DNA of 64,000 nucleotides, from assembly GCA_963710025.1 (NCBI GenBank), contig CAVPYO010000021.1, positions 50,517-114,516 on the forward strand, read 5' to 3'. Positions within the stretch are counted from its first letter, which is position 1. The number at the start of each line of letters is the position of its first letter. The DNA comes from an uncultured Alphaproteobacteria bacterium. Lineage in GTDB: Bacteria; Pseudomonadota; Alphaproteobacteria; Micropepsales; Micropepsaceae. Shown one piece after another: positions 1 through 64,000 of the stretch. Under the pieces are notes generated by a model, which saw only the letters and a list, made by a program, of their open reading frames with translations, was not told the origin of the DNA and searched no databases. Position numbers and translations under genes: made by a program.

Positions 1-1542
1 CATCCGGACGTATTGCATGGTTTGGGTGTGCTTTGCATTCAAAGCAGACGGGTCGAGGAGGCGGAGGAATATTTCCGGCGGGCGGTTGCTGCGGCGCCGC
101 AAGCCGCCGAGATCCGCAATTATCTCGGCCTGACGCTTTCTCGGCTCGGGCGCAACGAAGAGGCCGTTGTCGAGTTCGAGACGGCGCTAAAAATAAAACC
201 TGACTTAACCGACACGCTCGACAATCTCGGAAACGTGCTTCTGACGATGGGGCGTTATGAAGAGGCCGTTTACAGGTTCGAAGAGGCGCTGGCCGCGCGT
301 CCCGATGATACCGCGGCGCTCACGGGTCTAGGCGATGCGCTGAGCATCCTTGGCCGACATGCCGAAGCGCAAGATGCATTCGAGAAGCTTCTGGCCGTCG
401 ATCCTAAAAACTCGGCGGCCCATTTCGGAATCGGCACCATCATGAAGCAGCTGGGCCGGTTTACGGATGCGCGTCAAGCCTTCGAGCGCGCCGTGGCTCT
501 GTCGTTGAAGATTCCGGCCTATCACCGCGCCCTGGCGGAGACGGAGCGGTTTGGCGAAAACGATCCACGGCTTGCGGCGCTGGAGGAATTGGCGCGGGAT
601 GAGGACAGCTTCCCCGAAGACCAGAAGGTCGAACTCAATTTCGCGCTCGCGAAAGCTTATGATGATCTGAAGCGCTACGGTCTGGCGTTCGAGCGCCTGC
701 AAAAGGGCAATACGATCAAGCGCCGCCTGGTTGCCTATGACGAAGCGGCGGTCGTGGACATTTTTCGCGAGATTGCCGCGGAATTCACGCCCGCGCTCAT
801 GCAGTCGAAGCGCGAGGCGGGCCATCCGTCTGACGTGCCGGTGTTCATCGTCGGCATGCCGCGTTCGGGCACCTCGCTGGTCGAGCAGATCCTGGCGAGC
901 CATCCCGACGTCTTCGGCGCTGGCGAATTGACATATGTGCAGGACCTCATCATCGGCGGTCATGCGGGGGCGGAATATCCCTCCGGCATGGCGTCGCTTG
1001 CGAACGATACGCTTCGCCGATTCGGCGGGTTCTATTCGGTGCGGGCCCACGCCCTGGCGCCGCAGGCCAAACGCATCGTCGACAAGCTGCCGGCCAATTT
1101 TCGCCATATCGGGCTGATTCATCTGGCATTGCCGAATGCGCGCATCATTCATTTGCGCCGCGATCCGGTCGATACCTGCTTTTCATGCTATTCCAAACTC
1201 TTCTTGAGCGGCCTGAATTATACCTATGACCTTGGCGAGCTTGGCCGTTATTACAAAGCCTACGAGGCGTTGATGGCGCATTGGCGCGCCGTGCTGCCGC
1301 ACGACGCGATGCTCGACGTGCAATACGAAACCCTGACTGAAAATTTCGCGCAAGAGGCGCGGCGGATCGTAGAGTTTTGCGGCCTCGAATGGGACGAACG
1401 CTGCCTGAAGTTCTACGAGACCAAACGCGCCGTACGCACCCTAAGCGAATTCCAGGTGCGCCAGCCTCTCTTCAAAAGTTCGATCGGACGCTGGCGGCCA
1501 TATGAAAAATGGCTGCAACCGCTGTTCGATGCCTTGCGTTGA
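1..1542 (+). CDS. TPR-repeat sulfotransferase (5' truncated by window edge)
   Basis: The frame is open from base 1 (HPDVLHGLGV...). Several TPR-like repeats are followed by the PAPS-binding motif GMPRSGTSLVEQIL, then IVDKLPANF, RRDPVDTCFSCY and a C-terminal QVRQPL..SSIGRW, typical of the Sulfotransfer_3 family. Confidence 0.9.
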   Translation, partial: HPDVLHGLGVLCIQSRRVEEAEEYFRRAVAAAPQAAEIRNYLGLTLSRLGRNEEAVVEFETALKIKPDLTDTLDNLGNVLLTMGRYEEAVYRFEEALAARPDDTAALTGLGDALSILGRHAEAQDAFEKLLAVDPKNSAAHFGIGTIMKQLGRFTDARQAFERAVALSLKIPAYHRALAETERFGENDPRLAALEELARDEDSFPEDQKVELNFALAKAYDDLKRYGLAFERLQKGNTIKRRLVAYDEAAVVDIFREIAAEFTPALMQSKREAGHPSDVPVFIVGMPRSGTSLVEQILASHPDVFGAGELTYVQDLIIGGHAGAEYPSGMASLANDTLRRFGGFYSVRAHALAPQAKRIVDKLPANFRHIGLIHLALPNARIIHLRRDPVDTCFSCYSKLFLSGLNYTYDLGELGRYYKAYEALMAHWRAVLPHDAMLDVQYETLTENFAQEARRIVEFCGLEWDERCLKFYETKRAVRTLSEFQVRQPLFKSSIGRWRPYEKWLQPLFDALR

Positions 1543-1553
1543 GCCCTGTTCAT

Positions 1554-3314
1554 TCAGGGCGCTGTCAGCCCCAATTCCGCGCGCAGCTGTCCGGCGATCT
1601 CTTCGGCCTTTGGCCCGACGACGACCTGCACGCTGTCCCGCAGCTTGACGATGCCTCGGACACCGGCGGCGCGCAGCACGTCTTCGACCACCAGTGCCGG
1701 GTTGGCAACGCTCACCAGCAGCCTGCTGGAGCAGGTGGACAGCGCGCGGACGTTTTCGCGCCCACCCAAGCCTCGGACCAGGGCGCGAACGGCGTCAGGC
1801 GCCAACCCCGCGCCATTGCCCGATGGCGTTTCGCTCGGCGAGAGTTCTTGGCCGAGACGCGGCGCCTGCCCCGACTGCGCCAAGACCGCACGGATATCGC
1901 CGGCGACCTGATCCGCTATTGGCCCAAGAACGACTTGCAGCGTGTGCGACGAAGGCCGCACGAAGCCGCGCGCGCCCAAAGCCTTAAGCTGGTGCTCGTC
2001 GACGGCAGTGGACGATTCCAGCACCAGCCGCAGCCGCGTCATGCAGGCATCGACGCTCTGCAGATTCTCCGCGCCGCCAAGGGCGTCGAGAAACGCCCGT
2101 CCCCGCGCCTGAGCATTGATCACCGACTTCTTGACCTGCGGCGCGTCATCCTCCCGTCCAGGCGTCTTCAGATCGAAGGCGCTGATGGTGAAGCGGAACG
2201 TCGCGTAATAGACCGCAAAATACACCGCCCCCACCGGCAACAGCAGAAGCGGGCAGCTCGCCTTGTTGAAATTGATCACATAGTCGAAAAACCCGGCCGA
2301 GAAGCTGAAGCCGAGTCTGACGTGCAAAGCATCCATGAGGATCATGGACACGCCGGTCAGCACCGCATGAATGGCGAAGAGCGGCGGCGCCAGAAACATG
2401 AAACTGAATTCGATCGGCTCAGTCACGCCCGTGAGAAAGGCCGTCAGAGCCATCGAGGCCAGAAGGCCGCCCACCGCCTTGCGCCGCTCGGGCCGCACGG
2501 CATGGTACATGGCTAGGCAGGCTGCCGGCAGGCCGAACATCATCACCGGGAAGAAGCCGGACATGAAGGTCCCGGCACTGGGATCGCCGGCGAAGAAGCG
2601 TTTCAAGTCGCCGGTGGTGCCATGATAATCGCCGACGATAAACCAAGCGAGGTTGTTGAGGATGTGATGCAGGCCGGTGACGATCAACAGCCTGTTCAGA
2701 ACGCCGTACATGAAAAGTCCGAAGGCGCCCGCGCTCAGTACCGCATGGCTGCCGACGTCCATGCCCCGCGCAATCGTCGGTTCGCCAACGCCGATAATTG
2801 CGGCAAGAATCAAAGCGGCAAAGCCGGCGACGATGGGAACAAACCGCCGTCCCCCGAAGAACGCGAGATACTCCGGCAGCTTGATATCGTAGAAACGGTT
2901 ATAGAGCCCACCCGCCATGACGCCCGAAATGATGCCGATGGGGACGCCCAGTTTCTGCAGGGCATCGGTCCGGAAAGCTTCGGCAGCCAGATCGTGCGCT
3001 GCTGCGCCGAAGCCGGCGAACGCCGCCGGCGGCACCGGCAAGATCGCCTTGGCGCCGGCGGTCGCCACCAGAAAGCATACGCAGCCCGCAAGACCGGCGG
3101 CGCCGTGGTTTTCTTTTGCCAGTCCCACCGCCACGCCGACGGCGAAGAGCAGACCGAGGCCGGAAAACACGGCGCCTCCCGCCGCGGCGACGAACGGCAA
3201 ATTGAAAAGATCGGGTTGCCCAAGGCGCAGCATGAGGCCGGCGACCGGCAGCACGACGATCGGCAGCATCAAGGCGCGGCCCAGGGGCTGCAGGATTTCA
3301 GTGAAGGATTTCAT
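1554..3314 (-). CDS. nagE: PTS N-acetylglucosamine-specific EIICB component with a second C-terminal EIIB-like domain
   Basis: EIIC motifs (LGRALMLPIVVLP, GLHHILNN, LTGVTEPIEFSFMF) and EIIB motif LGGAENL..VDACMTRLRL. A second LGGRENV...TCSSRL domain follows. ATGA overlap with the upstream nagF; nag context. Confidence 0.92.
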   Translation of the reverse strand: MKSFTEILQPLGRALMLPIVVLPVAGLMLRLGQPDLFNLPFVAAAGGAVFSGLGLLFAVGVAVGLAKENHGAAGLAGCVCFLVATAGAKAILPVPPAAFAGFGAAAHDLAAEAFRTDALQKLGVPIGIISGVMAGGLYNRFYDIKLPEYLAFFGGRRFVPIVAGFAALILAAIIGVGEPTIARGMDVGSHAVLSAGAFGLFMYGVLNRLLIVTGLHHILNNLAWFIVGDYHGTTGDLKRFFAGDPSAGTFMSGFFPVMMFGLPAACLAMYHAVRPERRKAVGGLLASMALTAFLTGVTEPIEFSFMFLAPPLFAIHAVLTGVSMILMDALHVRLGFSFSAGFFDYVINFNKASCPLLLLPVGAVYFAVYYATFRFTISAFDLKTPGREDDAPQVKKSVINAQARGRAFLDALGGAENLQSVDACMTRLRLVLESSTAVDEHQLKALGARGFVRPSSHTLQVVLGPIADQVAGDIRAVLAQSGQAPRLGQELSPSETPSGNGAGLAPDAVRALVRGLGGRENVRALSTCSSRLLVSVANPALVVEDVLRAAGVRGIVKLRDSVQVVVGPKAEEIAGQLRAELGLTAP

Positions 3315-5827
3315 GACGGATTCCCTTCAGCGGTCGTAAATTGCTGCCGCAGAAACGCGCGTACGGCGGTGGGCGATTCAAGGTCGAGCGCCTTGCGGGC
3401 GGCGACGCGGCATGCATCGATGTTCAAAAGATGGATGGCCGCTTTCAGTTTTGGGATAGCGGGCGCCGGCACGGAAAGCTCCTCGATACCGAGGCCAAGC
3501 AGCAGCGGCGTTGCCAGCGGATCGGCGCCCAGCGCCCCGCACAAGCCGACCGGCTTTCGAGCGGCATGGGCGGCCTCGGCGGTTTGGGCGATGAGGCGCA
3601 ATATAGCGGGATGCAGCCCGTCCAACTGACTCGCTAGATCGCCATGCTCGCGATCGATCGCCAGGACGTATTGCGTCAGATCGTTGGTGCCGATGGACAG
3701 AAAGTCTGCTTCTTCCAGAAGCCGATCGGCCGTGAGCGCTGAAGCCGGCGTTTCGATCATCACCCCGAGCGAGGGAATCGGCAGACCGCCCAGTTCCTCG
3801 GCCAGCCGGTTCAGGATTGCACGCACCTCGCGCACTTCCGTTACCGAGTTGACCATCGGCAGCAGCAGCTTGCAACGGCCGGCGGGTTTTACCCGCAGCG
3901 CGGCGCGGAGTTGGGCGTCGAGCAAGTCCGGCCGGCGCAACGCCAGACGCAGTCCGCGCAGACCGAGGGCCGGGTTCGGTTCCGGTGGGAAGGCAAGATA
4001 AGGAACCGGCTTGTCGCCGCCGATGTCGAAGCTGCGCAGTACGAAAGGGCGGCCTTCGAGCGCGTCGGCGACGGCCTGATATTCGGCGTATTGTTCGTCC
4101 TCGGAAGGCGGCGCCGCGCGATTCATAAAAAGAAATTCGCTGCGCAACAGCCCGCAGCCTTCCGCCCCAAGACGCAGCGCGGCGGCGGCTTCCCCTGCTC
4201 CTGTGCCGAGATTGACGAAGACCTCGATCCGCGTGCCGTCGGCGGTGCGGCATTCCTCGCCGGCATGAGTCAGCACATCGGCGTGCCGCTTCGCGAGATG
4301 ATCGGCGGTTTGTCTGGCCGCCGCCAAAACGGCCGGCGACGGCGCCAGATGCAGTAGGCCGCGATCCGCATCGAGAACGACCTCGGCCCCTTCCACCGCG
4401 GTCAGGACTACAGGCCCCGCCGCCACCAACGCCGGAATGCCCATCGCCGCCGCGAGGATCGCAACATGCGATGTCGGACCGCCGCCCGCCGTCGCAAAGC
4501 CCGCTACCCTTGCCGGATCGAGATTGAGGAGGTCCGAGGGCAACAGTTCCTCGGCGATGAGAATGGCCCGCGCCGGCAAGACCGTCTCGGGCCCGCTTGG
4601 TTTGCCCGCCAGCGCCGCGAGCAGTTGGCGTTCGAGATCGAGAAGATCGCCCGACCGTTCGCGCAGCCGCGCATCGCCGCTGTTTTCCAGCACCGCGGCA
4701 TACGTCCGCACCATCTGCCGCCAGGCGAAGGCCGCGCTTTTCCCCTGCCCGATCAGCGCCAGCGCGCCATTCTGGAGTTCGGAATCGTCGATGAGCGCAA
4801 GATGAGCGGCGAGGATGTCTCGCTTCGCGCCGCTGGCGGCGGATGAAGCCTGTTCGAGACGCGCCTTTACCTCGGCTACGGCGCGGTGAAATGCGCTTGT
4901 CTCCTCGGCCACGCCGGCGCCCGCTTCTGCGACCGCGAAATCCTTGGCGTACAGATGCACCACATTTCCAAGCGCCAATCCAGAAGCCGCAATAATACCC
5001 TGCACGATATCGGCGGAGCGCATGGACGTCGGATCGGAGGTCGGATGCGGCCTTGGTGCAATACGAGCCGGCGCCGGCGGCTCCTTCGGCTCGACCTCTA
5101 TGAGCTGAGCCAGAGTTTGAATCGCCCGCAGTGCATCGGCCCCATTCGCCCTTAGAGTGACCTTGTCGTTCTGTCGTACGCCGAGGGCCATCAAGGCAAC
5201 GGCGCTTTTGGCATTGGCGCTGCGCCCGTCTCGCGACAGCGCGATGTCCGCCGCAAAATCCTTGGCACGCCGCGAGAGCAAGGCAGCGGGCCGAGCATGG
5301 AGGCCATGCGCCGATGCAACGACAACCTCGCGCGAGGCCATGCCATCGCCGCTGCCGACGGCTTGCTCGGCCACTACGGGCGCCAGCTCCATGAGGAATT
5401 CGCCGGCTTTGACTTCACGCTGCTCGGCGCGCCTGACGACGCTGAACGCCTCACCGTTTGCCACGACGATCGGGGAGATCAGGCTTTTCACGCGTGCGGC
5501 CAGAAATTCGAGATCGAATTTGAGCAGCGGCTCGCGCGCTTTTACCCGTTTGCCCTCGCTCAATTGGCCGCTGAAGCCTTGACCGTTAAGGGCCACGGTT
5601 TCCAGTCCGACATGAACCAGAATTTCGGCGCCGCAGTCTGCTTTCACTGTCACAGCATGTTTGGCGGAAGTAACGATGACACCGTCGCACGGAGCGTAGA
5701 GCGTCGAGTTGGTCGGATCGATGGCTAGGCCGTCGCCCATCATCCGGCCGGCGAACACCGGGTCCGGCACTTCGTCCAGCGCCGCCACCCAGCCTCGAAT
5801 CGGCGCAACGATTATGAAGTTCGACAC
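3311..5827 (-). CDS. nagF: Multiphosphoryl transfer protein EIIA-HPr-EI
   Basis: EIIA (DPVFAGRMMGDGLAI, LVHVGLETV), HPr (HGLHARPAA, AKSAVALMALG) and EI (GGPTSHVAILA, GLLRSEFLF, GVMIETP, SIGTNDLTQY). GTG start with an AAGGA RBS. Confidence 0.93.
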   Translation of the reverse strand: MSNFIIVAPIRGWVAALDEVPDPVFAGRMMGDGLAIDPTNSTLYAPCDGVIVTSAKHAVTVKADCGAEILVHVGLETVALNGQGFSGQLSEGKRVKAREPLLKFDLEFLAARVKSLISPIVVANGEAFSVVRRAEQREVKAGEFLMELAPVVAEQAVGSGDGMASREVVVASAHGLHARPAALLSRRAKDFAADIALSRDGRSANAKSAVALMALGVRQNDKVTLRANGADALRAIQTLAQLIEVEPKEPPAPARIAPRPHPTSDPTSMRSADIVQGIIAASGLALGNVVHLYAKDFAVAEAGAGVAEETSAFHRAVAEVKARLEQASSAASGAKRDILAAHLALIDDSELQNGALALIGQGKSAAFAWRQMVRTYAAVLENSGDARLRERSGDLLDLERQLLAALAGKPSGPETVLPARAILIAEELLPSDLLNLDPARVAGFATAGGGPTSHVAILAAAMGIPALVAAGPVVLTAVEGAEVVLDADRGLLHLAPSPAVLAAARQTADHLAKRHADVLTHAGEECRTADGTRIEVFVNLGTGAGEAAAALRLGAEGCGLLRSEFLFMNRAAPPSEDEQYAEYQAVADALEGRPFVLRSFDIGGDKPVPYLAFPPEPNPALGLRGLRLALRRPDLLDAQLRAALRVKPAGRCKLLLPMVNSVTEVREVRAILNRLAEELGGLPIPSLGVMIETPASALTADRLLEEADFLSIGTNDLTQYVLAIDREHGDLASQLDGLHPAILRLIAQTAEAAHAARKPVGLCGALGADPLATPLLLGLGIEELSVPAPAIPKLKAAIHLLNIDACRVAARKALDLESPTAVRAFLRQQFTTAEGNPS

Positions 5828-5831
5828 TTCT

Positions 5832-8237
5832 TTATTCCTTGTGTGACGCTGTCGCCGGGAGGAGCTGCACTTCGTCGATCGCCCAGATGGGGTCCACGCT
5901 GCGGCGTGTGAAGGTGAAACACAGATCGTGAACGCCTTGTTGCGGCTCGATCGTCGCGCGCAGCGTCGTTATCGCGTTGTCGGTTGCCGCCGCAGCGAGA
6001 GGCAGAATGGCGATGCGCTCGCCCTGGCAGCTGTCGAGGCGGACTACCAGCTCGCCGCTCGGCGTTTGCGGCGGAGTGAGCGGAATCTTGCGGATGTCCT
6101 GGCCGATCTGGAAATTGAAAGGCAGCCGGCCGACCGCCGCTTCGATGCTTCCTATGCCCGATAGGTCTGCCTGCTCGTACATCCAGCAAGGATTCATGAC
6201 GTTGACCATGAACATGGCGCGCTTACCATCCGGCTTGACGCCGCCTGCCAAAGAGAGCGGGAGGTCGTTCGTACACGGCTTCATCGCGTAGCTGCTGCGG
6301 CGCAGGACAGACAGAGCGTCGAGACTTTCTTGCGCCGGCGCCCCAAGCGCACGCGCGCGCCAAAACGCCGCTGAAGCGACGGTCGCGGGCAACGTCGTCG
6401 CAAAGGGTGCGGTATAGAGCGGCGAAGCTGCGGTCGGAATGCCGCCGTCGAGCGTGTAATGAATCTCGCCGAAACCGGCCTGATTGGCGAGCGACACGCG
6501 TGCACCCTTCCCTTCCGCCTGCGCATCGATCCGCACCGTCAAGGCGCTTTGCGAATGCGGTATGCCGAGCGCGCGGTAACGGCCGAATTGCGCCGGCAAC
6601 CGCTGTAGGAAATCCTGCCAATCGTGTTTGGCGGCGGGCGACCAAGCAAGTTCGGCAAGCGCGGCCGCGCGCGGGAACGCCGCGTAGTCGACGAGGTCAT
6701 CGCGGGCGATATATTCGGTCCAGATGCAGGCTTCCAGGCCGATGATATGGGCTTGCTGCTCCGCATTCAGTTGCGACGTGGCCGGATCGAAATCGTAGAC
6801 ATCCTTGAGCGAGATGAGATTGGCGCGGCAGGGCGGCTCTCCCGCGGTCTCCGACTGGCAATTGGAGAAATAAAGCTCGCTGCTGGGGGAGAGAACGACA
6901 TCGTGCCCGAGGCGCGCCGCCGTGACCGCCCCTTCTGGGCCGTGCCAGGAGGTGATAGCGGCGTTCGGCGCCAGCCCGCCGTTCATGATCTCGTCCCAGC
7001 CGATCAGACGGCGGCCGTGCGCGCTGAGAAATTTCCCGATCCTATCCACAAAATAGCTTTGCAGCGCATCCGCATCCTTGACGTGCCGGGCGCGCATCTG
7101 CCGGCGGATACGGGGAGAGGCGTTCCATTCGTCCTTGACCGCCTCGTCGCCGCCGACGTGAATATACCGGCTTGGGAAAAGGGCCATCACTTCGGTCAAC
7201 ACGTTTTCGAGGAAGGCGAAACTGGCGTCGTCGACATTGTAGAGGTAGGGGAAAATGCCCCAGTCGCCCGACACGCTCCTCGGCGGATGCTTGACGGAGG
7301 CGAGCTTGGGATAGGCGACGATCGCCGCGAGCGAGTGCCCGGGCATCTCGATCTCCGGCACGATCGTGACATTGCGCTGCCGGGCATAGGCAACGATGTC
7401 GCGCACATCATTCTGCGAATAATAGCCGCCATAGACTCCGGGCTGTCCGGGAACCCGCCGCCAAGCGCCGACAGCGGTCAGTTTGGGATACCGCTTGATC
7501 TGCAGGCGCCAGCCCTGATCGTCCGTCAAATGCCATTGGAGGACGTTGAGCTTGTGCAGTGCCATCGCGTCGATGAACGACTTCACGAAGCCGGGCGATT
7601 GAAAATGCCGTGAAGAATCGAGAAGGATTCCGCGCCAGCCAAAACGCGGGGCATCGACGATTTCCAAAGCGGGGACGTCGATCTGCCCGGCCGGTCCCTC
7701 CTCCTGGCTCAGTAATTGCCAAAACGTCACGGCGCCGTAAAGAAGCCCGGCGTTCGCGGCCGCGGAAATCACCACACCGTCCGACCCGACCTCAAGCCGA
7801 TAGGCTTCCGGATTCGCCGACAGAGGAGAAGTCACGCGCCGGAACATGACGGTCCCATGCGGCGCCCCGGAAACATCGCCGCCGACCGGCACCAGTGCGA
7901 TGCCGCGCGTGCGCCGAACCAGATCGCTCAAGTAGCCGGTCAGCCATGCGCAACCCTTGTCGCCTCCAGGGCATACCAGACGCGTTCCCGCCGCGACCGT
8001 GAAATGTCCTTGCCGCAGGACCAGCTCTTGCGGAAACGGGATCAGGGACAGCGGCGGCTTCGTCTCCGGCACAGGTGGCGGCGGTGCAACAAGGTTCTCG
8101 GCCCCACCGACGCGCTGGCTCGTCCAGTCCGGCATAATTCCCGAGCAAGAGGCAAGAAACGGCGCCGCGAGGATCGCCACCGCCCAAAGCTGCAACCCAA
8201 AGAGTGTCTGGCGAGGACAACGAGCGGCAATCTGCAT
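5832..8237 (-). CDS. Beta-N-acetylhexosaminidase (GH20) with chitobiase/Fn3-like and CBM6-like C-terminal domains; predicted lipoprotein
   Basis: GH20 motifs PRFGWRGILLDSSRH, QWHLTDDQGWR, PEIEMPGH and the catalytic HVGGDE. Lipobox-like LASC follows a hydrophobic stretch. Start set at ATG 8237 (the ORF track extends to 8360). Confidence 0.9.
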   Translation of the reverse strand: MQIAARCPRQTLFGLQLWAVAILAAPFLASCSGIMPDWTSQRVGGAENLVAPPPPVPETKPPLSLIPFPQELVLRQGHFTVAAGTRLVCPGGDKGCAWLTGYLSDLVRRTRGIALVPVGGDVSGAPHGTVMFRRVTSPLSANPEAYRLEVGSDGVVISAAANAGLLYGAVTFWQLLSQEEGPAGQIDVPALEIVDAPRFGWRGILLDSSRHFQSPGFVKSFIDAMALHKLNVLQWHLTDDQGWRLQIKRYPKLTAVGAWRRVPGQPGVYGGYYSQNDVRDIVAYARQRNVTIVPEIEMPGHSLAAIVAYPKLASVKHPPRSVSGDWGIFPYLYNVDDASFAFLENVLTEVMALFPSRYIHVGGDEAVKDEWNASPRIRRQMRARHVKDADALQSYFVDRIGKFLSAHGRRLIGWDEIMNGGLAPNAAITSWHGPEGAVTAARLGHDVVLSPSSELYFSNCQSETAGEPPCRANLISLKDVYDFDPATSQLNAEQQAHIIGLEACIWTEYIARDDLVDYAAFPRAAALAELAWSPAAKHDWQDFLQRLPAQFGRYRALGIPHSQSALTVRIDAQAEGKGARVSLANQAGFGEIHYTLDGGIPTAASPLYTAPFATTLPATVASAAFWRARALGAPAQESLDALSVLRRSSYAMKPCTNDLPLSLAGGVKPDGKRAMFMVNVMNPCWMYEQADLSGIGSIEAAVGRLPFNFQIGQDIRKIPLTPPQTPSGELVVRLDSCQGERIAILPLAAAATDNAITTLRATIEPQQGVHDLCFTFTRRSVDPIWAIDEVQLLPATASHKE

Positions 8238-8346
8238 GAACCAGCGATCCGGCCTGTTGCGAAGTGCCAAAGTCAAGGAGCGGAGCAACTTTCGCCACTC
8301 CGCTCCAGAACTTAACTTACTATGCAGGTTTGCACACGGGAAGGGC

Positions 8347-8378
8347 GAACCCGGGCGCACTTTGGCGCGCCCGGGTTC
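8347..8378 (-). promoter_or_regulatory. GC-rich intercistronic stem-loop after TBDR
   Basis: Perfect 12-bp inverted repeat GAACCCGGGCGC / GCGCCCGGGTTC with an 8-nt loop. No U-tract on the transcribed strand. Confidence 0.6.
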
Positions 8379-8388
8379 ATTTCATGCC

Positions 8389-11127
8389 TTAGTACTTCAA
8401 CCGAACGCCAGCATAGAATTGGCTGCCATTGCTATACAACGCGCGCGGCTGTGTGGCGTTGTTCGCGTAGTATTTCAATGTCTGGTTGCTCAGATTCAAT
8501 CCATCGAAGGTGATGGAGAGGTAATCGGTAACGGTGAAGGCCACCGATGCATCAAGTCTTCCATAGGCGTTCTGGTATTCCGCGGAACTGCGGTCCAGGC
8601 CAACCAACATGGAAGAAGCATAGCTATACGCTACGCGGGCGCTCAACCAGCTATTCTCGTAATAGCCGGTCAAGTTGGCCGTATTCTTCGCATCTCCAAC
8701 CAGCGGTCCGCCGTTGGTTTCCGCGCCGTTCGCATAGGTATAGTTGGCGATGATGCCGAAGCCCGTGTCCCAAAGCGGCTGCTGCCAGCTGATTTCGATA
8801 CCTTCATCATGCCCGCTGGTGTTGTAAGGAGCGGTAATGGCGTAGGTCGAGTAGACCGGAGTTCCTTGGCCTGTCAGATACATGTTCAAATATGTGCCAT
8901 TGGTCACGCCATAAGTCACATAAGAGGACAGATCCATGTAGAACAAGCCGACGGACAGCATCGCCTGCGGTCCATAGTACAATTCATAGCTGAGATCGTA
9001 GTTCGCCGATCTGATCGGTTTCAGGTTGGGGTTGCCGCCGGTACCGACCAGGATCAGGTCGGTCAGATTCACCGCGCCGCCCAAAGCACTGTAGTCGGCG
9101 CGTGACATGGCTTCTGCAGCTGCAAAGTGCAGCACGCTCTCGTCGTCCAGATGGATGCTGAGATTGGCGCTGGGCAGGATGTCCCAATAGTCGTGCGTGA
9201 TCTTGTTGGTGGAAAAATTACCGAAATCGCTGTACGTGCCACTCGGATCGTTAACGTCCTGCATGATCGTCTCGGCCGTTTTGACGAGCCGAACGCCGAA
9301 GTTGCCCTTCCATCTGTCGCCACCGAGTATCGCCATGGCATAGAGCGCGGTGTCCTGTTCGCGAACGTCCGTGGCGCCTTCCCAATCGTACCGGGAAGCC
9401 CGAGTGACGCCGGCGGCCGATTGCGTATAACTCCTCCAACTCGTGTTGTTATCCAGGAGGGTTACGATGTCGGCCATATTTCCCTGCGGCACGCTTGTTA
9501 ACATGCCAGGGATCTTGAACGCATTCGCGAAATTGGACGGGTAGTCGGAAGTGGAGACCAAACTTCCGCTCGCGAGGGAGCCGCCATACGAAACGCCGCC
9601 GTCATAAAGTAAGGAGGTGTGTCTATGGTCGGAGAAACGCGCACCCGCCTTCACGGACTGGATCGGGCCGATGGCAACCTTCTGCTCGACATCAACTTGA
9701 CCATAGTATTCGTGGTCATCCGCTTTCGATACCGCGCCCCACGCCCAGTCATTGGTCAGGGTGGAAGGATCGGCCGTGTTCACCCCCGGAACGCTGACCG
9801 CAGCAACGCCGGTGCTGAAATCGTAGCTGGCGGCATTGCCTGTCGTCGGTGCAACTTCACCTTCCCAGGCCGCCTGTTGCGGCGTCGTGCCGGTACCACG
9901 GGTATAACCCGCTTTGAAAGCCACCGTCAGATCGTCGCTCGGGTTCCAAGCCGCATCGGCGTTGACGTAATAGGTATCGCTCATGGACGCCGGACGCATG
10001 ATCATGTCTTCAACGATCGGAGCAATCCCGGCTTTTGCTGGCAAGGTTGCGGCAACAAGCGTGTTGTTCGTCACCGTATAGCTGCTGGGTACGTTCGCAG
10101 TAGGACCATTAAACTCCTTCGTACCCCAGAACATGTAGTTGTTGTTGAGGTTGCTGGCGCCCATATGCGAATAGAAGCCGTCCACATTCAGCTTAAAGCT
10201 ATCGCTAGGCTGGAACTCCACGGCGAGATCGCCGCCCTGGCGGATGCGCTGCTGTAAGAACAACGCCGAGCCGATCAAGGTGGGATAATACACACCTACA
10301 AGATCCGGATGGGTGGCAGTAGCGAGGTCACCGCTGGCCGGCGTCACGACGGCATGAGTAATCGGGTCTATAACCGCCGGGACATACTTCTGGAACTGCG
10401 AATAGCCGAGGAATTCCTGACCGTCGCGGCGGATGTTGCGCGCTTCATAAAAAGCCTGCGCCATAACGCCGATCGTGCCTGCATCGTCCTTCCAGGCAAA
10501 CAACGCATTCAATTGCGGAGTGGTGTCCCCGCGCAGCGTCGTATAGGCCGCTTCCGCGCTCCCTTCGAGCGTCAAATTGTCCTTGAAGTCGAGCGGTTTG
10601 CGGGTCTGGATATCGACCTCGCCTGCCACGCCGCCTTCCAGCAAATCGGCTTGCTGGCTCTTGTACACCTTGGCAGAGTCCACGATTTCCGCCGGGAACA
10701 GCGAATAGCTGACGCTGCGGCCGATCGTCTGATACTGATCGAGGATGAACCAATCACCGGTGGAGACCTCGTGTCCGTTGACGATGGTCTGCGTCAAGCT
10801 TGCATTGGTGCCGCGGATGGAAACGCGGTCGTTTTCGTCGAAGCCACCCTCACCGCTCGCTGCCGAAACCGTATTGACACCCGGAACGCGTTGCAACGCG
10901 TCGGCCACGTTTTTGTCCGGAAACTTGCCGATATCTTCCGCCGACACGGCGTCCACGATCGTGGTCGAATCGCGCTTGATATCGAGCGCGCGCTCCGCCG
11001 ATGCACGGATGCCCGTGACGACGACCGTTTCCATCGGCGCGTTTGTATCCTGGCCAACTGCGGGCCCCGTCGCGGCCAAGATGGCAAGCAAGCTGGCGGA
11101 CCCGACTAACACTTCCCTCAATTTCAT
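8389..11127 (-). CDS. TonB-dependent receptor (Caulobacter/Xanthomonas type), probable chito-oligosaccharide importer
   Basis: Signal peptide, TonB box ETVVVTGIRAS, plug motif DAVSAEDIGKFPDKNVADALQRVPGV and an aromatic C-terminal strand. Substrate inferred from context. Confidence 0.9.
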   Translation of the reverse strand: MKLREVLVGSASLLAILAATGPAVGQDTNAPMETVVVTGIRASAERALDIKRDSTTIVDAVSAEDIGKFPDKNVADALQRVPGVNTVSAASGEGGFDENDRVSIRGTNASLTQTIVNGHEVSTGDWFILDQYQTIGRSVSYSLFPAEIVDSAKVYKSQQADLLEGGVAGEVDIQTRKPLDFKDNLTLEGSAEAAYTTLRGDTTPQLNALFAWKDDAGTIGVMAQAFYEARNIRRDGQEFLGYSQFQKYVPAVIDPITHAVVTPASGDLATATHPDLVGVYYPTLIGSALFLQQRIRQGGDLAVEFQPSDSFKLNVDGFYSHMGASNLNNNYMFWGTKEFNGPTANVPSSYTVTNNTLVAATLPAKAGIAPIVEDMIMRPASMSDTYYVNADAAWNPSDDLTVAFKAGYTRGTGTTPQQAAWEGEVAPTTGNAASYDFSTGVAAVSVPGVNTADPSTLTNDWAWGAVSKADDHEYYGQVDVEQKVAIGPIQSVKAGARFSDHRHTSLLYDGGVSYGGSLASGSLVSTSDYPSNFANAFKIPGMLTSVPQGNMADIVTLLDNNTSWRSYTQSAAGVTRASRYDWEGATDVREQDTALYAMAILGGDRWKGNFGVRLVKTAETIMQDVNDPSGTYSDFGNFSTNKITHDYWDILPSANLSIHLDDESVLHFAAAEAMSRADYSALGGAVNLTDLILVGTGGNPNLKPIRSANYDLSYELYYGPQAMLSVGLFYMDLSSYVTYGVTNGTYLNMYLTGQGTPVYSTYAITAPYNTSGHDEGIEISWQQPLWDTGFGIIANYTYANGAETNGGPLVGDAKNTANLTGYYENSWLSARVAYSYASSMLVGLDRSSAEYQNAYGRLDASVAFTVTDYLSITFDGLNLSNQTLKYYANNATQPRALYSNGSQFYAGVRLKY

Positions 11128-11245
11128 TGCTGTCTCCCTCCGTTAGTATCGCCAAAGACGCAGACCTCTGCCTCTTCGCTGCCTCTTTGCTGCCGCCTGC
11201 CGGACCCGCATGATCCGAGGCTGGAAGCATCAATAGAGCCCAATC

Positions 11246-11397
11246 CAATACCATCCATAAATAGGTACTATGTGTCAAGCAGGGACTGTACCAATTCTGC
11301 CACAAATGCCTGAATTTCTGCATTGTTGACGACGTGGGGGGATGATGTGGTATCTAATTGGTAGGATACCTTTTCCCTGTCACGTGGTATGATACCA
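11246..11397. promoter_or_regulatory. Divergent promoter region with TGGTAT-type operator boxes (candidate NagQ sites)
   Basis: CAATACCA 11246-11253, GTACCAAT 11288-11295, TGGTAT 11348, TGGTAGGATACC 11359-11370 and the perfect palindrome TGGTAT-G-ATACCA 11385-11397. Confidence 0.7.
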
Positions 11398-11432
11398 TTG
11401 CGTCGTAACAATAGTCCTGGGGAGGACGTTCC

Positions 11433-12176
11433 GTGCCTACATTCTCAACGATGATAGGGGCCTTGGATGAGGCCAACAGCCTGCCGTTGTATCAACAATT
11501 GCAACGCGGCCTCAGGCAGGCGATCACACAGAAACTGTTGACGCCCAATGACGCCTTACCCCCCGAGCGGGATCTTGCCGAGGAATTCTCGATATCGCGC
11601 ATCACCGTGCGCCGCGCGATCGACGGCCTGGTGAACGAAGGACTGCTGACGCGTCGCCAGGGCTCGGGGACCTTCGTGGCCAGTCGCGTCGAAAAAAGTT
11701 TCTCCAAGCTGACAAGCTTTTCGGAAGACATGGCGACGCGCGGCCGCACACCGCGTTCCGCGTGGCTCAAACGGTCGCAAGGCACGGTGACGCCGGAAGA
11801 GGCAATGACCATGGGGCTCAGCCCCGGAACGCCGGTCTATCGCTTCAACCGTTTGCGATACGCCGACGATGTGCCGATGGCGCTGGAATTCTGCACTATA
11901 CCGACCTTCTGCCTGCCCTCGATCGACGCCGTCACGTCCTCGCTCTACCAGGCCTTGGAGAAATCCGGTCATCGGCCCAAGCGTGCCCTGCAACGGTTGC
12001 GCGCCGTGCTTCTGACGAGCTTGCAGGCGGAACATCTGCAGGGAAATGTCGGCGATGCCGGCCTTTTGGTCGAACGGCGCGGCTTTCTGCTCGACGGCCG
12101 AGTCGTGGAATTTTCTCAGTCCTATTACCGCGGCGATACCTACGACTTCGTCGCGGACCTCAATGCATCGGAGTAG
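11433..12176 (+). CDS. nagQ: GntR/HutC-family regulator with UTRA domain (NagQ-type)
   Basis: wHTH LPPERDLAEEFSISRITVRRA, RRQGSGTFV and a UTRA effector domain. It is the first gene of the nagB-nagA operon. GGAGG RBS, GTG start. Confidence 0.8.
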   Translation: MPTFSTMIGALDEANSLPLYQQLQRGLRQAITQKLLTPNDALPPERDLAEEFSISRITVRRAIDGLVNEGLLTRRQGSGTFVASRVEKSFSKLTSFSEDMATRGRTPRSAWLKRSQGTVTPEEAMTMGLSPGTPVYRFNRLRYADDVPMALEFCTIPTFCLPSIDAVTSSLYQALEKSGHRPKRALQRLRAVLLTSLQAEHLQGNVGDAGLLVERRGFLLDGRVVEFSQSYYRGDTYDFVADLNASE

Positions 12177-12179
12177 ACG

Positions 12180-13244
12180 ATGGTGAGCCCGTTGCAAAAC
12201 TCCGCTCTAGCCGCCCCGCAGGTCGGTCGTACGAAGATGTTCAACGAAGCGCAAGAAGCGCCGGAGGTGGTGGAACGCCAGTTGCGGGCTAACGACGCTG
12301 TCATGACAGACATCGCCTCCCGCCTGCGGGCCCTGGCCCCGCGCGCCGTGGTAACCGTGGCGCGCGGCAGTTCCGATAATGCCGCAACCTTCGCGAAATA
12401 TCTCATCGAGACCAAGCTCGGGATTCTTACCTCTTCCGCTGCTCCGTCCGTCAGCTCCATTTACAGCGTCAGAACCGAACTCAAGGGCACGCTGGTCCTC
12501 GCGATCTCGCAATCCGGCCGCAGCCCCGATCTTATTACCGCGCTCGACATCGCCAAGCGCGCCGGCGCGTTCACCCTTGCACTCGTCAATGTTGCCGAGT
12601 CGCCGCTAGCCGAGTTCGCCGATGTGGTCCTGCCTCTGCATGCCGGGCCGGAGCGCAGTGTCGCTGCCACCAAATCCTACCTCGCGACCAACGCCGCGAT
12701 CGCGCATTTGGTCGCGGCCTGGAGCGGCGACCATGCGTTGCACGAAGCGCTGAAACTGCTACCCGCACAGTTGAGGGAGGCATGGTCGCTTGACTGGAGC
12801 GCGGCCACGACGAGGCTTCAATCCGCGCGCGATCTTTACGTCATTGCCCGCGGCTTAGGCTTCGGCGCGGCGCAAGAAGCGGCGCTGAAATTAAAAGAAA
12901 CCTGCGCCTTGCATGCGGAAGCATTCAGTGCCGCCGAAGTCCGCCACGGCCCGATGGCGATCGCAAACAAAGGCTTTCCGGCCCTGGTGCTGTCACAAAA
13001 CGACGAAACAAGGCTTGGAATCAAGGAGACCGTGACTGCGTTCTTGGCGCATGGCGTCGACGTGCTACTGGCGGGATTCGAAGATCCCCACGCCTTGAAT
13101 CTTCCATCCTTGGCGGCCCATCCCGCGTTGCAGCCGATCCTTTTCCTGCAAAGTTTCTATCGGATGGCCGAAGCGCTGTCGCGGGCGCGCGGTCTGAATC
13201 CAGACAATCCTCCCTACCTCAACAAAGTGACCGAGACGCTGTGA
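12180..13244 (+). CDS. nagB: Glucosamine-6-phosphate deaminase, SIS-domain type (NagB-II)
   Basis: Two SIS domains (ARGSSDNAA, ISQSGRSPD, ERSVAATKSY, EAALKLKE, AEVRHGP) and C-terminal NPDNPPYLNKVTETL. No glutaminase domain. Confidence 0.85.
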   Translation: MVSPLQNSALAAPQVGRTKMFNEAQEAPEVVERQLRANDAVMTDIASRLRALAPRAVVTVARGSSDNAATFAKYLIETKLGILTSSAAPSVSSIYSVRTELKGTLVLAISQSGRSPDLITALDIAKRAGAFTLALVNVAESPLAEFADVVLPLHAGPERSVAATKSYLATNAAIAHLVAAWSGDHALHEALKLLPAQLREAWSLDWSAATTRLQSARDLYVIARGLGFGAAQEAALKLKETCALHAEAFSAAEVRHGPMAIANKGFPALVLSQNDETRLGIKETVTAFLAHGVDVLLAGFEDPHALNLPSLAAHPALQPILFLQSFYRMAEALSRARGLNPDNPPYLNKVTETL

Positions 13245-14392
13245 TGACAACTGCACTTGCCAATGGCCGTATCGTGACCGGTAGAGCCTTGGCGAAAGGC
13301 CTCACCATATTAATCGAAGACGGACGAATCGGCGCCATCGTCCCGGCACACGCTGTGCCGCAAGGATGCGAAGTCTACGACCTGGAAGGCGGCACGCTGA
13401 TGGCCGGCTTCATCGATCTTCAGGTCAACGGAGGAGGAGGCGTGCTGTTCAACGACGCCCCGACAGTCCAGGCGCTGCACACGATCGGCCGCGCCCATAG
13501 CCGTTTCGGCACCACGGGATTTTTGCCGACCATCATGAGCGACGACTTCGCCACCATCGCCGAGGCTATTGCGGCCGTGGACGAGGCTATCGCCGCGGGC
13601 GTGCCTGGCGTGTTGGGCATCCATATTGAAGGCCCGTTCCTCAACGCGGAGCGGAAGGGCATCCACGACCCCGCTAATTTTCGGATTCTGGACGCCGACG
13701 GCTTTTCGCTCGTCACCTCACTCAAGCGCGGCAAGACGATGCTGACACTGGCGCCGGAGACCACGAGCCCGCGCATGATCGCGGCCCTGACCGAAGCAGG
13801 CGTGCTGGTTTCCGCCGGCCATACCAATGCGAATTACGAGATATTGACGGCCGCTTTCGCTGCCGGGCTTCGGGGCTTCACGCATCTGTTCAACGCCATG
13901 TCGACGCTGACGGCCAGGGCGCCGGGTACGGTGGGAAGCGCGCTCGACAATGACGACTGCTGGTGCGGAGTTATCGTGGACGGCCGCCACGTGCATCCGG
14001 CCTCGCTGCGCGTCGCGCTGCGCTGCAAGGGCCGCGACCGGCTGATGCTCGTTACCGATGCGATGCCGAGCGTCGGATCCTCTCGTAAGTCCTTCGAACT
14101 GGCCGGCAAGACGATCAGCGTCCAGAACGGTGTCTGCGTTGGCCCCGACGGCACATTGGCGGGATCGGATCTCGACATGGCGGCGGCGTTCCGCAACGCA
14201 AAATCGTTTTTCAAGCTCGACCTGCCCGACCTCTCGCGCCTAGCCAGCGGCAATGCAGCGGAGTTTCTTGGCCTCGAACGGGAGATCGGTTTCATCCTGC
14301 CAGGCGCCCGCGCCGATCTTGTCCTGATGAACGACGAACTGCAGGTGCGGCAATGTTGGATCGGCGGCAAACCGCAGCTCGTACGGGAGTGA
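13241..14392 (+). CDS. nagA: N-acetylglucosamine-6-phosphate deacetylase
   Basis: GFIDLQVNGGGG, GIHIEGPF, SAGHTNA, THLFNAM, VTDAM, LAGSDL. Confidence 0.95.
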   Translation: MMTTALANGRIVTGRALAKGLTILIEDGRIGAIVPAHAVPQGCEVYDLEGGTLMAGFIDLQVNGGGGVLFNDAPTVQALHTIGRAHSRFGTTGFLPTIMSDDFATIAEAIAAVDEAIAAGVPGVLGIHIEGPFLNAERKGIHDPANFRILDADGFSLVTSLKRGKTMLTLAPETTSPRMIAALTEAGVLVSAGHTNANYEILTAAFAAGLRGFTHLFNAMSTLTARAPGTVGSALDNDDCWCGVIVDGRHVHPASLRVALRCKGRDRLMLVTDAMPSVGSSRKSFELAGKTISVQNGVCVGPDGTLAGSDLDMAAAFRNAKSFFKLDLPDLSRLASGNAAEFLGLEREIGFILPGARADLVLMNDELQVRQCWIGGKPQLVRE

Positions 14393-14462
14393 GCCGTCCT
14401 GCTCCGGCGCAGGCCTGGTGGAACATCGCCAAGCCAGCGTCGGCGGGGATGCGGAGAGTGTC

Positions 14463-15722
14463 ATGAAATGGATTGCCGGTCTTCTTCTGCTCTGTTGCGG
14501 CACAAGCCTCTCCGCCTGGGCGGCGCCTTCGGCCGCAGACGTTAGCGTTGCCAAGCCATGCAGCCAGCCTGTCTCCGACAAAGGCCGCGAAACAATCCAG
14601 CAGCGCAGGGTTTTCGTCGGGTACTACCCCAGTTGGCTCGACCCCGTTCTTGCGCCAAGCGCGAACGGCTGCGACACGACACAGGAAGGGGCGCCTGCCA
14701 GCGGTCTTGCATTTGCGCCGGCAGCCTATAGCCATATCGTCATCGCCTTCGCCGATCCCAATTTTTCCTGGGACGGCGACATGACGTCCTGGGCGGGCAG
14801 CGGCCTGCAGTTCCGCGCATCGCCGGTACAGGTCGAACGCGCCATCGACGCGCTCCATGCCCGCAAGCTGCGCGTTCTGTTGGCCGTAGGCGGAGCAATC
14901 TACAAAAATTGGACGGCCCTCGCCGCCGAAGGCCGCAGCCGGACCGCCGGACCGATGACCAAGGCCCTGGCGCACATGGTGGGCGCCCTGGGGCTTGACG
15001 GCTTGGATATCGATTACGAAGTCGAAGGGGCGGACGGTGCCGCGATTGCGGACTATCGCGACGCGATCCGCGCGCTCGACACCGCCGTCCGCCTCGCCGG
15101 CCGCGGCAAGCTTCTGACACTCGCCGCCTGGTCCATAGGCGCCGACTGCACCACGGCGACCGAACTTTCGCCTTGCCGAGGCGAAACATCCTCCTGGCCG
15201 GGAGGCTTCGCCGGACGGGAACGTCTGACCTTTGCGGACCCCAATATCGTCCGTATGCTGAGCATGGTCAGCGTCATGTCCTATGACGCGGGATACGAAA
15301 ATTACGACGCCGTCAGGGCATGGACGCTATACCGCGCGCTGCTGCCCAAGAGGATCGTCGTCAACATCGGATTCGAAATCGCGCCCGAGGGATGGGGCGG
15401 CGGCAGGCTGGTCGCCGAAGACGCGCAGGCTGAGTGCCCCGGCTCGGTCATTGTGGCCGATCAATTCGGCGAGCCGGTGAACCAACCTTATTCCGTGGAT
15501 CGCCTGATCAAGGCCGCGCCTTTGAGCCGGCGGCCGCACGGCAATCCGCAAGACGGGGTCATGCTCTGGAACATTCTCAAGAACGAGAATCTGCCGGATT
15601 GTGGATCCTTGCCCGTCGTTTCACCAAAGGGATTGGAAGCCAAGGCCGCTGCCGTTCTGGATGCCGGGCCCGATGGTGTCGCTTCTCCATCCGCCCATCC
15701 CGAGGCCGCCCATGTCCAGTGA
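14463..15722 (+). CDS. Secreted GH18 chitinase-like protein
   Basis: Signal peptide MKWIAGLLLLCCGTSLSAWA, AVGG motif, intact catalytic DxxDxDxE (LDGLDIDYE) and VMSYD. Start at ATG 14463 after a GGAG RBS. Confidence 0.85.
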   Translation: MKWIAGLLLLCCGTSLSAWAAPSAADVSVAKPCSQPVSDKGRETIQQRRVFVGYYPSWLDPVLAPSANGCDTTQEGAPASGLAFAPAAYSHIVIAFADPNFSWDGDMTSWAGSGLQFRASPVQVERAIDALHARKLRVLLAVGGAIYKNWTALAAEGRSRTAGPMTKALAHMVGALGLDGLDIDYEVEGADGAAIADYRDAIRALDTAVRLAGRGKLLTLAAWSIGADCTTATELSPCRGETSSWPGGFAGRERLTFADPNIVRMLSMVSVMSYDAGYENYDAVRAWTLYRALLPKRIVVNIGFEIAPEGWGGGRLVAEDAQAECPGSVIVADQFGEPVNQPYSVDRLIKAAPLSRRPHGNPQDGVMLWNILKNENLPDCGSLPVVSPKGLEAKAAAVLDAGPDGVASPSAHPEAAHVQ

Positions 15723-17034
15723 GAGTTCCATCGTCTCGACGCCGATCGAAACCGTTGCCGCTAGACGTCGCCATTTTCATCCCGCCACTTGGGTACCCAC
15801 GCTCTACACCGCCGAGGGCCTGCCATTCGTGATGGTGAATGTGGTTTCGGTGTTCATGTACAAAAGCCTCGGTCTCAACGACAGCAAGATCGCCTTCTTC
15901 ACTAGCCTCGTGACCATCCCCTGGGCGATAAAGCCGCTATGGGGGGCATTGATCGAGATGTTCCGCACCAAGAAGGCGTTCGTCCTGGCCACGGAACTAG
16001 GCGGCGGCGTCTGCTTCGGACTGGTGGCGCTCAGTCTGCACCTGCCCTCCTGGTTCGCGTGGACTCTTATCTTCTTTGGCCTTTGCGCCATCAACTCATC
16101 CGTCCACGACACGGCCGCCGACGGGATCTATGTCACCGTCCTCAACGCTAAACAGCAGGCAAAATGGGTCGGCTGGCAAGGCGCGTTTTACAATGTCGGC
16201 AAGATCGTCAGCCAAGGCGGATTCGTCCTGGTCGCCGGGCTTTTAGAAAAACGCTACGGGCCGGTCTCTGCCTGGACGATAGTGTTCTGCGCTTTCGGAT
16301 TGCTGATGATCACGATCGGCCTCTGGCATCTGCTGTTTCTGCCATCCGGCGGGCGCGCCAAACCCGTCTCCACGGCTCAGGCCGCCCGCACTTTTCTCGA
16401 TGTGCTCGTGACCTTCTTCCGCAAAAAATACATCCTGTGGGGTATCGTGTTTCTCGTGCTCTACCGTTTTGCCGAGGGCCTAGCGATCAAGATCGCGCCG
16501 CTGTTTTTGCGCGCCGCGCGTGACCATGGCGGCCTCGGTCTGTCGACAGCGGATGCCGGGTGGCTCTATGGCGTCTTTCCGCCTATCGCCTTCGTCCTGG
16601 GCTCGATCGCGGCGGGCTATTTCACGGCAGGCAGAGGATTGCGCAAATCGCTTCTAGTGCTGTGCGCAGCCTTCAACATTCCCTTTGCGGTATATCTTTT
16701 CCTTGCTCTGGTGCAGCCCGCCGACCGCTCGCTCATTACAGTCCTGGTGAGCCTCGAGTGGCTTGGATACGGATTCGGATTTGTCGGTCTGATGCTTTTC
16801 ATGATGCAGCAGATCGCGCCAGGCCCCTACCGCACGGCCCATTACGCCTTCGCGACCTCCCTGATGGGGTTCGGGTTCCTGATCCCCTCGTCGATGAGCG
16901 GCTTTTTAAGTGACGCGCTGGGTTACCAGAAATTCTTCCTCCTGGTGATGCTGGCGACCATTCCTTCCTTCCTCATCTCCTGGCTGGTGCCCTTCCGCGA
17001 TACCTCGGCGGAAGCGCAGCCGGGAGTGGTTTGA
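15712..17034 (+). CDS. AmpG-like MFS permease
   Basis: AmpG-family motifs (YTAEGLPF, PWAIKPLWGALIE, HDTAADG, YRFAEG, YRTAHYAFATS) and about 12 hydrophobic segments. Overlaps the GH18 stop. Confidence 0.85.
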   Translation: MSSESSIVSTPIETVAARRRHFHPATWVPTLYTAEGLPFVMVNVVSVFMYKSLGLNDSKIAFFTSLVTIPWAIKPLWGALIEMFRTKKAFVLATELGGGVCFGLVALSLHLPSWFAWTLIFFGLCAINSSVHDTAADGIYVTVLNAKQQAKWVGWQGAFYNVGKIVSQGGFVLVAGLLEKRYGPVSAWTIVFCAFGLLMITIGLWHLLFLPSGGRAKPVSTAQAARTFLDVLVTFFRKKYILWGIVFLVLYRFAEGLAIKIAPLFLRAARDHGGLGLSTADAGWLYGVFPPIAFVLGSIAAGYFTAGRGLRKSLLVLCAAFNIPFAVYLFLALVQPADRSLITVLVSLEWLGYGFGFVGLMLFMMQQIAPGPYRTAHYAFATSLMGFGFLIPSSMSGFLSDALGYQKFFLLVMLATIPSFLISWLVPFRDTSAEAQPGVV

Positions 17035-17048
17035 CCGGAGCGCACGAC

Positions 17049-19304
17049 ATGAACACGCCCTTGAAAGTTCTCGTTCTCGCCGCGGGACAGAAGTCGATGC
17101 CATCCGGCGGCGGCGCGCTTGAGCTGCAACCGCTCGGCGACAGCACCGTGCTCGGACACGTGGTGCGCAACTTGCGCGGGCTTGCGGCGCCGCGCGATCT
17201 CATCGTCATCGCGGCGCCGGGCTCGCTCAAGGCGATCCAGAAAGAGCTGGGCTGGGAGCCAGCCTATGTCATCCAGGAAGAACCGCTGGGCACCGGCCAT
17301 GCCGTTTTGCAGGCGGCGGGGATCTTGAGCGGATACGACGGGGACCTACTCATCCTTTATGCCGACACGCCGCTGCTGCGCCCGGCTACGCTGCGCGGCC
17401 TTCTAAACCGTCACCGGCTGAAAGCCGCCGACCTCACCCTCCTCACCGCCAACGTCCCGCAAGACCTGCCCTACGGGCGCGTACGGCGCGACGCCTCTGG
17501 CAAGATTCTCGACATCATCGAGCAATCCGAGGCGACAACGGAGGTCAAGGCGCTGCGCGAATTGAACGTCGGCGCCTATGTGGTGCGCGCGACGACGATC
17601 CTCGAGGCCCTGAGCGGCCTTAAGCCCCCCGAAGATGCCGCCGAATTGCGCCTGACGGATTGCGTGCAGCAGCTTTTGCGCTCGGGCCTGAAAGTGGACA
17701 GCTACCAGCTCTACGATCCGGACGAGGTTCGCGGCATCAACGACATCGCGGATCTGGAACAGGCCGCTTTCATTCTCCAGAAGCGGCTTTTCCGCCCTCG
17801 CCGCCAGGAAGAGGAAAACGAGGTGTCGTTCGGCACCGGCGGCTGGCGCGCCATCATCGGCGAAGGGTTCACTCTGCATAATGTGCGGCGGCTCTGCCAA
17901 GCCCTCGCCAACGAGAGCACGCGCAGCGGAGTGGAGAAAAAGGGCGTCATCGTCGGTTACGACCGCCGCTTCCTTAGCCGCCAGGCCGCCGAGGCCGCGA
18001 GCGAGGTATTCGCCGGCAACAATATCCCGACGATCTTATGCAGCGAGGATGCTCCGACTCCGCTCATCAACTATGCCACAGCGATGCTGGGCAGCGCCTA
18101 CGGTTTGGCCTTCACCGCCAGCCACAACCCACCGGAATGGAATGGATTGAAAGTGTTTCACGGCGACGGCTCGTTGCTGCTCGATCACGAGACCAAGACC
18201 GTCGCCGCCGAAACGAATGCCCTGACCACATCCGACGTCATCAAGCTGGAGCTGGATCTGGCTCTGGAGGCCGGCATCGTCAAGGTCAGGGACTTCACCA
18301 ACGAATATGTCGATGCGGTGGAAGCCTTGATCGACATGGACGTGATCCGCAAGGCGGGACTGAAGCTGATCGTGGATCCGATGTACGGCGTGGGGCAATT
18401 GACTCTCGAGACGGTCCTCGTCGAAGCGCGCTGCCGGGTTCACTTCATCCACAACCGCCATAATCCGCTTTTCGGCGGACGCAGCCCGGCGCCCGATCTG
18501 GAGGCGATGCGCGATCTCATCAACGAATTGCAGCAGAAAAGTTACGATCTGGGGCTGGCGATGGACGGCGACGCGGACCGTATCGCCATCGTCGACGAGA
18601 AAGGCCGCTACATCTCGTTTAACGACGTGCTCGTGCTGCTTTACTGGTATCTGCACGAAGTACGCGGCGAACGGGGCAGCGTGGTGCGCAATCTCAGCAC
18701 CACGCATATTCTGGACCGTTTGGCCAAGGCGCTCGGCGAGGACTGCATCGAAGTGCCGGTGGGCTTCAAGCACATCGCCGCCGCGATGGTCGAGCACAAC
18801 GCCCTGCTGGGCGGAGAGAGCAGCGGCGGCCTCACCATCCGCGGCCATATCCTCGGCAAGGACGGCATCTTCGCCTCGGCAATCGTGGTGGAGATGGTGG
18901 CGCGCACCGGTCTCAAGATCAGCGAATTGCAGGAGAAAGTGTGGTCCCTGACCGGTCGGCTTTACAGCGCAGAGGAACATTTCCCCGCTACGCCGGAAAT
19001 GAAGATCGCCATTCCGAAGCTGCTGAAGGAAGCGCCTTGCAACGATGTCGCCGGCTATCCGGTGGAACGCATCAGCCACGTGGACGGCACCAAGCTCTAC
19101 CTGGCCAACGACAACTGGGCGCAGCTGCGCTTCAGCGGCACCGAGCCTGTGCTGCGCCTAGCGGTGGAAGCGGACAGCCCCGAGAAGGCGCGGGACCTGA
19201 TCGCTTGGCTGAAGCAATTCGTCTCCGCAAAAGCAGAAAAATCGACAACCGCCGAGGATCCATGCGTTACGGCCATTTCGACAATGAAAACCGCGAATAT
19301 GTGA
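17049..19304 (+). CDS. Fusion: GlmU-like nucleotidyltransferase domain plus phosphohexomutase (probable GlcNAc-1-P/6-P mutase)
   Basis: The N-terminal ~250 aa carry GlmU-like motifs (LAAG, QEEPLGTGHAV, LYADTPL, YGRV, ELNVG, LTD, GIND). The C-terminal part has intact mutase motifs TASHNP, DGDADR, GGESSGG and RFSGTEP. Confidence 0.85.
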   Translation: MNTPLKVLVLAAGQKSMPSGGGALELQPLGDSTVLGHVVRNLRGLAAPRDLIVIAAPGSLKAIQKELGWEPAYVIQEEPLGTGHAVLQAAGILSGYDGDLLILYADTPLLRPATLRGLLNRHRLKAADLTLLTANVPQDLPYGRVRRDASGKILDIIEQSEATTEVKALRELNVGAYVVRATTILEALSGLKPPEDAAELRLTDCVQQLLRSGLKVDSYQLYDPDEVRGINDIADLEQAAFILQKRLFRPRRQEEENEVSFGTGGWRAIIGEGFTLHNVRRLCQALANESTRSGVEKKGVIVGYDRRFLSRQAAEAASEVFAGNNIPTILCSEDAPTPLINYATAMLGSAYGLAFTASHNPPEWNGLKVFHGDGSLLLDHETKTVAAETNALTTSDVIKLELDLALEAGIVKVRDFTNEYVDAVEALIDMDVIRKAGLKLIVDPMYGVGQLTLETVLVEARCRVHFIHNRHNPLFGGRSPAPDLEAMRDLINELQQKSYDLGLAMDGDADRIAIVDEKGRYISFNDVLVLLYWYLHEVRGERGSVVRNLSTTHILDRLAKALGEDCIEVPVGFKHIAAAMVEHNALLGGESSGGLTIRGHILGKDGIFASAIVVEMVARTGLKISELQEKVWSLTGRLYSAEEHFPATPEMKIAIPKLLKEAPCNDVAGYPVERISHVDGTKLYLANDNWAQLRFSGTEPVLRLAVEADSPEKARDLIAWLKQFVSAKAEKSTTAEDPCVTAISTMKTANM

Positions 19305-21652
19305 TCGACCGGATCGACGTCCCGGTCTCCTGGACCAATTACATCGGCGTGAACCGGATGTGCGCGGTGCTCAGCCATGTGGCGGGCGGCTACAGCTTCT
19401 ACCGCGATGCCGAGCACGGCCGCATCACCCGATTCCGCCCCAATGGCGTGCCCATGGATTGGCCGGGGCACTGGATATACCTGCGCGACGACGAGGACAG
19501 GGACTATTGGACGATCACCTGGCAGCCGGTGGGAAAGCCCTTGGACCAGGCAAAATACGAATGCCGCCACGGCTTGTCCTATTCCCGCTACGAAGCCGAA
19601 TACAAAGGTATCCGCGCGGAACAGCTGATCTTCATCACCCACGAGGACGACGTGGAGATCTGGGATGTGCGGGTGAAAAACCTTTCGAGTCGCCCGCGCA
19701 CGCTCAGCCTCTTCAGCTATCTCGAATGGAGTTTCCACCACATCGAGATCGACAACCAGAATTTCCAGATGTCTCTTTATGCCAGCGGCTCCAGTTACGC
19801 CCAGGGCGTGATCGAATACGACTTCCATTACGAACCCTGGACCTACCATTTCCACGCCGCGAGTTTCGAGCCCGACGGCTTCGACAGCATGCGCGACAGC
19901 TGGATCGGGCCTTACCGCAGCGAACGCAATCCGCTGGCGGTGAGCGACGGCCGCTGCGGCGACAGCGCGGAGACGACCGGCAACCACTGCGCCAGCCTCC
20001 ACAAGCGGATCACGCTTGCTCCCGGCGAAGAGCGGCGATTTGTCTTCATGGTCGGCACCGGCGACCGCGCGGTGGGTATCGAGAAAAAGGCCAAGTATAG
20101 CGACTTCAAGAAGGTCGACGCCGCCTTCGCCGACCTCAAAGACTATTGGGACGAGAAATGCGCCGTCTTCCAGGCGACGACGCCCAATCCCGGGCTCGAC
20201 ACCATGGTCAACATCTGGACGCTCTACCAGGCGGAGACCTGCGTGGTTTGGAGCCGGTTCGCCAGCTTCATCGAGGTCGGCGGTCGCACCGGACTTGGCT
20301 ATCGCGACACCAGTCAGGACGTGATGGCGGTTCCTCACACCAACCCGGCGAAGGTCAAGCAACGCCTCACGGAGCTGCTCAACGGCCAGGTCAGCATGGG
20401 CTACGGCCTGCACCTATTCGATCCGGAATGGTTCCTCCCGCAGCAAAAGCCAAAATTCAAGAGTCCCACGATCGCGCATGCACCGGCCAAATCGAGCTAC
20501 ATCCACGGACCCGACCAAGCCTGCTCGGACGACCATCTCTGGCTCATCCCCTCGATCTGCGACTATGTGAAGGAAACCGGCGATACCGCCTTCTTCGACG
20601 AGGTGATTCCTTATTGCGACAAAGGCGAAGCCACGGTTTGGGACCATATGAAGGCGGCCCTCAATTTCAGCGCCAAAAAAGTCGGCCCCTCGGGTATCTG
20701 CCTCGGTCTGCGCGCCGACTGGAACGATTGTCTCAATCTTGGCGGCGGCGAGAGCGCCATGGTGAGCTTCTTGCACCATTGGGCCCTGCTCGCCTTCGTG
20801 GAGGCGGCCCAGTTCCTGGGCCGTCAGGAGGACGGCGAAACCTATCGCGCCCTGGCGGCCAAGGTGCGCGCCGCCTGCGAGCGCGAATTGTGGGACGGCA
20901 AATGGTATGCCCGCGGCACCACCGCGTCCGGCCTCAAGATCGGCACCGAGGCCAGCGAAGAGGCCAAGGTCTTCATCGAAAGCAACAGCTGGGCGGTCCT
21001 CTCCGACGCCGCGCCGCGCAAGCACGCCGAAGCCGCGGTCGCGGCGATGGACGAACATCTTTTCTCGCCTTGGGGACTGCACCTTCTGCAGCCGAGTTTC
21101 TCACGGCCCAACGACGAGATCGGTTTCATGGGCCGCGTCTACAAAGGCGTGAAGGAAAACGGTGCCATCTTCAGCCATCCCAATCCCTGGGCGGTGATCG
21201 CCGCGGCGAAACTCGGCCAGGGCGGCCGCGCGATGCGCTTCTACGACAGTCTTTTGCCCTATAATCAGAACGACAAGATCGAAACCCGGCAGGCGGAACC
21301 CTACAGCTATTGCCAGTTCGTCTACGGCGCCGAGCACAAGCGGCATGGCCGGGCGCGGCATCCCTGGCTGACCGGCAGCGCCGGTTGGAGTTACACCGCC
21401 GTCACCAAATGGATTCTCGGCGTGCGTCCCGGCTTTAAGGGCTTAACGGTCGATCCCTGCATCCCGCCCAATTGGCCAAGCTTCACGGTTGTACGCAAAT
21501 GGCGCGGCGCCACCTATCGCATCGAGATCCGCAATCCGGACGGCGTCAGCAAGGGCGTGCGCTCCATACTTCTCGACGGAAAACCCATTGCGGGCGAAAT
21601 ACCGGTTCAACCCACCGGTAGCGTGGCCGACGTTACCGTCGTCATGGGTTAG
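19262..21652 (+). CDS. chbP: N,N'-diacetylchitobiose phosphorylase (GH94)
   Basis: Starts MRYGHFDNENREYVI like Vibrio ChbP, with GAGGA RBS. Carries RTGLGYRD, CSDDHLWL, RADWNDCLNLGG, KENGAIFSHPNPW and HPWLTGSAGW. Confidence 0.88.
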   Translation: MRYGHFDNENREYVIDRIDVPVSWTNYIGVNRMCAVLSHVAGGYSFYRDAEHGRITRFRPNGVPMDWPGHWIYLRDDEDRDYWTITWQPVGKPLDQAKYECRHGLSYSRYEAEYKGIRAEQLIFITHEDDVEIWDVRVKNLSSRPRTLSLFSYLEWSFHHIEIDNQNFQMSLYASGSSYAQGVIEYDFHYEPWTYHFHAASFEPDGFDSMRDSWIGPYRSERNPLAVSDGRCGDSAETTGNHCASLHKRITLAPGEERRFVFMVGTGDRAVGIEKKAKYSDFKKVDAAFADLKDYWDEKCAVFQATTPNPGLDTMVNIWTLYQAETCVVWSRFASFIEVGGRTGLGYRDTSQDVMAVPHTNPAKVKQRLTELLNGQVSMGYGLHLFDPEWFLPQQKPKFKSPTIAHAPAKSSYIHGPDQACSDDHLWLIPSICDYVKETGDTAFFDEVIPYCDKGEATVWDHMKAALNFSAKKVGPSGICLGLRADWNDCLNLGGGESAMVSFLHHWALLAFVEAAQFLGRQEDGETYRALAAKVRAACERELWDGKWYARGTTASGLKIGTEASEEAKVFIESNSWAVLSDAAPRKHAEAAVAAMDEHLFSPWGLHLLQPSFSRPNDEIGFMGRVYKGVKENGAIFSHPNPWAVIAAAKLGQGGRAMRFYDSLLPYNQNDKIETRQAEPYSYCQFVYGAEHKRHGRARHPWLTGSAGWSYTAVTKWILGVRPGFKGLTVDPCIPPNWPSFTVVRKWRGATYRIEIRNPDGVSKGVRSILLDGKPIAGEIPVQPTGSVADVTVVMG

Positions 21653-21658
21653 TTCCGC

Positions 21659-22573
21659 ATGCGTTTCGGAATAGATCTCGGCGGCACCAAAATCGAAATC
21701 CGCGCTCTGGGCGAGCACGGCAAGGAGCTACTGTGCAAACGCGTGCCAACGCCCACGCAGTGTTATGCAGATGTCGTCGCCGCCATTCGCGACCTCGTTT
21801 TCGACAGCGAGCTGCAGCTCGGCCGGCGCGGTAGCGTGGGCGTCGCCATCCCCGGATCGATGAGCAGCATGACCGGCCTTGTCAAAAACGCACCGAACAT
21901 CGGCCTCAAGGGCCATCCTTTGGATCGGGATCTGGCCGCGGCGCTGGGCCGGCCGGTGCGCATCGAGAACGACGCCAATTGTTTTACCCTTTCGGAAGCC
22001 CGCGATGGCGCCGCTGCCGGCAAGAATGTCGTGTTCGGCATCATCGTCGGAACCGGTGTGGGCGGCGGCATATGCGTCGGCGGCCATATCCTGACCGGCG
22101 CCAACCACATCGCCGGCGAATGGGGCCATACGCCTCTGCCCGCGCCATGCGGCGAAGAATTGACTCATCCGGTTCTCTGCAAGTGCGGTCGCAGCAACTG
22201 CATCGAAAGCTGGTGCAGCGGCCCGGGGTTGGCCGCGCGCTTTACCGTTCGCACCGGCCGTACGCTGTCGGTGCCGGAAATCGTTGCGGAAGCCAAGAGG
22301 GGCGACCGGGAAGCGGCCGAAGAAATGGAAAAATTCTACGACCGGTTCGCCAGAGCGATCGGCACGATCGTCAGCATTATCGACCCGGATGTCGTCGTGA
22401 TCGGCGGGGGGCTTTCCAATATCGACGCGCTATACAGCGAATTGCCGAGACGGGCGCAGAAACATGCCATCTCGCCGGAAGGCCCCATCCGCGTCGTCAA
22501 GAACCGCCATGGCGATTCCAGCGGCGTGCGCGGCGCCGCGTGGCTGTGGCGCGAAGAAGAAGTCGAAGAATAG
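21659..22573 (+). CDS. ROK-family sugar kinase (Mak-like; probable GlcNAc kinase by context)
   Basis: GIDLGGTKIE, ENDANCF, GTGVGGG, GEWGH and the Zn motif CKCGRSNCIE. Confidence 0.85.
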   Translation: MRFGIDLGGTKIEIRALGEHGKELLCKRVPTPTQCYADVVAAIRDLVFDSELQLGRRGSVGVAIPGSMSSMTGLVKNAPNIGLKGHPLDRDLAAALGRPVRIENDANCFTLSEARDGAAAGKNVVFGIIVGTGVGGGICVGGHILTGANHIAGEWGHTPLPAPCGEELTHPVLCKCGRSNCIESWCSGPGLAARFTVRTGRTLSVPEIVAEAKRGDREAAEEMEKFYDRFARAIGTIVSIIDPDVVVIGGGLSNIDALYSELPRRAQKHAISPEGPIRVVKNRHGDSSGVRGAAWLWREEEVEE

Positions 22574-22692
22574 AAGCCAGCGCGTCTTTTCGCGCGTGCG
22601 TCGCGTGACGATTACCTCTGCAAGGCCGCAAACGATATTATAGCGCTTCCGGCGTTTACGCCATAATACCGGAAAATTTACCATCCCCCACC

Positions 22693-24144
22693 TTATCCCG
22701 GCAGTTCGCTGGAGCCCATCAGAAATCTGTCGACCTCACGCGCGCATTCCCGCCCCTCGCGAATCGCCCACACGACCAGCGATTGTCCGCGCCGCATGTC
22801 GCCGCAGGAGAAAATCTTGGGCGTCGTGGTTTTGTAATCTTCCATGCTCGCCTTCACATTGCCGCGCGCATCCAGCTCCACACCCGCCTGTTCGACGAGG
22901 CCCGCTTTGCGCGGCCCGGCGAACCCCATGGCGAGCAACACCAGATCGCATTTGATCTGGAAGGCGCTGCGCGGGATTTCGACCAGATTCATCTGCCCGC
23001 CATCGCCGAGCTTCCAGTCCACGCGCACGCATTCCAGGGCTTGGATCTTGCCGTCCTTGCCGGTGGCGCGTTTGGTCAGCACCGACCAGTCGCGCTCGCA
23101 GCCTTCTTCCTGAGAAGACGAGGTGCGCAGTTTCAGCGGCCAATCCGGCCAAGTGAGCGCCTTGTTTTCCTTGTCCGGCGGCTTGGCGAGAATCTCGAGC
23201 TGGGTCACCGAAAGCGCGCCCTGCCGGTTGGCGGTGCCGATACAGTCCGATCCCGTATCGCCGCCGCCGATCACCACGACATGCTTGCCTTCAGCGCTCA
23301 GCGTGCCGTTCGGCGCCGCCTTGGATTCGTCGTCGCCCGCCACGCGCTTGTTCTGCTGGGTCAGAAAATCCATCGCATAATGGATGCCCGCCAGTTCGCG
23401 GCCCTCGACTCGCAGATCGCGCGGGCTCTCCGCCCCGCCCGCCATCACCACCGCATCATACTCGGCGAGAAGCCGCGATACCGGGTAAGAGACGCCCACT
23501 TCGACGCCGGGGCGGAACTCCACGCCTTCGGCCTGCAGCTGTTCGAGGCGCCGATCGATGAGATGTTTTTCCATTTTGAAATCGGGAATGCCGTAGCGCA
23601 GCAATCCGCCCATCCGGTCGTTCTTCTCGAACACCGTGATGTCATGCCCAGTGCGCGCCAGTTGCTGCGCGCAGGCCAGCCCTGCCGGACCGGAACCAAT
23701 CACAGCAACTTTTTTGCCGGTTTTCTTTGCCGGGGCGGAAGGCCGAATCCAGCCCTCTTCCCAGCCGCGATCCACAATCTGGCATTCGATGGTTTTGATC
23801 GTGACCGGATTGTCCTGGATGTTGAGCGTGCAGCTCGCCTCGCAGGGCGCGGGGCAGACGCGTCCCGTGAATTCCGGAAAATTATTCGTCGAGTGCAGCG
23901 TCTCCAGCGCAACGCGCCACTGTTCGCGATAGACGAGGTTGTTCCAGTCGGGGATCAAATTGTTGACCGGGCATCCCGTGTGACAAAAGGGAATGCCGCA
24001 GTCCATGCAGCGCGCCGCCTGCTTGCCGATTTCGCCATAAGGCAACGGTTTCACGAATTCATGATAATTGGTCTTGCGCACGTCGGGCTTTTCAATGCCG
24101 CGATCCTGGCGTTCGATTTCCAGAAAACCCGTGATCTTGCCCAT
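22693..24144 (-). CDS. gltD: Glutamate synthase small subunit
   Basis: MGKITGFLE start, [43 protein letters not shown]. Confidence 0.95.
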
Positions 24145-24146
24145 GA

Positions 24147-28811
<4,665 letters not shown>

Positions 28812-29116
28812 GTTCCCTCCGGGAGCCCAAAATCAAGCTTTACATAAGCTTTGCGGTTCGCTCCTGGCAATGCCAATTATTGCGCAATAGTGACGCTCTT
28901 TTGAAATCTAATTGCTTTGTTTGACGCTTGCGAGGGCAAAAAATAACCATTCGATCCCTTAAAAAAGTCACTTGTGCCATTCACCACGTCCTACAGCCGC
29001 GGGTGAGGCAGAAATGGGGCCAACGGTTTCAAGGTCTTGGGGGCTCGGCCGAACACCGCATTGGCTTACAACGCGGCCTCCCGGTCGGTTCAACGTTCGC
29101 AATGATGCCGAGGCGG

Positions 29117-31867
29117 CTAGCGGCCGCGCGGGGGTTGGTTCATCTGTTCGAGAAGCGGGCGCAGCGCGTTCATCTCCGCGCCGAAGCCGCTCCAATCTCC
29201 CGCCTTCAACTTCGCAAAAGCGCGGTCATAGTGGGCGAGCGCCTCGCTCGCGCGATCAGAGAGCGGGCCGGTCGACAAATTCGCGGCGGCGGCGGCGGCC
29301 GGCGCGGCGGAAGCCGGCGGCGCCTTGAAGAGCGCGCCCAGCGCGCCGGCGAGTGTTTCTTCCATCACCACGCGGTCGCCATAGATCGCGATCACGCGCT
29401 TGAGTTCGGGCAGCTGTCCGGACTGCGCGCGCAGATAGAGCGGCGTGACGTACAGAATCGAATTGCCGATCGGAACGACAAGAAGATTTCCGCGGATGAC
29501 GCGCGAGCCACTTTGATTCCACAGCGAGATCTGCTGGGAGACCTCGGTATTCTGATTGATCAGCGCCTCGATCTGAAACGGCCCGTAGACCAGCTTGTCC
29601 TTCGGAAACTCATAGACGATCAGTTTGCCGTAGTCGGGCTGATCGCAGCGCGCGGCGAGCCACGCGATCATGTTCTCGCGCTGGCTTGGCACCATGGGGA
29701 GCATGAGTACGAATTCGGTGCGCGTCTCCCCGGGCAAGCGCATGTTGATGTAATACGGCGCCATCTTGCTGTCGGACGTGTCGTCGATGCCGTTCGGCTG
29801 ACGCGGGAACTGCCAGAGGTCTTCGCGGTTGTAGAACACTTCCGGCGCGCCCATGTGATAGGCGCGATAAAGCTGCGCCTGAATGAGGAAAAGGTCCTCC
29901 GGATAGCGGGTATGCTTGCGCAGATCGGCGGGCATCGCCGCAAACGGTTTGAACAGCGCGGGAAAGATACGCCGGTAGGTCGCGACAATCGGGTCGGCGG
30001 GATCTGTCACATAGAAATCCACGCTGCCGTTATACGCATCGATGACAATCTTGACGGAATTTCTGATGTAGTTGGTTGTGTCGTCCTCGAGCGGCTGGGC
30101 ATACGGAAACCAGCTGCTGGTGGTGTAGGCATCCTGAATCCAGTAGAGCCGCCCGCCGCTGACGACGATGTACGGATCCTTGTCGAGGCGCAGGAAGGAC
30201 GCGATCTGGTGCACGCGCTCCTGGATGTTGCGGCGGAACATGACCCGGCTCTCGGCCGTAATGTATTCGCTGAGCAGGATGTTCACGTCGCCGAAATACC
30301 AGGCGAAAAGCGCGCGCCGCGCGATGCCGCCGATGGGAACGCCGTCCGCGCCATCATAGGCGCGATAGACATTGTTGCTGCCCCTCGGATAATCGAACTC
30401 CGGCGTGCTGCCTTTGACGATCACATAAGGCGCGTCGCCTTCGCCGAAATAGATTCGCGGCTCGCTGACCGCCGGTCCGCCGGAGGCGACGGGCGGGATG
30501 TCCTGCAGATAGAAGATCGGCAACCCTTCGGGCGACGTGCGCGTGACGGGCGACATCACCAACCCGTTGCCATGTGTGAAGATCACGTGGAGGTTGACCC
30601 AGGTCTGCGCGTTGTCGGGAAGCAGCGAAGGTTCCAGCTCGCGCGCCGACAGCATCACCTGCTGATCGGCGCCGCCGAGATCATAACGATCGATGTCAGC
30701 ATCGTGGAATTTATAATAGGTGCGGATTTCCTGGAGCTGCGCGTAGGTGTCGAGCAGCGGCTGCCAGTCCCACAGCCTGATGTTGTCGATCGTCGCGCGA
30801 TTATCCTGAAGCGACTGGTAGGTGAGCGACTGGTCCGCGGTGAATGGTTTGACGACGATGTTCCGCAGTTTATAGGCCTCGCGCGTCAGCGCGATGTTTC
30901 GAGCGATGTATGTCGATTCCAGCTGCAGCTCGTTGGGCTTCACATAGACGCGCTGGAACAGCGCCGCGGCGGCGGGCGAGAGCAGGTACGACGTGCCGAA
31001 AACCAACGCCGCCGATGCCAGCGGAATCCTCACCGAGCGTAGCCGCACATTCGCGAACGAAGCGATGGCGGCGACGCAGCACAGCGCGACGAGCGCCATC
31101 AAGATCGGCAACGCGACATGGATGTCGGTGTAGCTTGCTCCCACGACGACGCCGTTGTCACCGTAGAGAAGCAGATAGCGGTCGAGATAGAAGGACCATG
31201 CCTCGACCGCGAAGAAGAGGCCGAGCAGGACGGACCCGTGCGCGGCGGCCGCGGCCGAAACGAAGCGGCGGCGCGCATCGAATGCGATCTCGCCGCACGC
31301 CCAATAAACGATTGCGGCGAAGAGCGCGCCCAGCAAGAGCGCGAGCAGCATCCAGTCCTTGAGCGCGACGAAGGCGGGAAGCGAGAACAGATAGAAGCTG
31401 AAATCGTTGCCGAACAACGGATCGCTGCGTCCGTACGGCGCCTGGTCGATATAGTTGAGCGCCAGATTCCAGTTGGCGGTCCAGCTAAGCGCGACAAGCA
31501 TTGCGACGACCACGGAAATTCCCGCGACGAGCCGACGCCAGGGCAAGCGCCGCACGAGGCGCTCGATCACCGCGGGCAATTGTCCGCTGCCGAGCGATTC
31601 CCACGGAGTGTCGACCGCATGCAGATGGGCGTGCGAACCCGCGAAGCGGGACGCAAGCGCTCCGTTCACCCAAACAACAGCCGCGGTTGCCGCGAAGACG
31701 ACGGCAAAGAGTACGGCCTTCGCGCCGACGATTTTCCAGAAGACTCCGAGAAAGCCGACGGAGGAAAACCAGGTCCAGTCGACCAGGAAGCCGCTCGCGA
31801 GTCCTAGTATGATCCAGCACGCGACAATAATCGCAATCGCCGGCACAATTATTCTGGATCGCATCAT
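29117..31867 (-). CDS. UPF0182 (COG1615) family membrane protein
   Basis: Multi-TM N-terminus (DWTWFSSVGF, DPLFGNDFSFYLF) and family motifs NIRLWD, QLQEIRTYY, YTHGNG-like FTHGNG, PRIYFGE, YIRNSVK and RGNLLVVP. Confidence 0.9.
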   Translation of the reverse strand: MMRSRIIVPAIAIIVACWIILGLASGFLVDWTWFSSVGFLGVFWKIVGAKAVLFAVVFAATAAVVWVNGALASRFAGSHAHLHAVDTPWESLGSGQLPAVIERLVRRLPWRRLVAGISVVVAMLVALSWTANWNLALNYIDQAPYGRSDPLFGNDFSFYLFSLPAFVALKDWMLLALLLGALFAAIVYWACGEIAFDARRRFVSAAAAAHGSVLLGLFFAVEAWSFYLDRYLLLYGDNGVVVGASYTDIHVALPILMALVALCCVAAIASFANVRLRSVRIPLASAALVFGTSYLLSPAAAALFQRVYVKPNELQLESTYIARNIALTREAYKLRNIVVKPFTADQSLTYQSLQDNRATIDNIRLWDWQPLLDTYAQLQEIRTYYKFHDADIDRYDLGGADQQVMLSARELEPSLLPDNAQTWVNLHVIFTHGNGLVMSPVTRTSPEGLPIFYLQDIPPVASGGPAVSEPRIYFGEGDAPYVIVKGSTPEFDYPRGSNNVYRAYDGADGVPIGGIARRALFAWYFGDVNILLSEYITAESRVMFRRNIQERVHQIASFLRLDKDPYIVVSGGRLYWIQDAYTTSSWFPYAQPLEDDTTNYIRNSVKIVIDAYNGSVDFYVTDPADPIVATYRRIFPALFKPFAAMPADLRKHTRYPEDLFLIQAQLYRAYHMGAPEVFYNREDLWQFPRQPNGIDDTSDSKMAPYYINMRLPGETRTEFVLMLPMVPSQRENMIAWLAARCDQPDYGKLIVYEFPKDKLVYGPFQIEALINQNTEVSQQISLWNQSGSRVIRGNLLVVPIGNSILYVTPLYLRAQSGQLPELKRVIAIYGDRVVMEETLAGALGALFKAPPASAAPAAAAAANLSTGPLSDRASEALAHYDRAFAKLKAGDWSGFGAEMNALRPLLEQMNQPPRGR

Positions 31868-32170
31868 GCATTTATCCTTCGGATCAACGCGGTTTTCGGG
31901 AAGCGGGGGGCCCAATCCTCCCAAAAGGATAATCTTGGACCCGAACGCGGTCGCTTTATCACACTTGCTATCGTGACGAAAAGTAAAACGCCGAAAAATC
32001 GGCTTATATCTTCTTCGGACGGGGTGGCCCGGGTACTCTTACCTTTTTTGGGAAAAGGAAGCGGTGTATGTCGATTTTGCGTGCTCCTAAGCTTTTAGAA
32101 GAAGTCCAAATGTCGCTTTTGCATGATGACTGGTGAAGATGCCCCTTTGATTCATTGATCCGTGCGCGCG

Positions 32171-34003
32171 TTACGGCAAGAGATAAAAGTCAGGAGAAAC
32201 AAAACGGCCGAGATTGTCCGTAACAAAATCTTTGCTACCAAGGCTTTTGCACGCATTCGTGTGATTATAAATATCGAGCTTCAGGAGCTCCGATCCAATT
32301 CGGTCGTCGGGATTCTTGGTCCGATGTAACGAAACCAACACTTTCCCCGCATAGACTACCGGAAAGCGAAACGTCATCAGAACCCGCGAACCGTTAAGCC
32401 GAAAGGCGCACGCATTTCTTAGCGGGAAGCGACGCGGTATTTCAGAGTTAAGCTGTATTTCCAGAAGACAGTGATTCTCCTCATCGACTTTGCTCGTTCC
32501 AAGCGTAATTTCAATCGTCGTATGCGCCGGCCCCTCCGCCGAAACGCCGTCCTGCGGCGGCAAAAGCATGCGACGGATGTTGCGGAAGCTTTCGACCGCA
32601 TCCGTCACCGACAAGCGCAACAGCTCAAGATACCGGCGCCGAGCATCATCGCAAAGACATGTCTTCGATTGTATACCGTCTTGTTCCAGCCGGTTCAGAA
32701 CGTCCGAAAAATCCGAGATTTCCGTTTTGGTTCTCTCGCACAATTTCGCCATTTCTTCGAGGTTGACAGCGATGCGGGAATTTTCCTCGCGCGATCTTAT
32801 CCACGCCGTGTCGCCGCCATGGCCATCCCGGCGGCACGAAACGATAAGATTTTCGAAGTCGCCGCGATATTCATCAAGCGCGCGCCGTGCGTCCGCAAAC
32901 CAGAGTTCCGGGTCCAATTCAAGGGCGTCTATAGTCGGCCTTGGCAAAAGCGCCGTCAGGCGCTGACCGTCACTTCTCTTGATGGCGAAACCAAGCTCCT
33001 CGAGTCGTAACATCTCGTCGTCAATCCGGCTGAGAGGCGACGCTATTCCGTTCTCATGTGTTGTCGCTTTCGCCAGCGTCGCGGCGGTCCGTTCCTGTAA
33101 ATGCCAATCCTTCAAAGCATACTTCAGACGTTCGGACGCCTGTGTCATTTCCAGCGCAAAGCCGTCCATGGAATCCAAGAGCTGGGCGCGCCGGGCGACA
33201 CGATGTTTGCATTCCAGAGCGGAGATGGCCCAATGCAGCGCAATATCCGTCGGGTATTGATCTTGCCTCGCCAAATCTTGAACGGCCGACATGATTCTAC
33301 TCGGCGCCTTGTCCAGCCGATCGTCTCGCAGCGACGCGAACGCTTCGGTTTTGCCGAGATTGAACACCAAGTGGCGCGCCGCCGCGTCATGCCCGAGCCT
33401 GGAAGGGTGAAGATCGACTTCGTTGACTGTCAGATCCGTCACCGCCAGATTGCGTTCGGTAAAATGTGAAAAAAAATCGACGAACGGGATGCCGCGCGAC
33501 GAGCAGAGCTCGTTGATGATTTCGCCTATTTGCACGTGTTCCTTGGCCGCCCAGAAGTTGTAGTAGCAGACGGCAACGGGGATTTTTCGGGCACCGGAGA
33601 ACGCTGAGATCTCGTCGAAACATGCCGCAATTGGTTCGTGAAAAAGGTGTTCCCGTTCCCAAAGTGGCGTGTTCGGACTTTCATACTCGACACGGAAGGT
33701 GCGTCCGAAAAGCTGCGCATCGTTGTTGCAGAGCGTCAGCACGATTGCGTCGTAGACCTGCGGCGCGCGCTTGAACTCAAGCCAAGCGTTCCAGATATTG
33801 TAGCCGTTAACGCCCAGATTCACCGCTTCAACGGGCCATCCGCCCAACGCTTCGTTCAAATAACGTTCGGCGCACGCCGGAAGGGTTTCATCCGGACCTA
33901 CGCCTTGACCGAAAACGAATGAGTCGCCGACAAAAGCAAATCTGCGAAGATGCTCGTTTCGCTCGCGCGGTCCCCAATAGCCTCGTCCTACCAGCGTACG
34001 CAT
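32171..34003 (-). CDS. SGNH/GDSL hydrolase-domain protein with long helical and C-terminal unknown domains
   Basis: SGNH blocks GDSFVFGQG, NLGVNGYN, LCNND and DLHP. The start is uncertain: ATG 34003, or a frameshifted upstream start at 34193. Confidence 0.75.
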   Translation of the reverse strand: MRTLVGRGYWGPRERNEHLRRFAFVGDSFVFGQGVGPDETLPACAERYLNEALGGWPVEAVNLGVNGYNIWNAWLEFKRAPQVYDAIVLTLCNNDAQLFGRTFRVEYESPNTPLWEREHLFHEPIAACFDEISAFSGARKIPVAVCYYNFWAAKEHVQIGEIINELCSSRGIPFVDFFSHFTERNLAVTDLTVNEVDLHPSRLGHDAAARHLVFNLGKTEAFASLRDDRLDKAPSRIMSAVQDLARQDQYPTDIALHWAISALECKHRVARRAQLLDSMDGFALEMTQASERLKYALKDWHLQERTAATLAKATTHENGIASPLSRIDDEMLRLEELGFAIKRSDGQRLTALLPRPTIDALELDPELWFADARRALDEYRGDFENLIVSCRRDGHGGDTAWIRSREENSRIAVNLEEMAKLCERTKTEISDFSDVLNRLEQDGIQSKTCLCDDARRRYLELLRLSVTDAVESFRNIRRMLLPPQDGVSAEGPAHTTIEITLGTSKVDEENHCLLEIQLNSEIPRRFPLRNACAFRLNGSRVLMTFRFPVVYAGKVLVSLHRTKNPDDRIGSELLKLDIYNHTNACKSLGSKDFVTDNLGRFVSPDFYLLP

Positions 34004-34013
34004 CGTTCGACAC

Positions 34014-34193
34014 TCAGTGTGGGTAGTAGAAATCCGGCGGCGCTTTCTCTGGTGCGGTCCGGGGCGCGAATATCTCCGCATGTGCGACACTCGCGCCGAT
34101 GGCCGCCGCAAGCCAGCGGGGAGCGGCGGGCGTCCGTTCGAGCAAATCCACACATTCTTCCAATTGCGTGCGCCAACTCTCGCTGCCGTTCAT
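34014..34193 (-). CDS. 59-aa ORF coupled to carbamoyltransferase stop (small protein or frameshifted N-terminus of the SGNH gene)
   Basis: ATG lies 1 nt after the carbamoyltransferase TGA. My translation: MNGSESWRTQLEECVDLLERTPAAPRWLAAAIGASVAHAEIFAPRTAPEKAPPDFYYPH. It is below the ORF-track length cut-off. Confidence 0.4.
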   Translation of the reverse strand: MNGSESWRTQLEECVDLLERTPAAPRWLAAAIGASVAHAEIFAPRTAPEKAPPDFYYPH

Positions 34194-34194
34194 G

Positions 34195-35880
34195 TCAGGC
34201 CTTCGATACCAAGAAATTGCCGATAACCAGAAAATCTATATCCGTTCCCAGGAAGCACATCACGGCATCCGCCGGCGAGCATACAATGGGTTCGCCCCGT
34301 ATATTGAAGGATGTATTGATGACCATGGGGACGCCGGAGACCTCGCCGAAACACTCAAGAAGGCGGTAAAAAAGCGGGTTTTGCTCCCTCGATACCGTTT
34401 GAACCCTGGCTGTACCGTCGATATGTGTGACTGACGGGATTTGAGCGGCCCGTTCCGGACGCACACGCGGCGCCAGCAGCATGAAGGGGCTGGGACCGTC
34501 CAGTTCGAAATAGGTCGCGGCGGCCTCTGCGACAACCGCCGGGGCGAACGGGCGGAAATCTTCCCGAAGCTTTACACGATTATTGAGTATGTCTTTCATA
34601 TCCGGCGAGCATGGATTGGCTATGATGCTGCGATTGCCCAGCGCACGCGGGCCGAATTCCATACGTCCCTGGAACCATCCGATTATCAGATTTTCATACA
34701 CAAGCCGCGCGGTTCGGCGGCAGAGTTCGTCGTCCGAAAGCCTCACGGATTTCAACCCGAATTTATCGAGGCTAAGCAAAATTTCTTCGTCGGTAAATTG
34801 AGGGCCCAACAGCGTGTGGTAGCCTCGATGCCCTCGCGGCATATTATAGACTTCGTGATACGCCCAAAGCGCGGCGCCTAACGCAGCGCCATTATCGCCG
34901 GCCGCCGGCTGAATAAACACTTGATCGAATCCGCATCGACCGACAACCTGCGAATTCGCAACGCAGTTGTAAGCCAGGCCGCCGGCCAGACAAAGATTTC
35001 GTTGACCCGTAATCTTCCGACAGGATCGAGCCAAACCGACCATGGCGTCTTGAGTGACAGCCTGTAGCGACGCCGCAATGTCGCGGTGACGTTGATCGAT
35101 CGGCTCGTCCCGTCGACGCGGCGGCCCCAACAATTCGGTCATCGCCTCGGCGTACATCGCATGCGAATCGTACATATACGAGAAATAGGCGAGGTTCAGC
35201 GCAAAGCCGCCGTCTTCGAAAAGCGTTATGAACTCTTCGATTTGCGGCTTAAATCTCGGCTGCCCGTAAGCCGCGAGCCCCATGACTTTGTATTCGTCAT
35301 CATTGACTTGAAAGCCGAGAAACGCCGTTAGCGTGCTGTAAAGCAGGCCCAGCGAATCCGGATAGTGAATCTCTCGCAGTTTTTCCAAGCGCTGACCGTG
35401 TCCGACGAATTGCGTGCAGGTGCTCCATTCGCCGACACCGTCCACCGTCAGAACGGCCGCATCGTCGAACGGCGAGGCAAAGAACGCGGAGGCGGCATGC
35501 GACATATGGTGTTCGCAGAAATAGACTTTTCCATCAAAGTCGACGCGCTGACGAAGTTGATGCGAAACACGCAGCCCCTCTTTGACGATTTTGGGAAATT
35601 TTTCGGCGACATCGGCGGCTGACGCCGGCATGAACGCCTTGCCGATCTGAAGCAATCGCTCGAGCTTCTGCGCGGGCTTTTCATAAAAGACAACGCACTC
35701 CAGCTCGGACGGCTCCATGCCGCCTTCGGCGAGACAATACTTGATGGCCTGTTCCGGAAATCTCGAATCGTGTTTCCGTCGCGTGAAGCGTTCTTCTTCT
35801 GCTGCGGCAATCGGCACGCCGTCGCGCACCAAACACGCAGCCGCATCATGATAATTATAAGAGATGCCGAGAATGTTCAT
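34195..35880 (-). CDS. NodU/CmcH-family carbamoyltransferase
   Basis: HDAAA..., EEERFTRRKH, EHHMSHAASAF, DGVGEW, YKVMGLAAYG, AGDNG, GRMEFGPRALGNRS, RPFAP, NTSFNIRGEPIV. Confidence 0.93.
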   Translation of the reverse strand: MNILGISYNYHDAAACLVRDGVPIAAAEEERFTRRKHDSRFPEQAIKYCLAEGGMEPSELECVVFYEKPAQKLERLLQIGKAFMPASAADVAEKFPKIVKEGLRVSHQLRQRVDFDGKVYFCEHHMSHAASAFFASPFDDAAVLTVDGVGEWSTCTQFVGHGQRLEKLREIHYPDSLGLLYSTLTAFLGFQVNDDEYKVMGLAAYGQPRFKPQIEEFITLFEDGGFALNLAYFSYMYDSHAMYAEAMTELLGPPRRRDEPIDQRHRDIAASLQAVTQDAMVGLARSCRKITGQRNLCLAGGLAYNCVANSQVVGRCGFDQVFIQPAAGDNGAALGAALWAYHEVYNMPRGHRGYHTLLGPQFTDEEILLSLDKFGLKSVRLSDDELCRRTARLVYENLIIGWFQGRMEFGPRALGNRSIIANPCSPDMKDILNNRVKLREDFRPFAPAVVAEAAATYFELDGPSPFMLLAPRVRPERAAQIPSVTHIDGTARVQTVSREQNPLFYRLLECFGEVSGVPMVINTSFNIRGEPIVCSPADAVMCFLGTDIDFLVIGNFLVSKA

Positions 35881-36365
35881 GCGGCGTACGATGTCCATCG
35901 CGCCGCCAAGCGCCGGACGGCAAGCGACCTATGGGCTCGATCAATAAAGAGACTCCGGGACGATCTTCTTTTTGTCACTTTCAATCCATCGCGACTTTTT
36001 GCGCAAATCGATGTCATGCTTCACCACAACGGCCAGCACAGCTTGGACGGCCGCCAAAAGTTTTTCGTCCGAAGGTTCGAATTTTTCCGTCATTCGAGTC
36101 CACGATCCTGCAGTCGAGAGAATAGCACGCTATTATGGTGCAAGATAGCATGAGAGAATGTTTCTGGCTTGCGTTCGCCAGTGAAACCGCGGCTAGACGG
36201 ACGATACCGGACACATCGGCAAATGTTTGTTCAACCGCGCTTGCATTGCGAACATCTTCGTCACCGGATAGACCTGTGACCAAAAACCTATGCTTCCGGA
36301 TTTGTAAAAAACCGTTTGGGGACGGCAACACGCTGGAGGCGGAATTCTTCGAGGCGGCCTTCCGA

Positions 36366-36839
36366 TTAGCGCCGCCCCGCGGCGGCCATTTGCGCCCCGA
36401 ATTTCAAAATCATGAGCCGCAGCTGCGGTTCGTCCACCGCGGCCGCTGCCTCCGCGACCGTGCACCAGCGCCGCTCGCGTTGGTTCCTTTCCGCCCAGGT
36501 CCTTCGCTCACGCGTGACCTTCAGCGCGAAAACATCGACCTTGCATGGTACGTTAACGCCGATCTTAAATTGCTTGAGATACTGATAATGGCCTATGGCA
36601 TTCTTCTCTATCACGCCGCTAATGCCGGCCTCTTCCAACGCTTCGATTGCGGCACACATCGATGGTTGATGTCCCTCTACCGGCCAGCCCTTGGGAATAA
36701 TCCAGCGCCGCGTCCGGCGCGACGTGATGAGCAGAATTTCAGGCGCCTCACCGGACACGCGATAGGGCAGCGCGGCATATTGGATGCCGGTGGTTGTCTT
36801 GATCGCGGCCGTGCGCGGAAATTCTGCGGTTGCTTTCAC
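36366..36839 (-). CDS. NUDIX hydrolase (DIPP/Nudt3-like bacterial subgroup)
   Basis: LLITSRRTRRWIIPKGWP and Nudix box AAIEALEEAGI. The GTG start overlaps the pit TGA (GTGA). Confidence 0.85.
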   Translation of the reverse strand: MKATAEFPRTAAIKTTTGIQYAALPYRVSGEAPEILLITSRRTRRWIIPKGWPVEGHQPSMCAAIEALEEAGISGVIEKNAIGHYQYLKQFKIGVNVPCKVDVFALKVTRERRTWAERNQRERRWCTVAEAAAAVDEPQLRLMILKFGAQMAAAGRR

Positions 36840-37828
36840 CCTACCGCCCCAAACAGGTAGTAAAAAACGGCGCCGATGGCGCCGGCAGCCGGCATTGTAA
36901 CAACCCAAGCGATAACAATGTCTTTAGCGACATTCCAGCGGACCGCCGAAGTCCGTTTGGCCGCCCCTACCCCTACAATCGCGCCCGCTATGGTGTGCGT
37001 CGTCGAAACGGGAATGCCAAACCCAGTTGCCAGGAACAACGTGATGGATCCTGCGGTTTCCGCGCAGACGCCTTGAAGCGGCGCGAGCCGCGTGATTCGA
37101 GAACCCATCGTACGCACAATCCGCCAGCCGCCACACAGGGTCCCGAGCGCCATCGCCGTCTGACAGCTCAGGACGACCCAGAGGGGAACGTAGAAACTTC
37201 CCTTGAGGGCGCCATGGGCGAAAAGCAGCGCCGCGATGATGCCCATTGTTTTCTGCGCGTCGTTGCCGCCATGCCCAAGCGAGTAGAGAGATGCCGAGAC
37301 GAACTGTACCTTTCGGAAAATGCCGTCGACGCGTGCCGGCGTCGCGCGCAGAAATGCCCACGAAACCGCAAGCACCAACAGCAGAGCGAGCACAAACCCA
37401 AGCCCCGGCGACAGGAAAATCGCGCCGATAGTTTTGCCGAGGCCGCTCCACTCGATCACGTGCCAGCCCGAATGGGCAACCCCCGCTCCTACCAAGCCGC
37501 CGATCAGCGCGTGCGAGCTGCTGGACGGAATGCCTGCCAGCCAAGTGATGATATTCCAGACGATCGCGCCCATAAGGGCGCCGAAAATCACCTGATCGGT
37601 GATGACGCTGGGCGTCACGATGCCGGTGCCGATGGTCTTCGCCACATGCAAACCAAAAACCAGAAAAGCGATGAAATTGAAGAACGAGGCCCAAGCCACC
37701 GCATAGCGCGGCGCCAGAACCCGTGTGGACACGATGGTGGCAATCGAATTTGCCGCGTCGTGCAGACCGTTCAGGAAGTCGAACAGCAGCGCAACGGCGA
37801 CTAGCGCAATCAGCAGCGTCCCAATCAC
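36836..37828 (-). CDS. pit: PiT-family inorganic phosphate transporter
   Basis: Signature FLNGLHDAANSIAT, GIPSSSSHALIGG, GHGGNDAQK and PVSTTH. Confidence 0.93.
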   Translation of the reverse strand: MIGTLLIALVAVALLFDFLNGLHDAANSIATIVSTRVLAPRYAVAWASFFNFIAFLVFGLHVAKTIGTGIVTPSVITDQVIFGALMGAIVWNIITWLAGIPSSSSHALIGGLVGAGVAHSGWHVIEWSGLGKTIGAIFLSPGLGFVLALLLVLAVSWAFLRATPARVDGIFRKVQFVSASLYSLGHGGNDAQKTMGIIAALLFAHGALKGSFYVPLWVVLSCQTAMALGTLCGGWRIVRTMGSRITRLAPLQGVCAETAGSITLFLATGFGIPVSTTHTIAGAIVGVGAAKRTSAVRWNVAKDIVIAWVVTMPAAGAIGAVFYYLFGAVG

Positions 37829-37849
37829 CGATGACGCTCCCTGTGCCGC

Positions 37850-38491
37850 CTAGGCTTGTTCAATGACGATGCCGCTGATGCAGTTGGCCACGTCTTCGAA
37901 GCGATCCATGACTTTTTCAAGATGGTCGTAAACTTCCGTGCCGACGATGAAGGCCATCGCGTTGCCGCTGCGGTGCTTGATATAAAGCGCCTTGATGCCC
38001 AGATTGTGCAATTCGTCCGCGCCCTCTTCGAGACGGATGATCTCTTCCGTGATGCCGTTCAAACGCGAAGCTTGTTGACGATGGGCGTCGAGAAGGGCCA
38101 CGGCGTCGAGCGTCAGTTTCGCCGCCTGCACAATGATATCGCCCATCTCAGCCATCTGTGGCTCGAAGGACCCCACCTCAAACAGCAAGATCGTCTTCGC
38201 GGTCTTCTGCATCTGGTCGATCGCATCGTCGAGCGAGGTAATGAGCTGCTTGATATCGCTGCGATCGAACGGCGTGATGAAGGAGCGTCGTATCAGGATC
38301 AAAACGTCTCGGGTAATGGCATCGGCCTGGTTTTCAAAATCCATGACCTTGTGACAGGCATCGGGCACCGTCGCGCCGCCATGCAGCAGCACGTTGAGTT
38401 CTTCCGCGCCGTTCACGATGGTGCGTGCATGCCGATTGAAGAGATCGAAGAACCGCTCTTCCTTGGGCATGAGGGCCTGGAACCATAGCAT
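37850..38491 (-). CDS. DUF47 / PhoU-like Pit accessory protein
   Basis: LMPKEERFFDLF, ENQADAIT, SFITPFDRSDI, LDDAID, EEGAD and DRFEDVAN; directly upstream of pit. Confidence 0.88.
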   Translation of the reverse strand: MLWFQALMPKEERFFDLFNRHARTIVNGAEELNVLLHGGATVPDACHKVMDFENQADAITRDVLILIRRSFITPFDRSDIKQLITSLDDAIDQMQKTAKTILLFEVGSFEPQMAEMGDIIVQAAKLTLDAVALLDAHRQQASRLNGITEEIIRLEEGADELHNLGIKALYIKHRSGNAMAFIVGTEVYDHLEKVMDRFEDVANCISGIVIEQA

Positions 38492-38990
38492 AGGCGGTCT
38501 CGTTCCGAATCCTCTCCACAGTCCTGCCAGAGAACCGCCCGCAGGGTCCACTAACAATTGGTCGCGGAGCGGTGACAATCATCTTGAGGCCGACCCAATC
38601 CACAAATTCTAGGACATCGCCTCTGAGATATTCCGGTTCGAAGGGGTGAGCGACGCTCCTTTTACACTGTCTCAGAAGTGCGTCGGAATTGCCGGATTCC
38701 ACCGCACCATTCACGGCTTCGCGGCTGAAAGGAATCGGTAACCACGTCTTGACGCCAGGCTTGGCAAAATCGGCAGGCTGTCCGTAGTCCGCCTCATTGG
38801 CGCGCTTGCCGTCGAGGCCCTTGCCCTTGGGCCGGCGGGGCATGTTCGTTCTCCGAAAAAACAACCGCCGGATTGCTGCGATACACAGGCGGAAACGCCC
38901 ATAAAAGTTCGACTTAAACTATTTTGAAACAAATTGCCTCATAGTTGAGGCGCATTACCGCGTTCCCGCTCCGGTTGAAGAACGCGTGTC

Positions 38991-39581
38991 GTGCCCAAGA
39001 GGCAAAATTTGTCTAAACCGGAACATGGCCGATCGCAACGGATCGTCGGTATCGCAGCTGCCGCCGCGATCTGCATGGCCATTGCGCTCGCGCCCTCGGG
39101 GCGCGCGGCCGACCTTGTCGCACTGGCCGATCTTCAAGCCGCGACACGCTCGCTGGGTTTTCTCGACTCGCTCCAGAATCGCTCGACGATTTCAATCGGG
39201 GTCGTGTACGGCGCCGGCGTTCGCGACGGCAAAAATTCGGCCACTCAGACCGCCGGCGCCTTGAGCGCGATGGGCGGGCCGGGTTCCTCGACCATTCGCG
39301 CGAATATCGTGGCCGTCGACGAACTCGCGCAGAACGCCCAGCATTTCGACGTACTGTATCTTCTGCCCGGCGCCGCGGCCAACGGCGCCCTGATCGCAGA
39401 CGCCGTGCGGCGGCAGCACGTCGTGAGCATCTCAAGCGACCCCGCCTGTCTGGATGCCAAATGCTGCGTGTTGATGGTGCAAGCCGGTTCAAGCGTGAAC
39501 ATCGTTCTCGACACGGCTTTGGCCGATGCCGCCGGGGCTCACTTCTCTTCCGTATTTACGATGATGGTGAAACGCAGATGA
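38991..39581 (+). CDS. YfiR/HmsC-like (DUF4154) periplasmic protein
   Basis: Signal-like N-terminus, small alpha/beta periplasmic domain, C-terminal Cys cluster (DPACLDAKCC) and VNIVLD..A..AG..FSS pattern. ATGA overlap with the TBDR. Start uncertain. Confidence 0.65.
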   Translation: MPKRQNLSKPEHGRSQRIVGIAAAAAICMAIALAPSGRAADLVALADLQAATRSLGFLDSLQNRSTISIGVVYGAGVRDGKNSATQTAGALSAMGGPGSSTIRANIVAVDELAQNAQHFDVLYLLPGAAANGALIADAVRRQHVVSISSDPACLDAKCCVLMVQAGSSVNIVLDTALADAAGAHFSSVFTMMVKRR

Positions 39582-41620
39582 CCGTGGACACCCGTAACCG
39601 ATCCTACACACGACATCGTGTCCGCCCCTGGCTGTCGACAGGGCTGGCGATGGGCGCGGCCGCGTTCATAAATCTTTCGCCGGTTCGCGCGCAATCTATG
39701 GACTACGGTTCGCTCGAACAATTGTTCGGTGAACCGGTGACGACCAGCGCTACAGGTTCGCCGCAGCGCGCTACCGAAGTGCCGGTCAACATGATCATCG
39801 TCACGGCAGACGATATCCGCCGCTCGGGCGCGCGCGACATTCCCGGCGTTCTAAGTCACGTCGCCGGCGTAGACGTGATGCAATGGGCCAACGACGATGC
39901 CGACATCTCCATCCGCGGCTATAATCAGGCCTTCGCTTCCCGGACGCTGGTGCTGATCGACGGCCGCCAAGTCTATGCGGACTATTATGGCTTTATTCCC
40001 TGGAGCGCATTACCTGTCGAACTGAGCGCGATCCGCCAGATCGAGATCGTGAAAGGGCCCAACGCCGCGCTGTTCGGATTCAATGCCGTTGGCGGCGTGA
40101 TCAATATCATCACCTATAATCCCCGCTACGAGGACGTGAACACGGCATCGGCGCGCGCCGGCACGCAGGGGCTGGCGGAAGCTTCCGGCGTCGCCACGTT
40201 CAGATTGGGCTCGATTGGCGCCTTGCGCCTGTCGGGCGGGCTGCGATCGGACGATGAGTTCTCCACGCCGATCCCGTTGGCCATGACCGGTCCTCCGCGC
40301 ACCGCAAACGGGCGTTCCTCGCTTGATGCGGATGCGGTCATCGCCTTGGCCGATAACGTCGAACTCGGGATCGAGGCAAACCATAGCCACGTCCAGCAGA
40401 ACGATATGACGCCGGCCTACAATTTCGAGAACTCGAAGTTCGAGATGAATTCTCTAAAAGCACAGCTGAGTGCCGACAGCGGTATAGGGCTACTCAAATT
40501 CGCGGCCTACACCAACTGGATTTCGCAACATGCTGACGCAGCGGGGATCGGTGCCATCGCCTTCAATAACCAAATCACCGTCATACAAGGAGAAGATATT
40601 TTTAATCTCGGCACCGACCACACTTTGCGGGTGGCGCTCGAATATCGATACAATACGGTCAATACTACGCCCGTTTCCGGCGGCAAGATCTCCTACGATG
40701 TGATGGCCGCCTCGGCGATGTGGAATTGGCGCATTACGCCTGCCCTTTCACTGACAAACGCCCTTCGCGTTGACCGCCTTGTGCTCGATCGCAACGGTTC
40801 CGCCCCCGCCAACTACCCATTCGCGAATTCCGATTGGAACCGCATGTTGACGGAAATCAGCTTCAATAGCGGTCTGGTTTGGAAGGCAAGCGATATGGAC
40901 ACGCTGCGGCTTATCGCGAGCCGCGGCGTGCAACTGCCGAGCCTAGCCGCCCTTGGCGCCTTTCTCGTGAACCAGCCCTTCCTCCACCTGACGGGTACCC
41001 CGCTGCTCGGTGCGACGACGGTGACAAACTTCGAACTAGCCTGGGATCGCGATCTGCCGTCGCTCGCCGCAAGGCTGCGTGTCAGCCTTTTCCATCAGCA
41101 TACGGACGATCTCGTCGCGCAAGTCGGCGGAGTTATCCCGATCCCCGGCGGCATCTATGCGACGCCCGCTAATATCGGCGATTCAAACGCGGACGGATTG
41201 GAGATGAACGCAAGCGGCCGCTTCGACGAGGATTGGCGCTGGTCGCTGAGCTACCGCGCCGAATTCGTAATAGACCGTTTCTTTTCGTGGGGCGTGGGCG
41301 GAACGAATGACGCCGATTTCCAGCACACAACGCCCAAGCACGTCATAAAAACCGGCCTAGGGTGGACGCAAGGCGCATGGGAGGCCGATGTATATCTTGG
41401 CTATCAATCGAACACCCTCGGACTACAGCCGTCAGGATTTGGCAGCGAATTGGTGCCCGTCGGGGCGTACGTATCTCTCGACGGCCGTGTGGCCTATCGT
41501 CTGGCCGACTGGGCGACGATCGCGGTCTCCGGACAAAATCTGCTGCAGTCTCCCCAGCAACAGACTTCCGGCCCCGATGTGGAGCGGCGCGTATTCGCGA
41601 CACTGAGCGTGAACTACTGA
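39578..41620 (+). CDS. TonB-dependent receptor (short BtuB/CirA-like class)
   Basis: Plug motifs [30 protein letters not shown] and [25 protein letters not shown]; ends ...ATLSVNY. Confidence 0.88.
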
Positions 41621-41651
41621 CTTCGTAACGGGGCTCTTGGACTCAAAAACG

Positions 41652-44411
<2,760 letters not shown>

Positions 44412-44545
44412 CCTAGCGCCGTTTGCGGTACGAAGGTACTGAGGCCTGTCCGTTGATTTCGCGGGCGGCGATCCGTCTTGGTATTTCGCCGCGCCTGCTT
44501 CTGCTATCTTCGCGCAGCCGTCCGAACCAGCGAGCGAGGATTTCC

Positions 44546-45523
44546 GTGGCGCCTGCGATCATTCACATCGAGAAGCTAAGCAAGGTGTTCAGGGCGCGCG
44601 GCAAGGAACCGGTGGAGGCGGTGCGCGGGATCGATCTCGACATCGGGAAAGGCGAGGTTTTCGGGCTGCTCGGCCCGAACGGCGCCGGCAAGACGACGGC
44701 CATGCGCATTCTGTGTACGCTGTTGCTGCTGACGAGCGGAAAAGCCACGGTCGCCGGCTTCGATCTCGCGACCGAGGCCGCCGAAATCCGCAAGCGCATC
44801 GGCTATGTCGGGCAAAAGGGCGGCATGGAGCCGGTCGCGACCGGCCGCGAGAACTTGATGCTTCACGCGCAGCTCTATCGCATGAGCAAGGCCGATGCGA
44901 CGAAGCGTATCGACGCGCTGATCGACCGGCTCCAACTTTCGCATTTCGCCGACCGCAAGGCCCAAACTTATTCGGGCGGGCAACGGCGGATCTTCGATCT
45001 CGCTTCGGGCGTCGTCAATACGCCGGAACTGCTGTTCCTCGATGAGCCGACCACTGGCCTCGATCCGCAAAGCCGCTCGCGCATGTGGGAAGAGGTGAAG
45101 GCGCTGCACCAGCAGGGAACGACGATTTTTCTTACCACGCATTATCTCGAGGAGGCCGACGCGCTGTGCGACCGCGTCGCGATCGTCGATTTCGGCAAGA
45201 TTGTCGCCCTGGGCAGTCCCGCCGAGCTCAAGAAACAGATCGCCGGCGACATCATCACCCTCGGTTTCGAGACCGCGCGCGAGGTCGAAGCCGCTTGCGG
45301 CATGCTGAAAGCCAATCCGCTGATCCTGGAAATGCACGCGACCGAGGCCGTGCTGCAAGTCTATGTCGACAAGGGCGAAGAGGCGCTTCCGGCTTTATTC
45401 AAGTTGTTCGGTCAAGGCCATGTGCCTCCGAAAACCGTGCATCTCTCCCGGCCGTCGCTCGATGACGTGTTCTTGAAGCTCACCGGGCGAAGTCTCCGCG
45501 AATCGGAAACCATGCAGAACTAG
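44546..45523 (+). CDS. DrrA-like ABC exporter ATP-binding subunit
   Basis: GPNGAGKT, YSGGQ, LFLDEPTTGLD, TTHYLEEA; GAGGA RBS before GTG. Confidence 0.9.
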   Translation: MAPAIIHIEKLSKVFRARGKEPVEAVRGIDLDIGKGEVFGLLGPNGAGKTTAMRILCTLLLLTSGKATVAGFDLATEAAEIRKRIGYVGQKGGMEPVATGRENLMLHAQLYRMSKADATKRIDALIDRLQLSHFADRKAQTYSGGQRRIFDLASGVVNTPELLFLDEPTTGLDPQSRSRMWEEVKALHQQGTTIFLTTHYLEEADALCDRVAIVDFGKIVALGSPAELKKQIAGDIITLGFETAREVEAACGMLKANPLILEMHATEAVLQVYVDKGEEALPALFKLFGQGHVPPKTVHLSRPSLDDVFLKLTGRSLRESETMQN

Positions 45524-45534
45524 CGGGCAAGATC

Positions 45535-46287
45535 GTGCACGACATCTATCTCATCACGAAGAACGAGCTTTTGGTGACGGTTCGCAATCGCTTCTGGATC
45601 TTCTACGGCTTGTTCCAGCCGATCATCTATCTGCTGCTGTTCGGGCCGCTCCTGAACGGGGTGTCCGGCACGCGCGGGTTTCCGGGCAGCAGCGCGATTC
45701 GGTTCTTCGCCCCCGGACTTCTCATCATGAACGCGCTTTTCAGCGCCGGCTTCGAAGGCTTTACCCTGCAGGACAAGGTCGACTGCGGTTTCCTCGAGCG
45801 GCTCAGGGTCACGCCAATCAGCCGATTGTCGCTGGCGCTCGGCTTCCTCCTGCAATCCTCGATCACGCTCCTGTTTCAGAGCCTCGTCCTGATCGTCTGT
45901 TCGCTGTTCTTCGGTCTCCGGATCGACCCCTGGGGCGCCCTCGCGCTGGCGGTTCTCCTCGTCCTGATCGGCATCACCATGGCATCGCTCTCTTATTGCC
46001 TGGCCTTGCTCACCCGCGAGGGCGGGATTCTGGCCGGCATCACCAACACCTTCATCGTGCCGCTCCTCATCCTGTCCGGGGTCATGCTTCCGATCAGCTT
46101 CGGACCGCCGATCATTCAAACCCTGGCCAGGCTCGATCCGTTCTTTTACGCGGTCAACGCGGCAAGGGCGCTGATCGACGGCGCAATCGGCGACCCTTCT
46201 GTTCCACTTGCTTTCGGCGTCTTCATCGGCCTGTCCGCGGTGACCTTGACGCTGTTCATTCGCGCCATGCGCGAGGCGGTGGCGTAA
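45535..46287 (+). CDS. DrrB-like ABC-2 permease
   Basis: Six TM segments, LERLRVTPISR, LSGVMLP and DPFFYAVNAARAL. Confidence 0.88.
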   Translation: MHDIYLITKNELLVTVRNRFWIFYGLFQPIIYLLLFGPLLNGVSGTRGFPGSSAIRFFAPGLLIMNALFSAGFEGFTLQDKVDCGFLERLRVTPISRLSLALGFLLQSSITLLFQSLVLIVCSLFFGLRIDPWGALALAVLLVLIGITMASLSYCLALLTREGGILAGITNTFIVPLLILSGVMLPISFGPPIIQTLARLDPFFYAVNAARALIDGAIGDPSVPLAFGVFIGLSAVTLTLFIRAMREAVA

Positions 46288-46317
46288 AGCGTCGTCGCCG
46301 GTTCGTCCACGGCCGGT

Positions 46318-47517
46318 TTAGCGACTGTAGGGCGGCAGCAGATACCAGCGGCCATAGGGTCCGCGAACCAGGCGCGGACGCACCGGCGGTCCGTAGGAAT
46401 GGACCCAGTAGGCGCCAGGCCTGTAGGCATAGGGCACATAGGCACGGGGCGCGTTATAGGCATAGCGATAGGCGCTCTGAACATCGTTCGCGGCCCTGCC
46501 GTTGTCGGCGCCGTCGCGGTTGCCGGAATTATCGCCTGTGTTATCGCCATAGCCATCGTCGCCGCGGTCATAGGCGCGCGGCGGCTGTGGCACTGCATCG
46601 GCGTAACGAGAGGCATTACGGGGCGCAGCGTCACCGGCATCGGCATCGTCGCGCGCAGCGGGTCCATAACGGTCGAAATCAGCGCGCTCGTCGGTGTCGC
46701 GCTCGTAGGCCTCTCGGGTATTGGCATCACGCCGCGGCGAAACTGAAGGCAAAGCGCGATCCGGGCGCGGAGCCGAGGCGGGGGCGATGATGAGGGCGGA
46801 AGGAAGGCTATCCGGCAAAGCTTGGTGCAGTGCCGGCAGGCTAGGCGTCGCCTCCGCCACCTGGATGGCTTTCGGCGCGCCCAATGGCGCCGGAACCCCG
46901 GCATAGCGCTGCGGCGAAATTGGAGGCAAAGCGCGATTCAGGCGAGGAGCCGGTTTGGGGACGACGATAGAGGCCGAAGCCTGGCTATCCGGCAAAGCCA
47001 GGTGCCGCTCCGGCAGATTGGGCGTGGCGTCCGCTATCAGGGTCGTTTCCGGTGCGGCCGGCACGCAGCTCGTATAGCCGGTCTCTATAAGAGACGGCCG
47101 CTCCGACGCCAGCTCCGCCAGAGACCCTTTGCGTTTGAGCGCGACATCGAAGGCGACCTTGGCGCTGCGGCAAAACTGCGGATCGCGCAGGCTGCGCAGC
47201 GACGAGGCGTTCGCAAGCCTGGTCTTGTAGGCGTTGTAGCCGTCCGCGCCTTTATGAACGTCCTGCCGGAGGAAGAAATTCATCAGCGCCCGGTCGGATT
47301 CCAGCAACGCGCCTCGGTAGGAAGTCACGAAGCGGTTGTAATCGGCGGCGGCGTGGCAAGTGAGCGCCGCGACCATCAATTGCTGTTGGAGGGCGGCGGC
47401 CTGCAATGCCTTCATCTCCTGCGGCCGAGCACAACCTGCCGCGGCCCAGGCATTGCCGGCCAGAAGGGAAAGCGCGAGCGCGGCAACCCCCATCTTCAAT
47501 GCAAATTCCGTCTTCAC
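46318..47517 (-). CDS. Secreted hypothetical protein with Cys-containing N-terminal domain, two ~45-aa Pro-rich repeats and a D/G/Y-rich tail
   Basis: Signal peptide (ALALSLLAGNAWA), CARPQEMKALQAAALQQQLMVAALTC domain and internal repeats. GTG start at 47517. Confidence 0.7.
   Translation of the reverse strand: MKTEFALKMGVAALALSLLAGNAWAAAGCARPQEMKALQAAALQQQLMVAALTCHAAADYNRFVTSYRGALLESDRALMNFFLRQDVHKGADGYNAYKTRLANASSLRSLRDPQFCRSAKVAFDVALKRKGSLAELASERPSLIETGYTSCVPAAPETTLIADATPNLPERHLALPDSQASASIVVPKPAPRLNRALPPISPQRYAGVPAPLGAPKAIQVAEATPSLPALHQALPDSLPSALIIAPASAPRPDRALPSVSPRRDANTREAYERDTDERADFDRYGPAARDDADAGDAAPRNASRYADAVPQPPRAYDRGDDGYGDNTGDNSGNRDGADNGRAANDVQSAYRYAYNAPRAYVPYAYRPGAYWVHSYGPPVRPRLVRGPYGRWYLLPPYSR
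46724..47034 (-). repeat. Intragenic direct repeat, period 177 bp (59 aa)
   Basis: ADATPNLPERHLALPDSQ...RALPPISPQRYA versus AEATPSLPALHQALPDSL...RALPSVSPRRDA. The identical 16-mer GGCTATCCGGCAAAGC occurs at 46806 and 46983. Confidence 0.85.
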
Positions 47518-47952
47518 AGTTCGTCCTCCCACGGCGTGGGTTGCGCCACGCGAATTGTCGTACGGCAAAGGTGCCCTCGGTGCGGCTGCCGTCCTTGCGC
47601 GTGACCACGCCATGCCCATCGGGCTGATCGTTTTATTGTTGGCGGCTACCAGTGCATCGCAAGCACTTACGTCCACACAGATGAACCGCGGCTGAACGAA
47701 TTCGTTCGGCTTTTTCAGAAAAATCTAGGGGGACCGCTATCGGAAGCGTATTTCTTGCACCTTGAATGCATCCAGCCATGGAAAACTGCCGAAAAATGGC
47801 GCTCCGCCGAGCCGGTTCGGCGGAGCGCAGCAGCCGCCAAGTTCGCAGGTGCAGCAAACTGACGATGTGTCACGCCCCCCATAGAAATCGTGACTTCATG
47901 CGACAACGCACCCCTTTTTCTCGAAAAGTCGTGTCGCCGCGATTTCCAACAC

Positions 47953-47969
47953 AAATTGTCTGACTTAAT
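47953..47969. promoter_or_regulatory. Candidate FadR-type operator upstream of mutarotase
   Basis: AAATTGTC-T-GACTTAAT; the same motif occurs in three other ara promoter regions. Confidence 0.6.
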
Positions 47970-48030
47970 ATCCGCGTCCGCAGTGGCGCCAAGGAACGCG
48001 ACCGCTGACCAAGAGGAGGACTCTGACACC

Positions 48031-49182
48031 ATGCAAGGGATCGGTATTTCGCTGGCCGGGTTTGCCGGGATCGCACTCGCAGCGCTCACGACGGTAGGAT
48101 TTGCGAACGCAAAGGACGCTGTCCGCATCCAGAAAGCGCCGTTTGGACAGACGGCGGATGGACAGGCCATAGACGTCTACACGCTCACCAACAAGAACGG
48201 CCTCGAAGCTCGTATCATGACCTATGGCGCGACGGTCGTATCGCTGAAGACGCCCGACAAGAACGGCAAGCTGGAAGACATCTTGCTCGGGTTCGACAAG
48301 CTCGATCCCTATCTGGCCGGCGTGCCCTATTTTGGCGCCACCATCGGGCGCTATGGCAACCGGATCGCCAATGGTAGCTTTGTCTTGGATGGGATCACCT
48401 ATCAATTACCCAAAAACAACGGCCCCAACAGCCTGCATGGCGGTGACAAGGGGTTCGACAAGCGGGTGTGGAGCGCCGAGCCCGTCGAGACCAAGAAAGG
48501 CCCCGAGTTGCGGCTCACCTATGTCAGCGCCGACGGCGAGGAAGGCTATCCCGGAAAGCTCACGGTGCACGTCACCTATCAGCTGCGTAACGACAACGCG
48601 CTCGCTATCGATTACCAGGCGACCACCACAAAGCCGACGATCATTAACCTGACGAACCACAGCTATTTCAATCTCTCGGGCGACACGGAGCACCCCATCC
48701 TCGACGAGGTGCTGAAGATCAACGCCAACAAGTTCACGCCGGTCAATGCAACGCTGATCCCCACGGGCGTGTTGCAACCGGTAGCGGGGACGCCGTTCGA
48801 TTTTCGTAAGCCGACGGTTATCGGCGCACATATAGACGACAACAACGAGCAGATTCATTACGGCCCCGGCTATGACCACAATTGGGTGCTGGTGAAGCCG
48901 AAGCCTGGCGCGATGACGATCGCGGCGGTGCTCAGCGATCCGCTCAGCGGACGCGTGCTCACGGTGAAGACGACCGAGCCTGGACTGCAATTCTACTCGG
49001 GGAACTTCCTGGACGGCCTGCCGGCCGGCAAAGGCACGGTGTTCAAGCACCGCACGGGCCTCACCCTGGAGACGCAGCATTATCCAGACGCGCCCAACGA
49101 ACCGTCATTTCCCTCGACGACCCTTCGTCCGGGGCAGACCTACGTGTCGCACACCGTGTATGCCTTTAGTACGGTGAAATAA
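48031..49182 (+). CDS. galM: Aldose 1-epimerase (mutarotase) with signal peptide
   Basis: GATIGRYGNRI, NSLHGG, NLTNHSYFNL, GYDHNW, TTEPGLQFY, LETQHYPD; GAGGAGG RBS; hydrophobic N-terminus ending A-N-A. Confidence 0.93.
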   Translation: MQGIGISLAGFAGIALAALTTVGFANAKDAVRIQKAPFGQTADGQAIDVYTLTNKNGLEARIMTYGATVVSLKTPDKNGKLEDILLGFDKLDPYLAGVPYFGATIGRYGNRIANGSFVLDGITYQLPKNNGPNSLHGGDKGFDKRVWSAEPVETKKGPELRLTYVSADGEEGYPGKLTVHVTYQLRNDNALAIDYQATTTKPTIINLTNHSYFNLSGDTEHPILDEVLKINANKFTPVNATLIPTGVLQPVAGTPFDFRKPTVIGAHIDDNNEQIHYGPGYDHNWVLVKPKPGAMTIAAVLSDPLSGRVLTVKTTEPGLQFYSGNFLDGLPAGKGTVFKHRTGLTLETQHYPDAPNEPSFPSTTLRPGQTYVSHTVYAFSTVK

Positions 49183-49213
49183 GGCCGAAACGATCGACCG
49201 CATGGCGGCATAG

Positions 49214-49245
49214 AAACGGGAGCGATGCGTCGCTCCCGTTTTTTT
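49214..49245 (+). terminator. Intrinsic terminator between convergent galM and GH27
   Basis: AAACGGGAGCGA-TGCG-TCGCTCCCGTTT followed by a T run to 49245. Confidence 0.85.
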
Positions 49246-49251
49246 CGCGCA

Positions 49252-50619
49252 TTAAATGGGCGAAAGCCGATAGAGACCGGCGCCGTGGCAAGGGATTCTC
49301 GGCGCAAAATGTCCTTTTGCCGTGGCAATTGCGCGCCGCCGCCAAAGATCGCGCACGCGCACCGCGCCGCCGATTCCCAATTGCGAGAGCGCGATAGGCA
49401 CGCGCGCAGCCTTCGCGCCCGGGTCGCGCAAGTTGAAAAGCGCCACGTACATATCGCCGGTGCGCGCATCCTCGCCGGCCCAGGCCGCCAGCCCGTCTGC
49501 GCGGTAGACCTCGCGATTGTCGCGGCTTGCCTGATTGACCGCGAGCACCTCGTCGTTGGCAATCAGGGCGTAGGTCGCATCGTCGAGGCGCCTCAGATCC
49601 CCGCCCATGATTAGCGGCGAACGCGCAATCGACCACAGCGTGAGCAAGGTGGTCTGCTCGGCGGGCGTAAACCGCGTACGGCGCTTGCCCATTTCGAGCA
49701 GGCCCAGGGGCAGCATATCGGCGTCCGGCCAATTGCCGGACCGGCGATACGGATTCCAATTCTTCAGTCTGGCAAATTGTTCGAGCAAGGCCGGCCAAGT
49801 ATCCCAGAAATCGTCGCTGATGCGCCACATATTCGCGCGCTGCTGCACGTCGGCCGCCGCCGCCAGCGGCGTTTCGCCCGGCGACAGCGACAGGATCATT
49901 CCCCGTCCGCAGCGGTCGATCGCCGTACGGACCGCCGCGATCTCCGGCTCGTTGCGGAAATAAGGACGGCTCATATCGTCGGCCTTGACGAAGTCGACGG
50001 CCCAGGAGGCATACAGACGAAATACGGAGTCGTAATAGTCCTGCGCTCCTGGCTTCGACATATCGACACCGAACATGTCGGTATTCCAGGGACAGATATT
50101 CACCCGATCGGCAATATCCGCAGCGCGGAGATTCGTTCCCTGGATCGGCATATTGCCGTCGGCAGCCTGACGCGGCACGCCGCGCATCATATGGATGCCG
50201 AATTTCAACCCCAGGCCGTGTACGAAGTCAGCCAATGGTTTGAAACCCGCCCCGTTCGCCGCGGAAGGGAAACGGTTTGGAGCCGGCATCAACCTGCCCC
50301 ACTCGTCCATCGTCAACTGCGCGCCCTTGCGATAATCGTAGCTATTGGCGCCGGGTTCGTACCACTGAATATCGACGGTGAAGATGTTGTAGCCGTGCGG
50401 CAGTAGGCGCGCGGCCATGATTGCCGCATTGGCGCGCGCCTCGTCTTCGGTGATCGTTGGGCCGAAACTGTCCCAGGAGTTCCAGCCCATGGGCGGCGTT
50501 GGCGCAAGCCGGCGAAAATCCGCAAACGGCGTTTCGCCAGAACGCGCGATGGCGGGGCTCGCGAGAAGCCCCGCCAATACGCTGCGCCGCGAAAGGGCAA
50601 ACAACCCCTTGCGCATCAT
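49252..50619 (-). CDS. GH27 glycosidase (alpha-galactosidase/beta-L-arabinopyranosidase-like), Tat signal
   Basis: TPPMGWNSWD, VDIQW, DFVKADD, LSLSPG, WRISDDFWD and WPDADMLPLG. SRRSVL Tat motif; ATGA overlap with the GH51 stop. Confidence 0.88.
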   Translation of the reverse strand: MMRKGLFALSRRSVLAGLLASPAIARSGETPFADFRRLAPTPPMGWNSWDSFGPTITEDEARANAAIMAARLLPHGYNIFTVDIQWYEPGANSYDYRKGAQLTMDEWGRLMPAPNRFPSAANGAGFKPLADFVHGLGLKFGIHMMRGVPRQAADGNMPIQGTNLRAADIADRVNICPWNTDMFGVDMSKPGAQDYYDSVFRLYASWAVDFVKADDMSRPYFRNEPEIAAVRTAIDRCGRGMILSLSPGETPLAAAADVQQRANMWRISDDFWDTWPALLEQFARLKNWNPYRRSGNWPDADMLPLGLLEMGKRRTRFTPAEQTTLLTLWSIARSPLIMGGDLRRLDDATYALIANDEVLAVNQASRDNREVYRADGLAAWAGEDARTGDMYVALFNLRDPGAKAARVPIALSQLGIGGAVRVRDLWRRRAIATAKGHFAPRIPCHGAGLYRLSPI

Positions 50620-52211
50620 TTTACGTCCAGGACCACCACGGATTTCGGCGGGAGCGTCAAACTCAGCCGACCACCCACGATCTTGGCGTCGTTGAACGCC
50701 TCGGGATGTACGGCATTCGGGTCGTCGAACGTATTGTGCGCATCCATGGCGGATGCCGTCAGGATGGTGCCGCTGACCTGCTGCGGCTTCGCGCCCGCGA
50801 TCGCCACCGATACCTTTGCCGCATGGTCGGGGTTGAGGTTGACCAGCGCCACGTCGATGTCGCCGTCCGCGATGCGCGCCGCCGACGCGCTGACCTCCGG
50901 AACCGAGGCTTTGCCGTATTGATAACGCGGCGTCTTCAGATCCGTCGGCAGCGACGTCGCACCCTGGAACGGTATGTACATGTGGAAGACATGGTAAGTC
51001 GGCGTCAGGATCATTTTCGGCCCATCGGTCAGGATCATCGACTGCAGGACGTTGATGGTCTGCGCAATGCTGGTCATGCGCACCCGGTCGGCATATTTGT
51101 GGAAGATGTTGAAGTTCGCCGCCGCGATCACCGCATCGCGTATGGTGTTCTGCTGATAGAGGAAGCCCGGCTCGCGGCCCGGCTCCGGCAGATACCAGGT
51201 GCCCCATTCGTCGACATAAAGCCCAACATACTTCTTGGGGTCATATTTGTTCATGATGGCGATGTTGTTCTTCAGAAAGCCATCCATCTTCAAGGTATTT
51301 GCAATGTGGGATATCCACTGATCTTCGCCGAAGCCGAGGTCGGCGCCTTTGTCCTCCCACTTGATGCCATTGATGGTGTAGTAATGGAGCGAAATCGCAT
51401 TCATGGCGAATCTGCCGGAGTCAGTCTTGGCGGATGACATCAGCGTTTTCGTCCAGCTGGTGTCGCCATCATGGCTGCCGCTGGCGATCACGAGCGGACG
51501 GGCATCGGGCTTGGTGCGGATGAAGGCCGCATACTGCTTGAAGATGTCGGCATAATATTCGGGACGCATATAGCCGCCGCAGCCCCAGGTCTCGTTGCCG
51601 ATGGCGAGCATGGCGAGCTTCCACGGCTTATCGCGTCCGTTGGCTTTGCGCAGACGGGTCAGCGTGGTGTCCTGGTCGGAGGTCATATATTCCAGCCAGT
51701 CTACCATTTCCGCCGGCGAGCCGGTGCCGACATTGGCGCTGATATAAGCGTCGGCGCCGATCTGATCTAAAAAGTCGAAGAATTCATGGGTGCCGAAGGC
51801 GTTGTTTTCCGGCACGACGCCCCAATTGTGATTGATCCTGACCGTTCTTTGCGTGCGCGGACCGATGCCTTCGCGCCAGTGATATTCATCACCGAAACAG
51901 CCGCCCGGCCAGCGCACCACCGGCACATGCAGATCTTTCAATGCAGCGACCACATCGTTTCGGATGCCGCGGGTATTGGGAATCGGCGAGTCCTCTCCAA
52001 CCCAGATGCCGCCGTAGATGCCGGCGCCAAGATGCTCGGAGAATTGTCCGTAGACATTTTTGTTGATCTGCGCGCCCGGACGGTCCGCGCGAATGGTGAT
52101 CGTGGTGCCGGCGACGGAACGGCTCGGCTTGGCCATGGCCCCCGGCGCGCACAACATCGCCAGTGTTGCCGAAAGAACGGCTGTCGCACAAAGTGTCTTA
52201 GAAACCTTCAT
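50616..52211 (-). CDS. abfA: Alpha-L-arabinofuranosidase (GH51), secreted
   Basis: YGQFSEHLG, RWPGGCF, FGTHEF, GNETWGCGG, VDEWGTW, YQQNTIRDA and AQTINVLQS; Sec signal peptide. Confidence 0.93.
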   Translation of the reverse strand: MKVSKTLCATAVLSATLAMLCAPGAMAKPSRSVAGTTITIRADRPGAQINKNVYGQFSEHLGAGIYGGIWVGEDSPIPNTRGIRNDVVAALKDLHVPVVRWPGGCFGDEYHWREGIGPRTQRTVRINHNWGVVPENNAFGTHEFFDFLDQIGADAYISANVGTGSPAEMVDWLEYMTSDQDTTLTRLRKANGRDKPWKLAMLAIGNETWGCGGYMRPEYYADIFKQYAAFIRTKPDARPLVIASGSHDGDTSWTKTLMSSAKTDSGRFAMNAISLHYYTINGIKWEDKGADLGFGEDQWISHIANTLKMDGFLKNNIAIMNKYDPKKYVGLYVDEWGTWYLPEPGREPGFLYQQNTIRDAVIAAANFNIFHKYADRVRMTSIAQTINVLQSMILTDGPKMILTPTYHVFHMYIPFQGATSLPTDLKTPRYQYGKASVPEVSASAARIADGDIDVALVNLNPDHAAKVSVAIAGAKPQQVSGTILTASAMDAHNTFDDPNAVHPEAFNDAKIVGGRLSLTLPPKSVVVLDVK

Positions 52212-52289
52212 CGTGTTGCCTCCTGCCTGAGGGCCGTTTTGTTTGCCGCGCCCGTCTTTTGCGTTTTCCGGCGCTTCTGCAATCTACAA

Positions 52290-53324
52290 TTAGACGATTG
52301 CGGTCGGCCAGCCGTCCTGCGACCACACCAACGGCGCGATTCGCAAGGTCGGCGTGCCTAAACGAAGCGCATCATAAGCGTGATAGACGATATAATCTTG
52401 TCCCGGATTGCGTAATATCGAGCAACCGCCCGGACCACGCCAGCGCGTCCAACCCTTGGCTTTCAGGACGACCGTGCCGTTGCCGTCGATCATGTCGCGT
52501 CTGTTGCTGTCGCCGTAAGGCCCTGAGATATTTCGCGAGCGTCCGACCACTGTGTAATAATTGCTGAAGGGGCCCCGGCAGCAGAAATCGAATGAGGCAA
52601 AAAGATAGTAATAACCCGCGCGTTCGATGAGGAACGCGCCTTCGATCGCATCCGGCGAGCCATCCCGAACCGGACGCCGCGCGAGGGAAGAAAGGCGTAA
52701 CTCGCCGGCCGGCGGCTTAAAGGTCGCCGGATCGAGCTGAACGATCTTTATTCCACTCCAAAAACTTCCGAATGTCAGCCAGTGGTTACCCGCGCTATCA
52801 ACAGAATGATTCGGATCGATAGCGTTGAAGTTGTCGCTATGGACCGATTTCAAGACCAGGCCACGATCCTGCCAGTGATAACTTGGCGAGCTGGGATTCA
52901 ACGTGACGTTGGTCGCAAGCCCGATGACCGAGTGGTTCTTACCGAAGGCCGAGCAGGCGTAGTAGAGCAGATATTGGCCGTTCACATAGGAAATGTCGGG
53001 CGCCCAAATCGATTTCGTCTCGGGAATTTCCTTAACCGCCCATGCGGGAAGACCGGGAAGCACATAGCCGCCCATTTCCCAATGCCGCAAATCTTTCGAG
53101 TGTCGCCACGGGATCTGCGCCCCCGCGCCGTCGCCTAATGTCGTGCTGAACACGTAATAGGTGTTGCCCTCGCGGATGATGCAGGGATCGTGTACGGGAG
53201 AGATGTCTCCGTCCAATTGCGGGTTCAGAGGGCTTGGCGTCCCTGCCCTCGATACGGCCACGGGCAAGACGCCGGCAAACCCGACCAACAAAGATCCTTG
53301 TAGCGCCCTGCGACGGTTGAGCAT
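52290..53324 (-). CDS. GH43 alpha-1,5-L-arabinanase (copy 2), Tat signal
   Basis: VHDP, WAPD, NAIDP, FGSFWSG, IEGAFL, FDFCC and GPGG. MLNRRRAL Tat motif with a GGAGG RBS. Confidence 0.9.
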   Translation of the reverse strand: MLNRRRALQGSLLVGFAGVLPVAVSRAGTPSPLNPQLDGDISPVHDPCIIREGNTYYVFSTTLGDGAGAQIPWRHSKDLRHWEMGGYVLPGLPAWAVKEIPETKSIWAPDISYVNGQYLLYYACSAFGKNHSVIGLATNVTLNPSSPSYHWQDRGLVLKSVHSDNFNAIDPNHSVDSAGNHWLTFGSFWSGIKIVQLDPATFKPPAGELRLSSLARRPVRDGSPDAIEGAFLIERAGYYYLFASFDFCCRGPFSNYYTVVGRSRNISGPYGDSNRRDMIDGNGTVVLKAKGWTRWRGPGGCSILRNPGQDYIVYHAYDALRLGTPTLRIAPLVWSQDGWPTAIV

Positions 53325-53379
53325 TCGGGACCTCCGTTCATTCATAAAGCACTGTCTGTTTCGGATCGCGGTCTCGCGG

Positions 53380-54435
53380 CTACATAAGCGCGGTCGCCCA
53401 GCCGTCCTTCGACCAGACAAGCGGTGCGATCCGCAGATTCGGCATGCCCGGGTGTTTTTTGTTTTCCTTGTCGTAGGCATGATAGACGATGTAGTCCTGG
53501 CCACGATCGCGAAGGATCGCACAGTGACCGGGCCCGCGCCAACGTCCCTTTTCTTCCTGGTCCGCCTTGAGAATGACCTCGCCATAGCCGTTCATCATCG
53601 AACGGCCCTTCTTGTCGAGATACGGACCCGTGATGTGCTTGGACCGGCCATAAGCAGTGTAGTAGGTGCTATTCACGCCCTTGCAGCAATAGTCGTAGGA
53701 CGCGAAGAGATAGTAATAGCCGCCCCTTTCGATGATGAAGTTCGCCTCGATCGTGTCCAACCCGCCTTCCGGCGTCGGGCGCTCGGCGATGCCATGAAGC
53801 TTCCTGTCACCAGGACGCGGCTTACCTGTCGCGGGATCAAGTTGCATGATCTTTATTCCGCTCCAAAAGCTGCCGAAGGCCAGCCAGCTTCCGCCGTGGC
53901 GATCAATGACATGGGACGGATCGATGCAATTGTAGTCGTCGGTCTTATGCGACCTGAACACCAGCCCGTGATCTTCCCAGCGATAGTTCGGTGCGCTGGG
54001 ATCCAAGGTTGCGTTGGTCGCCAAGCCGATGGCGGACACGTTGGTGCCGAAGGTCGAACCCGCGTAGTAGAGCCAATACTTGCCCCTGTAGAGGGTGATG
54101 TCCGGCGCCCACAGCGCCCTGACGTCGGGGATTTCCTTTTTCATCCAGGCCGGAATCTCGGGGAAAATATCGCCGATCTTCTTCCAGCTCAGCAGATCCT
54201 TGGACACGCGCATGGATAACTGTGCCTGCCCGTCGTCCCGCATCGTCGTGCAATAGACGTAATAGGTATCGCCTTCGCGGATGATGCAGGGATCGTGGAC
54301 CGGCGAAAGATCACCCGTCATCCGGTCGTTGATCGGTTCCGGCGTCTGCGCCCAAGCGGCTGTCATGGTGGTGGGGAGCGCGGCGGCCAGACCTATTGTC
54401 AGGGAACCCTGTAGCGCCCTGCGGCGGCTGATCAT
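53380..54435 (-). CDS. GH43 alpha-1,5-L-arabinanase (copy 1), Tat signal
   Basis: VHDP, WAPD, NCIDP, FGSFWSG, IEANFI, YDYCC and GPGH; MISRRRAL Tat motif. Confidence 0.9.
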   Translation of the reverse strand: MISRRRALQGSLTIGLAAALPTTMTAAWAQTPEPINDRMTGDLSPVHDPCIIREGDTYYVYCTTMRDDGQAQLSMRVSKDLLSWKKIGDIFPEIPAWMKKEIPDVRALWAPDITLYRGKYWLYYAGSTFGTNVSAIGLATNATLDPSAPNYRWEDHGLVFRSHKTDDYNCIDPSHVIDRHGGSWLAFGSFWSGIKIMQLDPATGKPRPGDRKLHGIAERPTPEGGLDTIEANFIIERGGYYYLFASYDYCCKGVNSTYYTAYGRSKHITGPYLDKKGRSMMNGYGEVILKADQEEKGRWRGPGHCAILRDRGQDYIVYHAYDKENKKHPGMPNLRIAPLVWSKDGWATALM

Positions 54436-54606
54436 TTGCAGGGCTTCGGGAGGGGCCGGGATGTCAAGTGATGGTATAGAAACCTCCTCGCTGTGCTTCT
54501 TATAAGGTACGTGGGCGGCAGGAAAAAGGCGCGGTCACCGCAAACCCCGTCCTACTCGCCCACGAAGGGGGAGGAACCCCTGTCGGTGCGCCTCCCGGAA
54601 GTGACG

Positions 54607-54635
54607 GGGCCGAGTTTAACTTTCAAACTCGGCCC
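54607..54635 (-). promoter_or_regulatory. Stem-loop downstream of arabinan TBDR
   Basis: Perfect 11-bp inverted repeat GGGCCGAGTTT / AAACTCGGCCC with a 7-nt loop; no long U-tract. Confidence 0.6.
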
Positions 54636-54662
54636 GGATCACTCCCGGAGAACGCTTAGTGC

Positions 54663-57371
54663 TTACATCTTGTAACGCAGACCTAACGTAAAGTACTGGT
54701 CGAACTGGCGCGTATCGCGCGGATAAATATGCGCAAAGGCACCCTGACCGAAGTGATCCTGATAATTGCTGTCGGTCAGATTGTTGGCATCAAAAGTCAA
54801 CACGAGATGCTCGTCCACGTTATAGCTCACCGACATACCAAGCTCTCCATACGGCTTCGAATAGGCTGCCGCTGGGTTGACCGAAGTAGCGTCATTGAAG
54901 GTGTAGCCGACCTGGAAGCTGCTACGCCAGTTGTACGAGACACGGAACGACACCGGGCCGTATTCGTACATCGGGATGATGTTATAGGAATACTTCGACA
55001 CGTTGGCGTAAGGCTCCATTGCCCCCGTCGTAATGTCTCTGAAATGCCCTTCGATAAAGGTGGCGTTCACCGCCAGACCGAGGCCGCTCCAGAGTCCGGG
55101 CAGCATATCGTACCACTGGGTGTAACCAGCTTCGAAGCCCTGCAGGAACCCTTGACCGCTGTTATACGGCCTATTCACTGAATAGACACAAGGTGCAACG
55201 GGGGTACCGCATACGCCGTGCGTTTCATCCGCATTCTTGTACTGGATGTAACCATCGATCTGACGATAGAAGGCCGTGCCGGTCAGCATGTCCTGCTTTC
55301 CGAAGTAGTACTCCAACCCGATATTCACGTTGTTGGCCTTTACCGAAGAAAGATTCGGGTTGCCGGCGCTGCCAGCATTTTCAGAAGTCAGCGCGGACTC
55401 CGACAATGTCAAGCCAGGGTTCAACTCAGCGAATGTCGGCCGGGTGACTGTCCGGCTCACTGCAAACCGGGCTATTAGGTCGTCCTGGATGGAGAGCTTT
55501 GCATTGAAGCTCGGCATCCAATCGGCGGTTTCTTTGCTGGTTGTGATCGGAGTGTAGATGGTTGGGCCACTCGGCGGTACGGTAGTTACGTAAGCTTGCG
55601 TATCGGACCGCGTATCGACAACACGCAGACCGATATTGCCGTCGAGAGGCATGTCGCCAACCGTCAAGCCGTAGTTCACCTTGAAATAGGCGCCATAGCC
55701 CTGCTCACGTTGACCGAACGAGTTGCTCGGAAGTGCCGCCGGAGCTCCGGCAGGTTGGCCGAACGCAGCTCTGAGCGTCGCGATATTAGCTTGCGACCAA
55801 TTCGGATTGACGTCCATCCATTTCCGGAGGCCCCATGTTTTGTCACTCAAGAAACTGCCGATCGAATCCGACATGGCATTGGCCATCACGCCACCGGAAG
55901 CCGTTAATGTGTTAGCCCACCAACCACCGCCGCACGCAGCCGAAGCAGCCAGAGCCGGATCGGCCCCCATTTGATCGGTCCCACCATAGCAGCTAATGGC
56001 ACCGCCCCAGTCGGCACGGTTCTCGCCGAAGCGGTCGGTATAACGCAAACCGGCATCGATCGACTTGATCAAGTCATCGCCGAAAGTAATGTTTGCATCG
56101 CCGCGCCAATCGATTTCGTTGCCGCTCTGCCGCGTCCACTGATCGAAGAGCTGAGTGGGATGATAGTTCGAGCCAACGAGCCAAAGGGCGGGGGTGCCAG
56201 CGGTCATTTCAGGCGTGCCTTGGCCATTGTAGTTAGTATCAAAGATGGCCGTATCAAAGATCGCCGTGTCGACAATAACGCCCGTGCGTTTGTACTTGCT
56301 GTCTGTGTAATCGACTTCGCTCGACAGCGTCACATTATCGCCCGTCCAAGTCACCCCGGTTGCAGCTTGATAAGTGTTCGTGCTGTCGCGGAAGGACTGG
56401 TTGCTGGTCAAGTTGAAGCAACAAATGGTCTCTGTCTTCAACTCGTTAACACCATTAGGGTCGGTAACAGACGTATAAGCCGAAGACGGGCTGTCCCCTG
56501 GTAACCCGATAAGGAAATCTACTGCATTCGGGTTGCGGTAGCGGGTATAGAACACTTCGGCAAAGACTTCAGTGTTGCTGTTCGGGCGCCACTGCGTGCT
56601 CAAATTCGCCGAGCCGCGTTCGTTGTTACCCGGATACTCGATGCCGCCGAGAGTGCTTGGATTATGCACACCCGGGTTGTTCTCTTGGTCGGAGTAATAG
56701 TCGAACCCGTCCTGGTCAACATAGTGGCGATTCTTATAGCTGATGTCGAGCAGCGCGCCGATTTCGCCGATCGATGTGTTCCAGCGATCGCTCAACAGAA
56801 GGCTCGCGGTCGGATCGACATGTTTTGACACCGTACCATACGTGCCCTGCAAGCCGCCGGCGACCTGTGGGCCGTCAAAATCGAACGGCCGGTGCAAGCG
56901 CACATCAATCAAGCCGGCGAGACCGCCCTCGAGGTCTTGAGCCGTGGTCGATTTATGCACATCCACGCCCGCCAGAAGTTCGGCCGGGATGTCGGCGAGT
57001 GACACGTAACGGCCGGTCGTGGTGAAGATTTCGCGCCCGTTCAGCGTGGTCGCAACATCAGGCAAGCCGCGGATAAAAATCGCGTCATTTTCACCCGCAC
57101 CACTAGGATGCTGCACCTGAAGGCCGGTGACATGCTGCAAGGCATCGACAACTTGGTTGTCAGGCAGCTTGCCGATGTCTTCGGACACGATGGAATCTAA
57201 GAATTGATCGGAGTTCTTCTTGATCGTCTCAGCCGACGCCAAGCTGGCGCGGATGCCGGTGACAACGACAGTTTCCACTTGCTGCTGGTCTGCCTGTGCG
57301 TATGCAGCCCCCGCCGCAATGGTCAAGGCAAGTGCCGACGTCGTACACGTAAGTAAATTCTTCCAATGCAT
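54663..57371 (-). CDS. TonB-dependent receptor, probable arabino-oligosaccharide importer
   Basis: Signal peptide, ETVVVTGIRASL and DSIVSEDIGKLPD plug motif; C-terminal FTLGLRYKM. Substrate inferred from context. Confidence 0.9.
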   Translation of the reverse strand: MHWKNLLTCTTSALALTIAAGAAYAQADQQQVETVVVTGIRASLASAETIKKNSDQFLDSIVSEDIGKLPDNQVVDALQHVTGLQVQHPSGAGENDAIFIRGLPDVATTLNGREIFTTTGRYVSLADIPAELLAGVDVHKSTTAQDLEGGLAGLIDVRLHRPFDFDGPQVAGGLQGTYGTVSKHVDPTASLLLSDRWNTSIGEIGALLDISYKNRHYVDQDGFDYYSDQENNPGVHNPSTLGGIEYPGNNERGSANLSTQWRPNSNTEVFAEVFYTRYRNPNAVDFLIGLPGDSPSSAYTSVTDPNGVNELKTETICCFNLTSNQSFRDSTNTYQAATGVTWTGDNVTLSSEVDYTDSKYKRTGVIVDTAIFDTAIFDTNYNGQGTPEMTAGTPALWLVGSNYHPTQLFDQWTRQSGNEIDWRGDANITFGDDLIKSIDAGLRYTDRFGENRADWGGAISCYGGTDQMGADPALAASAACGGGWWANTLTASGGVMANAMSDSIGSFLSDKTWGLRKWMDVNPNWSQANIATLRAAFGQPAGAPAALPSNSFGQREQGYGAYFKVNYGLTVGDMPLDGNIGLRVVDTRSDTQAYVTTVPPSGPTIYTPITTSKETADWMPSFNAKLSIQDDLIARFAVSRTVTRPTFAELNPGLTLSESALTSENAGSAGNPNLSSVKANNVNIGLEYYFGKQDMLTGTAFYRQIDGYIQYKNADETHGVCGTPVAPCVYSVNRPYNSGQGFLQGFEAGYTQWYDMLPGLWSGLGLAVNATFIEGHFRDITTGAMEPYANVSKYSYNIIPMYEYGPVSFRVSYNWRSSFQVGYTFNDATSVNPAAAYSKPYGELGMSVSYNVDEHLVLTFDANNLTDSNYQDHFGQGAFAHIYPRDTRQFDQYFTLGLRYKM

Positions 57372-57430
57372 GATATCCCTCCCTGCGCATCGTTCTCTTG
57401 CAGCGCGAAAGCGCTCGCGAACGACCGGTT

Positions 57431-57470
57431 TATTACTCAGACAAATAATTTATTTGATTTCACAGACAAA
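57431..57470. promoter_or_regulatory. Candidate FadR-type operator(s) upstream of TBDR
   Basis: TATTACTC-A-GACAAATA (57431-57447) plus a second ACAGACAAA at 57462-57470. Confidence 0.65.
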
Positions 57471-57729
57471 TACAAGACACGGATGAGTGCGCGACCTTCG
57501 ATGTTCGGATTTTGTGGCAAATCCGCATCACCCCCGACGGCCGTATTTTAAGTGTAGTGCCGAGCCGAAAACGATTCGGTTGCCGACGGATGCGTTCGAA
57601 TCGGCGGAGTGATTCGAGGTGCACTCCGTATCGTCACAACGCCGGACGCCTCCTGCACCGCGCGCGGATTGGACTTGAGTTCCAAAGGGTATACTAAGTT
57701 ACCGAGGGGATCGGCTTGACTCAGGGCAG

Positions 57730-58491
57730 ATGAACAAGCTCGTACCACCTGGGCGATTACGCCCATTCAGCAAAGCTTTGCGGTTGCACGGCATGATCGC
57801 ACGCGATCTTGGTATCGCTATCATGTGCGGACAATATCAGCCGGGTGACTTGCTCATCGGTGAGATCGAGTCCAGCGAACGGCTATCGGTTTCCCGAACG
57901 GCGTATCGCGAAGCGATTCGCATTCTCGCCGCCAAAGGTCTGGTCGAATCGAAGCCGAAAGTCGGCACCAAAGTAAGCAACAAGGACAAATGGCACATGC
58001 TCGATCCGGATGTCCTTACCTGGGCGTTCGAAAACGAGCCGGATCTCGACTTGTTGAACAGTATTTTCGAATTGCGCGACGTCGTCGAATCGACGGCGGC
58101 CGGCTTGGCCGCCGCGCGGCGTTCGAAGGCGCACCTCGAAGCGATGCACAATGCTATCGATAGAATGGGCCGTTTCACGTTGGCGTCCGAAGCCGGCCGC
58201 GAGGCTGATTTGGATTTCCACGCGACCCTGCTGCAAGCCACCGATAATCCCTTCATCATTTCCCTGACTACGGGGCTCAACGCGGCCGTCGACACCACCA
58301 CGACGTTCAAGCAGCGAGAGCGTCCGTTGGAGCGCGATCCGGTGCCCGATCACGCGCGCGTGCTCGACGCGATCGAGGACGAGGATCCCGCCGGCGCACA
58401 GCGCGCGATGAGCGAACTCATTCAATTGGCGCGCTTGGACACGCCCATGCCGCAGCCGACAAACAAGCGCAAAATCCCGGAAAAAAACTGA
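57730..58491 (+). CDS. FadR/GntR-family transcriptional regulator (FCD domain)
   Basis: wHTH VSRTAYREAIRILAAKGLVESKPKVGT and FCD ADLDFH...ATDNP, DHARVLDAI; divergent from the TBDR. Confidence 0.9.
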   Translation: MNKLVPPGRLRPFSKALRLHGMIARDLGIAIMCGQYQPGDLLIGEIESSERLSVSRTAYREAIRILAAKGLVESKPKVGTKVSNKDKWHMLDPDVLTWAFENEPDLDLLNSIFELRDVVESTAAGLAAARRSKAHLEAMHNAIDRMGRFTLASEAGREADLDFHATLLQATDNPFIISLTTGLNAAVDTTTTFKQRERPLERDPVPDHARVLDAIEDEDPAGAQRAMSELIQLARLDTPMPQPTNKRKIPEKN

Positions 58492-58550
58492 GAGCGCCAA
58501 TGCGCGGCTTCACGTCGCGCTTATAAATCTTCGTTTGAGTTGCCGCTGTC

Positions 58551-58567
58551 CTTTTGTCCGAGTTATT
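58551..58567. promoter_or_regulatory. Candidate FadR-type operator upstream of symporter
   Basis: CTTTTGTC-C-GAGTTATT. Confidence 0.55.
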
Positions 58568-58644
58568 CCGTTAGGATGCCGCGCCGCGAAAGGTGATTCG
58601 CGGATTCACGTCCGCCACGAATGCTCGCCGGGGGGCTACAGCGC

Positions 58645-60204
58645 ATGCACCTTTCATCGCTCGATATCGTTGTGATGGTGGTATACGCCACCTTCGTGTT
58701 GGCGCTGGCTCAGTTCGCGCCAAAGACCGCGACTTCCAAAGACGGCCATGAATACGTCCCGAAGAGCAGCGCGCTTCCCTGGTGGGCCATCGGGGTGTCG
58801 CTGATCGCGGCCAACATCTCCGCCGAACAGATCATCGGCATGTCCGGATCGGCTTACGCGCTCGGGCTGGCCATTGCGTCCTACGAATGGATGGGGGCGG
58901 CGACGCTTCTGATCGTGGGAAAATACTTTCTGCCGATCTTCCTGAAAAACCAGATTTACACGATGCCGGAGTTCCTGAGGCGCCGCTACGGCAAGAGCGT
59001 TCAGTGCGTCATGGCGATCATCTGGATCGGCGTCTATATCTTCGTGGCCCTGACATCGATCCTGTGGCTGGGCGCCACCGCGGTTCACACCGTCACCGGT
59101 CTGACGCTGCAGATCAGTTTGATTCTGCTCGGCTTGTTCGCGGGAAATTACGCGTTGTATGTCGGCTTGAAAGCCGTTGCTTTCACCGATGTGGTGCAGG
59201 TGTCGATGCTGGTGCTGGGCGGGCTGGTGATCGCCTGCATCGCCTTGGAGAAAATCTCCGGCGGCAGCGGCCTTTCCGGCCTGGTCGACGGGTTTCGCAC
59301 GCTGGTGGCACGGGCGCCCGACCACTTTCACCTGATCCTGAAGCCCGACAATGCCTTCTACAAATACGTGCCGGGCATCTCCGTGCTGGTCGGGGGAATG
59401 TGGGTCATCAATCTTTCTTATTGGGGATTCAACCAATACATCATCCAACGCGCGCTGACTGCGAAAAGCATCCGCGAAGTGCAGAAAGGCGTCGTGCTGG
59501 CGGCTTTCCTGAAGTTGCTGGTTCCGGTGCTGGTCGTCATCCCCGGAATCGCCACCGTCGTTCTCGCGCCTCACCTGCCGCGGCCGGACGAAGCGTATCC
59601 CAAGATCATGACCCTGCTGCCGAGCGGCCTGTTGGGCCTGGTGTTCGTCGCCCTGGTCGCGGCGATCATCGCGTCGATGAGATCGACGCTTAGCTCGATC
59701 TCCACCATCTTCGCGGCCGACGTGCTCAAGGTCGTCAAAAAGGATATCAACGAGCGTCAACTCGTCATCGTCAGGTGGTCCACGGCCATCGTCGCGCTCG
59801 GCATCGCCATGGTCGCGGCACAACCGCTGCTGGGCCATTTCGATCAGGCCTTCCAATACATCCAGGATTTCAATGGCTTCTTTACGCCGGGCGTCGTCGT
59901 CATCTTCTTGCTCGGCATGTTCTGGAGGCGCGCTACCGAAGCCGGCGCCCTGGTAGCGGCCGTGGGATCGCCCGTCATTTCCGTCATATACGCCGAGTTT
60001 CTGCCGGCAATCCCGTTTATGAACCGAATAGGCTACGTGTTCCTGATTTGCCTCGGTTTGGCGGTTATCGCTTCGCTTGCGCAAAAGCCGCGAAGCGCAA
60101 CGATCGAGGTGACCGGTATCGACTATTCGACGAGCAAGACATTCAACCTCGCCTGCCTTGCCATCGTTGCGATTTTGGCAACGCTCTACGCGACTTGGTG
60201 GTAG
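58645..60204 (+). CDS. Sodium:solute symporter, SglT-like sugar transporter (probable L-arabinose)
   Basis: LPWWAIGVSLIAANISAEQIIGMSGS, IASYEW, YTMPEFL, AFTDVVQV and YWGFNQYIIQRAL; about 13-14 TM segments. Confidence 0.88.
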   Translation: MHLSSLDIVVMVVYATFVLALAQFAPKTATSKDGHEYVPKSSALPWWAIGVSLIAANISAEQIIGMSGSAYALGLAIASYEWMGAATLLIVGKYFLPIFLKNQIYTMPEFLRRRYGKSVQCVMAIIWIGVYIFVALTSILWLGATAVHTVTGLTLQISLILLGLFAGNYALYVGLKAVAFTDVVQVSMLVLGGLVIACIALEKISGGSGLSGLVDGFRTLVARAPDHFHLILKPDNAFYKYVPGISVLVGGMWVINLSYWGFNQYIIQRALTAKSIREVQKGVVLAAFLKLLVPVLVVIPGIATVVLAPHLPRPDEAYPKIMTLLPSGLLGLVFVALVAAIIASMRSTLSSISTIFAADVLKVVKKDINERQLVIVRWSTAIVALGIAMVAAQPLLGHFDQAFQYIQDFNGFFTPGVVVIFLLGMFWRRATEAGALVAAVGSPVISVIYAEFLPAIPFMNRIGYVFLICLGLAVIASLAQKPRSATIEVTGIDYSTSKTFNLACLAIVAILATLYATWW

Positions 60205-60454
60205 TTGGAGCCTGATCTGCCGGGATGGGCGCGCCGCAACGTCGCGGCAGCGTGTGGCGAAGCGCCGAAAGGTCGCGAACTTTGCCGCGCGCCGGATCGG
60301 CTCCCCCCCGCCCACGATACCCATCGGCAAAAATAATAGGCCGTCAAATAAGGATTATCGGACCAAAAATGACATTGAGAATCCGGACTTCAAGTGGGGC
60401 CTTTCGGACACAACCAATAGTATTGCTTCTTTCCGGTATGCGACCTGCTTTCTT

Positions 60455-60509
60455 GATTTGTCTGATTTTTTTGATGCGGCCCAGTTGGGACTATGATATC
60501 AGACAAAAG
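60455..60509. promoter_or_regulatory. Paired candidate operators upstream of araA
   Basis: TTTGTCTGAT (60457-60466) and its perfect inverse ATCAGACAAA (60498-60507) flank a TATGAT -10-like hexamer; weaker copy at 60352-60368. Confidence 0.65.
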
Positions 60510-60532
60510 GTAACTCAGGGTCGTGTAACGTC

Positions 60533-62044
60533 ATGACATCGATGAAACAGCTTGAAGTCTGGTTCGCCACCGGTAGCCAGCATTTATACGGTCCGGAGAC
60601 GCTCGAACAGGTCGCCAAAGACTCGCGGGAAATCGTCAAGGCGCTCGACGCCGCGCCGGCCGTTCCGGCCAAAGTGGTGTTCAAGCCGGTCCTGGTGACG
60701 CCCGATTCCATCACCGAGTTGACGTTGGCCGCGAACGCCACACCCAACTGCATCGGCCTCATCATCTGGTGTCACACGTTTTCGCCCTCGAAAATGTGGA
60801 TCAACGGCCTCAAGCAACTGCGCAAGCCCGCCCTGCATCTGCATACGCAGTACAATCGCGACATTCCGTGGTCGACGATCGACATGGATTTCATGAACCT
60901 GAACCAGGCGGCGCACGGGGACCGGGAACACGGCTTCATCTGGAGCCGCCTGCGTTTGAACCGCAAAGTCGTGGTCGGCTACTGGCAGGAAGCAGCGGTT
61001 CAGAAGAAGATCGGCGCCTGGATGCGTGCAGCGGCGGCATGGCACGACTGGCAGGGCGCGAAATTCGCCCGCTTCGGCGACAATATGCGCGAAGTGGCCG
61101 TCACCGAAGGCGACAAGGTCGCCGCGCAATTCAAATTCGGCTACTCCGTCAACGGTTACGGCGTCGGCGATCTGGTGAAAGTCATCAATGAAGTCGCCGG
61201 CAAGGACATCGACCGGCTCGTCGATGAATACGAAAGCACCTATGAGGTGACCTCCGACCTGCGCAAGACCGGAAGCCGCGCCAAATTCGTCCGCGAAGCG
61301 GCACGCATCGAACTGGGCATGCGGGCGTTTCTGGAGGACGGGGGGTTCAAGGGCTTCACCACCACGTTCGAAGATCTGCATGGTCTCGAGCAGCTGCCCG
61401 GTCTCGCGGTGCAACGCCTCATGGCCGACGGCTACGGCTTCGGCGCGGAAGGCGACTGGAAGACGGCCGCGCTCTTGCGAGCCGTCAAGACCATGGGGTC
61501 CGGTCTTCCCGGCGGCGCCTCCTTCATGGAAGACTACACCTACCACCTTAATCCTGCCGGCAAGCTCGTTCTCGGCGCGCATATGCTGGAAGTCTGCCCG
61601 TCGATCGCGGATCGCAAGCCGTCGCTGCAAGTGCATCCGCTGGGCATCGGCGGCAAGATGGATCCCGCAAGACTGGTGTTCAACACGCCGCCGGGTCCGG
61701 CCACCGCCTCGACGTTGCTCGATATGGGTAACCGTTTCCGCCTTCTGGCGAACGAACTCGACGTCGTCACGCCCGAACAGCCGATGCCGAAACTGCCCGT
61801 GGCCCAGGCGGTCTGGAAGCCGCGGCCCTCTCTCGAGGAATCCTGCGCCGCTTGGATCTACGCGGGCGGCGCCCATCACACCGCTTTCAGCCAGGCGGTC
61901 ACCGGCGAGATGCTCGAGGACTTCGCGACGATCGCCGACATGGAATTCCTGTTGATCGGCGAAAAGACCACGGTCTCCGAGTTCAAAAACGAACTACGCT
62001 GGAACGAAGTTTATTACGCCTTAAACCGGGGCTGGACGATCTAA
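60533..62044 (+). CDS. araA: L-arabinose isomerase
   Basis: [61 protein letters not shown] and GGAHHT. Confidence 0.97.
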
Positions 62045-62060
62045 ATCAGGTTCATTCGGG

Positions 62061-63728
62061 ATGAGCGCCCATTACACGATAGGTCTCGACTACGGGACCA
62101 ACTCCGTCCGTGCGCTGTTGGTCGATACCGCCGACGGCCGCGAAGTCGCCACTGCCATCTGGGGTTATGAACACGGCCATTCGGGCGTCGTGCTCGGCCG
62201 CGATCCCAATCTCGCGCGCCAACATCCGGCCGATTACGTGAAAGGCGCCGAGATCACGATCAGAGAGGCGCTTGCGACGGCCAAGAAGACCGTGCACGGC
62301 TTCGAGCCGCACCAAGTGGTCGGCATAGGCGTCGACACGACCGGCAGCACGCCCTTGCCGGTGGACGCGGACGGCGAACCGCTGGCATTCGATAAGAAAT
62401 TCGCCGAAAACCCCGCCGCCCTCGCTTGGCTGTGGAAGGATCATACCGGCTTCGCGGAAGCGGCGGAAATCACCGCGCTGGGGCGCGAGATCCGCCCGCA
62501 GATCATGGCCAAGATCGGCGGCGTCTATTCCAGCGAATGGTTCTACAGCAAGATTCTCCATTGCCTGCGCACCGCGCCGGAGGTGTTCGACGCCGCTTAT
62601 TCGTGGATCGAGCTTGCCGATTTCGTTCCCGCCGTGCTGAGCGGCACGCTGGCGCCGGGAAAGTTCACGGCGGGCATCTGCGCCGCCGGCCATAAGGCGA
62701 TGTACAGCGAGGATTGGGGCGGATATCCGGACAAGGAATTCCTTTCCCGGCTTGATCCGAAACTCGACGCCTTGCGCGACCGGCTGACCAAGCGGGTTCG
62801 CGCCGTGGATTCCAGCGTCGGCGGCCTAACGGCGGAATGGGCGAAGAAAACCGGCCTGCCCGCGGGCATTCCCGTGGCGGTGGGCGCCTTCGACGCGCAT
62901 CTGGGCGCCATCGGTGCGGGCATTCAGCCCGGCACGCTGGTCAAGATCATCGGCACCAGCACTTGCGACATCACCGTAAAACGCAACAGCGAAAAGCTCG
63001 CGGACGTGCCCGGCTTGTGCGGCATCGTCGACGGCAGCGTGCTGCCGGGCTATTTCGGACTCGAAGCGGGCCAATCCGCGGTCGGCGATATTTTCGAATG
63101 GTTCGTCGGCTATGTGAAACCCGAAGGCGGATCGCACGAAGAACTCACGGCGGGCGCGGCGAAGCTGCAACCCGGCGAATCCGGTCTCATGGCACTGGAC
63201 TGGAACAACGGCAACCGCACGATCCTGGTGGATCAGCGCCTCACCGGATTGCTGGTCGGCCAGACGCTGTACACCACGCCGGCGGAAATCTACCGCGCCC
63301 TGATCGAAGCCACGGCCTATGGCGCTCTGACGATCATCAACCGCTTCGAGGAATACGGCGTGAAGATCGAGCAGGTCGTCAACTGCGGCGGCATCGCGGA
63401 GAAAAGTCCGCTGACCATGCAGATATACGCCGACGTCACCGGCCGGCCGATGAAGATATCCCGTTCGGCGCAAACCCCCGCCCTGGGCGCGGCCATCGCC
63501 GCCGCCGTGGTGGCGCGCGCGCATCCGGATTTCGCTTCGGCGCAGAAGGCGATGACCGGCCTGAAGGCCCAAGACTACAAGCCAGACCCGAAGGCGCACG
63601 CCGTATATCGCGAATTGTATCCGATCTACCGCACTCTGCATGACGCCTTCGGAACGAAGGAATGGCAGGGCAATCTTTACGACGTGATGAAGAGGCTGAT
63701 AGACATCCGCAACCGCGTTCGAAAATAG
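62061..63728 (+). CDS. araB: Ribulokinase (FGGY family)
   Basis: [44 protein letters not shown] and DWNNGNR. Confidence 0.93.
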
Positions 63729-63732
63729 CTCC

Positions 63733-64000
63733 ATGCTCGAAGAACTGAAGCGTCAAGTATGCGAAGCCAATCTGGAATTGGTACGGGAAGGCTTGGTGAT
63801 TCAGACATGGGGCAACGCCAGCGGTATCGACCGCGAACGCGGTCTGGTCGCCATCAAGCCGTCCGGCGTGTCCTATGACGGCATGAAACCGGAACACATG
63901 GTTGTCGTCTCGCTGGAAACCGGCGCGGTGGTCGAAGGCAACCTCAAGCCCAGTTCCGATACGCCGACGCATCTGGTGTTGTACCGCGCCTTCCGGAGCA
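63733..64000 (+). CDS. araD: L-ribulose-5-phosphate 4-epimerase (3' truncated)
   Basis: Translated by hand: [16 protein letters not shown]...[29 protein letters not shown]...[13 protein letters not shown]. Confidence 0.95.

Follow-up and report, generated by a model that had tools for sequence, protein, structure and literature searches.

A divergent AmpG-superfamily permease that travels with chitobiose phosphorylase, a probable chitobiose importer in an uncultured alphaproteobacterium

Results

A permease gene in a chitin catabolic operon

The window analysed here, a stretch of 64,000 nucleotides from one contig of an uncultured alphaproteobacterium of the Micropepsaceae, carries on its forward strand a run of genes whose spacing ranges from -40 to +70 nt. 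The run opens with a GntR/UTRA regulator, NagQ-like by domain match (11433 to 12176), followed by a NagB-II-like glucosamine-6-phosphate deaminase (12180 to 13244; 353 bits against a cut-off of 430) and the GlcNAc-6-phosphate deacetylase NagA (13241 to 14392; above the cut-off of TIGR00221). Next comes a GH18 gene (14463 to 15722) for an exported protein, with a signal peptide recognised by eye, an intact DGLDIDYE motif and weak matches to GH18 chitinases only; its product is probably a chitinase and the probable supplier of chitobiose. Beyond it lie the permease gene (15712 to 17034), for which profile, fold and residues predict an AmpG-superfamily MFS importer of (GlcNAc)2 with protons, and a gene in which profile matches recognise a GlmU-N-like domain fused to a phosphohexomutase (17049 to 19304), an enzyme that would turn GlcNAc-1-P into GlcNAc-6-P. 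The run ends with the GH94 chitobiose phosphorylase ChbP (19262 to 21652) and a ROK sugar kinase, also placed by profile matches (21659 to 22573), whose substrate is probably the free GlcNAc that ChbP sets loose. The first-pass annotation of this DNA had set the permease between GH18 and chbP; it does overlap the GH18 gene, but the mutase fusion separates it from chbP. The same fusion recurs between permease and chbP in both of the ChbP-linked clades described below.

On the opposite strand, profile matches identify a TonB-dependent receptor for outer-membrane uptake (8389 to 11127), a NagF-like PTS EIIA-HPr-EI fusion (3311 to 5827) and a PTS EIICB of the NagE type, a transporter of GlcNAc monomer (1554 to 3314). 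Among them lies a GH20 beta-hexosaminidase (5832 to 8360; domain match, lipoprotein-type signal with lipobox LASC), part of a parallel monomer route. A TPR-sulfotransferase gene (13 to 1542) borders the cluster, and in two relatives such a gene is found within the cluster, with GH20 on one side and the TonB receptor on the other (L081:1486-2931; L083:1403-2836).

The intergenic region between the two gene strands holds a TGGTAT-N5-TGGTA direct repeat (11348 to 11363, forward strand), and TGGTA[TG] sites number 5 in its 305 bp, where 0.1 would be expected. Of six relatives, five (L001, L031, L081, L083 and L109) have the pair as well, and L112 lacks it. Judged from sequence, it probably serves the GntR repressor as operator, and it resembles NagQ operators. 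A scan for sigma-70 promoters and terminators gave no signal above chance. Another TGGTAT-N5-TGGTA site occurs in the same genome (C20:17559), flanked by an integrase fragment and a FadL-like porin gene, where no link to GlcNAc genes is seen.

The protein and its substrate site

The gene at 15712-17034 on the forward strand encodes an AmpG-superfamily MFS permease, which the first-pass annotation had called AmpG-like. Its open reading frame is intact, begins with the ATG at 15712, overlaps the stop end of the GH18 gene by its first 11 nt and specifies 440 aa; a GTG start at 15601 was ruled out, since homologues are 420-445 aa long. The protein matches the Pfam profile MFS_1 at 54 bits (cut-off 33.4), and its AlphaFold model (pLDDT 85, pTM 0.84) has the two-bundle MFS architecture, with top fold matches that are all MFS proteins. 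The closest PDB folds are those of AmpG, 8zgz and 8zke (Foldseek E 6e-11, AmpG holding ranks 1-3), with VIA Z values of 38.8 and 38.6 versus 34.8 for the next family, at 18-19% sequence identity. This link came from the fold search only, a PDB sequence search with the permease or its alignment returning no match. The permease reaches 107 bits on the AmpG profile TIGR00901, far below the cut-off of 350, and it is 22% identical to betaproteobacterial AmpGs. A canonical AmpG, scoring 478 bits by the same profile, sits on another contig of the genome; hence the permease is a paralogue and not the AmpG orthologue. Parts of the gene are covered by metatranscriptome contigs in three runs; these are small shares without a DNA control and were not counted as expression.

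When AmpG is bound to its substrate, the GlcNAc is held by K62 and D125 and the anhydro-MurNAc by R153 and R365; R153 is needed for function, and D238 and E326 handle protons, with D238E being functional (PMC12214514; see also PMC11568325). These residues were mapped through alignments at about 20% identity by way of the genome's own AmpG, not by residue-level structural superposition. On this alignment-based mapping, the permease keeps the GlcNAc-binding set (K74, D133, D137 and Y160 for K62, D125, D129 and Y152) and the proton-coupling pair (E255 and E349 for D238 and E326), but it has N161 where AmpG has R153, so the Arg that binds anhydro-MurNAc is gone. Asn stands there in all 113 rows linked to ChbP, GH130, GH18/GH20 or Nag genes, and likewise in the GH1-type rows (n = 4, of which two were placed by similarity, no GH1 neighbour being confirmed for them). 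The peptidoglycan-locus rows have Arg in 8 of 8 cases, and across canonical and peptidoglycan-locus rows together the residue is Arg or Lys. Residue 161 changes only once in the tree. Within the permease's subfamily, conservation extends to E35 and K164, and an extra Lys or Arg follows residue 161 by one turn in the ChbP, GH130 and Nag rows. The second Arg, R365, which contacts the acetyl group of MurNAc, aligns with F389; the peptidoglycan-locus branch is also without Arg here, a Lys stands one place on in the canonical AmpG of this genome, and R365 is not diagnostic.

Position 35, in TM1, is Glu in 41 of 41 ChbP-linked rows and Met in 65 of 65 GH130-linked rows. Put more generally, rows with a predicted GlcNAc at the non-reducing end have Glu or Gln, and those with a predicted Man or Glc have Met. 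This rule fits the neighbour class in 81 of 81 rows through 3 tree changes, amounting to 2-3 independent pairs (sign test p 0.5), and as a substrate indicator it is only a lead.

The partner enzyme and other uptake routes

ChbP requires intact, free (GlcNAc)2 in the cytoplasm. The GH94 protein of the operon matches the Vibrio chitobiose phosphorylase 1v7v over its full length at 1169 bits, versus 485 for the best cellobiose phosphorylase, its WND motif aligns with that of 1v7v, and it has no signal peptide. By sequence it is a ChbP orthologue, cytoplasmic as first proposed, and orthology predicts that it phosphorolyses (GlcNAc)2. It is 63% identical to the GH94 of Ignavibacterium album, and a homologue of the permease (64% identity) lies immediately 5' of that gene as well. 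The GH94 of this I. album MAG appears to be the orthologue of IALB_1006, an enzyme that PMC8950772 lists among the characterised chitobiose phosphorylases.

A search of the genome, which is 99% complete, turned up neither a PTS IIA of the Lac (chitobiose) family nor a sugar ABC system or sugar ABC permease, nor any NagP-like match; the family-1 binding proteins (n = 4) are by appearance of molybdate, phosphate, sulfate and polyamine type. The earlier statement that the locus is devoid of ABC and chitobiose-PTS genes had passed over the NagE-type PTS for GlcNAc monomer in the locus itself. Nor were AnmK and MurQ found in the genome, though canonical AmpG, GH3-like and NamZ-like genes are present. 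Two further GH94 genes of the same genome each adjoin a secondary transporter of their own, a GPH-like MFS together with GH1 in one case (C21:37638-42935) and a sodium:solute symporter in the other (C20:263427-267788), the family names resting on inspection by eye and tblastn.

Co-inheritance with ChbP

Among 151 genomes of the family, permease and ChbP occur in the identical six, with the same gene order in all six, and NagE is present in every one of these carriers. Since NagB-II-like matches are found in 40 of the 151, the permease tracks ChbP and not GlcNAc use generally. The six carriers are not independent, as they belong to one genus and probably reflect one acquisition. Their permeases nest among Ignavibacteriota and Bacteroidota sequences in the tree, a placement that, together with the scarcity of homologues in other classes of Pseudomonadota (below), suggests horizontal gain without proving it.

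When the search was started from ChbP, the permease was found in 34 of 80 metagenomic loci and in 27 of the 50 where at least 4 kb upstream was available. ABC permeases occur in 6 of the ChbP loci, both kinds together in none, and in 18 of the 50 well-covered loci the queries used found no copy of either. The ChbP-linked homologues form two separate clades, a single clade being rejected by the AU test (p about 1e-34, on a quick IQ-TREE tree with long branches to the outgroups); therefore, the link between ChbP and permease is either old or has arisen more than once. The first-pass annotation had suggested looking for GH94 or GH18 linkage among homologues, and that linkage proves tight from both sides.

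The wider subfamily and its neighbours

The majority of 80 GTDB loci are from Bacteroidales, where a homologue 50-57% identical to the permease immediately precedes a GH130 gene of the Uhgb_MP/BT1033 type and GH92 or GH18 is a frequent companion. Enzymes of this type cleave Man-beta-1,4-GlcNAc (PMC8950772). The GH130-linked sister branch, which comprises 65 Bacteroidales loci, was, like the parallel GH20 and NagE monomer route, absent from the first-pass annotation. In two Bacteroidota loci, from genomes without a ChbP match, permease and GH18 stand beside a GH20 that has no evident signal peptide. Some loci of the GH130 and ChbP types hold a sodium:solute symporter in addition to the permease (L054, L055, L058, L059, L068; L126, L128-L130, L134, L138, L176, L177).

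In a sample of 400 Pseudomonadota genomes, homologues occur outside the Alphaproteobacteria in only five, which are betaproteobacterial as judged from gene content and fall into three groups: one with NagA, NagB-II and a GH3 without evident signal peptide; one with GH1 or no clear partner; and one with MurQ-like, kinase and amidase genes. The last of these groups with Bacteroidota copies that have SpoIID/LytB, NamZ and MurQ-like genes as neighbours, which is the layout of the Tannerella forsythia muropeptide permease. This peptidoglycan-locus branch is 36-41% identical to the permease and is divided from it by a starred branch of the tree; beside the ChbP- or GH130-linked homologues, no peptidoglycan-recycling genes recur.

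Six distant representatives outside the sample gave a weak check: one, in a Nag cluster, fits the pattern and three are uninformative, while a fifth, P0127, has the same residue signature with no sugar genes nearby. The sixth overlaps a GH48 gene, with GH8 near (L237:4698-8503), which suggests that its branch imports cello-oligosaccharides. Three complete proteobacterial genomes (G427, G466 and G189, with loci L194, L195 and L198) have no AmpG above the TIGR00901 cut-off and instead carry an Arg-bearing homologue of the Bacteroidota type; in L194 it adjoins MurQ-like and amidase genes, and the homologue may be the muropeptide permease of these genomes.

Discussion

The candidate permease probably imports chitobiose, because it travels with ChbP and has lost the contact through which AmpG holds the cell-wall sugar. 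The gene, its predicted fold, the residue pattern, the layout of the operon and the co-inheritance come directly out of the analysis; from there we infer substrate, direction and coupling ion alike and consider it probable that the protein is a proton-coupled importer of intact, unphosphorylated (GlcNAc)2 feeding ChbP, which supports the proposal made in the first-pass annotation. This reading also gains from the failure to find a sugar ABC system or a Lac-family PTS IIA in the genome, from the GH20 or GH3 without evident signal peptide that stands beside homologues elsewhere, and from the secondary transporters that neighbour the genome's other GH94 genes. The pathway would begin with release of (GlcNAc)2 by GH18, while the TonB receptor would take oligomers into the periplasm. 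The permease, an inner-membrane secondary carrier and most likely a proton symporter, would then import the disaccharide, which ChbP would split into GlcNAc-1-P and GlcNAc; mutase and ROK kinase would give GlcNAc-6-P, and NagA and NagB-II would complete the pathway. Within the site, K74 and D133 would bind the non-reducing GlcNAc at O3/O4 as their AmpG counterparts do, with N161 and K164 replacing the anhydro-MurNAc contact. Perhaps the substrates also include chitotriose.

The main weakness of the chitobiose-importer reading is that the GH20 lipoprotein and NagE constitute a complete parallel route that needs no disaccharide importer. The 18 well-covered ChbP loci in which the queries found neither kind of permease, the sodium:solute symporter of some loci and the lone signature of P0127 speak against it as well. 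With GH20 and the ROK kinase both in the locus, the permease could instead bring in GlcNAc monomer, in a NagP-like role, or carry GlcNAc and its oligomers broadly, feeding the kinase after periplasmic hydrolysis; the residues kept from AmpG bind a single GlcNAc ring, and in Flavobacterium johnsoniae a chitin-locus MFS protein, unrelated to the permease by test, is required for monosaccharide uptake (PMC5127042). We think this unlikely, given that all six carriers possess NagE, that in the relatives searched the permease tracks ChbP exactly and is missing from the others that have NagB-II, and that the sister branch tracks another disaccharide phosphorylase. The permease might also serve the operon in another way, for example by exporting a product of the pathway or by carrying a chito-oligomer that is modified or has lost some of its acetyl groups. 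In favour of this, the direction of an MFS protein cannot be read from sequence, and the AmpG/PAT family counts acetyl-CoA transporters among its members; the retained AmpG sugar site and acidic proton-coupling pair, and the consistent position just upstream of cytoplasmic disaccharide-splitting enzymes, make it quite unlikely.

The recycling of peptidoglycan disaccharide, which the first-pass annotation had offered as its alternative, is now disfavoured. AmpG is the closest solved fold, and the neighbouring branch does keep company with SpoIID/LytB, NamZ, MurQ-like and amidase genes, as T. forsythia AmpG does (PMC5388701); but that branch is a separate one, the genome has its canonical AmpG elsewhere and no AnmK that could be found, no peptidoglycan-recycling genes recur beside the ChbP- and GH130-linked homologues, and the Arg invariant in the peptidoglycan-locus rows is Asn here, so that a second muropeptide permease for GlcNAc-(anh)MurNAc seems very unlikely. 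Import of Man-beta-1,4-GlcNAc or another fragment of the N-glycan core, with GH18 acting as an endo-beta-N-acetylglucosaminidase, would agree with the nesting of the permease's branch among the GH130-linked homologues and with the divergence of the GH18 protein, which has a weak match to the EndoS barrel. No GH130 orthologue was found in the genome (best match 26%), and the Glu at position 35 that marks the ChbP-linked rows sets them apart from the Met of the GH130-linked ones; we regard this reading as highly improbable.

A broader scheme can be put forward tentatively, and we hold it as a possibility that may well prove wrong: AmpG-like proteins of the divergent kind, which occur in Bacteroidota, Ignavibacteriota and some Proteobacteria, could be importers of beta-1,4-disaccharides with protons, their substrates readable at TM5 position 161 and TM1 position 35. 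Arg161 would then mean a reducing sugar of the MurNAc type and Asn161 GlcNAc or Glc, while Glu or Gln at 35 would mean an N-acetylated non-reducing sugar and Met35 Man or Glc; the permease would be the chitobiose member, and its sister protein in Bacteroides would be the importer so far lacking for the disaccharide of the N-glycan core. A one-gene MFS route for chitobiose would fill the missing step of phosphorolytic chitin use in Ignavibacteriota, Bacteroidota and some Alphaproteobacteria of soil, peat and sediment. With it, many proteins that now carry the annotation "beta-lactamase induction signal transducer AmpG" would prove to be glycan importers, gut Bacteroides would gain a candidate for Man-GlcNAc uptake, and engineers would have a small part for chitobiose uptake ahead of ChbP. 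To our knowledge, bacterial chitobiose import has been described via ABC and PTS systems. In a literature search that left subscription journals largely outside and is thus incomplete, we found no paper assigning chitobiose transport to such a protein or joining AmpG-like permeases with chitobiose phosphorylase or GH130, in keeping with the earlier description of the importer as undescribed; a paper on Xanthomonas ampG deals with a canonical AmpG.

The permease would resemble AmpG in its working but departs from it in two features, the profile score and R153. Compared with the E. coli (9c3f) and Yokenella (8zgz, 8zke) structures, it keeps the equivalents of K62, D125, D129, Y152, K235 (as R), D238 (as E) and E326, whereas identity is about 20%, R153 and R365 have become Asn and Phe, and Asp70 of motif A is Glu. 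It also sits in a chitin catabolic operon, while the true AmpG is separate in the genome. Closer in sequence is the branch of the T. forsythia AmpG (Tanf_08365), tested as a muropeptide permease (PMC5388701), which belongs to the same wider subfamily; the branch was assigned by lytB-ampG-namZ synteny, the Tannerella sequence itself having been left out of the comparison. There, the neighbours are peptidoglycan genes (lytB, namZ, murQ) and TM5 of that branch reads R-S-T-F-Y-R; here, the neighbour is ChbP and TM5 reads Q-G-A-F-Y-N-x-x-K. The GH130-linked MFS proteins of Bacteroidales, the sister branch, have the N161/K164 signature in common with the permease, and the layout of their loci, a permease followed by a phosphorylase of an X-beta-1,4-GlcNAc disaccharide, is the one seen here; they differ in having GH130 and not GH94 as partner and Met in place of Glu at position 35. 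Nihira et al. (2013) reportedly note that the BT1033 cluster includes an MFS gene, for which they give no transport assay. Among established chitobiose systems, ChbP of the Vibrio chb operon is served by an ABC transporter, and E. coli relies on the ChbBCA PTS. PTS import does not suit ChbP, because it delivers chitobiose-6-P, which is not the substrate of the phosphorylase. The operon described here matches the Vibrio pathway in its module of ChbP, mutase and kinase, but import would be through a single-gene MFS permease and not an ABC system.

Follow-up and report, generated by a model that had tools for sequence, protein, structure and literature searches.

A phosphohexomutase fused to a GlmU-like domain with a broken catalytic loop: a putative UDP-GlcNAc sensor beside chitobiose phosphorylase

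The 64,000-nucleotide stretch of DNA analysed here (the window) encodes, beside a chitobiose phosphorylase, a protein in which an apparently intact phosphohexomutase is joined to a GlmU-like nucleotidyltransferase domain that has lost the catalytic arginine and lysine of its signature loop and keeps its pocket for uridine, GlcNAc and Mg2+. With somewhat more belief than doubt, we read this protein as a GlcNAc-phosphate mutase whose attached pseudo-uridylyltransferase domain would bind UDP-GlcNAc and gate its activity. GlcNAc-1-P is the last branch point between the burning of amino sugars and the building of peptidoglycan or other envelope polymers, and this pathway logic had been correctly drawn in an earlier note on the same DNA. 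The literature was searched for the fusion and related terms, and no description of the fusion was found.

Gene and domain architecture

The open reading frame extends over 17031-19304 (+), within which the fusion gene proper occupies 17049-19304 (+). Its start, ATG 17049, lies 15 nt past the stop codon of the upstream MFS gene, is preceded by GGAG 8 nt upstream and coincides with the N-termini of homologues. The following features were located in the gene:

17049..19304, +, whole fusion gene: putative pseudo-GlmU domain, linker and phosphohexomutase, 751 aa
17061..17792, +, GlmU-like nucleotidyltransferase domain, residues 5-248, pocket residues kept
17076..17141, +, degenerate signature loop LAAGQKSMPSGGGALELQPLGD, residues 10-31, Met17 for Arg and Leu24 for Lys
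17379..17381, +, Arg111, clade-specific invariant arginine
17649..17651, +, Arg201, clade-specific arginine
17781..17819, +, interdomain linker KRLFRPRRQEEEN, residues 245-257, 83% mean pairwise identity across the family
17823..19223, +, alpha-D-phosphohexomutase, four domains, residues 259-725

Pfam places NTP_transf_3/NTP_transferase at residues 8-215 and PGM_PMM I-IV at residues 260-717 and, together with NCBIfam and phmmer, bears out the fusion of a GlmU-like domain to a phosphohexomutase that the earlier note had proposed for 17049-19304. NCBIfam GlmU models match the N-terminal domain at E 1e-43 to 6e-45, at model positions ~3-241 of ~450 only, and the LbH acetyltransferase half is therefore absent, as that note had also recognised; no hexapeptide-repeat match was found in the fusion protein by Pfam or NCBIfam. 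The TIGR01173 score of the protein is 149 bits, below the cut-off of 367. The database names now in use are ‘NTP transferase domain-containing protein’ and ‘phosphomannomutase/MobA’.

The AlphaFold2 model of the fusion protein has a mean pLDDT of 85.9 and a pTM of 0.75, with the linker, 83% conserved, at pLDDT 60-73 only; this pTM suggests a defined mutual arrangement of the two halves. A fold search confirmed both known folds, and no solved structure spanned both halves. A fusion created by assembly is ruled out by the reading frame, which is unbroken in 80/80 species loci. The existence of natural split forms, with the regulatory part as a subunit of its own, was also rejected: short proteins that consist of the N-domain alone and lie on long contigs are frameshift artefacts, because the mutase follows directly in another frame, on error-prone assemblies.

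The phosphohexomutase half

Judged by its domains and loops, the mutase half is intact, as had been anticipated. All four Pfam domains PGM_PMM I-IV are matched (E 8e-31, 3e-23, 4e-25 and 1e-07, respectively), and the four catalytic loops of the superfamily are complete and conserved across the family: TASHNP at residues 356-361 with the phosphoserine S358, the metal loop DGDADR at 506-511, the sugar loop GGESSGG at 588-594 and the phosphate loop RFSGTEP at 694-700 (SGTEP 696-700). Foldseek comparison of this half gave TM scores of 0.85-0.88 to 9du5, 1wqa and 1tuo, the archaeal and Thermus PGM/PMM/GlmM-type mutases of T. kodakarensis, P. horikoshii and T. thermophilus, respectively, which share the four domains and four loops. 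Standalone mutases 57% identical to this half also exist. Relative to the archaeal/Thermus-type and the standalone GlcNAc-1-P mutases, the fusion has an extra N-terminal pseudo-nucleotidyltransferase domain of 258 residues, as we interpret it, together with a linker. The GlmM model scores 157 bits on the fusion against a cut-off of 447, and the best NCBIfam match, Arch_GlmM, reaches 288 against 439, likewise below its cut-off.

A broken signature loop in a conserved pocket

Arg18 and Lys25 of the GlmU loop are catalytic residues that bind PPi or, in UTP, the beta and gamma phosphates. A phmmer search against the PDB aligned residues 8-247 of the fusion with S. pneumoniae GlmU 1g95 (E 7e-32, ~29% identity) without gaps across the loop LAAGQKSMPSGGGALELQPLGD, where the LAAGxGTRM...PK motif carries Met17 in place of Arg and Leu24 in place of Lys, as the earlier note had read it; the signature L-x2-G-x-G-T-x-M-x4-P-K with its catalytic Arg and Lys is thus missing from the protein. 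Examination of homologues, fixed beforehand as the check on this degeneration, gave the same picture throughout the family and so turned out in favour of the earlier note. Among 120 protein clusters (68-100% identity), none has Arg at the position of E. coli GlmU R18 and none has Lys at that of K25, and both residues are also missing in 80/80 species genomes of four phyla (Alphaproteobacteria, Acidobacteriota, Chloroflexota and Verrucomicrobiota). In some members 8-11 residues of the loop are deleted, as in LAAGNSILLQPLGE, and the loop is the least conserved part of the family, with 53% pairwise identity. Decay of a single copy is ruled out by the fixation of the broken loop in all of these clusters and genomes and by the 66% conservation of the domain; on this spread, the loss is ancient and fixed throughout a large clade.

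The remainder of the site presents a different aspect. The uridine, GlcNAc and Mg2+ binding residues of the GlmU uridylyltransferase are present in the fusion as Q76, G81, T82, Y104, D106, Y142, G143, E158, N173, T203 and N231, and all of the pocket motifs listed earlier could be found and mapped to E. coli GlmU residues (Q76, G81, T82, Y103, D105, Y139, G140, E154, N169 and N227). In E. coli numbering, Q76, G81, T82, D105, Y139, G140, E154, N169 and T199 are invariant in 120/120 clusters, N227 is kept in 119/120 and Y103 in 118/120, and all of these residues, N227 and Y103 included, are invariant across the 60 genome loci compared. The mean pairwise identity of the N-domain is 66%, against 81% for the mutase, and 67 of its positions are near-invariant. 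On these measures the pocket is under purifying selection. Loss of the catalytic residues combined with a pocket under such selection is the pattern of pseudo-nucleotidyltransferases of the GMPPA or AGPase large-subunit type. The roles of the GlmU residues, including the uracil contacts (Q, G, A), have been described for the M. tuberculosis enzyme (PMC9105790), and the N-domain is expected still to bind a nucleotide because these uracil contacts are conserved.

Structural counterparts of the domain are the N-domains of GlmU from E. coli, S. pneumoniae (1g95) and M. tuberculosis, with the same fold, clear homology and identical uridine, GlcNAc and Mg2+ ligands. The fusion differs from them not only by the joined mutase and the lack of the LbH acetyltransferase/trimerisation domain, but also by the exchange of basic residues around the site: R18, K25 and K156 (E. 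coli GlmU numbering) are lost, and R111, R121 and R201, which are absent from GlmU and from a clade of fusions with an intact loop, are gained and invariant in the clade. R111 lies five residues past the Mg2+ ligand D106, at a position occupied by Ser or Thr in GlmU and in the intact-loop clade, and R201 takes the position of E. coli GlmU Tyr197, between the pocket residues E195 and T199. With three basic residues out and three arginines in, the site is, on this comparison, remodelled rather than decayed; the earlier description of the catalytic site as broken holds for the loop and falls short of this remodelling.

Genomic context and distribution

The fusion gene lies in an operon with the following neighbours in the window:

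11433..15722, +, remaining operon genes, from the GntR/UTRA regulator to the GH18 protein
11433-12176, +, GntR/UTRA regulator
12180-13244, +, NagB-II (353 bits)
13241-14392, +, NagA (TIGR00221, 314 bits, above cut-off)
14418-15722, +, GH18 protein
15712..17034, +, AmpG-like MFS permease, candidate chitobiose importer, directly upstream of the fusion
19262..21652, +, chbP, GH94 N,N'-diacetylchitobiose phosphorylase orthologue, 796 aa
21659..22573, +, ROK-family sugar kinase (NagK-like)

The true start of chbP is ATG 19262, which makes the gene overlap the last 43 nt of the fusion gene. Its product scores 1171 bits to the V. proteolyticus ChbP 1v7v versus ~487 bits to cellobiose phosphorylases; by these scores the neighbour is a true chitobiose phosphorylase orthologue, and the assignment made in the earlier note stands. 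A GH94 ChbP orthologue, a ROK kinase, NagA, NagB-II and a regulator together make up a chitobiose phosphorolytic operon. The context with ChbP, NagK, NagA and NagB supports GlcNAc-1-P/GlcNAc-6-P as the putative substrate of the mutase. A standalone GlcNAc-1-P mutase of chitobiose operons has been described for the mutase step of chitobiose catabolism, which the role of the fusion beside ChbP matches (PMC6252331). The same genome carries a canonical glmU (471 bits) and glmM (620 bits), which rules out the fusion as the sole GlmU or GlmM of the cell; a full GlmU is also present in 20/24 other fusion-bearing genomes tested.

At least several hundred species carry the fusion. They belong to phyla that abound in soil and sediment, namely Acidobacteriota, Chloroflexota, Verrucomicrobiota and Micropepsales-like Alphaproteobacteria, and include the culturable Rhizomicrobium electricum. 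GH94 lies on the strand of the fusion in 38/80 loci, in 30 of these at most 300 nt downstream, and 15 further loci of the 80 have a GH130 mannoside phosphorylase (UhgbMP-like, 545 bits), so that a glycoside phosphorylase gene (GH94 or GH130) stands beside the fusion in 53/69 informative loci; neither accompanies it in 16/80. A homologue of the MFS permease is found upstream in 31/80 loci. In the 18 genomes without an adjacent GH94, a ChbP orthologue is encoded elsewhere in only one, and 17/18 are without any. The proposed tie to chitobiose phosphorylase holds for the operon in the window and is not specific to it in the family: strict coupling is ruled out by GH94 in only 38/80 loci and by the 17/18 other genomes without a ChbP orthologue. 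The substrate may not always be GlcNAc-1-P, because the fusion also adjoins a mannoside phosphorylase and occurs in genomes without a ChbP orthologue, and a UDP-GlcNAc signal does not obviously tie in with either context.

Fusions with an intact loop in Clostridia

Uncharacterised nucleotidyltransferase-mutase fusions of ~718 aa with the same two modules occur in a distant clade of Clostridia (Oscillospiraceae/Ruminococcaceae; e.g. P0128). They are ~45% identical to the fusion described here in the mutase half and 31-37% in the N half. In contrast to the latter, from which Arg and Lys are missing, they retain LAAGKGxR[LM]...PKV in 24/25 clusters, are without equivalents of R111, R121 and R201, and have a ROK kinase and no phosphorylase as neighbour. 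In an N-domain tree with long branches and unsettled bootstraps, they group with GlmU-like sequences, apart from the broken-loop clade by a 95/84 branch, and the two standalone mutases with which their mutase halves were compared, both clusters from a Clostridia-dominated search, show 71-74% identity to these halves. A single origin of the intact- and broken-loop fusions has no support from the N-domain tree and the mutase identities, and the two may have arisen independently. By its motifs and neighbours, the Clostridia clade is probably a bifunctional enzyme, mutase and uridylyltransferase, acting beside the ROK kinase.

Proposed function and alternative explanations

In the proposed mechanism, the fusion would be a cytoplasmic N-acetylglucosamine-phosphate mutase that converts the GlcNAc-1-P released by ChbP to GlcNAc-6-P for NagA and NagB-II. 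The mutase reaction is reversible, so the enzyme would also set the balance between catabolism and the branch from GlcNAc-1-P to UDP-GlcNAc that is served by the separate canonical GlmU. The N-domain would be a pseudo-enzyme descended from the uridylyltransferase domain of GlmU; having lost Arg and Lys, it would be unable to retain PPi or the beta and gamma phosphates of UTP. The uracil, ribose, Mg2+ and GlcNAc contacts remain in it and arginines have been added close to the pocket; UDP-GlcNAc, or a nucleotide sugar closely related to it, is the most likely ligand. Occupancy of the pocket would be passed to the mutase via the rigid, conserved linker, and amino-sugar flux would thereby be coupled to the supply of cell-wall precursor. 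The ligand proposed here and the allosteric control, its sign included, are predictions from patterns of conservation, and the pseudo-enzyme sensor of UDP-GlcNAc, one of two hypotheses in the earlier note, is in our view the best-supported reading.

Similar transitions from catalysis to regulation are available for comparison. The potato AGPase large subunit, in work by Ballicora and colleagues in 2005 (JBC 280:10189), reportedly lost the homologous Arg and Lys, became modulatory and regained activity upon back-mutation. Unlike the protein studied here, the plant subunit has no fused mutase; it assembles with a catalytic paralogue into a heterotetramer, and its sensing of 3-PGA and Pi takes place at a separate site. 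A second case is GMPPA, which has no catalytic activity of its own; it binds GDP-mannose and regulates its paralogue GMPPB (PMC11228364). The likeness lies in a nucleotidyltransferase fold with lost catalysis and in end-product binding and pathway regulation, which are observed for GMPPA and predicted here; GMPPA, however, is eukaryotic, a separate polypeptide and a regulator of the pyrophosphorylase itself, whereas the present domain is covalently fused to a mutase.

A changed catalytic activity would be just as compatible with the invariant pocket and the three new arginines. It is conceivable, though unlikely, that the N-domain has kept an enzymatic role with a rebuilt site, in which R111 and R201 stand in for R18 and K25 in a PPi-independent reaction on the same scaffold. 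UDP-GlcNAc might, for example, be hydrolysed or phosphorolysed to GlcNAc-1-P, and the mutase would pass this on to catabolism as an overflow valve; uridylyl transfer with another donor is a second example. Such an activity would accord with the invariance of every Mg2+ and substrate ligand, including D105 and N227, with the loss of three basic residues and the gain and fixation of three arginines, with the frequent fusion of consecutive pathway steps and with the same architecture in the probably bifunctional intact-loop clade of Clostridia. However, we know of no member of the nucleotidyltransferase superfamily that works without the loop Arg and Lys, the phosphate-closing loop is variable and partly deleted in some members, and the Mg2+ ligands would be required for the mere binding of a UDP-sugar-Mg complex. 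Re-tooling of the domain around an intact UDP-GlcNAc-Mg2+ site, either to turn UDP-GlcNAc into GlcNAc-1-P or to keep GlcNAc-1,6-bisphosphate bound as an activator that stays with the mutase, also appears improbable. GlcNAc-1,6-bisphosphate is an intermediate and activator of the mutase, and we think it quite unlikely that the domain serves as a substrate-capture or cofactor-retention module for this compound, GlcNAc-1-P or GlcNAc-6-P. The GlcNAc and phosphate-side residues are indeed invariant, the new R201 falls between E195 and T199 of the sugar pocket, and genomic linkage to sugar-1-phosphate-releasing enzymes is strong, but the uracil and ribose contacts A13, G14, Q76, G81 and T82, needless without a nucleotide, are as invariant as the sugar contacts, and such a module has no known precedent among phosphohexomutases.

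Direct channelling of chitin-derived GlcNAc phosphate to UDP-GlcNAc by an active bifunctional enzyme, the other hypothesis of the earlier note, would suit an architecture of consecutive steps, mutase then uridylyltransferase, and is probably what the intact-loop Clostridia clade does beside its ROK kinase. For the broken-loop clade it is highly improbable: Arg and Lys are absent from every member and the loop is deleted in some, a canonical GlmU coexists, the mutase would be superfluous where ChbP already supplies GlcNAc-1-P, and the rest of the operon is catabolic (NagA, NagB-II). There is very little reason, finally, to expect an N-domain without a ligand-dependent role, be it a structural or oligomerisation scaffold or a relic whose removal destabilises the mutase. 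The standalone mutases 57% identical to the mutase half presumably work alone, as this would allow, but a scaffold or relic would not hold every ligand-contacting residue invariant over four phyla while the loop drifts, and the apparent split genes are assembly frameshifts, with no natural separation of the halves.

Significance

To our knowledge, no mechanism has been described by which chitobiose-phosphorolysing bacteria prevent the GlcNAc-1-P pool from either overloading UDP-GlcNAc synthesis or leaving it short of substrate. A UDP-GlcNAc-sensing role of the disabled domain, if real, would be a bacterial case of pseudo-enzyme control like that by GMPPA, with the controlling domain covalently fused, and would offer a simple, testable model for a catalytic domain turning regulatory, with the Clostridia clade, which has the same architecture and keeps the catalytic loop, as a natural control; the current database names of the fusion would then be corrected. 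If the N-domain has instead been re-tooled, several hundred bacterial species would use the GlmU fold in a way new to it, either as an enzyme or for the handling of a cofactor.

Organization of the chitobiose cluster

The gene for the fusion, a 751-residue protein joining a GlmU-like N-domain to a phosphohexomutase, is the sixth of an eight-gene same-strand cluster ordered GntR/UTRA regulator, NagB-II, NagA, GH18 protein, AmpG-like MFS permease, fusion, GH94 and ROK kinase.

Features of the cluster and its upstream flank (window coordinates)
8389-11127, minus strand: TonB-dependent receptor (912 aa), upstream of the cluster and divergent from the GntR regulator
11128-11432: 305-nt intergenic region, expected to hold operator sites
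14418-15722, plus strand: GH18 protein, with a weak Pfam GH18 match (E 2.5e-11) and a faint EndoS-like TIM-barrel match
15712-17034, plus strand: AmpG-like MFS permease, directly upstream of the fusion
17031-19304, plus strand: the fusion, sole open reading frame at this place, with its start at ATG 17049
19262-21652, plus strand: chbP (GH94), true start at ATG 19262
19262-19304: 43-nt overlap of chbP with the 3′ end of the fusion, in a different frame

The fusion start lies 15 nt past the stop of the preceding MFS gene with a GGAG 8 nt upstream, and the MNTPLK N-terminus is common to the fusion and its homologues, placing their start at the same point. The overlap with chbP suggests translational coupling. 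The protein tail encoded there (residues ~726-751) shows no conservation among homologues, and disorder is predicted for it (pLDDT ~30).

The GH94 neighbour, named as chitobiose phosphorylase in the earlier note, scores 1171 bits against Vibrio proteolyticus ChbP versus ~487 bits against cellobiose phosphorylases, and can be assigned as a true N,N'-diacetylchitobiose phosphorylase orthologue. The cluster genes thus make up a complete chitobiose catabolic route. Briefly, after uptake chitobiose would be split by phosphorolysis into GlcNAc and GlcNAc-1-P, both of which would reach GlcNAc-6-P through the action of the kinase and the mutase. NagA and NagB-II would then deacetylate and deaminate GlcNAc-6-P to fructose-6-P. 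The TonB-dependent receptor is the likely outer-membrane entry for chito-oligosaccharides, and a role as chitobiose importer fits the AmpG-like permease; no ABC or PTS chitobiose transporter is found in the cluster. Candidate substrates of the GH18 protein are chitin oligomers or N-glycan cores, and its gene is retained next to the fusion only in the six alphaproteobacterial loci. Elsewhere in the same genome lie a full-length canonical glmU (471 bits, loop LAAGQGTRMKSAMPK) and a canonical glmM (620 bits).

Architecture of the fusion protein

The earlier note had described a GlmU-like domain that keeps the uridine and GlcNAc pocket motifs, has lost the loop Arg and Lys and the acetyltransferase domain, and is fused to an intact mutase, and this description holds in each of its parts. 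Pfam assigns residues 8-215 to a nucleotidyltransferase domain and residues 260-717 to the full set of four phosphoglucomutase/phosphomannomutase domains. Matches to the NCBIfam GlmU models (E 1e-43 to 6e-45, far under cut-off) end at about position 241 of ~450, which shows that the LbH acetyltransferase half is missing. In a search of solved structures, residues 8-247 matched S. pneumoniae GlmU (E 7e-32) with the signature loop ungapped, a 22-residue stretch of the fusion aligning over LAAGQKSMPSGGGALELQPLGD with Met17 in place of Arg and Leu24 in place of Lys. All the pocket motifs are present and map to E. coli GlmU Q76, G81, T82, Y103, D105, Y139, G140, E154, N169, T199 and N227. The mutase half retains its phosphoserine (TASHNP, S358), metal (DGDADR), sugar (GGESSGG) and phosphate (RFSGTEP) loops, and is to all appearances an ordinary, intact phosphohexomutase.

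Confidence in the AlphaFold2 model is high (mean pLDDT 85.9, pTM 0.75); among structured parts it is lowest in the signature loop and linker, and the final 22 residues are disordered. Its mutase half superposes on the enzymes of T. kodakarensis, P. horikoshii and T. thermophilus with TM 0.85-0.88, and no chain spanning both halves was found among solved structures in the fold search.

Membership in GlmU fails on the signature loop, the LbH domain and the cut-off score alike, and no curated NCBIfam model reaches its cut-off; the top match of the C-terminal half is archaeal-type GlmM (288 bits versus a cut-off of 439). The fusion is, by sequence, a member of the alpha-D-phosphohexomutase superfamily, and is two known things joined into one protein. 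Names at source are generic or wrong ('NTP transferase domain-containing protein', 'phosphomannomutase/MobA'). No description of it was found in the literature, a genome paper on chitinolytic Acidobacteria mentioning the pathway step only (PMC6252331).

Conservation of the broken loop

Searching 5.8 billion proteins gave 120 clusters of 68-100% identity, including Rhizomicrobium electricum and Terriglobales genomes, all of which share the fusion architecture. In the alignment, R18 is never matched by an Arg nor K25 by a Lys, and several members have lost 8-11 loop residues, for example LAAGNSILLQPLGE. At least 449 relatives emerged from a one-genome-per-species scan. The top 80 (Alphaproteobacteria, Acidobacteriota, Chloroflexota and Verrucomicrobiota) are all fused, with no canonical GxGxR loop among 60 read by pattern and no Arg or Lys at the two catalytic positions in 60 aligned loci. 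Residues that contact uridine, GlcNAc and Mg2+ show little or no variation across the clusters and aligned loci. The alternative raised earlier, mere decay of this copy set against homologues with an intact loop, does not hold for this clade, in which Arg and Lys are absent throughout and the pocket ligands are conserved.

Mean pairwise identity is 66% in the N-domain, which has 67 near-invariant positions, 81% in the mutase, 53% in the loop and 83% in the linker KRLFRPRRQEEEN. The broken-loop clade has lost R18, K25 and K156 and has gained and fixed R111, R121 and R201, the last at the position of E. coli GlmU Y197, between pocket residues E195 and T199. Neither GlmU nor the intact-loop fusions compared have these three arginines. 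The pattern indicates that the site is remodelled, more than simply damaged.

Apparent standalone N-domain genes occur in two loci (L097 5001-7107 and L098 5001-7200), where the mutase follows directly in another frame; these metagenome contigs hold many fragmented genes, so sequencing frameshifts, not natural splitting, account for them.

Intact-loop and other distant fusions

When 1.84 billion representatives were searched exhaustively without a profile, more distant fusions appeared, among them a group of ~25 clusters from Oscillospiraceae, Ruminococcaceae and Clostridiales (overall identity ~41%); 24 of 25 clusters retain LAAGKGxR[LM]...PKV. This fusion adjoins a ROK kinase, with no GH94 found nearby, an arrangement that would fit a bifunctional salvage enzyme converting GlcNAc-6-P to GlcNAc-1-P and on to UDP-GlcNAc. 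The representative P0128 (L015 8793-14705) comes after a ROK protein of 390 aa. Its flanking opposite-strand neighbours, an APH-family kinase and a small NTP_transferase, form a pair that recalls the AmgK/MurU genes for an anomeric kinase and a uridylyltransferase in cell-wall sugar salvage.

In a maximum-likelihood tree with long branches and unsettled bootstraps, the Clostridia N-domains group with GlmU-like sequences, a 95/84 branch dividing them from the broken-loop clade, and their mutase halves share 71-74% identity with the two standalone mutases used for comparison. The broken-loop and intact-loop fusions may thus be independent in origin. Two other distant representatives (P0122 and P0129) show degeneracy of varying degree. 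A different fusion, P0153 (829 aa), combines a ManC/RmlA-like nucleotidyltransferase, an LbH domain and a related mutase; its signature loop appears degenerate (LAGERGAPLYPLTARQPRAML), with the Arg of GxGxRL replaced and PK changed to PR. Loss of catalytic-loop residues may be recurrent in nucleotidyltransferase-mutase fusions.

Genomic context across the family

Of 80 loci, 38 have a same-strand GH94 gene, no more than 300 nt downstream in 30 of those 38, and 31 have an AmpG-like permease upstream (Alphaproteobacteria and Acidobacteriota, e.g. L013 8652-9983); the MFS-fusion-GH94 triad is conserved across both phyla. In 15 Chloroflexota loci the partner is a GH130 enzyme most similar to UhgbMP (4udg, 545 bits), the mannoside phosphorylase acting on N-glycan cores, in a same-strand cluster of GH130, a ~360-aa protein without Pfam match, an enolase-superfamily (MR_MLE) protein and, last, the fusion, so the pseudo-GlmU mutase is also coupled to N-glycan or mannoside phosphorolysis.

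GH130-type loci (Anaerolineae and other Chloroflexota)
L026 6576-12217
L035 8915-12223
L065, L083, L097 and ten more

Counting the 69 loci with sufficient flanking sequence or a match, a glycoside phosphorylase gene stands beside the fusion in 53 and neither GH94 nor GH130 in 16. Among 18 genomes in which GH94 is not adjacent, a ChbP orthologue occurs elsewhere in only one. The presence or absence of GH94 makes no difference to the pocket and mutase residues, which are identical in both kinds of locus.

Proposed function and alternatives

In this operon the mutase substrate is very probably the GlcNAc-1-P made by ChbP, judging from context, because no other cluster gene consumes it and half of the chitobiose carbon would otherwise be stranded. 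In the nucleotidyltransferase superfamily, the loop Arg and Lys hold the beta and gamma phosphates (PPi). Because both are gone and the loop carrying them is variable or deleted, the N-domain is predicted to be incapable of the GlmU reaction (for residue roles in Mtb GlmU, see PMC9105790). The uracil, ribose, Mg2+ and GlcNAc contacts are all retained under strong selection. We therefore favour, as the simplest reading and with moderate confidence, a pseudo-enzyme that would still bind UDP-GlcNAc-Mg2+ and use the conserved linker to signal to the mutase whether its site is occupied.

That the fusion instead actively channels substrate to UDP-GlcNAc is the least probable reading: the catalytic Arg and Lys are missing, ChbP already produces GlcNAc-1-P, and a full GlmU coexists in 20 of 24 fusion-bearing genomes tested, the remaining four being metagenome bins. 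Hardly more credible is a scaffold or relic, given a pocket that stays invariant while the loop drifts. A module capturing sugar phosphates or bisphosphates is unlikely, weakened as it is by the invariant uracil contacts. Slightly less doubtful is a re-tooled catalytic site, for example one for PPi-independent UDP-GlcNAc cleavage feeding the mutase; basic residues lost and gained around a fully kept metal and substrate site are what changed chemistry would predict, but we know of no precedent for a site of this kind.

The favoured pseudo-enzyme reading makes physiological sense: the mutase would equilibrate the direct substrate of GlmU, GlcNAc-1-P, with GlcNAc-6-P, through which catabolism is entered, and a UDP-GlcNAc signal at this step would protect the pool of cell-wall precursor against both flooding and depletion by phosphorolysis; activation and inhibition are both compatible with the sequence. 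The plant AGPase large subunit reportedly turned modulatory by loss of the same two residues (Ballicora et al. 2005). A further precedent for a non-catalytic nucleotidyltransferase paralogue with a regulatory role is GMPPA, which binds GDP-mannose and controls GMPPB (PMC11228364). Pseudo-nucleotidyltransferase regulation itself is thus already known; new here would be its proposed fusion to a mutase in bacteria. Taken together, the fusion family is clearly delimited and widely distributed, and it lends itself to direct testing, for which the intact-loop clade provides a natural catalytic control.
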